Source: Pseudescherichia sp. (lineage in GTDB: Bacteria > Pseudomonadota > Gammaproteobacteria > Enterobacterales > Enterobacteriaceae). From it: a DNA stretch of 24,000 nucleotides. Location of the stretch: contig DAMBQR010000050.1 of the NCBI GenBank assembly GCA_032055545.1, forward strand, positions 4,726 through 28,725. The letters are read 5' to 3'. Within the stretch, counting starts at the first letter, position 1. Each line of letters begins with the position of its first letter. Shown in pieces: positions 1 through 24,000 of the stretch. The notes under the pieces are model-generated. The model was not told the DNA's origin. It was given only the letters and a program-made list of their open reading frames with translations, and made no database searches. The position numbers were made by a program, and so were the translations under genes.

Positions 1-270
1 CAGCACCGAATCGGCGCGCTCTGCGCCCCCATCAACCACGGTAACCTGGGGATGGTGCGCCAGCGGCAGGCTGGCGAAGCGCTCGTCGCCCGGACTGACG
101 GCAATAATCACCCTCTCCACACGCGGATTCGCCAGCAGCGCCGCAACCGTATGTTCAAGGATGGTTTTATTGCCAATCGAAAGATACTGTTTAGGGCATT
201 CCGTTTGCATACGGCGGCCAAATCCGGCGGCCGGTACGACGGCACAGATGGCCGGAACTATTGCTGCCAT
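1..270 (-). CDS. ispD: 2-C-methyl-D-erythritol 4-phosphate cytidylyltransferase, N-terminal part only (gene runs off the left edge)
   Basis: Minus-strand reading frame with ATG at 268-270. My translation, [40 protein letters not shown]..., matches the E. coli IspD N-terminus (..[25 protein letters not shown]..). It has the conserved position upstream of ftsB. Confidence 0.9.
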
Positions 271-289
271 GTAAGAAAACCTGGGCCTG

Positions 290-601
290 TTATCGACTGT
301 TTTGTGGTGACCCTGGGCTGCGTTTGGACGCATCCGGAACCAGACGATAAAAGGTTTCGCCCGGCTTGGTCATACTGAGTTCGTTACGTGCGCGCTCTTC
401 AATCGCTTCCTGACCGCCGTTGAGATCGTCAATCTCGGCGAAAAGCTGATCGTTACGCGCTTTTAGCTTAGCGTTTGTTGCCTGCTGTACCGTGACATCA
501 TCGCTGACGCGGCTGAAGTCGTGGAGGCCATTCTTGCCAAACCACAATGAATACTGTAGCCAGACCAGCAAAGCCAGCAACAGCAGCGTTAATTTACCCA
601 T
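290..601 (-). CDS. ftsB: cell division protein FtsB
   Basis: The 103-aa [28 protein letters not shown]...[24 protein letters not shown] is near-identical to E. coli FtsB as I remember it. Confidence 0.95.
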
Positions 602-769
602 CCTGCCCCCTGTAAAACGGCATCATCATCCCATAACTTACGCCAGGACTCCACTCTAAGCCGATACCGCAACGACGCTGCCAAATGTACCATACCTCAC
701 CCGCTCCAGGCACTGTCCAGCCTGGAAACATCGTCTTAAAAAGCGTTACGGTTTGAATTATGGCGTGCT

Positions 770-1093
770 TTAACCCATTAGCCACATGAATAAGACGCCG
801 AACATCGCGACGCTGGCCAGCGCCGTTGCCAGGCTGCTATAGACCAGCCTGCCGTTGAGCAAAGAGTGGATTGCTACCCCTACCACCACCGCAACGGGCA
901 TGAGCGCCAGAAAGAATGGCCAGGTATAGAGAAAGAAAAAGAGGGTGTTAGAGCCGTACAGCAGAAAAGGTATGCTTAGCGCCAGCAGCCATGAGGCAAA
1001 GCCAACCACAGCTCCTGGCAGTGACCAGGTCGGCTCGTCGTTGGCAACGCCGGTTTCAGATGGGTTGATAGTAATATTCTGGCTATTGCGCAT
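770..1093 (-). CDS. ygbE: YgbE-family small inner-membrane protein
   Basis: The ORF track gives 770..1129. I trim the start to the ATG at 1091-1093 (MRNSQNITINPSE...), which gives 107 aa as in E. coli YgbE. The ..TWSLPGAVVGF...YGSNTLFFF.YTWPFFLALMPVAVVVG.. region is conserved, and the ftsB-ygbE-cysC synteny holds. Confidence 0.85.
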   Translation of the reverse strand: MRNSQNITINPSETGVANDEPTWSLPGAVVGFASWLLALSIPFLLYGSNTLFFFLYTWPFFLALMPVAVVVGVAIHSLLNGRLVYSSLATALASVAMFGVLFMWLMG

Positions 1094-1140
1094 AGTGGAT
1101 CCTGTGACCTGACTTGCCGGGCGCAACACCCGGCGTTGTC

Positions 1141-1746
1141 TCAGGATCTGATAATATCGTCCCGTTTCAGTAGATCTAATAATTGAGCCACCAAATTTGT
1201 TACCAATTGTTCACCGTCAAGATGCAGTTCCGGCGACGCCGGCGCCTCATAAACGGAATCGATCCCGGTAAAATGACGTAGTTCACCGGCACGCGCCTTT
1301 TTATATAGCCCTTTTGGATCCCGCGCTTCGCAGGTAGCCAGGGAGGTATCCACAAAAACTTCGTAGAAACGCCCCTCGCCTACGCGCTCCCGTACCATCT
1401 GCCGTTCCGCACGGTGCGGAGAGATGAATGCAGTCAGCACCACCAGTCCCGCATCCACCATCAGCCGGGCCACCTCGCCCACGCGACGAATGTTCTCTTT
1501 GCGATCGTCGTCACTGAAGCCCAGATCGCTGCACAGACCGTGGCGCACATTGTCGCCGTCGAGCAGATAGGTACTGACGCCCAGACGGTGCAGCGCCTCC
1601 TCCAGCGCACCAGCGACCGTGGATTTACCCGAGCCGGACAGCCCGGTAAACCACAGCACAACCCCACGGTGACCGTGGAGTTGCTCCCGCTGCTGTGCAG
1701 TGACGGGATGGGCGTGCCAGACGACGTTCTCGTCATGCTCCGCCAT
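1141..1746 (-). CDS. cysC: adenylyl-sulfate (APS) kinase
   Basis: 201 aa with a P-loop (GLSGSGKST) and strong resemblance to E. coli CysC. Its start overlaps the cysN stop (ATG/TAA overlap at 1744-1748), as expected for a translationally coupled cysDNC operon. Confidence 0.97.
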
Positions 1747-3173
1747 TATTTGCCTCCCAGCAGATCGCGCGCGCCCCAGTGCGGGAAGTGCTTGCGTACC
1801 AGGGCGTTCAGCTCCAGTTCAAAGGCGCTGAACTCAGACGGCACTGCCACGGCGTCGGCATTCGGCTGATTGACCATGCCTGCGCCAACGGTGACGTTGC
1901 TCAGGCGGTCGATAAAGATCATCCCCCCGGTAACCGGGTTGTCCTGGTACTTATCCAGCACCAGCGGCTCGTCAAAGGTCAGGTCCACCAGGCCGATACC
2001 GTTCAACGGCAGGGCTTCAACGCTGCGCTGGGTCAGATTGTTGATGTCTACCTGGTACTGAATACCGTCCACGCGCGCCCGGGTCTTCTTGCCCGCGATT
2101 TTGATATCGTAGCTCTGTCCCGGGGTCAGCGGCTGTTCAGCCATCCACACCACGTCTACCGCCGCGCTCTGCACGGCTGGCAGGCTCTCCTGCGCATCCA
2201 GCAGCAGATCGCCACGGCTGATATCGATCTCATCCTTCAGCACCAGGGTAACCGCTTCACCTGCGCCCGCTTCCGGCAGATCGCCATCGAAGGTCACAAT
2301 GCGTGCGACCGAGGACTCTACGCCCGACGGCAGCACCTTCACGCGCTGGCCGACCCTGACGCTGCCGGAGGCAACGGTACCGGAGAAGCCGCGGAAGTCG
2401 AGGTTAGGACGGTTAACATACTGCACCGGGAAGCGCATCGGCTGGGTTTCCACTACACGGTGGATCTCAACGCTCTCCAGCACCTCCAGCAGCGTCGGGC
2501 CGCTGTACCACGGCATGCTCGTGCTCTGGCTGGCAACGTTATCGCCCTCCAGCGCCGACAACGGTACGAAGCGGATGTCGAGGTTACCCGGCAGCTGCTC
2601 GGCAAAGGTCAGGTATTGCTGGCGAATCGTTTCAAAGGTCTCTTCGCTAAACTCCACCAGGTCCATTTTGTTCACCGCCACCACCAGATGCTTAATGCCC
2701 AGCAGGGTGGAGATAAAGCTGTGGCGACGGGTCTGATCCAGCACGCCTTTACGCGCATCAATCAGCAGGATCGCCAGATCGCAGGTGGAGGCCCCGGTGG
2801 CCATGTTACGGGTGTACTGCTCGTGCCCCGGCGTATCGGCGATAATGAACTTGCGTTTTTCGGTAGAGAAGTAGCGGTAGGCCACATCAATGGTGATGCC
2901 CTGCTCACGCTCAGCCTGCAGGCCATCCACCAGCAGCGCGAGGTCGAGTTTTTCGCCCTGGGTACCGTGGCGCTTGCTGTCGTTGTGCAGTGTGGAGAGC
3001 TGATCTTCATAAATCTGGCGCGTGTCGTGCAGCAGACGGCCAATCAGGGTACTTTTACCGTCATCGACGCTGCCACAGGTCAGAAAGCGCAGCAGGCTCT
3101 TGTGCTGCTGGGCGTGCAGGTACGCTTCGACGCCGCCTTCGTTAGCAATTTGTTGGGCAATAGTGGTATTCAT
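1746..3173 (-). CDS. cysN: sulfate adenylyltransferase subunit 1 (GTPase)
   Basis: 475 aa with GTPase motifs ([21 protein letters not shown]). Colinear with E. coli CysN. Confidence 0.97.
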
Positions 3174-3182
3174 GGCGGCTCC

Positions 3183-4091
3183 TTAGAAGTATCCCTGGCG
3201 TTTTTTCAGCTCCATCGAGCCGGCCTGGTCACGGTCGATGACGCGCCCCTGGCGTTCGCTGGTAGTCGAAACCAGCATCTCCTCAATGATCTCCGGCAGC
3301 GTCTGAGCGTCAGACTCTACCGCACCGGTCAGCGGCCAGCAGCCAAGGGTACGGAAGCGCACCATACGCTGTTTGATCTCTTCACCCGGCTGCAGGTCGA
3401 TGCGATCGTCATCGATCATCATCAGCATGCCGTCACGCTCCAGCACCGGACGTTCAGCGGCCAGGTAGAGCGGAACGATTTCGATATTTTCCAGGTAGAT
3501 GTACTGCCAGATATCCAGCTCGGTCCAGTTCGACAGCGGGAAGACGCGGATACTCTCGCCCTTGTTGATCTGGCCGTTATAGTTGTGCCACAGCTCCGGA
3601 CGCTGGTTTTTCGGATCCCAGCGGTGGAAGCGGTCGCGGAAGGAGTAGATACGCTCTTTCGCGCGGGATTTCTCCTCGTCGCGACGCGCACCACCGAAGG
3701 CTGCGTCAAAGCCGTACTTATTCAGCGCCTGCTTCAGCCCTTCCGTCTTCATGATGTCGGTGTGCTTAGCGCTACCGTGCACGAACGGGTTAATCCCCAT
3801 CGCCACCCCTTCCGGGTTTTTATGCACCAGCAGCTCGCAGCCGTAGGCTTTGGCGGTACGGTCACGGAACTCATACATCTCACGGAATTTCCAGCCAGTA
3901 TCGACATGCAGCAGCGGGAAAGGCAGCGTGCCCGGATAGAAGGCCTTGCGCGCCAGGTGCAGCATAACGCTGGAGTCTTTACCGATGGAGTACATCATCA
4001 CCGGATTAGAAAATTCAGCCGCCACCTCGCGAATAATATGGATGCTTTCCGCCTCCAGTTGTCGCAGGTGGGTGAGTCGTTTTTGATCCAT
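3183..4091 (-). CDS. cysD: sulfate adenylyltransferase subunit 2
   Basis: 302 aa of the PAPS-reductase/ATP-sulfurylase fold (..[12 protein letters not shown]..). Near-identical to E. coli CysD as remembered. Confidence 0.97.
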
Positions 4092-4389
4092 AACCGTTCC
4101 TTAAAGGGAAATTTACCACACGAGACGATCTGTTCTGTGCGTCTGTTATACGTCGCATGAGTCGCTAAAAATAAGGGATAGAGGGACTATAGGGGGCGTC
4201 TAAGGACGAATGAAATTACGAATTGGAATGAGTAGTTACTCAATGGAATAACGTTGAGCAAAAGCAAATATCAAAAAGTGCTTAACGCGAGAAAATACGG
4301 GCGTTTAAGCGTAATTGAAATTGTGTAACTTCGATCACAGTTTCATACTATGCACGTCAAAAATTTTGCTTCATTTTTAAGGACTCACT

Positions 4390-5436
4390 ATGTTTCCCGC
4401 ATTGCGCCACCTCGTTGTAGCTCTGGCGCTCGGTGTGTGCTTTTCCGTACCGGCGCAGGCAAAAGCCAGCCAGCCCGGCGCGATGGCCAGCGAGCAGGCC
4501 CGCCATATTGCCACCTACTTCCCGGGCCGCATGACCGGCACGCCTGCGGAGATGCTTTCAGCTGACTATCTGCGCCAGCAGTTTGCCCAGATGGGTTACC
4601 AGAGCGATATCCGCAAGTTCAACAGCCGCTACATCTACACCTCACGCAATAAGAGCCAGAACTGGCACAATGTGACCGGCAGCACGGTGATCGCTGCTCA
4701 TGAAGGCAAGCTGGCCCAGCAGATTGTTGTGATGGCACATCTCGATACCTATGCGCCGCGCAGCGATGCCGATAGCGATAACAACCTTGGTGGCCTGACG
4801 TTGCAGGGGATCGACGATAACGCCGCCGGGCTGGGGGTGATGCTGGAGCTGGCGGACCGGCTCAAGGATGTTCAGACCCAGTACAGCATTCGCTTTGTCG
4901 CCACCAGCGGTGAAGAGGAGGGACGGCTGGGGGCGGAAAATCTGTTGCAGCGCATGAGCGACGCCGAGAAGAAAAACACCTTGCTGGTGATCAATCTTGA
5001 TAACCTGATCGTTGGCGATAAGCTCTACTTCAACAGTGGAAAAAGCACGCCTGCTGCGGTGCGCAAGCTGACCCGGGATCGGGCCTTAGCCATCGCCCGC
5101 CAGCACGGTATTACTGCCACTACCAATCCAGGCCTGAACCCGGACTATCCGAAAGGCACCGACTGCTGCCACGATAGCGAAGTATTCGATCGGGCAGGTA
5201 TTCCGGTCCTCTCCATCGAGGCTACTAACTGGTCGCTGGGGAAAAAGGATGGCTACCAGCAGCGGGCAAAAACTAAGGCATTCCCCGACGGCACCAGCTG
5301 GCATAACGTGCGTCTGGATAACCAGCAGTTCCTCGACAGCGCCCTACCCGGCCGCATTGAGCGCCGCAGCCGCGACGTGATGCGTATTATGCTGCCGCTG
5401 ATGAAGGAGCTGGCGAAGGCGGAGAAGAACTCATAA
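4390..5436 (+). CDS. iap: alkaline phosphatase isozyme conversion aminopeptidase (M28 family), with signal peptide
   Basis: 348 aa: MFPALRHLVVALALGVCF...ARHIATYFPGRMTGTPAEMLSADY...GGLTLQGIDDNAAGLGVMLELA. Colinear with E. coli Iap and divergent from cysD as in K-12. Confidence 0.93.
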   Translation: MFPALRHLVVALALGVCFSVPAQAKASQPGAMASEQARHIATYFPGRMTGTPAEMLSADYLRQQFAQMGYQSDIRKFNSRYIYTSRNKSQNWHNVTGSTVIAAHEGKLAQQIVVMAHLDTYAPRSDADSDNNLGGLTLQGIDDNAAGLGVMLELADRLKDVQTQYSIRFVATSGEEEGRLGAENLLQRMSDAEKKNTLLVINLDNLIVGDKLYFNSGKSTPAAVRKLTRDRALAIARQHGITATTNPGLNPDYPKGTDCCHDSEVFDRAGIPVLSIEATNWSLGKKDGYQQRAKTKAFPDGTSWHNVRLDNQQFLDSALPGRIERRSRDVMRIMLPLMKELAKAEKNS

Positions 5437-5447
5437 ATCGAGTTTGG

Positions 5448-5480
5448 TAGGCCGGGCAAGCGCAGCGCTGCCCGGCGATG
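5448..5480. repeat. REP-like palindromic element / iap terminator hairpin
   Basis: The sequence is TAGGCCGGGCAAGCGCAGCGCTGCCCGGCGATG. The stem GCCGGGCA (5451-5458) pairs with TGCCCGGC (5469-5476). The same motif family occurs in the cysH-cysI gap (TAGGCCCGGTAAGCGAAGCGCCACCGGGC). Confidence 0.6.
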
Positions 5481-5504
5481 AGTGCTGTAGCAAGTCGGGG
5501 GAGA

Positions 5505-5906
5505 TTAGGCTTGCTTGAGTTCTTCAAAAATTTCGGGATGCTTATCGAGAGCCTTGAATAGCAACACAAGCGGACGTGGAGGAGCAACGCGACCTGTTTC
5601 ATACCGGCTAAAGGCATTTGCACCGCCACCAAAAATTTCAGCCGCCTGGCGCTGGTCAAGTTTGAAGCGCTTGCGGATCCTGGCAATAAACGCGGGATCA
5701 ACTTCCTGCGCATTCACTTCGCGATTAAAAGCGCCGATCGCCGCCATATACGTGTCGCCAGCTTCATCGTCTAAGATGCTCTCTCCGCACGCATCGCAAT
5801 AGTCACCGGTAATACCGTAAACCGTAGTTTTACGGCCTTTATACTCGTATTCAACGTTGCGGGTTTCATGTTTAAGATCTGAACCGCCACAGCCAGGGCA
5901 TTTCAT
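5505..5906 (-). CDS. mqsA: MqsA-family antitoxin (N-terminal zinc ribbon plus C-terminal HTH)
   Basis: 133 aa. The N-terminus MKCPGCGG...CDACGE is a CxxC..CxxC zinc ribbon. The C-terminus QRQAAEIFGGGANAFSRYETG is an Xre-type HTH. Size and architecture match MqsA/YgiT. Confidence 0.8.
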   Translation of the reverse strand: MKCPGCGGSDLKHETRNVEYEYKGRKTTVYGITGDYCDACGESILDDEAGDTYMAAIGAFNREVNAQEVDPAFIARIRKRFKLDQRQAAEIFGGGANAFSRYETGRVAPPRPLVLLFKALDKHPEIFEELKQA

Positions 5907-5908
5907 TT

Positions 5909-5965
5909 CTATAGCTCCTTAAATGAGACGATCTCAGCGCCATCTTTAACAATAAGCTTAAGAGC
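5909..5965 (-). pseudogene. 3'-terminal remnant of an mqsR-like toxin gene (about 18 codons plus stop)
   Basis: Minus-strand translation just upstream of mqsA reads ALKLIVKDGAEIVSFKEL*. This resembles the E. coli MqsR C-terminus (..YLKITVIHDVLIVSFKEK) as I remember it. The frame loses similarity at about 5965-5971, exactly where the AT-rich cassette ends. The remaining ~80 codons of a normal mqsR are absent. Confidence 0.55.
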
Positions 5966-5967
5966 AG

Positions 5968-6423
5968 TCACGAGGCGGGAAGGATACCCATCATTTTTAT
6001 TTCTTCTATATGCCTTTTGTTGAGATTAATCTCACACTGATCAATGAATGCTTGGTAATCGTAAGCATCTTCATTAATCTCTGTGGCCACTGCCAGGCAT
6101 AGATTTTTTCTATACTGCTTCCATAGCTTTTGGGCATTTAAGAAACGTTTGCTGTATACCTCTCCTGACGTTTCTGCTGCGGCTTCTTTTCCGTTAAATA
6201 AACCGACGTTATTAGCCTTAATGTTTTTGTTTGTTTCTATAATGACGCCTTCCAACTGTGATTCACTCTCGTTTTTTTTCTGTTGAAGGCATTTTCCTTG
6301 CTGATTCGGATCAGCATGCTGAGCAAAGCAGGCTTTTGCCTCTGAGCCTTCATATAGTGCAGCGCTAGTCAACATAGGAAAATGCAGCATGAAAATGGCA
6401 ATAATTAACACTATTTTCTTCAT
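5968..6423 (-). CDS. secreted DUF1311/LprI-like protein (putative lysozyme-inhibitor-type immunity protein)
   Basis: 151 aa with an N-terminal signal peptide (MKKIVLIIAIFMLHFPMLTSAA). It has the DUF1311-type pattern C..(n)..C ... FLNAQKLWKQYRKNLC ... C....NKRHIEEI. Its start overlaps the upstream gene's stop (ATGA at 6420-6423). The codon usage is AT-rich. Confidence 0.6.
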   Translation of the reverse strand: MKKIVLIIAIFMLHFPMLTSAALYEGSEAKACFAQHADPNQQGKCLQQKKNESESQLEGVIIETNKNIKANNVGLFNGKEAAAETSGEVYSKRFLNAQKLWKQYRKNLCLAVATEINEDAYDYQAFIDQCEINLNKRHIEEIKMMGILPAS

Positions 6424-7328
6424 TTCAAATACCTTAATCTCTGTCTATGATCTTCAAATCTCATATAATATATATCATTTTTGATATATGATCTTAACTC
6501 CTCTTTGCCAGCAATAGCTGCCTCAAAGAGGCTTCTTGCGTTATGTACGCCCTGATAAAAAACATCAACAATGACATCTCTTATTTTTAAGTTAAGTTTT
6601 TCCCACAGCGGCGCATTTGGTATAGCATGTGATACTCTTTGGTAAAGATTTTTCGCTTCTAGCAGTTTTATTTTGTAAGCTATCTCAAACAATCGTACCT
6701 GTTGTAAATGCGTGATTTCACCGACCAGTGGGCCATATGATTTTACGAAATCATGGGCTTGTCGTCCAACGAGCCCAGCAGCGTTAGAGCAAATAACCCC
6801 TTTATACTCCTCGATTCTGGCTTGTCTGAAATGCATCATTATTTCGCCAGCGCTACGGCTTTTCATATCGTAGCCACGTCCTATGGTGACACCGGATAAA
6901 CCAGCTGGCCAGTGAAGGACTCGCGAGAAAAGTTTCAAGTTTTCAGGCTGGCGAAATGGTTCTGGTCCTCGTAAATAGTCTATTCCTTCAGCATCAAAAG
7001 TAATCTGGCCTTCACGAACGTGCAGTGGTCCAGTATCACGAGGCCGCCAATGAGGCGCTATAGCCTTACTGAACATAGAGAAAAACCAGACCTGTTGTGG
7101 GTGAACTAAGCCAGATGAAGACATATTCAATAGTCGTTGATACCAGATAATTGCTGCATTTGTTTCCGGGTCACATTGACCGGTAATACGAAGATGATGA
7201 CCATGGATATGGTTGTAACCAGCATCAATCATCATTTTCTGTAGCGTTCTAACCTCTTCTGGTGCATTGACACCAAAGACACCGATAGAACCAGCGGGGT
7301 GAAATACACGGGGTGAATGGTAGGGCAC
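6420..7328 (-). CDS. putative peptidoglycan-binding, lysozyme/pesticin-like muramidase (candidate antibacterial effector)
   Basis: 302 aa with a GTG start preceded by AAGGAG, and no signal peptide. The N-terminal segment (EEVRTLQKMMIDAGY...TNAAIIWYQRLL) resembles a PG_binding_1 motif. The central REGQITFDAEG...GVTIGRGYDMKSRS resembles the catalytic Glu and G.TIG.G.D signature of T4-/pesticin-type lysozyme folds. This is a motif-level inference only. Confidence 0.5.
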   Translation of the reverse strand: MPYHSPRVFHPAGSIGVFGVNAPEEVRTLQKMMIDAGYNHIHGHHLRITGQCDPETNAAIIWYQRLLNMSSSGLVHPQQVWFFSMFSKAIAPHWRPRDTGPLHVREGQITFDAEGIDYLRGPEPFRQPENLKLFSRVLHWPAGLSGVTIGRGYDMKSRSAGEIMMHFRQARIEEYKGVICSNAAGLVGRQAHDFVKSYGPLVGEITHLQQVRLFEIAYKIKLLEAKNLYQRVSHAIPNAPLWEKLNLKIRDVIVDVFYQGVHNARSLFEAAIAGKEELRSYIKNDIYYMRFEDHRQRLRYLK

Positions 7329-7484
7329 GGTGTTTTGCTCCTTGTCTCTTAAGTGATGATAATCTTTAATTCATTGATTTAATGAATAAATAGCCTACTC
7401 TCACTGACTTTTTTTCCGATTCTACCCCTACTTTCAACCCTGACCCTATCCTAAATTTACTACCCCCTACTCTCAGCTCAAAAA

Positions 7485-7518
7485 ACCCCAAAAAAATGCC
7501 GACCCTAAAGTCAGCATT
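7485..7518 (-). terminator. duplicate copy of the cysH rho-independent terminator (probably terminates CRISPR-1 transcription)
   Basis: On the minus strand the stem ATGCTGAC (7517-7510) pairs with GTCGGCAT (7503-7496, with one G.U pair), followed by a T-run (7495-7490). It is paralogous to the terminator at 21411-21447. Confidence 0.6.
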
Positions 7519-7537
7519 TTTCGTCCGGTGCGTTATA

Positions 7538-7667
7538 TCACCCTTCGTGCAGCCCACATTCGCGCTTGAGGCCGAAGAAGCGGGTCTCTTCCTCCGCCAT
7601 GCCCGGCTCCCATTTGCGGGTGGTATCTCAGGCCATACTTCTGCAGATACTGGTAAACGGTACGGTT
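7538..7667 (-). pseudogene. cysH 3'-end fragment (cysH')
   Basis: 7530-7624 is 95/95 identical to 21455-21549 (the cysH stop codon plus the last 28 codons). 7625-7667 matches 21597-21639 at 36/43. The 47 bp between two GCGGGTGGT direct repeats of intact cysH is missing, which causes a frameshift. There is no 5' part of the gene. Confidence 0.85.
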
Positions 7668-8240
7668 TATCTCCACGCATGTGGAGAAAGCGTGGTGAAT
7701 CAGCAGCAGTATTATACCTTCTACGGTGTATCCCCACGTATGTGGGGAACACCCGCGAATCTGCGTTTTCCAGGCCTCGCCCTCCGGTTTATCCCCACGT
7801 ATGCGGGGAACACTAATCATTTGGCCCTAGAGCGATGACAGCGCACGGTTTATCCCCACGTATGTGGGGAACGCCTGATAAATTTCGGATTGAATCTGTT
7901 GTTCAGCGGTTTATCCCCACGCATGTGGGGAACGCGCATTTGAGGGATTCGCAGCTCGTTATCTAGTCGGTTTATCCCCACGCATGTGGGGAACGCAGTC
8001 TGGCCAGTGCTGGCGAAAGATGATGCCCCGGTTTATCCCCACGCATGTGGGGAACGCGGCTGAACAGCAGGCCGTAGTTGAGACGTGCACGGTTTATCCC
8101 CACGCATGTGGGGAACGCATCAAACGTTGCCGCACGGAATAAACCATAATCGGTTTATCCCCACGCATGTGGGGAACGCCACTCCTGCAAACGCCGGCGC
8201 ATGATCGCCGGCGGTTTATCCCCACGCATGTGGGGAACGC
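7663..8240 (-). CRISPR. type I-E CRISPR array 1 (10 repeats, 9 spacers of 32 bp), transcribed on the minus strand from the cas2-proximal leader
   Basis: 29-bp repeats start at 7663, 7724, 7785, 7846, 7907, 7968, 8029, 8090, 8151 and 8212, an exact 61-bp period. Plus-strand consensus is CGGTTTATCCCCACGCATGTGGGGAACGC. The oldest repeats (left end) are degenerate. Orientation is inferred from the GCGTTCCCC....GGGGATAAACCG sense form on the minus strand and from the AT-rich leader at the right end. Confidence 0.97.
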
Positions 8241-8324
8241 TCTAAACATACATCATTGAATTAAAATAATTTTATCACTACCAAAAATCCTACCGATTTT
8301 TTCACTTTTTTAAAGAGCACTAAC
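8241..8324 (-). promoter_or_regulatory. CRISPR-1 leader (84 bp between the cas2 stop and the first repeat)
   Basis: This AT-rich stretch begins TCTAAACATA next to the newest repeat (minus sense ..TATGTTTAGA|GCGTTCCCC). That matches the leader-repeat junction I remember from E. coli K-12. No promoter was mapped. Confidence 0.7.
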
Positions 8325-8621
<297 letters not shown>

Positions 8622-9539
8622 TTATGTGCTCCTGTGCCCAGCGTCGCCGAGGCTAGCAGGAAGAGGGATAGCGATAGGTTGAGCATCGGCGGGCGGCGGC
8701 GGTGGCGAAATGTCTCCTGCCGCTAATACCTCTTCGATTAGTGGGATCAGCCTGGCGAGAGTTTTTCCGCTGCGGAAAATATCCCGGCATGCCAGCCTCA
8801 CTTCACGATCGGGTTCAGTGGGATTATTTCTTACGATTTCAAAGGCTTTTGGTACAACGGTATCAAACTTGATGATATCGGCAATATCATAAACAAAGGA
8901 AAGTGGCTTACCGGTATGTACAAAACCAATGGCTGGCGCATAACCTGCCGCCAGCACAGCCGCCTCGGTAACACCATAAAGACATGCCGTTGCAGCACTA
9001 ATGCACTGATTAACTACATCACCCTTTTCCCAATCCTTAGGATCGTACCGGCGCCCATGCCACTTAACGCCATACTGCTTGGCTAATAAGGTGTATGTTG
9101 CGCGTACCCGACTTCCTTCAATGCCGCGTAACTGTTCAACTGAACGCCGTGCCGGAGGTGGTTCGCCAAAACGTAACTCAAACATTTTACGTACCACCTT
9201 CAGCCGCAGGTCTTCATCAAGCGCCAGCTTCGCCTGGTATAACAGATGATCGGAACGCGCTCCGCCCGGCTGCCCGGTGGCATACAGCCGGACGCCTGCC
9301 TCCCCAACCCAAACCAGCAGCGTACCTACCGTAGCCGCCAACCGCACCGCGGCGTGAGAAACTCTCGTACCTGGCTCGAGCATGATGCAGGCTACAGAAC
9401 CGACCGGGATATGCGTCCGAACGCCGGTTTTATCGATGAGCACAAACGCGCCGTCAATCACATCAATCTGACCATATTGCAAAAAAATCATTGAAACACG
9501 ATCTTTAAGTGGGATGGGGTTCAGAGGTATCCAGCTCAT
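8622..9539 (-). CDS. cas1: CRISPR-associated integrase Cas1 (I-E)
   Basis: 305 aa, the same length as E. coli Cas1e, with conserved blocks (..IFLQYGQIDVIDGAFVLIDKTG.., ..GFVHTGKPLSFVYDIADI..). Position is between cas6e and cas2. Confidence 0.96.
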   Translation of the reverse strand: MSWIPLNPIPLKDRVSMIFLQYGQIDVIDGAFVLIDKTGVRTHIPVGSVACIMLEPGTRVSHAAVRLAATVGTLLVWVGEAGVRLYATGQPGGARSDHLLYQAKLALDEDLRLKVVRKMFELRFGEPPPARRSVEQLRGIEGSRVRATYTLLAKQYGVKWHGRRYDPKDWEKGDVVNQCISAATACLYGVTEAAVLAAGYAPAIGFVHTGKPLSFVYDIADIIKFDTVVPKAFEIVRNNPTEPDREVRLACRDIFRSGKTLARLIPLIEEVLAAGDISPPPPPADAQPIAIPLPASLGDAGHRST

Positions 9540-10246
9540 TAACGCCGCCTTTTAACCATCAGCATGCCGCATCCCAGGGATTTACTTTTGCCGATACCAT
9601 TAAAGAGTGCCTGGGAAAAACGGCTGGGATCGGTGATCACCAGCGCTCCGGCATAGTCAACGCTGCTGTAGGCTATAGGATTTTCACCTTGCCTGCGCTG
9701 AAAACGATGCTGCTGATAGGCCAGCACGCTTACTCCTGCCGAGGCTGGCTCATCTGTACCATCCGGATCGGCCCATATGGCAAAATCATCGACCGCAGGC
9801 GCAACCAGACGAAAACCGTGCTGCTCGCCCTGCTTTTCCAGCCAGGACTGCGCCGCATCGACCTGTAATCCCCACCACTTTTCACTGGCAATATTCTCTG
9901 CTTTAGCCTGGAACTTGGCGTTCATTAATACATCCGAACGTTTTTTATCACGACAGACAACCGGGTTTGCGCGCAGCTGGAAATCAAGCTGCTGTCCCTT
10001 GTTCAAGGCCGGGGTAAAAGGTTTGGTCTCAATCGTAAACAGGTCGTGCTGTTGAACAGGCGCTGTCTGTGAAAGCATAAAAAAGCGCGCCTGCGGCTCC
10101 TGACGAAACAGAAAGTGGCGTTCGTCACAATCTGGAAAAAGCTGCCATAGCCATTGGTGACTGGCATAAGGTGCGGCATGCGTCCATTTTTGCAACATGC
10201 CCGGTTGCAGGCGATCGAGGTGAAGCTGTATGCGCGACAGGTACAT
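9539..10246 (-). CDS. cas6e: Cas6e (CasE/Cse3) pre-crRNA endoribonuclease
   Basis: 235 aa. It has an MYLSR.. N-terminus and a C-terminal GIG.SKSLGCGMLMV glycine-rich loop typical of CasE. The operon position is right, and there are 1-nt start/stop overlaps with cas5e and cas1. Confidence 0.9.
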   Translation of the reverse strand: MYLSRIQLHLDRLQPGMLQKWTHAAPYASHQWLWQLFPDCDERHFLFRQEPQARFFMLSQTAPVQQHDLFTIETKPFTPALNKGQQLDFQLRANPVVCRDKKRSDVLMNAKFQAKAENIASEKWWGLQVDAAQSWLEKQGEQHGFRLVAPAVDDFAIWADPDGTDEPASAGVSVLAYQQHRFQRRQGENPIAYSSVDYAGALVITDPSRFSQALFNGIGKSKSLGCGMLMVKRRR

Positions 10247-10971
10247 TATTCTCCCTCCCTGAGCGACCCGCTATAGCGAATATAGCGACCAAACTGCCAG
10301 CGTCGGCGGCTGACAGGCTGATTATTGCAGTGCTGCTGCGTTTGCCATACCAGACTGCTTTCGTCAGGATCGTCCCAGTAGCATGTCTCTCCCCCCTGGG
10401 CAATCATCATCAATTCTGACGCGGTGAGTTGCTCAGCGGCCTGGTTAAAAATCTGCTTGAGCGTTCCTTCCAGCAGCCGGGGGGCGAGCGGCAGGGCCAG
10501 TGGGCAAGATTTGCGCCCCAGATAGAGCGGAAAATGTGGCTTGATAAGCGAATCGCGAAGTATCTCCAGTGGCACCGGTGCTCCTTCTGTTGCACTGACC
10601 GCAACGTGCCAGTAACCATCACAGCGATACTCTCGCTGTGTAACGATGGTACCTATTTCATCAGGAGCCAGTCGCAGCTCATCCCGCCGGGTAGCATAGC
10701 GATACTTTTTATTTTCGCGCGGCATGCTAACGGTGTGATAATCCCGTAGCCAGCGCTCGCATGAAGAGAGTGGTCTTACGGCCAGATGATAGTGCTGGTT
10801 AAAATTATTCAGCACCTCCTCTTCCTCACGGCAAATTCCTTGTGCTGCCGCAAGCAAGCCTAAGATTGCCGATCGTGTTGGAATTGTTGCAGTATGCCGT
10901 ACCTCACCTACGGCCTCTTCACCCCAGGCGGCCAGCGGCGCATACAGCTGAAAAACAAGATATTGCTTCAT
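10246..10971 (-). CDS. cas5e: Cas5e (CasD) Cascade subunit
   Basis: 241 aa. The N-terminus M..YL.F.L.AP...WGE......R.T...PTRSAILGLL.AA.GI and the ..YLGRKSCPL.. block are as in CasD. Confidence 0.92.
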   Translation of the reverse strand: MKQYLVFQLYAPLAAWGEEAVGEVRHTATIPTRSAILGLLAAAQGICREEEEVLNNFNQHYHLAVRPLSSCERWLRDYHTVSMPRENKKYRYATRRDELRLAPDEIGTIVTQREYRCDGYWHVAVSATEGAPVPLEILRDSLIKPHFPLYLGRKSCPLALPLAPRLLEGTLKQIFNQAAEQLTASELMMIAQGGETCYWDDPDESSLVWQTQQHCNNQPVSRRRWQFGRYIRYSGSLREGE

Positions 10972-10980
10972 TAGCTGTCC

Positions 10981-12039
10981 TTACTGGCTTACAAAATCCA
11001 GTAGCGCGGATAACGAACCTTCGCCTTTGTCAGCGTTCAGCTCATAGTGGCTCTCGGCGCACTGACCATAGACGCGATCAAAATTGTCGCGCTGATGTTT
11101 CAGGCATGCAATTGCCGTTGGCAGGATGTTTTCGCCACGTACGGGCTGGAAAAATGCCACCGCCAGCGAGCGAGGTTGTTTAGTGCCCATTTCTGCCAGT
11201 GCATAGGAGGCGTAAGCGCGGGAGGCAAAACTGTTCTGTTTTCCGCCTGGCGATACGGTTAGCGCCGTTTCAGTCAGCGCCGCGATGGCGCGCCGGGCCA
11301 GATCCTCATCACCATCAAGGTTTTTAACCAGCAGATTGCGACTAATACAGATGTAGCTATAGAAGAGCGCGGAGGCAAAACCCTGCTCACCCATATGAGC
11401 CGAACCTTTATCCTCTTCACCCGTGTTGAGATCGTCCACCGCCGTAAAGAAATCATCTTCAATGGTCACGGCGCTAACGCCTAATGCATGCGCAACCTGG
11501 CAAGCGGCTTCGACGTTAAAGGCTGGCGATGAAGCCAACATGCGACCAAATAGAGCCATATCTACACTGTGTTGATCTTTGCGCAGGAGTTCCAGCTCCT
11601 CACCCACTGGTTCTCGACTCTCACTAATCAGCTTACCCACTAGCTGCTTAATGAGGGCGATCTCATGCGTGCTGACGTGCACCAGCTGCTCAATTTCCAG
11701 GTTCTTAACGGGTGCAGCACCTTTATCATTTTTTACTTTTCCAAACTGACCGGCAATTTTTTCTGCTGCGGCTTTTGCTATTTTTTCACTCACGCCTGCG
11801 GCAGTCATTGGCTGATAGACATACTTAACGCCCAAAAGTCGGGTGCGCTCGCCGATATGCCCGTCCATTGCCGACTCAAACGTTTCTGATACCCGCCAGG
11901 CACGCTTCAGGCTTTGGGAGGAGACACGAAGGCGTTCAACGCCGCCCATTTTAGCTGTTTTCGGCCGACCAGAGTCATCCCGGTTGAGGTTAGAGGGGGC
12001 ATAGGCAGTGAGAAAGTGCAGCTGAATAAACGTAGTCAT
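10981..12039 (-). CDS. cas7e: Cas7e (CasC) Cascade backbone subunit
   Basis: 352 aa. ..SNLNRDDSGRPKTAKMGGVERLRVSSQSLKRAWR.. matches the CasC signature (..CLNRDD....K.A.FGG..R.R.SSQSLKRA.R). Confidence 0.95.
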   Translation of the reverse strand: MTTFIQLHFLTAYAPSNLNRDDSGRPKTAKMGGVERLRVSSQSLKRAWRVSETFESAMDGHIGERTRLLGVKYVYQPMTAAGVSEKIAKAAAEKIAGQFGKVKNDKGAAPVKNLEIEQLVHVSTHEIALIKQLVGKLISESREPVGEELELLRKDQHSVDMALFGRMLASSPAFNVEAACQVAHALGVSAVTIEDDFFTAVDDLNTGEEDKGSAHMGEQGFASALFYSYICISRNLLVKNLDGDEDLARRAIAALTETALTVSPGGKQNSFASRAYASYALAEMGTKQPRSLAVAFFQPVRGENILPTAIACLKHQRDNFDRVYGQCAESHYELNADKGEGSLSALLDFVSQ

Positions 12040-12061
12040 TATAAGTCCTTATCAAAAATAA

Positions 12062-12652
12062 CTAGCGGGCTGAGAGATACTCATTCGCCCAGCGAATACG
12101 GTTACGGGAGAAGGGATCTATTGATTCTGGTTGGTGCTCTTCGCGCGCCTGCCATTCACGCATCCATAGAAAAATGCCGTCGGCCAACGAGAGAATATTG
12201 ACGCCGTCCTTGCCTCGAAGCCTGACGGCGCGGATGAGCTGCTGGCAGAAACTCTCCGGATCGGCAGCCTGTTGCAGGCGTTCAAACCGCAGGCGGGAGA
12301 GGTATAGCCGATCGTTTTTCTTCTGTCCGAGTTGAGCGGCAAAGCTGGGAAAAGAGACATTTTTTTCTACGTGTACAGCCACCGAGGCAAATACCGCCAG
12401 CGCCATTTGGTCTACAGGCTGGAGCGACATCTGTTGCTGAAGCTGACGCCGTAGCTCAGCATACCCTTCGCACATCATGACGCCATAAGGTGGCTCCATC
12501 CGACGTAGCTCAGCTCGCCAGGCGCGACCGTTGATTCGTTTTTCATCCTGCTTACTGTAGCGATCCGATAAAATAGTAAACCACTCGGTGAGCACCTTTT
12601 GCGCTGCGGGCTGGGTAAATATGCGCTCCTGTGCTGTGTTGCTGTTAAGCAT
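12062..12652 (-). CDS. cse2: Cse2 (CasB) Cascade small subunit
   Basis: 196-aa, alpha-helix-rich, basic ORF in the canonical position between cse1 and cas7e. It overlaps the cse1 stop by 8 bp. The call rests on position and composition rather than on sequence I recognise. Confidence 0.8.
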   Translation of the reverse strand: MLNSNTAQERIFTQPAAQKVLTEWFTILSDRYSKQDEKRINGRAWRAELRRMEPPYGVMMCEGYAELRRQLQQQMSLQPVDQMALAVFASVAVHVEKNVSFPSFAAQLGQKKNDRLYLSRLRFERLQQAADPESFCQQLIRAVRLRGKDGVNILSLADGIFLWMREWQAREEHQPESIDPFSRNRIRWANEYLSAR

Positions 12653-14204
12653 TCTGCTCCTCCGCCTCTTTCGCCAGATCCAAGAATTGCGTGCGTGTTT
12701 TTAACTTGTCGTAATCCCGGTCCAGCTTGCTTCTGGCGGTCAGCTGGCGTAGCAACGTGCCGTCGTCGCAGTCTGGATCGATAAACACCTCACGATCGAA
12801 AAAATTGATAACGTCATGATGCAGACGCTTTTCCCACTCCCTTAGCGCTTCTCGGGTAAGCAGATTTTCCCGTGCCGGATCGCTACTTAACGTTTCCAAC
12901 AGCTGACGAAACGCAGATTCGGTCTCCTGCCAGAAAGCAGTCTCAAGCAGGCTAAAATCGGCTTTTGCTTCGCTCGGTGTCGGGAACCATGCTGCCTTCA
13001 GCCACTGCTTTAAGAGGCGCAGCGAGTCGCTGGCAAGTGATAGCGTGTAGTACATAACGCTGCTCAACGCGTTATCATCAGGCGAGTTAACAAGGGGAAT
13101 ACGATGCTGATACCAGCAACGGGCTTTGGCGTTATCCATATCCCAGGCAAAGCACCACAGGCCCGTTGCGGGTAGCCGTCTGGGAAGTTTTTGCACGACC
13201 CTGGCAGGCTGAATGCGATTGAATTTATCTTCGCCCTCTAGCAACAGACCTAACCAGTCTTTATAGCTCAGGCCACCGGGCTGCCCTTTCAACGATAGCC
13301 AAGGTGCTGCTTGATCTTTTAACGCCTTTCGGTAAGGAGAGAGCGGATGCCGCCAGCCGTCATACTGCACGCCATAGTTTTTGGTACGCATTTCCCGTAG
13401 TAGCATCGGATGGTGCTCTCCACAGAGATCGCAGCTTCCTTCTACCGTTTTCTCGAAATCCAGTTCGATCCGTCGCGGCATTCCCCAATAAGCCTGCAAT
13501 ACATGCGCATTGTCTGGCGTTACGATGTTTCCAGCCTTCTCACTGGTTTTCGTTGGCGCAAGCCAGGGGAAAATAGCGGCATATTCGGACGGGATCGGGC
13601 GCTTCTCTTCCGGGATCACATTGAGCCAGAGCTTTTTCCACAGCGGGAAATCACGCTCCTGCTGGGGCACCACCAGCGTGGTTAAGGGGCCGCCGCCGCG
13701 TAGACCCACGCGATACCCTGCCCCACCTGCAGGCGAATTGGTTTGCACTGCAAAAAGCGCCATTACTGCACAATGAGGGCAGATCTGCTGTCCAACGTGG
13801 CGTTTTACGAAATGGTCTTTGTTGAGCTTCAGCGTATTGCCGCCGGGGGCATCAATTAACAGGCCAGCAATAGAGCTGTTTTCGCTCTCAAGCGACTCAA
13901 AGCTTTGCAGAAATGCAGGCTTTTCTGCACCGAACTGCATCGCTGGAGATATGGCCGAAAGTGCACTTTGCCACGCTTGTTGATCAATGCCGTTTTTCCA
14001 CACTTCCCGCCACTTCCGCTCATCTACGGGCGCGACGGTTGTTTGCAGTAATCCAATCAGCATCTGCCATGCAGCCCCCTGGAAATCGGCTCGGGGATAG
14101 CTGACATCGATGACGTTGTCATCCAGCAGGTTGGTGAGGGGGATTTTTGTTGTTTTTCCTGAATAACAAACAACAGGCAGCCAAGGTTCCGTAATTAAAT
14201 CCAT
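12645..14204 (-). CDS. cse1: Cse1 (CasA/Cas8e) Cascade large subunit
   Basis: 519 aa. The N-terminus MDLITEPWLPV is comparable to E. coli CasA (MNLLIDNWIPV). Internal ..G.GYR.GLRGGGPLTTLV.. is comparable to ..GFKSGLRGGTPVTTFV... It is the first gene after the cas3 gap and is preceded by AAGGAG. Confidence 0.93.
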   Translation of the reverse strand: MDLITEPWLPVVCYSGKTTKIPLTNLLDDNVIDVSYPRADFQGAAWQMLIGLLQTTVAPVDERKWREVWKNGIDQQAWQSALSAISPAMQFGAEKPAFLQSFESLESENSSIAGLLIDAPGGNTLKLNKDHFVKRHVGQQICPHCAVMALFAVQTNSPAGGAGYRVGLRGGGPLTTLVVPQQERDFPLWKKLWLNVIPEEKRPIPSEYAAIFPWLAPTKTSEKAGNIVTPDNAHVLQAYWGMPRRIELDFEKTVEGSCDLCGEHHPMLLREMRTKNYGVQYDGWRHPLSPYRKALKDQAAPWLSLKGQPGGLSYKDWLGLLLEGEDKFNRIQPARVVQKLPRRLPATGLWCFAWDMDNAKARCWYQHRIPLVNSPDDNALSSVMYYTLSLASDSLRLLKQWLKAAWFPTPSEAKADFSLLETAFWQETESAFRQLLETLSSDPARENLLTREALREWEKRLHHDVINFFDREVFIDPDCDDGTLLRQLTARSKLDRDYDKLKTRTQFLDLAKEAEEQNA

Positions 14205-14222
14205 TCCCTTTACTCCTTTAAG

Positions 14223-14244
14223 GCTGGCTCCGGGCGGAGCCAGC
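14223..14244 (-). other. perfect GC-rich hairpin between the sORF stop and the cse1 RBS
   Basis: GCTGGCTCC (14223-14231), loop GGGC, GGAGCCAGC (14236-14244). No U-run follows on the minus strand, so it is not a canonical terminator. It could be an attenuator, a processing site or an RNA-stability element. Confidence 0.5.
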
Positions 14245-14251
14245 AGAGGAT

Positions 14252-14332
14252 CTACGAGCGTCGTAACCAGAACATCAAGACGCCTACTAACATGAGCATC
14301 TCCTGATGGTTAAAGAGCATCGTGATTTGCAT
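14252..14332 (-). CDS. candidate 26-aa hydrophobic small ORF (MQITMLFNHQEMLMLVGVLMFWLRRS)
   Basis: ATG at 14330-14332 is preceded by AAGGAG (14345-14340) with a 7-nt spacer. The peptide has a hydrophobic core and an RRS tail. It lies inside the 79-aa track ORF, whose own start (TTG) lacks an RBS. No homology is known to me, so coding status is unproven. Confidence 0.35.
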   Translation of the reverse strand: MQITMLFNHQEMLMLVGVLMFWLRRS

Positions 14333-14462
14333 CGACGAACTCCTTTTATTGTCTGAAAGGAAGACGCCACTTAGAATGCAGTTGTCTAGGCCGCTCCAGT
14401 AATGACATCCGTCTCCTGAAGGCAGTGCCATTGCTGGGGCACTTTTAGCCTTAGTTGTCAAA

Positions 14463-14491
14463 AGCATAAACCTCAATAAATCCATGGTCAA
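14463..14491 (-). promoter_or_regulatory. candidate sigma70 promoter for the sORF / Cascade operon (Pcas-like)
   Basis: On the minus strand: TTGACC (14491-14486), a 17-nt spacer, then TATGCT (14468-14463), with an AT-rich UP-like tract just upstream. This is a sequence-pattern prediction only. Confidence 0.3.
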
Positions 14492-14500
14492 TAAAATAAC

Positions 14501-14523
14501 AAGTTAGTAAAGCCATATAACGT
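14501..14523 (+). promoter_or_regulatory. PAM-flanked partial protospacer matching the mini-array pseudo-spacer (candidate Cascade binding site)
   Basis: AAG|TTAGTAAAGCCATATAACGT compared with pseudo-spacer TTAGTAAGGCCGTATGAAAT. The AAG PAM is present, positions 1-7 are exact, and 15/20 positions match overall. The mismatches at 8, 12 and 16 are spacer-G versus A, which would be rG:dT wobble. Positions 12 and 18 are sixth-position bases. Confidence 0.45.
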
Positions 14524-14563
14524 TACTGTGATTGGTCGAGCTGCCAGGCTTTGTTATCATGAG

Positions 14564-14641
14564 TCATTCCCCGTATGCACGGGGATAAACCGTTAGTAAG
14601 GCCGTATGAAATTCGTTCCCCGCGTCAGCGGGGATTTCAAG
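14564..14641 (+). CRISPR. degenerate inverted mini-CRISPR: psiR-a, 20-nt pseudo-spacer, psiR-b (candidate crRNA-like regulatory RNA gene)
   Basis: psiR-a (14564-14592) is TCATTCCCCGTATGCACGGGGATAAACCG. psiR-b (14613-14641) is TCGTTCCCCGCGTCAGCGGGGATTTCAAG. Both keep a 6-bp stem and 4-nt loop hairpin. psiR-a keeps a perfect ATAAACCG handle. psiR-b has lost the handle and overlaps the cas3 stop codon (14637-14639). The sense orientation is on the plus strand, opposite to both arrays. Derivation from CRISPR repeats is clear; function is inferred. Confidence 0.65.
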
Positions 14642-17333
14642 GTTTAACCAATCCAAACCGCTTGCTGTAATACGCTGCTTCCCCCTGTTCAGAAACCAGT
14701 AATATCTGCGCTACTGGGCGGTGTAGCCGCTTACGGAACGCCTCCAGCAATTCTTCATTCGGCAGCGAGAAGCGGGACATGTTTTGCTTCCACCAGCTGG
14801 CTCGCACCTGTACGCGACTCATCTCCCAGCGAAAATCACCCTCTTTTACTACCGGCTGGAGCTGCCCATCGTCATCCAGCCAGGCAACGTAGACATCCAC
14901 GCTGGCCTCGCCCAGGCGAGTGGAAAATTCACGCCCCTCGTCCCAAAGAAAATCGCTGGCATCCTGGTGATAACCTTTATCGCGCTGCAACAAATTTTGC
15001 CTGGCGGCCGCGCGTTGGCTCAGCAGTGCGCCAAAGACGTTATCCTCAATGCCCTGCAATCCCGGCGGGGCAGGGATTTTTCCTTCGTATACGCCATCAA
15101 TTAACGTTCGCGCCATCTCTGGCATTTTGATTTCACCGTACTGACGCAGCAGTTTTTGCGTTCGCCACAGGCAGGCGTGATCGGTATAGACATAGCCCGT
15201 ACCGCGTAGCGTATCTCCCAGCCAGCCATCCTTAGCCTCTTCCTGCCATTCAGGAGCCAGGATATGCAGTACCGGAGAGCGACGCTCATCGGGCAGGTGT
15301 GATTTACAGACACCGTTTGCATCGCGAATATGTCGTTGCAATCGGCCTGCGCGCTGGATCAGGAGATCGACAGGCGCCAGATCGGAAATCATCCAGTCGA
15401 AATCAAGATCGAGACTCTGCTCCACAACCTGGGTTGCGATCAGTACCTTGCCGCGACGCTGCTCAGGCAAGGCATCTTTGCCAAACCAGGCCAGCGTGTT
15501 CTCTTCGATCGTCATACGATCGGCATAGGCAAAGCGGCTGTGGAATAGCAGGAGATTTTGCTGGGCTATCTTTCCTTCATTCAACAGACGCAGGAAAACC
15601 ATGAGCGCATCGTCAACGGTATTACGCACCCAGCAAATGCACTGCCCTGCTTCCACTACCTGGTAGATAATCTCCAACGCGCGATCGATGTCGTTTAGCC
15701 AGTTAACGGCAACGCAGCGCTTAACCTCCTGCCGCGTTTGTAACTGGTGCTCCTGCAATCCTGTAGATGAGAGATGGCTAAGCCATGGATAGCCAGCATC
15801 AAGGCTGGGATTTGCTGCGGCAAAACCAGCACCTTCAGCAAATGCAATCATCAGCTTCTCTTTAAGCGTTGCCGGAAGTGTGGCGGTTAACACTATGGCG
15901 CTTCCACCCTGTGCAGCATGAAACCACAGCAGCCCTTCCAGCAGCTTCACCATATATCCATCGTAGGCGTGCACCTCGTCGAGGATGAGAATCTTGTCAC
16001 GCAATCCGACCAGACGTAACGACTGGTGACGGAATGGCATAACCGCCATGAGTACCTGGTCCAGCGTGCCGACGCCGACTTCAGCCAGCAACGTGGTTTT
16101 ACGTGAATCAGCGAACCATGCATTGCACTCTGCGCTGGCGCTGGCATCGTCCTTGGCATAATGAGCTGTCTGGCTTTCATCCGTCTGCCAGACAGACTGG
16201 CGAAACGAAGTCGACATGTGCCTGGCACCGTGGGCCAGCACCAGCGAGGGACGCGCTGTATCAGAGAACAGTTTGCGGTACGCTTTTCCCAGCCGCTGAT
16301 ACATCGCGTTTGAGGTCGCCATCGTTGGCAGCCCAATATATAACCCTTTCCCCTTACCGGCTGACATTAGACGATGAGCGAGTATCATCGCCGCTTCTGT
16401 TTTACCTGCGCCAGTAACATCTTCTAGTACAATTAACTGAGGACCAGCAGATGAAATATCGAGATCGGCTGCACGCTGCTGGAGCGGCGTTAGCGAGTGA
16501 ATAAAGGGAAACAGCGTCTGATGCCCCTCGTAGCGACGAGTAACTGATGAAAGAGGAAGCGTGGACAGAGCTTTTTTGGCTTTATTGCAGGCGATTAACC
16601 AATATTTCTCAAGCGGCATGGGTTGGCTATTGAAGGAAAAGTGGTTTTCATCAGACCCAAGCCAATCCGCTAGCGTCATTACTCCCGCAAAAAACCAACT
16701 TTGCTGCTGTAATTTCTTAATCCACTCATCTTCTTGCCACTCTGCAGGAAGTGTATCAACTGAAAAAAGATCGCCTAATGCCGTTAAATATTGATTAGCC
16801 GAATGGATATCATCTTTTGTAAAAGCCGTGGCATAACGATGTTCTGGTTTATCCGGCGGAATACCGTGATGCCCTGTGCTTATTGCCATCCATATATCGA
16901 GAGCGTAAATGAATTCATCACGCTGGTCAGGTAGTATTTCAGAGAAGAGTCCACCTCGGCCTTCAAGCCAGTCAGTTTCGAGCTTATCCCAGAGCCAGAA
17001 GCCAAGCGAATCATGCCGTGCCGGAGTGTTGATACCTGCAGCAGGGCTAACCAGCGGAGAGTCTGGATGGGCGGCTAGCCGTTGAAAGCCGTTAGCAAAT
17101 TTACCCAGGTCATGGCTGGCAAAAAGGTAGCTTATCCAGCGATATCCAAAATCCGAGGCGAGTCCTAACTCTGCAAGCGCTTCGCGCATTCCAAAACGAT
17201 TTTCACTCGCCATAGTATACCCACATGCAGCAACGTCCAGGCAGTGGTAAACCAGTAGATGATAATTATCGCCGGTGGTTACTGTTTTTCTGGATTTGCC
17301 CCAATAACGGAGATAGCTTGCTTCAAAGCTCAT
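14637..17333 (-). CDS. cas3: Cas3 HD nuclease / SF2 helicase (I-E)
   Basis: 898 aa. It has an N-terminal HD domain (..HCLDVAA...HDLGKF..), helicase motifs (..TGAGKTEAA.., ..LILDEVHAYD..) and a C-terminal domain. Size is similar to E. coli Cas3 (888 aa). Confidence 0.97.
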   Translation of the reverse strand: MSFEASYLRYWGKSRKTVTTGDNYHLLVYHCLDVAACGYTMASENRFGMREALAELGLASDFGYRWISYLFASHDLGKFANGFQRLAAHPDSPLVSPAAGINTPARHDSLGFWLWDKLETDWLEGRGGLFSEILPDQRDEFIYALDIWMAISTGHHGIPPDKPEHRYATAFTKDDIHSANQYLTALGDLFSVDTLPAEWQEDEWIKKLQQQSWFFAGVMTLADWLGSDENHFSFNSQPMPLEKYWLIACNKAKKALSTLPLSSVTRRYEGHQTLFPFIHSLTPLQQRAADLDISSAGPQLIVLEDVTGAGKTEAAMILAHRLMSAGKGKGLYIGLPTMATSNAMYQRLGKAYRKLFSDTARPSLVLAHGARHMSTSFRQSVWQTDESQTAHYAKDDASASAECNAWFADSRKTTLLAEVGVGTLDQVLMAVMPFRHQSLRLVGLRDKILILDEVHAYDGYMVKLLEGLLWFHAAQGGSAIVLTATLPATLKEKLMIAFAEGAGFAAANPSLDAGYPWLSHLSSTGLQEHQLQTRQEVKRCVAVNWLNDIDRALEIIYQVVEAGQCICWVRNTVDDALMVFLRLLNEGKIAQQNLLLFHSRFAYADRMTIEENTLAWFGKDALPEQRRGKVLIATQVVEQSLDLDFDWMISDLAPVDLLIQRAGRLQRHIRDANGVCKSHLPDERRSPVLHILAPEWQEEAKDGWLGDTLRGTGYVYTDHACLWRTQKLLRQYGEIKMPEMARTLIDGVYEGKIPAPPGLQGIEDNVFGALLSQRAAARQNLLQRDKGYHQDASDFLWDEGREFSTRLGEASVDVYVAWLDDDGQLQPVVKEGDFRWEMSRVQVRASWWKQNMSRFSLPNEELLEAFRKRLHRPVAQILLVSEQGEAAYYSKRFGLVKP

Positions 17334-17532
17334 TCATCACCTCAATATAAAGTGACGTAATAGTATTATTTATCGATAATGCAGAAATATGACAGCAGTC
17401 GCAATCCGGAAAGATAAACATAATGTAGTTTTATGCAACTAAACATTAAAAATAGTCATTTTAGTTAAGTCATTTATTTTGTGTGGCGAGTACGCAAAAA
17501 ATTAACAACAGCATGAAATGAGAATTCAATAA

Positions 17533-17568
17533 ATTGTATTTTCATTGTACTAAATCTACAATGTAGAT
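17533..17568 (+). promoter_or_regulatory. candidate mazEF promoter with overlapping palindromic operator
   Basis: TTGTAT (17535-17540), a 16-nt spacer, then TACAAT (17557-17562). ATTGTA half-sites occur at 17533-17538 and 17544-17549, with an inverted TACAAT at 17557-17562. The palindrome ATCTACA-A-TGTAGAT spans 17554-17568. All of this lies 26-60 bp upstream of the mazE ATG. Confidence 0.45.
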
Positions 17569-17593
17569 ACGACATGATTACGATGAGGTTGAT

Positions 17594-17842
17594 ATGATCC
17601 GAGGTAATATTAAGCGCTGGGGAAACTCTCCTGCGATCAGGATCCCAACAACGTTAATGCAGGCCCTTAATCTTAATATTGATGATGAAGTTAAGATCGA
17701 TTTGGTAGAAGGTAAGCTTGTCATCGAGCCAGTAAGGAGCGGATCTGAGTTTTCGCTTGCGGAACTGGTTGAAGAGATCACCGCCGATAACCAACATGAG
17801 CTGGTGGAATGGGGTAAACCTGAGGGTAAGGAAACCTGGTAA
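17594..17842 (+). CDS. mazE: MazE antitoxin (AbrB/SpoVT fold)
   Basis: 82 aa. ..[41 protein letters not shown]... is near-identical in blocks to E. coli MazE (..[41 protein letters not shown]..). Confidence 0.92.
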
Positions 17843-18175
17843 ATGATAAGTCAATTTGTACCCGATTCAGGGGATCTTATATGGGTTGATTTTGACCCAA
17901 CTAAAGGAAATGAACAAGCAGGACATCGTCCTGCCGTGGTGCTAAGTCCATTCATCTATAACAATAAAACGGGGCTTTGCCTTTGTGTTCCCTGTACCAC
18001 AAAGGCAAAAGGCTACCCTTTTGAAGTAGAATTCTCCGGTGAGCGTAACGCAGTAGCGCTTGCCGATCAGGTGAAATGCATCGCCTGGAAAGTCAGAAAC
18101 GCAGCGAAAAAAGGCAGAGTAACCGAGCAGGAACTCGACGTGATCAGAGCTAAGGTTAAAGCCTTAGTAGGGTAA
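17843..18175 (+). CDS. mazF: MazF mRNA interferase toxin
   Basis: 110 aa. ..YVPDSGDLIWVDFDPTKGNEQAGHRPAVVLSPFIYNNKTGLCLCVPCTT..KGYPFEV.. closely matches E. coli MazF. The ATG directly follows the mazE TAA. Confidence 0.95.
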   Translation: MISQFVPDSGDLIWVDFDPTKGNEQAGHRPAVVLSPFIYNNKTGLCLCVPCTTKAKGYPFEVEFSGERNAVALADQVKCIAWKVRNAAKKGRVTEQELDVIRAKVKALVG

Positions 18176-18247
18176 TACTTCAAGCGGTTAATATTTGCCC
18201 ATAATCCACCATATGGATATAATTAAATTACCAAATGGAGATCAACC

Positions 18248-18691
18248 ATGAAAACGTTTAGCGTATCTACGACTCAGGCCAGGCCACCCCGTTTATGGCA
18301 GGTAGCTGGTTTAAACAATGCTGATGGTGTGGCATTGCTGGGTCAGATTAATGAAGGTTTGGATGGCAAGGTTGCTAGCCTGATCGTTGACTGGGCGAAG
18401 ATAACGCAAAACGACCTGCGTAAAATGTCAGGTATCCCATCAACCACATTCAGCCGCAGTTTGAAAGCGCGATTCAGTGCTGACCAAAGTGAACGGCTGG
18501 TGCGCATCATTCGTGTCCTTGATCGGGCAGTAGAGTTGTTTGAAGGCAATAAGGATGAAGCGCAAAAATGGTTGAATGAGCCTAACCGTGCGCTGGGCTG
18601 GAAAGTGCCGGCAGACCTGATGGCATCCGAAACCGGAGCTTATGAGGTTATGAAGCTGATCACTCGTCTGGAGCATGGGGTCTACTCTTGA
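18248..18691 (+). CDS. Xre-like / DUF2384-type antitoxin of a RES toxin
   Basis: 147-aa ORF whose stop overlaps the start of the RES gene (TTGA at 18688-18691). The C-terminal ..A..WL..PN.ALGG/W..P.DL... pattern is typical of the DUF2384 antitoxin domain. The call rests on motif plus gene pairing. Confidence 0.75.
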   Translation: MKTFSVSTTQARPPRLWQVAGLNNADGVALLGQINEGLDGKVASLIVDWAKITQNDLRKMSGIPSTTFSRSLKARFSADQSERLVRIIRVLDRAVELFEGNKDEAQKWLNEPNRALGWKVPADLMASETGAYEVMKLITRLEHGVYS

Positions 18692-19158
18692 TCCTCTATC
18701 GTCTTACAAAGACAAAGTATCTTTCTACATCCTGGACGGGGTATGGAGCGAAAGAGGCTGGAGGCCGCTGGAATAGCGTCGGCACATCGATGGTTTATGT
18801 ATCGGAAACGGCATCGTTAACCATGCTGGAAACGTTAGTGCACCTGCGGGCGGCACAGATTATGGATTATTTCACGCTGTTGAGTATTGATGTGCCTGAT
18901 GACCAGATTCAAAAGGCCAATATGGAAGAAGTACCTGATAACTGGGCTGATGAAGAGGCACCACCGGAGCTAGCCGCTTATGGTGACGCCTGGTGCTTCA
19001 CTAAGGCATCAATAGCTCTGCGTGTGCCCAGTGCCTTATCGCCAGTGGAATATAACTATCTGCTTAACCCTGAACACCCCGGTTTCTTCGAGCTGACACA
19101 AAAATCAAAAGCCATTCCGTTTCAATTCGACAGTCGGTTAAAACCCGATCGTAAGTAG
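18688..19158 (+). CDS. RES-domain toxin (NAD+-targeting family)
   Basis: 156 aa with a TTG start. ILYRL.K.KY......G.GA...GGRWNS.G...VY.SET.SL..LE.LVH is the canonical RES-domain N-terminal signature (Arg-Glu-Ser). Confidence 0.85.
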   Translation: MILYRLTKTKYLSTSWTGYGAKEAGGRWNSVGTSMVYVSETASLTMLETLVHLRAAQIMDYFTLLSIDVPDDQIQKANMEEVPDNWADEEAPPELAAYGDAWCFTKASIALRVPSALSPVEYNYLLNPEHPGFFELTQKSKAIPFQFDSRLKPDRK

Positions 19159-19260
19159 TGACCATGAAGGACGTTGCACCCGGTTACGCTGAACTGATTA
19201 AGGAGACCCCATGTACTACCCTAAGCGAGGGCATTTCTAGTTACCGTAAAGGAGCTAAAA

Positions 19261-19554
19261 ATGTCCAACTTCAATACTCGAAAAGACCGTGATCGTCACG
19301 GTAAAGCCAACCCCCATTTCCGTATCAAGTACCCCTCACGCTGGGGTGTAATGTATGTCCACCATTATGATCAATATGGAGCGAACACACCGGCTTGCAA
19401 TTACGATAAAAACCCTGGCTGGTGGAATCGAATCAATACCACTCGCCGCCGTCGAGCTGCCGATCGCCTGATGCTCACCAGCATTCTTCGTGGTGTCGAT
19501 CCTGATGGTGTTACCTGGCTGGCTGACAAGCGTCCCAGTATTTATTACTGGTAA
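19261..19554 (+). CDS. hypothetical basic protein (97 aa)
   Basis: A strong RBS (AAGGAG, 6 nt upstream of the ATG). The protein is rich in R, K, H, W and Y (..KNPGWWNRINTTRRRRAADR...KRPSIYYW). I do not recognise the family. Confidence 0.6.
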   Translation: MSNFNTRKDRDRHGKANPHFRIKYPSRWGVMYVHHYDQYGANTPACNYDKNPGWWNRINTTRRRRAADRLMLTSILRGVDPDGVTWLADKRPSIYYW

Positions 19555-19590
19555 AGCTAAACGCGCCGCGTACAGGAGTCTGTCAGTACG

Positions 19591-21203
19591 CGGTTATCCC
19601 CGCTGACGCGGGGAACTCGTAGTAGCACCTTCCACCCCGATGCGGAAACGCGGTTTATCCCCGCTGGCACGGGGAACTCAATGCTGCCTGTCGCCGGGCC
19701 GGAATTGAAGACGGTTTATCTCCGCTGGCGCGGGGAACTCCCGGTTCGTATTTACTGATCGTGATCTCTACTCGGTTTATCCCCGCTGGCGCGGGGAACT
19801 CGGCTAGCGCGGATGTGAACGCGCTGAGCATTTCGGTTTATCCCCGCTGGCGTGGGGAACTCTTATCCCAGTCGCCACGGTAGCCGTAGTCGTCCGGTTT
19901 ATCCCCGCTGGCGCGGGGAACTCCCGATAATCCGGGTGATGGTTTTGAGCTGCGCCGGTTTATCCCCGCTGGCGCGGGGAACGCCAGAGTTTCCGGAAAC
20001 CATCCTGAACGCTGAACGGTTTATCCCCGCTGGCGCGGGGAACGCCAGCTGCTCATCGTCTATGTGATACGCGTACTCGGTTTATCCCCGCTGGCGCGGG
20101 GAACGCGTTACCGCCTGCGTCATCAAGCCTCATTTCTCCGGTTTATCCCCGCTGGCGCGGGGAACGCCGGAAATATTACCTGAACGGAAGCCACGCGGGC
20201 GGTTTATCCCCGCTGGCGCGGGGAACGCGTTTGCGCTGCCGTTACCTAATTTACCCTGGGCGGTTTATCCCCGCTGGCGCGGGGAACGCAGCGTCATCGG
20301 CAACACATTAAACAAAAAAGGCGGTTTATCCCCGCTGGCGCGGGGAACGCCCACAGCCAACCCCGCAACCATCCTCGCTCTGCGGTTTATCCCGCTGGCG
20401 CGGGGAACGCACAAAGACCATCTACTTCAGGCAGATAGTTTCCGGTTTATCCCCGCTGGCGCGGGGAACGCCAAATCGACAATGTGCAGCTTCGCTCCCT
20501 TGCCGGTTTATCCCCGCTGGCGCGGGGAACGCTGTTCCAGTTGATGCCGCTGGTACAACCGTTACGGTTTATCCCCGCTGGCGCGGGGAACGCTATCTAA
20601 CATTTTTTAGAACTGCAACATTTTTCGGTTTATCCCCGCTGGCGCGGGGAACGCGTGTTGGCTGGCATGTTGCGGTTGTAAATCACCGGTTTATCCCCGC
20701 TGGCGCGGGGAACGCAGTTTGAAAATAACCTCGTCTGCATCGCCGTCCGGTTTATCCCCGCTGGCGCGGGGAACGCGCAATTTCAAGATATCGCTCAATC
20801 TCTTTGAGCGGTTTATCCCCGCTGGCGCGGGGAACGCTACTGGATGCAGTTTAGCATCAGCATTAGTTTCGGTTTATCCCCGCTGGCGCGGGGAACGCTT
20901 GCAAAAAGGCTACCGAGGAAAACGGAACGGCGGTTTATCCCCGCTGGCGCGGGGAACGCGAAGGTGTCGTCAAGACTGGAAAACTCAAAGCCGGTTTATC
21001 CCCGCTGGCGCGGGGAACGCGTAGCCGCGCTGCTTTCGGGTTAATGAGTAACCGGTTTATCCCCGCTGGCGCGGGGAACGCACCCAGTTGGATGACGTCC
21101 TCTAACTCCTCTGCGGTTTATCCCCGCTGGCGCGGGGAACGCGCGTGGGCTGATTCAGCCTATGCAAAATGGCACGGTTTATCCCCGCTGGCGCGGGGAA
21201 CGC
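19591..21203 (-). CRISPR. type I-E CRISPR array 2 (27 repeats, 26 spacers of 32 bp), with its leader at the cysH-proximal (right) end
   Basis: Repeats start at 19591 (28 bp), then at 19651 plus 61n up to 20383 (28 bp), then at 20443 plus 61n up to 21175. Plus-strand consensus is CGGTTTATCCCCGCTGGCGCGGGGAACGC. The six oldest repeats end in ..AACTC. This is the classic E. coli-type I-E repeat. Confidence 0.98.
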
Positions 21204-21310
21204 TCTAAATACAGTTCCTTGTTTTTAAAGAGCTTTTTTAGCCATTAATAATCTACCAACTTATAATCAACAACTACGCTTCATGAGCCTTTCCGTAATA
21301 GACTGATTTT
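21204..21310 (-). promoter_or_regulatory. CRISPR-2 leader
   Basis: An AT-rich stretch beginning TCTAAATACA next to the newest repeat (compare TCTAAACATA at array 1). It shares a TTTTTAAAGAGC motif with leader 1. The distal boundary is set where similarity to the 7381-7529 duplicate begins. No promoter was mapped. Confidence 0.6.
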
Positions 21311-21410
21311 AAATAAAGAATAAAAAAATCACTTATGATAATTCCAATTTTACCGTTGCCTACCACCGTCACCCTAACCTAAATCAATCTTCCACCCACT
21401 CTTAGCCAAA

Positions 21411-21447
21411 AAAACCCAAAAAAAATGCCGACCTAAAAGTCAGCATT
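21411..21447 (-). terminator. cysH rho-independent terminator
   Basis: On the minus strand, ATGCTGAC (21446-21439) pairs with GTCGGCAT (21432-21425), with a 6-nt loop and one G.U pair. A T8 run follows, then GGGTTTTTTT. It starts 17 bp after the cysH stop. Confidence 0.75.
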
Positions 21448-21462
21448 TTCAAGAGCGTTATA

Positions 21463-22197
21463 TCACCCTTCGTGCAGCCCACATTCGCGCTTGAGGCCGA
21501 AGAAGCGGGTCTCTTCCTCCGCCATGCCCGGCTCCCATTTGCGGGTGGTGTGCGTATCGCCCACCGAGAGATAGCCTTGATCCCACAGCGGGTGGTACTT
21601 CAGCCCGTGCTTTTGCAGATACTGGTAAACAGTACGGTTGTCCCAGTCGATGATCGGCAGTACTTTAAACACGCCGCGCTGGACAGCCAGCACCGGCAGC
21701 GTCGCGCGGCTGCCTGACTGCTCCCGGCGCAGGCCAGCAAACCAGGTCTGCGCATTCAGATCTTTCAGGGCGCGGTTCATCGGCTCGACCTTGTTGATCT
21801 CATTGTACTTCTCAATACCCTCGACGCCCTGCTCCCACAGCTTGCCGTAGCGCGCTTCCTGCCACGCCGGGCTTTGCTCTGCGCGGTAGATCTTCAGGTT
21901 CAGCTTGAGCTTGTCCGCCAGCTCATCAATGAACTGGTAGGTCTCAGGAAACAGGTAGCCGGTATCGGTGAGGATCACCGGGATATCCGGGCTGATCTGG
22001 TTAACCAGGTGCAAGCTGACCGCCGCCTGGATACCAAAGCTTGAGGAGAGCACATACTCACCGGGCAGGTTCTCTAATGCCCAGACGACGCGCTCTTCCG
22101 CGCTCAGTTTTTCCAGCTGGCCGTTGGTCTCTGCCAATGCCAGAATGCGTTCGACTTTTGGCAGATCGTTTAAAGCAGTAAGATCGAGTCTGGACAT
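21463..22197 (-). CDS. cysH: phosphoadenosine phosphosulfate (PAPS) reductase
   Basis: The track ORF is 21463..22224. I trim the start to the ATG at 22195-22197 ([23 protein letters not shown]...), which gives 244 aa as in E. coli CysH. The C-terminal ..[16 protein letters not shown] is identical to E. coli. Confidence 0.97.
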
Positions 22198-22212
22198 ATA
22201 CCCCTCACTTCT

Positions 22213-22278
22213 GCCGGGCGGCACGACGTTTGCCCGGCCTACGGTTTTGTAGGCCCGGTAAGCGAAGCGCCACCGGGC
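22213..22278. repeat. pair of REP elements in opposite orientation (BIME-like) between cysI and cysH
   Basis: First element: GCCGGGC (22213-22219) pairs with GCCCGGC (22232-22238), followed by CTAC. Second element: GTAGGCCCGGTAAGCGAAGCGCCACCGGGC (22249-22278), with stem GCCCGGT/ACCGGGC. Confidence 0.6.
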
Positions 22279-22287
22279 ATGACTACG

Positions 22288-24000
22288 TTACTCCCAGAAA
22301 TCCCGCGCCGGATCCAGCACCGGACGGATAATCCCGGTACGAACGGTGAAGTCGCCGAAGCCTTCGTTTGCTTCACGCTCTTTCGACCAGCGGCCTACCA
22401 GCATGTCGATAGAGTCGAGGATCTCTGACTCGGTGATATTCTCACGATACATGCGCGGAATACGCGTGCCCATACGATTACCGCCAAGGTGCAGGTTATA
22501 GCGTCCCGGCGCTTTACCCACCAGACCCATCTCCGCCAGCAGCGCACGGCCACAGCCGTTCGGGCAGCCGGTCACGCGCATGACAATGTGGTCATCGCCC
22601 ACGCCGTGCTTCTCCATGATCGCTTCGACTTTATCAACAAAGCTCGGCAGGAAACGCTCCGCTTCCGCCATCGCCAGCGGACAGGTCGGGAAGGCGACGC
22701 AGGCCATGGAGTTCTCGCGCTGCGGTTTTACCGCATCCATCAGACCGTGGGAACGAGCCAGCGCTTCAATCTTCGCCTTCTGGCTCTCCGGCACGCCCGC
22801 GACGATCAGGTTCTGGTTCGCGGTCAGGCGGAAGTCGCCCTTGTGGATCTTCGCGATCTCCAGCAGACCGGTCTTCAGCGGACGATCCGGGTAATCGAGA
22901 ATACGCCCGTTTTCAATAAACAGCGTCAGGTGCCACTTATTATCAATGCCTTTCACCCAGCCAATGCGATCCCCGCGGCCGGTGAACTCGTACGGACGAA
23001 CCGGCTCGAACTTCATGCCTGCCCGGCGCTCAACTTCCGCTTTGAAGGTCTCAACGCCCACGCGCTCCAGCGTGTACTTAGTTTTGGCATTTTTACGATC
23101 GGTACGGTTGCCCCAGTCGCGCTGGGTGGTCACTACCGCTTCCGCCACCGCCAGAGTGTGCTCCAGCGGCAGGAAGCCAAATTCGCTCGCGGTACGGGCG
23201 TAGGTTTTCTTGTTACCGTGTTCGATTGAGAGGCCACCGCCCACCAGCAGGTTGAAACCGATCAGCTTGCCGTTCTCGGCGATGGCGATAAAGTTCATGT
23301 CGTTGGCGTGCAGATCAACGTCGTTCTGCGGCGGGATCACTACCGTGGTTTTGAACTTACGCGGCAGATAGGTCTGCCCGAGGATCGGCTCTTCATCGGT
23401 GGTTGCCACCTTCTCCGCGTCGTGCCAGATCTCAGCATAAGCGCGGGTGCGCGGCAGCAGGTGCTCAGAGAGCTTCTTCGCCCACTCGTAGGCCTCCGCG
23501 TGCAGCTCGGACTCAATCGGGTTAGAGGTGCAGAGCACGTTACGGTTCATGTCGTTGGCGGTCGCCAGTGCGTCCAGGCCCACTTCATGCAGCATCTGGT
23601 GAGCAGGCTTGACGTTCTTCTTCAGAATACCGTGATACTGGAAAGTCTGGCGGTTAGTCAGACGGATGCTGCCGTAGATGGTCTTCTCTTCGGCGAACTT
23701 GTCGATGGCCTGCCACTGCGCCGGAGTGATGATCCCGCCCGGCAGCCGGCAGCGCAGCATCATGGCGTGGCGTGGCTCCAGCTTCTGCTCGGCGCGTTCG
23801 GCACGAATATCACGGTCATCCTGCTGATACATACCGTGGAAGCGGATCAGCAGAAAGTTGTCACCTTTAAAACCGCCGGTAAGCCCCTCGTTCAGATCTT
23901 CAGCAATCGTACCGCGCAGGTAGTTGCTCTCACGTTTCATACGCTCGGCGTCGGTCAGTTTACCTTCGACCACCAGCGGACCTGGGTGTTTATCGCTCAT
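22288..24000 (-). CDS. cysI: sulfite reductase (NADPH) hemoprotein beta subunit
   Basis: 570 aa with the ATG exactly at the window edge (23998-24000). [35 protein letters not shown].. is colinear with E. coli CysI (570 aa). The siroheme/4Fe-4S Cys cluster (..CPNGCGRA..) is present. Confidence 0.97.

Follow-up and report, generated by a model that had tools for sequence, protein, structure and literature searches.

Why should a complete type I-E CRISPR-Cas locus lie between a functional cysH and a displaced second copy of the 3' end of the same gene? The DNA analyzed here (24,000 nucleotides, the window) is the cysDNC-iap to cysHIJ region of a Pseudescherichia species, and its flanking genes are 92-96% identical to those of P. 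vulneris NBRC 102420 and of several Pseudescherichia and Enterobacteriaceae MAGs. For the same interval in E. coli, passages of Almendros et al. (2014, mBio, PMC3903273) describe cas and array modules that are gained, lost, and swapped through recombination in their flanks, with the terminal degenerate repeat proposed as a recombination "anchor." An earlier note on the window had claimed that a direct duplication in the same orientation brackets the segment carrying the CRISPR-Cas and TA genes and had taken it for a footprint of the way in which the I-E locus entered, or was swapped at, the iap-cysH hotspot. The duplication is confirmed by alignment and the footprint stands as one of recombination, but not as the general entry route of the I-E locus.

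On the low-coordinate side of the window, cysC, cysN, and cysD (minus strand) come before iap (4390-5436, plus strand). There follow, on the minus strand, an intact mqsA (5505-5906) and the final 54 bp of mqsR (5909-5962), a toxin gene cut short by a two-gene cassette (5968-7328, minus strand) that left mqsA as an orphan antitoxin gene. The cassette is made up of a 302-aa gene (6420-7328), whose protein contains a PG_binding_1 domain and shows weak pesticin/lysozyme-like similarity, and a 151-aa gene (5968-6423) that is LprI-like (lysozyme inhibitor family); the pair looks like a toxin/immunity cassette. Beyond it lie the displaced cysH end, which belongs with the cassette, and then CRISPR array 1 (7663-8240, minus strand; 10 repeats, variant GCGTTCCCCACATGCGTGGGGATAAACCG, with the oldest, degenerate repeats at the low-coordinate end), leader 1 (8241-8324), and the cas operon (cas2, cas1, cas6e, cas5, cas7, cse2, cse1, and cas3; 8325-17333, minus strand). 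A mazE-mazF pair, an Xre/RES (ParST-like) pair, and a 97-aa ORF for which a family scan gave no match occupy 17594-19554 on the plus strand, followed by CRISPR array 2 (19588-21203, minus strand; 27 repeat units, variant G(A/C)GTTCCCCGCGCCAGCGGGGATAAACCG), leader 2 (21204 to ∼21340), and the intact cysH (21463-22197, minus strand), which encodes a PAPS reductase of 244 aa and is itself followed by cysI. The set of I-E genes is full (cas3-cse1-cse2-cas7-cas5-cas6e-cas1-cas2) and the arrays have a 61-bp period, as expected of 29-nt repeats with 32-nt spacers. NCBIfam models match above cutoff for every cas gene except cas3, which scores 484 against a cutoff of 569 with the full-length equivalog model and passes with the Cas3 core and HD domain models.

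The two arrays, which flank a single cas operon, differ in repeat variant (CCCCACATGCGTGGGG for array 1 and CCCCGCGCCAGCGGGG for array 2): a compensatory stem pair is changed and the loop is different, and the terminal repeat of array 1 also has a compensatory pair (CTCC...GGAG). The difference in variants suggests a mosaic origin for the locus. Within array 2, the repeat at ∼20382-20410 has lost 1 nt of its stem (CCC for CCCC), with the register of the array moved by one base. A further observation concerns the cas3-cse1 intergenic region (14205-14636), which in the operons of relatives is only ∼19 bp long. Right after the cas3 stop it holds two CRISPR-repeat-like units, inverted with respect to both arrays, that read on the plus strand as CATTCCCCGTATGCACGGGGATAAACCG (14565-14592), a 20-nt pseudo-spacer TTAGTAAGGCCGTATGAAAT (14593-14612), and TCGTTCCCCGCGTCAGCGGGGATTTCAAGG (14613-14640). 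The pseudo-spacer partly matches 14504-14523 (at positions 1-7, 9-11, 13-15, and 17), a target that is preceded by the I-E PAM AAG and adjoins a sigma-70-like promoter directed toward cse1 (14491-14463, minus strand). This stretch (14501-14640) looks like a candidate for a CreR-type mini-array that autorepresses Cas, of the kind reported for I-E systems (bioRxiv 10.1101/2023.03.10.532045).

The left copy (7366/7413-7667) is a pseudo-copy, here called cysH', of 21296/21341-21639 in the same orientation, and both comprise distal leader-2/intergenic DNA, the cysH terminator, and the 3' end of cysH, all on the minus strand. Start to start, the copies are 13,925 bp apart, with array 1, cas2-cas3, mazEF, Xre/RES, the 97-aa ORF, and array 2 between them. 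At the center of the left copy, 7530-7624 is identical to 21455-21549 at 95 of 95 positions, a block that spans 8 bp 3' of the stop, the cysH stop itself (21463-21465), and the final 28 codons, and that has an indel at each border. Next to it the left copy lacks 47 bp, and the gap is bordered by a 9-bp direct repeat (GCGGGTGGT, plus strand) of which one copy is kept at 7616-7624; a gap of this kind between short repeats is a replication slippage signature. Beyond the gap, a decayed internal fragment of cysH (7625-7667) matches 21597-21639 at 36 of 43 positions, or 45 of 52 if the 9-bp repeat is counted (local alignment z = 19.5 against dinucleotide shuffles). The identity of the block, the deletion, and the tail are thus as the earlier note had given them. 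Its remaining claim on the alignment, that the leftmost ∼150 bp are recognizably similar, also stands. From 7413 to 7529 homology to 21341-21454 is clear (score 99 against a shuffle mean of 18, z = 30). Pairwise homology of 7381-7412 to the right copy is not significant, but here two relatives (L036 and L010b) bridge both sequence types and extend the homology to ∼7366 in the left copy and ∼21296 in the right; the left boundary in the earlier note erred, if at all, on the side of caution. Outside the 95-bp block the copies are 10-25% diverged.

As had also been claimed, the left copy stops at the oldest repeat of array 1, within the terminal degenerate repeat (7663-7691), whereas the right copy runs on into the intact cysH, with its product of 244 aa, and the left copy holds a second cysH terminator. 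A terminator scan places hairpins with T-tracts on the minus strand of both copies, at 7522-7491 (T-tract at 7481-7490) and 21450-21421, each of them, on the transcribed strand, a GC-containing hairpin with a T-tract behind it, with predicted folding energies of -19.5 kcal/mol (z -4.9) on the left and -18.9 kcal/mol (z -6.2) on the right. For transcripts of array 1 the second terminator lies downstream and in the correct orientation, as predicted, so that the terminator of the pseudo-copy may well end transcription of array 1. The conserved intergenic DNA corresponds to no known RNA, with no Rfam match at gathering thresholds.

Comparison with relatives indicates what each copy belongs to. Genomes that share the exact CysH protein have very different fillings between cysH and iap: mqsRA only (L001 and L007), two array-2 repeats with RES/Xre/mazFE (L002, L005, and L006), a decayed island (L004), or the full island (L003). 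In L004 (4316-5010) a 603-bp internal fragment of cas3 is fused directly to an array-1-type repeat, after which come a single spacer, a terminal repeat, and mqsRA; it is the remnant of a decayed island, in a genome whose CysH protein is identical. A cas-less relative of the kind that the earlier note had suggested for comparison is the P. vulneris type strain NBRC 102420 (L009), in which one uninterrupted stretch holds intact cysH, terminator, intergenic DNA, 302-aa gene, 151-aa gene, mqsR remnant, an mqsA truncated by a 170-bp deletion, and iap, and the cysH-iap interval contains no CRISPR-Cas. There is a single copy there, 209 bp separate cysH from the 302-aa gene, and both copies of the window map to it: window segments 24000-21342 and 7624-5719 fall on L009 positions that overlap at 9708-9917. 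The terminator and intergenic segments of the left copy are of the L009 type (52/57 and 41/44 identical) rather than of the right-copy type (45/55 and 24/42). Part 1 of the left copy (7366-7490), an intergenic and distal leader-2 remnant that forms the upstream region of the 302-aa gene, is collinear with L009 and L010a, where an intact cysH precedes the same DNA, and the right copy (21296-21639) for its part lines up with leader 2 in the manner of L002, L010b, and L036.

The last of these, L036, has a CRISPR-containing locus that covers the whole interval from cysH to iap; array 2 has at least 57 repeats there, and the cysH end is single. Its distal leader 2 bears features of the cassette type, which implies that the cassette took the place of the CRISPR locus, starting ∼115 bp upstream of the first array-2 repeat and reaching through the 5' part of mqsR. 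In ∼20 cas-bearing loci of relatives, L036 among them, reached through Cas2 homologues, no cysH' lies downstream of cas2; array 1 is absent or reduced to one repeat and its trailer abuts mqsR or iap. Together with the single cysH end of L036, these loci, an outcome that the earlier note had itself named as counter-evidence, speak against the duplication as a general route of I-E entry. More widely, most other Pseudescherichia cas loci have lost array 1 (0-1 repeats), some have a 164-aa gene between cas2 and iap, and the cas operons of L017 and L019-L036 are 83-87% identical in DNA to that of the window (8304-19257), with housekeeping flanks at 92-96%. In a distant-mode search of 5,426 complete E. 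coli genomes the cysH end was found in exactly one place in each (5,426/5,426), so the hotspot does not generally carry a cysH', and megablast of 5440-7700 against the same genomes gave no match. Exact-protein look-ups with the 302-aa protein (one short contig) and with Cas2 returned the same strain only, and in a metagenome scan the 302-aa protein matched only two loci, distant and Erwinia-like, neither of them near cysH; in Erwiniaceae the 302-aa/151-aa pair is not near cysH.

Nor does cysH' behave as a companion of CRISPR-Cas. Enterobacteriaceae bacterium UBA7338 (L010) has at 11383-11830 a second, independent, and more decayed cysH' (∼100 bp) with terminator, leader 2, and three array-2 repeats, lying between the 151-aa gene and the 97-aa/RES/Xre genes, and this array remnant is accompanied by no cas genes. 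Judged by gene order in L009, L010, and L017, the cysH' flank goes with the 302-aa/151-aa cassette and not with CRISPR-Cas. We considered a single event shared by L010 and the window and rejected it, as the cysH' of L010 breaks ∼100 bp ahead of the stop and that of the window ∼185 bp ahead, and the allele types are opposite. Illegitimate joins inside the 3' end of cysH have thus occurred at least two times in the genus, which indicates that crossovers anchored in cysH recur.

The history of the junction itself is constrained by L017 (GCA_032009985.1), a genome ∼8% diverged from that of the window, in which the order is cas2, array 1 (12 repeats), cysH', its terminator, its intergenic DNA, a deletion in place of the 302-aa gene, the 151-aa gene, a truncated mqsA, and iap. 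L017 agrees with the window in the junction of the repeat with TACCGTTTACC, in the 47-bp deletion, and in substitutions of the pseudogene, and the junction must therefore be old and have arisen once. Identity between the two is ∼91% in the cysH' flank and ∼91-93% in the flanks overall (housekeeping genes ∼92%), against 83-86% in the cas genes, and the last spacers differ in L017. Diverged cas genes and spacers within conserved flanks fit a later exchange of the module between conserved anchors.

L017 also bears on the claim that the perfectly identical block reflects gene conversion, and here the claim holds up. Ectopic gene conversion is known to occur between functional genes and pseudogene fragments paralogous to them, and the present case resembles it in having an identical tract, short at 95 bp or more, that is bordered by heterologies (indels of 47 bp and 4 bp at its two edges) within otherwise diverged repeats. 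The orthologous block of L017 is L009-like and differs from that of the window at 4 sites, and other genomes differ from the block at 3-10 sites. Where cysH' of L017 and the functional cysH of the window differ, cysH' of the window follows the functional copy at all four sites inside the block; of the 33 informative sites outside it, 8 agree with the functional copy and 25 with L017 (Fisher p = 0.0075, with small numbers). Paralogues are thus closer than orthologues inside the tract and the reverse is true outside it, and a T at 7556 is unique to the two copies of the window among all genomes seen. The 95-bp block is best explained as a gene-conversion tract from functional cysH, a reading for which four sites are informative.

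How, then, did a cysH end come to be joined to a CRISPR repeat? On the minus strand the motif AACCG (CGGTT on the plus strand, 7663-7667) is both the 3' end of the repeat (..GATAAACCG) and part of cysH (..GGGACAACCGTAC..), and the illegitimate junction falls on these 5 bp of microhomology, ∼185 bp ahead of the cysH stop. We think it probable that the left copy is a recombination scar that fused two alternative cysH-iap alleles in tandem. The first would be a CRISPR-containing allele in the order cysH, terminator, leader 2, array 2, TA genes, cas operon, leader 1, array 1, (mqsRA), and iap. The second would be a CRISPR-less allele in which the cassette had replaced proximal leader 2 through 5' mqsR, leaving cysH, terminator, distal leader remnant, 302-aa gene, 151-aa gene, the mqsR remnant, mqsA, and iap. 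The window would then correspond to the CRISPR-containing allele from cysH through array 1, joined at AACCG to the CRISPR-less allele from there on. The most likely route, we infer, is import of DNA from a related strain and homology-facilitated illegitimate recombination (HFIR), with one homologous crossover in cysHIJ or in mqsA-iap-cysDNC and one illegitimate end-join. Both the cysHIJ and the iap-cysDNC flanks are 92-99% identical among relatives and could have served as the homologous anchor. The displaced cysH' would then have decayed through the 47-bp slippage deletion and the point changes that are common to the window and L017, and later, in the lineage of the window only, ∼95 bp of it would have been converted by functional cysH. 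Across the 10.8-kb cysHIJ flank, sliding-window identity to L001, L002, L009, and L010 gave no import boundary.

HFIR combines one homologous anchor with one join at 3-10 bp of microhomology and requires no dedicated recombinase (PMC6382021); the 5 bp of AACCG lie within this range, and among the assigned genes and scanned proteins between the copies (7668-21310) there is no integrase, transposase, or recombinase. The experiments that established it (de Vries & Wackernagel 2002; Prudhomme et al. 2002, summarized in PMC6382021) used naturally transformable bacteria. Unlike them, the present case concerns an enterobacterium and comes from comparative genomics alone, and it counts against our explanation that HFIR has been demonstrated in naturally transformable species and is not known from Enterobacteriaceae, that a microhomology of 5 bp is short, and that the donor lineage was not found. 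The usual descriptions of HFIR have recipient DNA replaced or deleted and not duplicated, whereas a join inside the anchor gene, as here, duplicates ∼300 bp. Compared with the exchange of modules in E. coli, the hotspot is the same and the genomes that share the junction likewise have cas genes (83-86%) less alike than their flanks (∼91-93%), in keeping with the passages of PMC3903273. Those passages mention no cysH pseudo-copy, and in the window, unlike in E. coli, an illegitimate crossover within cysH would have put two alleles in tandem.

A further complication for the tandem fusion comes from the 170-bp deletion in mqsA (window coordinates 5549-5718), which is common to the cassette-bearing L009, L010, and L017 and absent from the window. 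All four combinations of junction and deletion occur, since the window has the junction only, L017 has both, L009 has the deletion only, and L025 has neither, and so either loss of the island or additional recombination is needed. These combinations would be easily explained by an origin in cis, if L009 lost the island through the repeats. Under this alternative, which we consider unlikely, an unequal exchange between sister chromosomes at AACCG would have duplicated the whole segment from the cysH 3' end to array 1 in tandem, the 302/151 cassette would next have replaced the stretch of the second copy that runs from proximal leader 2 to mqsR, and CRISPR-less genomes of the L009 type would have arisen last, by recombination between cysH and cysH'. 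It yields the same junction and the same structure at the ends, and it agrees with the derivation of the cassette-side intergenic DNA from leader 2. It also demands that an unstable tandem duplication of 13 kb persist until the replacement struck exactly the second copy; moreover, divergence between the intergenic segments on the left and on the right amounts to 18-43%, and the cassette adjoins an intact cysH in L009 and L010 alike, which are separate lineages.

The mechanism to which the earlier note had likened the duplication, that of the e14 prophage at icd', fares worse. There, integrase-mediated insertion into the 3' end of a gene supplies a functional replacement end and leaves a displaced pseudo-end, and a CRISPR-Cas element that targeted the 3' end of cysH in this way would produce the same topology, with functional and pseudo 3' ends flanking the inserted DNA as direct repeats. 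Unlike at icd', no integrase, excisionase, or other recombinase gene is found in or beside the segment and no identical att-like core at its borders, which are formed by the join of CRISPR repeat and cysH, where the pseudo-copy breaks with only 5 bp shared, and by ordinary leader-2 DNA. The divergence of the copies outside the converted block, the presence of the island without the duplication in most relatives, and the single cysH end in every complete E. coli genome searched also speak against it, and we regard site-specific integration as highly improbable. An artifact such as an assembly mis-join at a repeat, or a chance similarity, has in its favor the general risk near CRISPR arrays and nothing further, and it is scarcely credible given z values of 19-30 against shuffles, the agreement of three independent assemblies, seen in the 100% matches of a JGI metagenome contig (L003) to the right part of the window (11463-24000) and of two Logan contigs (L014 and L008) across the left copy, and the orthologous junction in L017.

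The left copy may also matter for the future of the locus. Deletion through the direct repeats, which the earlier note had raised, is plausible: the 95-bp perfect repeat should permit precise, RecA-dependent loss of the 13.9-kb island with cysH left intact, and a crossover within the identity would give intact cysH followed by the cassette, that is, a locus like that of L009. The four combinations of junction and mqsA deletion are suggestive of such loss, although they are not proof of it. They also hint at a bolder and rather doubtful reading, in which the cysH/cysH' repeats make the island both excisable by RecA and re-insertable in the manner of Campbell, flipping the locus between CRISPR-containing and CRISPR-less states with no harm to cysH, and with the P. 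vulneris type strain as a deletion product; were this true, the excised circle could enter any related cysH by homologous recombination.

Current understanding is unchanged by these findings. At iap-cysH, recombination in conserved flanks already counts as the accepted mechanism, and known processes account for cysH' as a recombination scar specific to its lineage. The locus does offer, at nucleotide level, an example of how a complete I-E locus can be gained at this hotspot, or can be joined to a competing allele, without the machinery of a mobile element, which should be useful to studies of CRISPR gain and loss and of the turnover of defense islands. One crossover of the fusion lies inside a CRISPR repeat, and the scar that it left would also give the island a ready-made way to be lost precisely.

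Follow-up and report, generated by a model that had tools for sequence, protein, structure and literature searches.

An inverted mini-array beside a conserved small ORF in the cas3-cse1 gap of a Pseudescherichia type I-E locus, a candidate CreA/CreR-type module

Results

An inverted mini-array with one spacer lies between cas3 and cse1

The window analysed here is a 24-kb stretch of Pseudescherichia sp. DNA, and all positions are given in window coordinates. NCBIfam matches place cas3 (14637-17333) and cse1/casA, the first Cascade gene (12645-14204), on the minus strand, with cse2, cas7, cas5, cas6e (9539-10246), cas1 and cas2 downstream of cse1; the Cascade and Cas6e genes are intact by the same matches. 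Two CRISPR arrays (7724-8238 and 19590-21201) are also on the minus strand. The gap between cas3 and cse1 measures 432 bp and contains a mini-CRISPR with one spacer on the plus strand, which consists of a repeat-like unit, psiR-a (14564-14592; TCATTCCCCGTATGCACGGGGATAAACCG), with the hairpin CCCCGT-ATGC-ACGGGG and an intact 5′ handle ATAAACCG; a 20-nt pseudo-spacer, psiS (14593-14612; TTAGTAAGGCCGTATGAAAT); and a second repeat-like unit, psiR-b (14613-14641; TCGTTCCCCGCGTCAGCGGGGATTTCAAG), whose hairpin is intact and whose 3′ flank is degenerate. The stop codon of cas3 (14637-14639) falls within psiR-b. Lying on the plus strand, the mini-array is inverted relative to the arrays and to the cas operon. 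When both strands of the 24-kb window were searched for units with up to 7 substitutions to the repeat, no stray copies were found beyond the two arrays, psiR-a and psiR-b.

When 14560-14660 was folded, the minimum-free-energy structure (z = −3.35) contained the hairpins of both psiR-a and psiR-b. Since the 5′ handle is kept in psiR-a and the hairpin is kept in psiR-b, one processed RNA can form. Cas6e is known to cut at the base of the repeat stem on its 3′ side, and with ends placed accordingly the predicted mature crRNA-like RNA is 49 nt long (14585-14633, plus strand) and is made up of an 8-nt handle, a 20-nt guide and a 21-nt hairpin handle. An earlier note on this DNA had described these units, and the target discussed below, with positions and sequences that proved correct to the base; its observations that the unit is inverted relative to the arrays and the operon, that psiR-b overlaps the cas3 stop codon, and that psiR-a retains a perfect 5′ handle with hairpins in both units were borne out as well.

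The pseudo-spacer partially matches a PAM-flanked site beside a predicted promoter

The target is on the plus strand at 14501-14523 and comprises an AAG PAM (14501-14503) followed by a 20-nt protospacer TTAGTAAAGCCATATAACGT. As the earlier note had stated, psiS and the protospacer share 15 of their 20 bases; they differ at positions 8, 12, 16, 18 and 19, and at the first three of these the spacer has G and the protospacer A. The mismatch at position 8, in the seed, is unusual among related loci. In the window, the combination of the PAM, the seed and 4 nt is confined to the target and psiS. A possible second target inside the small ORF described below, consisting of 6-nt seeds with an ATG PAM in the window and in one relative (L003), was rejected, as it did not recur in other loci.

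Two promoters can be read from the sequence around the target, both as consensus-level predictions. The mini-array is preceded by an extended −10 element TGTTATCAT (14552-14560, plus strand), for which the predicted start site (∼14566-14568) lies within the first few bases of psiR-a. All of the 20 loci examined have a −10-like hexamer that stops 3-10 nt short of psiR-a, with the TGn extension in 13 of them. The earlier note had pointed to a weak plus-strand TATAAC box overlapping the target; we rejected this box as the mini-array promoter, as the extended −10 is conserved across loci and, being closer to psiR-a, fits better. Facing the small ORF and cse1 is a promoter-like site on the minus strand (14463-14491) with a −35 element TTGACC (14491-14486), a 17-nt spacer and a −10 element TATGCT (14468-14463). 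The PAM is 9 bp from this −35 element, and the corresponding spacing is 8-11 bp in most related loci and also in Citrobacter rodentium, in agreement with the earlier suggestion that the target abuts the −35/UP region of a candidate minus-strand promoter.

Spacer and target change together among related type I-E loci

An inverted mini-array upstream of cse1 was also found in ∼20 other type I-E loci or species, ranging from Enterobacterales to Methylococcales. Cascade flips out guide positions 6 and 12 and leaves them unread. To score the family, we considered AAG-flanked sites on the spacer's own strand and compared positions 1-15 without 6 and 12, leaving 13 paired positions. By this measure 21 of 23 loci had a site matching the cognate psiS at 10 or more of the 13 positions, compared with 12 of 504 cross-locus controls, and the mismatches in the family clustered at position 6 (13 of 21 loci) and position 12. 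The window pair scored 12 of 13, a value reached by none of the 504 non-cognate spacer/gap comparisons, which upholds the earlier claim of a match beyond chance. Nevertheless, because of its mismatches at position 8 (seed, G versus A) and position 16, the window pair is among the weaker ones in the family, and repression in the window could be weak or decaying.

Among relatives with the gap, the closest is L003, whose Cse1 is 91% identical to that of the window. Both psiS and the target of L003 are wholly different from those of the window, yet they match each other over 13 consecutive nt beside an AAG, and the flanks common to the two loci are 87-100% identical. Thus, when the gaps of relatives were compared, as the earlier note had proposed, the unit was present and pseudo-spacer and target were seen to covary, both in L003 and in the 21 of 23 loci. 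The repeat-like units are conserved in their own right: psiR-b, the most conserved part of the module, is 100% identical between the window and L003, its core CCCCGCGTCAGCGGGG recurs in seven loci (the window locus WIN, L003, L005, L013, L038, L069 and L084), and the psiR-a hairpin is 97% paired across 19 loci, with 23 double-sided changes versus 6.6 in shuffles. The lengths of psiS in the family (15, 19-22, 25 and 32-35 nt) give loose support to the earlier proposal that a 20-nt pseudo-spacer fits the 6-nt register of Cascade, but they do not bear out a strict 6-nt periodicity, which we rejected.

The module is dispensable, as the three closest relatives that lack it (L001, L002 and L004) have a cas3-cse1 spacer of only 18 bp. 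BLAST searches with the gap DNA and with the Salmonella version of the module found no match in 5,426 E. coli genomes, and the gap DNA and the 26-aa peptide described below had no match in plasmids. A search of viral contigs with the handle plus psiS for a phage mimic likewise gave no match.

A 26-aa ORF with a conserved reading frame precedes cse1

Between the minus-strand promoter-like site and cse1 we found a predicted structured leader (14333-14456, minus strand), which includes a conserved motif AACTGCATTCTAA (14371-14383) and the Shine-Dalgarno sequence AAAAGGAG (14340-14347) of an unannotated small ORF; no Rfam family matched the region 14100-14750 at E-values up to 10. The ORF (14252-14332, minus strand) encodes a hydrophobic peptide of 26 aa, MQITMLFNHQEMLMLVGVLMFWLRRS, a candidate Cascade-repressed toxin or leader peptide. 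Twelve loci have homologues with the reading frame kept. These lie on the stretch that separates the guide-RNA target from cse1 and come from Salmonella enterica, Enterobacter, Erwinia, Mixta, Scandinavium, Pluralibacter and Tenebrionibacter. The entropy by codon position (30.2/13.7/31.8) shows that the second position is far more conserved than the others, and the pattern of a hydrophobic peptide with a dibasic C-terminus is kept across genera, with residue 24, when it is Arg, encoded by CGA or AGG and replaced by Lys in three loci. The distance from the end of the ORF to the cse1 ATG is constant (41-48 nt) across loci, a space too small for another promoter. From its conservation, the ORF appears to be a real gene and is evidently translated. 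Between its stop codon and the cse1 Shine-Dalgarno sequence is a hairpin, GCTGGCTCC-GCCC-GGAGCCAGC (14223-14244, minus strand), that shows compensatory changes across 10 loci and in most loci is not followed by a proper U-tract.

None of the loci without any repeat-like units has the 26-aa ORF, and in the two loci with mini-array remnants only, the ORF is without an ATG or without a Shine-Dalgarno sequence. Elsewhere the same slot holds different small ORFs (in Citrobacter/Klebsiella, Brenneria/Pectobacterium and Methylococcales) or hicBA toxin-antitoxin genes. Exact look-up of nine of the peptides, including that of the window, in a collection of 15 billion proteins found none of them, and Pfam and NCBIfam searches with six of the small peptides, again including that of the window, gave nothing at E-values up to 10. 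A loose gapped pattern (leader motif, Shine-Dalgarno sequence and cse1 start) applied to metagenome contigs returned 120 loci, all of them random and none with the small ORF.

The most hydrophobic 13-residue stretch of the 26-aa peptide scores 2.1, below the ∼3 of classic small membrane toxins. This lower hydrophobicity counts against a toxin, as does the lack of homology to the C. rodentium toxin discussed below. A tRNA-sequestering RNA toxin of the CreT type, a class marked by a very short ORF that has tandem rare codons behind a strong Shine-Dalgarno sequence, was rejected for the slot, given that the sequence has 26 codons, a conserved peptide pattern and no tandem rare-codon pair.

Discussion

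Relation to known Cascade-guided modules

A self-regulation or addiction device for type I-E systems is already described in work from 2023-2025 (Shmakov 2023, Liu 2023, Basta 2025). The closest counterpart is in C. rodentium, where Cascade and CreA repress a translated toxin that is encoded in the cas3-casA gap (Basta et al. 2025, Nat Microbiol, PMC12055562). We recovered this locus and found the same layout as in the window, whose promoter is a predicted one, with an inverted mini-array in the cas3-casA gap, a PAM-flanked partial match over the UP element (match pattern |||||.|||||.||, skipping positions 6 and 12), a PAM 8-9 bp from the −35 element and then a leader, a small translated ORF and casA. 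The two loci differ in the PAM (ATG in C. rodentium, AAG in the window), in the length of psiS (33 versus 20 nt) and in the peptide, as the C. rodentium toxin is a basic peptide of 32 aa, MQEESTRFKCLFLRMMVRLGKKLSISFQLSLH, whereas the window ORF encodes an unrelated hydrophobic peptide of 26 aa. Toxicity and Cascade dependence were shown in C. rodentium; the window peptide is a candidate toxin.

With E. coli Cascade as the effector, the CreR of Salmonella enterica ATCC 51960 brings about an 8.6-fold repression of PcasA (Liu et al. 2023, bioRxiv 10.1101/2023.03.10.532045). Like the window unit, it is a degenerate mini-CRISPR adjoining casA that keeps the 5′ handle of psiR1 and the hairpin of psiR2, and it has an AAG PAM and partial complementarity beside the casA promoter, the window promoter being a predicted one. 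Its proposed role is autorepression of Cascade that senses crRNA load and anti-CRISPRs, as we propose for the window. In Salmonella, however, the match runs over 15 consecutive nt and the target is ∼140 bp upstream of casA with no ORF between them (likewise in L023), whereas in the window the match is interrupted and the target is ∼300 bp upstream of cse1, with the leader, the small ORF and the hairpin between. The window is also one more instance of the mini-arrays that a computational survey (Shmakov et al. 2023, bioRxiv 10.1101/2023.03.03.530964; NAR) reports for ∼19% of I-E loci in bacteria, with which it shares a long cas3-cas8 gap, a better conserved upstream repeat, an AAG PAM and mismatches at sixth positions, along with transcription opposite to cas3 and a target in the cas8 promoter region, both of them predicted in the window; small ORFs are unmentioned in that survey.

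More distant parallels come from other CRISPR types. In the I-B CreTA of Haloarcula hispanica (Li et al. 2021; Liu et al. 2023), the antitoxin resembles a crRNA and directs Cascade to a site between two divergent promoters in a ∼300 bp intergenic gap inside the cas operon, so that both the toxin and the cas operon are repressed. Unlike the window, this system is archaeal and its CreT is an RNA that sequesters a rare tRNA-Arg, and the promoters that diverge from the target are those of the toxin and cas8, whereas in the window the promoter that diverges from the target is the predicted one of the guide RNA gene itself. In the I-F CrePA of Acinetobacter (Shu et al. 2024, bioRxiv 10.1101/2024.01.05.574328), the effector and the CreA RNA repress a protein toxin at the level of transcription, and the toxin is released when the effector is inhibited; in contrast to the window, the system is I-F and the toxin is larger, phage-derived and blocks cell division.

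A model for Cascade-guided repression of the cse1 operon

We consider it probable that the unit encodes a crRNA-like RNA of the CreA/CreR type that belongs to this type I-E system, and most likely this guide RNA parks the system's own Cascade on the promoter of the Cascade genes and the small upstream peptide gene. The earlier note had proposed such a CreA/CreR-like, Cascade-guided regulatory or addiction module, and the predictions of that reading that can be tested at the sequence level all hold. According to our model, the extended −10 at 14552-14560 would drive transcription of psiR-a, psiS and psiR-b, antisense into the end of cas3, and Cas6e would cut at the bases of both hairpins to yield the 49-nt RNA with its 8-nt 5′ handle, 20-nt guide and 3′ hairpin. 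Cascade would take up this RNA and pair with the minus strand at 14504-14523 through positions 1-7, 9-11, 13-15, 17 and 20. With a short guide and an incomplete match, Cascade would be expected to bind without licensing Cas3, a step that rests on published CreA/CreR work.

As 9 bp separate the −35 element from the PAM upstream of it, the protospacer would cover the UP-element zone of the predicted minus-strand promoter, and bound Cascade would block RNA polymerase there. The repressed promoter would drive one transcript comprising the leader, the 26-aa ORF, the conserved hairpin and cse1 through cas2. The outcome would be negative feedback on Cascade synthesis, and because the feedback would sense free Cascade, it would also sense crRNA load and anti-CRISPRs; failure of Cascade would then lead to expression of the small ORF. 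The mini-array's own promoter, 8 bp past the PAM-distal end of the target, may be co-repressed.

Alternative explanations and the function of the small ORF

Two other explanations take the likeness of psiS and target as a leftover or as incidental. The unit could be a non-functional relic, either the remnant of one end of a former inverted array or a decayed tandem duplication, in which case the likeness would be left over from duplication. The faint resemblance of ATAACAAG before the target to the ATAAACCG handle, on which the earlier note had remarked, the five mismatches of the window pair, one of them in the seed, and the lack of the module in the closest relatives would fit such an origin. 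However, a relic would not be expected to keep its hairpin by compensatory change, a matching site flanked by an AAG PAM in 21 of 23 loci with mismatches concentrated at positions 6 and 12, a fixed distance to the −35 box and a −10 element before psiR-a, or to have spacer and target replaced together as in L003; the comparison with relatives speaks strongly against this explanation, which we regard as extremely improbable and rejected. Alternatively, the hairpins might act on the minus strand to terminate or stabilize the cas3 mRNA at its 3′ end, with the match at 14501-14523 being incidental, consistent with the overlap of psiR-b with the cas3 stop codon and its complete identity to L003. Yet the minus strand has no T-run after the hairpin, a terminator scan found nothing, the same mini-array occurs in loci such as Salmonella L084 and Citrobacter L023, whose divergent cas3 ends elsewhere, and the covariation of spacer and target would go unexplained. 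We regard this explanation as very improbable; a role at the cas3 3′ end could also coexist with a crRNA-like RNA.

A more serious alternative accepts the guide RNA and concerns the small ORF. The module may be purely autoregulatory, with RNA-guided repression of the cse1 operon as its only function and the 26-aa ORF a leader peptide or benign small membrane protein, such that translation of the ORF and the downstream hairpin tune read-through into cse1 or its translation; we give this a substantial chance, if somewhat short of even. The layout is attenuator-like, with the ORF 41-48 nt before the cse1 ATG and a covarying GC-rich hairpin abutting the cse1 Shine-Dalgarno sequence, and the ORF and cse1 are necessarily on one promoter. 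Moreover, the validated Salmonella-type CreR has no ORF in the slot, as is also the case in L023 (in which psiS starts with TAG and the target is ∼140 bp upstream), so the module would need no function beyond autoregulation, and its authors regard I-E CreR as toxin-free (Liu et al. 2023, bioRxiv 10.1101/2023.03.10.532045). Against this, the hairpin is without a proper U-tract in most loci, the hydrophobic pattern and dibasic C-terminus are kept across genera, unlike in typical attenuation leaders, C. rodentium has a proven translated toxin at the same position, and other clades have other small ORFs or hicBA in the slot.

The reading of the 26-aa peptide as a Cascade-repressed toxin, and of the module as a CreTA-type addiction device, stands in our analysis at about even odds, because C. 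rodentium has a validated translated toxin in the same slot. Co-transcription of the small ORF with cse1 is awkward for a toxin, since normal induction of Cascade would also make the peptide. It is plausible that the 26-aa ORF family is a new Cascade-repressed toxin family; that the window peptide is the founding member of one we put forward tentatively, as slightly less than an even bet.

Implications

What is new here is an unrelated, unannotated hydrophobic 26-aa ORF and a covarying hairpin where C. rodentium has its 32-aa toxin. The locus is a well-supported addition to the CRISPR self-regulation and addiction modules described in 2021-2025. Rather than empty spacer or array debris, the cas3-cse1 gap would be the control region of the whole Cascade operon, containing a guide-RNA gene, its operator, two divergent predicted promoters and a small coding gene missed by gene callers. 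Spacer, target and both promoters make up a regulatory core of 180 bp that seems to be swapped as one cassette, and such exchange may be an escape from phage RNAs that mimic CreR. If the peptide is a toxin, many I-E loci with an apparent stand-alone CreR would be CreTA addiction modules with a hidden toxin, the slot before cse1 would be a swap-in position for diverse small toxins, and toxins that guard CRISPR would extend to Salmonella enterica and to several plant- and insect-associated Enterobacterales.

Inverted repeat-like units and a partial self-match between cas3 and cse1

The window holds a full type I-E system on the minus strand, in which NCBIfam models identified cas3 (14637-17333), cse1 (12645-14204), cse2, cas7, cas5, cas6e (9539-10246), cas1 and cas2 (8325-8618); the closest named relative of its Cse1 is from a Pseudescherichia MAG (88% identity). 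The locus is flanked by iap (4390-5436) and cysH/cysI (21463-24000), which is the customary enterobacterial location. Its two minus-strand arrays, at 7724-8238 and 19590-21201, have unlike repeat hairpins (CCCCACATGCGTGGGG versus CCCCGCGCCAGCGGGG). In the latter array, one repeat near 20382-20408 has lost 1 nt, and degenerate units occupy 19590-19738. Two plus-strand toxin-antitoxin pairs, mazE/mazF (17594-18175) and xre/RES (18248-19158), lie between this array and cas3; an xre/RES pair is likewise found upstream of cas3 in the related locus L001.

An earlier note had described a single-spacer mini-array in the cas3-cse1 gap, and its coordinates and sequences proved exact on re-checking: psiR-a (14564-14592, +), the pseudo-spacer psiS (14593-14612, +), psiR-b (14613-14641, +) and an AAG-flanked partial match to psiS at 14501-14523 (+), here called the target. 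The units are indeed inverted, lying on the plus strand opposite to both arrays and the operon, psiR-b overlaps the cas3 stop codon (14637-14639), and psiS and the target agree at 15 of 20 positions, with mismatches at 8, 12, 16, 18 and 19. A scan of both strands of the 24 kb allowing up to 7 substitutions found no further repeat-like units, and the PAM, seed and next 4 nt occur together at only two places, the target and psiS itself. Both hairpins are present in the minimum-free-energy fold (z = −3.35). The psiR-a loop (ATGC) is akin to the repeat of the 7724-8238 array, and psiR-b to that of the 19590-21201 array.

Pseudo-spacer and target covary among relatives

To place the mini-array among its relatives, we used 80 species-level loci obtained via Cse1, plus several metagenomic or genomic loci obtained via exact proteins. 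About 20 of the fetched loci, among them those of Enterobacterales (Erwinia, Mixta, Pluralibacter, Tenebrionibacter, Brenneria, Pectobacterium, Atlantibacter, Salmonella and Citrobacter), Gilliamella and Methylococcales, carry an inverted pair of repeat-like units upstream of cse1. The unit closer to cse1 preserves the 5′ handle, and in an alignment of the relatives 97% of its hairpin cells were paired. Double-sided changes in this hairpin numbered 23; shuffles gave 6.6 ± 3.0, and values were far lower when the alignment was slid as a control. Compensatory substitutions thus maintain it.

We then scored each psiS against AAG-flanked sites at the 13 read positions within positions 1-15. At least 10 of the 13 matched in 21 of 23 loci (all 13 in 11 loci), at sites on the strand of the mini-array and 41-120 nt 5′ of it. 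When spacers were swapped between loci, only 12 of 504 comparisons reached 10 and none reached 12; the covariation of pseudo-spacer and target that the earlier note had put forward as a test was thus borne out. Mismatches were concentrated at position 6 (13 of the 21 loci) and position 12. Because these are the bases flipped out by Cascade, their pattern indicates selection for Cascade binding and speaks against the view that psiS and target are the remains of a decayed duplication, which is poorly supported. Similarly poorly supported are the proposals that the units are a relic of an old array or that their hairpins serve as a cas3 terminator. The window pair is, by its position-8 seed mismatch, among the weaker ones in the family, and repression through it may therefore be modest.

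The target lies between two predicted divergent promoters

A predicted extended −10 element, TGTTATCAT (14552-14560, +), ends 3 nt before psiR-a. Since a −10-like element occurs just before psiR-a in all 20 loci examined (with a TGn extension in 13), the mini-array seems to be transcribed from a promoter of its own, whose predicted start site falls on the first bases of psiR-a. On the other strand, a promoter scan identified TTGACC-17-TATGCT (14491-14463, −). The protospacer sits between these predicted divergent promoters and spans about −48 to −67 of the minus-strand one, corresponding to the UP-element zone. The PAM is 9 bp from the start of the −35 element, and the −35 of the best promoter-like site is likewise 8-11 bp from the PAM in most related loci and in C. 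rodentium.

This class of mini-array is already published for type I-E systems. Shmakov et al. 2023 (bioRxiv 10.1101/2023.03.03.530964) reported mini-arrays in ∼19% of bacterial I-E loci; these lie in long cas3-cas8 gaps, are transcribed against the direction of cas3 and target the cas8 promoter, with sixth-position mismatches and an AAG PAM. Liu et al. 2023 (bioRxiv 10.1101/2023.03.10.532045) found that Salmonella CreR represses PcasA via E. coli Cascade and that excess crRNA or AcrIE8 lifts this repression; its target lies ∼140 bp upstream of casA with no ORF, a layout shared by the related locus L023. In C. rodentium, the 495-bp cas3-casA gap encodes a translated 96-bp toxin repressed by Cascade and an opposite-strand CreA whose target overlaps the UP element (Basta et al. 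2025, PMC12055562). We recovered and checked this locus (L206), which has the same layout as the window: its match, ATG followed by GTGGTTAAAGAGAA, agrees at positions 1-5, 7-11 and 13-14 and mismatches at 6 and 12, its PAM lies 8 bp from TTGAAC-17-TATTAT, and its toxin, MQEESTRFKCLFLRMMVRLGKKLSISFQLSLH, spans the stretch from −151 to −53 with respect to casA.

Taken with the relatives, these precedents uphold the CreA/CreR-like reading of the earlier note, and we think it very likely that the mini-array is a functional guide-RNA gene of this type repressing the promoter of cse1 and of the small ORF that precedes it. Repression would be steric: Cascade would bind the target but could not finish the R-loop, and consequently, by analogy with the published CreA/CreR work, Cas3 would not be recruited.

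A 26-codon ORF probably cotranscribed with cse1

Because the small ORF ends only 41-48 nt from the cse1 ATG, cse1 must be transcribed from that promoter through the intervening elements. These are a leader of ∼124 nt (−) with predicted structure and a conserved motif, AACTGCATTCTAA (14371-14383); an unannotated hydrophobic ORF of 26 codons with a good Shine-Dalgarno sequence, MQITMLFNHQEMLMLVGVLMFWLRRS (14252-14332, −); and, 3′ of it, a GC-rich hairpin (14223-14244, −) showing covariation across 10 loci. When the leader is folded as a single sequence (minimum free energy; z = −2.66 over the full 262 nt), the Shine-Dalgarno region (14333-14347, −) is predicted to pair with ORF codons 5-7, which resembles occlusion in type I toxin mRNAs. 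The second-best seed match of psiS, 6 nt preceded by ATG (a permissive I-E PAM), falls within the small ORF (∼14290, on the strand of cse1), and the psiS of the related locus L003 has its counterpart at the equivalent place; as this does not recur in other loci, it is probably due to chance.

Homologues of the small ORF were found in 12 loci, including one from a type of Salmonella enterica with 1,168 members in its Cse1 cluster. Their length is constant, and entropy by codon position (30.2/13.7/31.8) is that expected of a translated hydrophobic peptide. No exact copy of the peptide was found in a 15-billion-protein collection and no match to it in Pfam or NCBIfam, and neither Shmakov et al. 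2023 nor Liu et al. 2023 speaks of any small ORF. A full mini-array with its cognate target accompanies the ORF in 10 of the 12 loci; the other two have repeat remnants only, and their ORFs lack either the ATG or the Shine-Dalgarno sequence.

Does this ORF encode a toxin, making the module a CreTA pair? We regard this as possible, with a chance that at best approaches even. It is suggested by the position of the proven C. rodentium toxin, by the variety of small ORFs in the slot and by the degeneration of the ORF wherever the mini-array is degenerate. The window peptide occupies the same slot as that toxin but is unrelated to it. The toxin itself was reported to lack homology to any annotated sequence (Basta et al. 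2025); we found clear homologues of this 32-aa CreT in Klebsiella spallanzanii (L038, −161 to −62 relative to the cse1 ATG) and Atlantibacter (L064, −156 to −57). Other I-E clades have different conserved small ORFs between target and cse1: Methylococcales have a 36-aa peptide whose tail is hydrophobic (L072, L076 and L082, followed by hicB/hicA in the latter two), Brenneria/Pectobacterium a 53-aa ORF with a hairpin after it (L026, L032 and L054) and Gilliamella a 52-aa ORF (L036). Cotranscription with cse1 and the no more than moderate hydrophobicity of the peptide speak against a toxin. Alternatively, the module may be of the CreR-only kind and the ORF a leader peptide or a harmless small protein; I-E CreR is still regarded as toxin-less in a 2026 preprint by the groups behind the two 2023 papers. 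The related locus L018 has five tandem GGGCAATAT copies between target and cse1 (−107 to −50 relative to cse1) and no 26-aa ORF.

The regulatory core appears to be exchanged as a unit

L003 is the closest relative to have the gap. Its Cse1 is 91% identical to that of the window, and identity is 87-100% across the cas3 end, psiR-b, leader, small ORF and hairpin, whereas the 180 bp that stretch from psiS as far as the cse1-side promoter (14431-14612) are unrelated (25-65% identity). This core comprises psiS, psiR-a, both promoters and the target, and the L003 psiS (CTTATGCTTTTAAG...) matches its own AAG-flanked CTTATGCTTTTAAA over 13 consecutive nt. Spacer, target and promoters have thus evidently been swapped jointly, and the contrast with the flanks points to cassette replacement rather than stepwise compensatory drift. 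Among relatives lacking the module, the three closest (Cse1 87-88% identical) show a distance of just 18 bp from cas3 to cse1 (L001, 5982-6001; L002, 1089-1108; L004, 9982-10001), implying that the ∼410-bp module is gained or lost in one piece. Repeat remnants occur in Rosenbergiella and Mixta theicola (L012, about −160 to −126, and L011, about −190 to −100, relative to cse1). In Rosenbergiella, one inverted repeat-like unit abuts the ATG of a small ORF that lacks a Shine-Dalgarno sequence, and in Mixta theicola a single repeat-like remnant accompanies a small ORF that has no ATG; these modules may be decaying. The novelty here is modest and lies in an unannotated family of 26-aa ORFs and in a regulatory core that seems to be replaced like a cassette.
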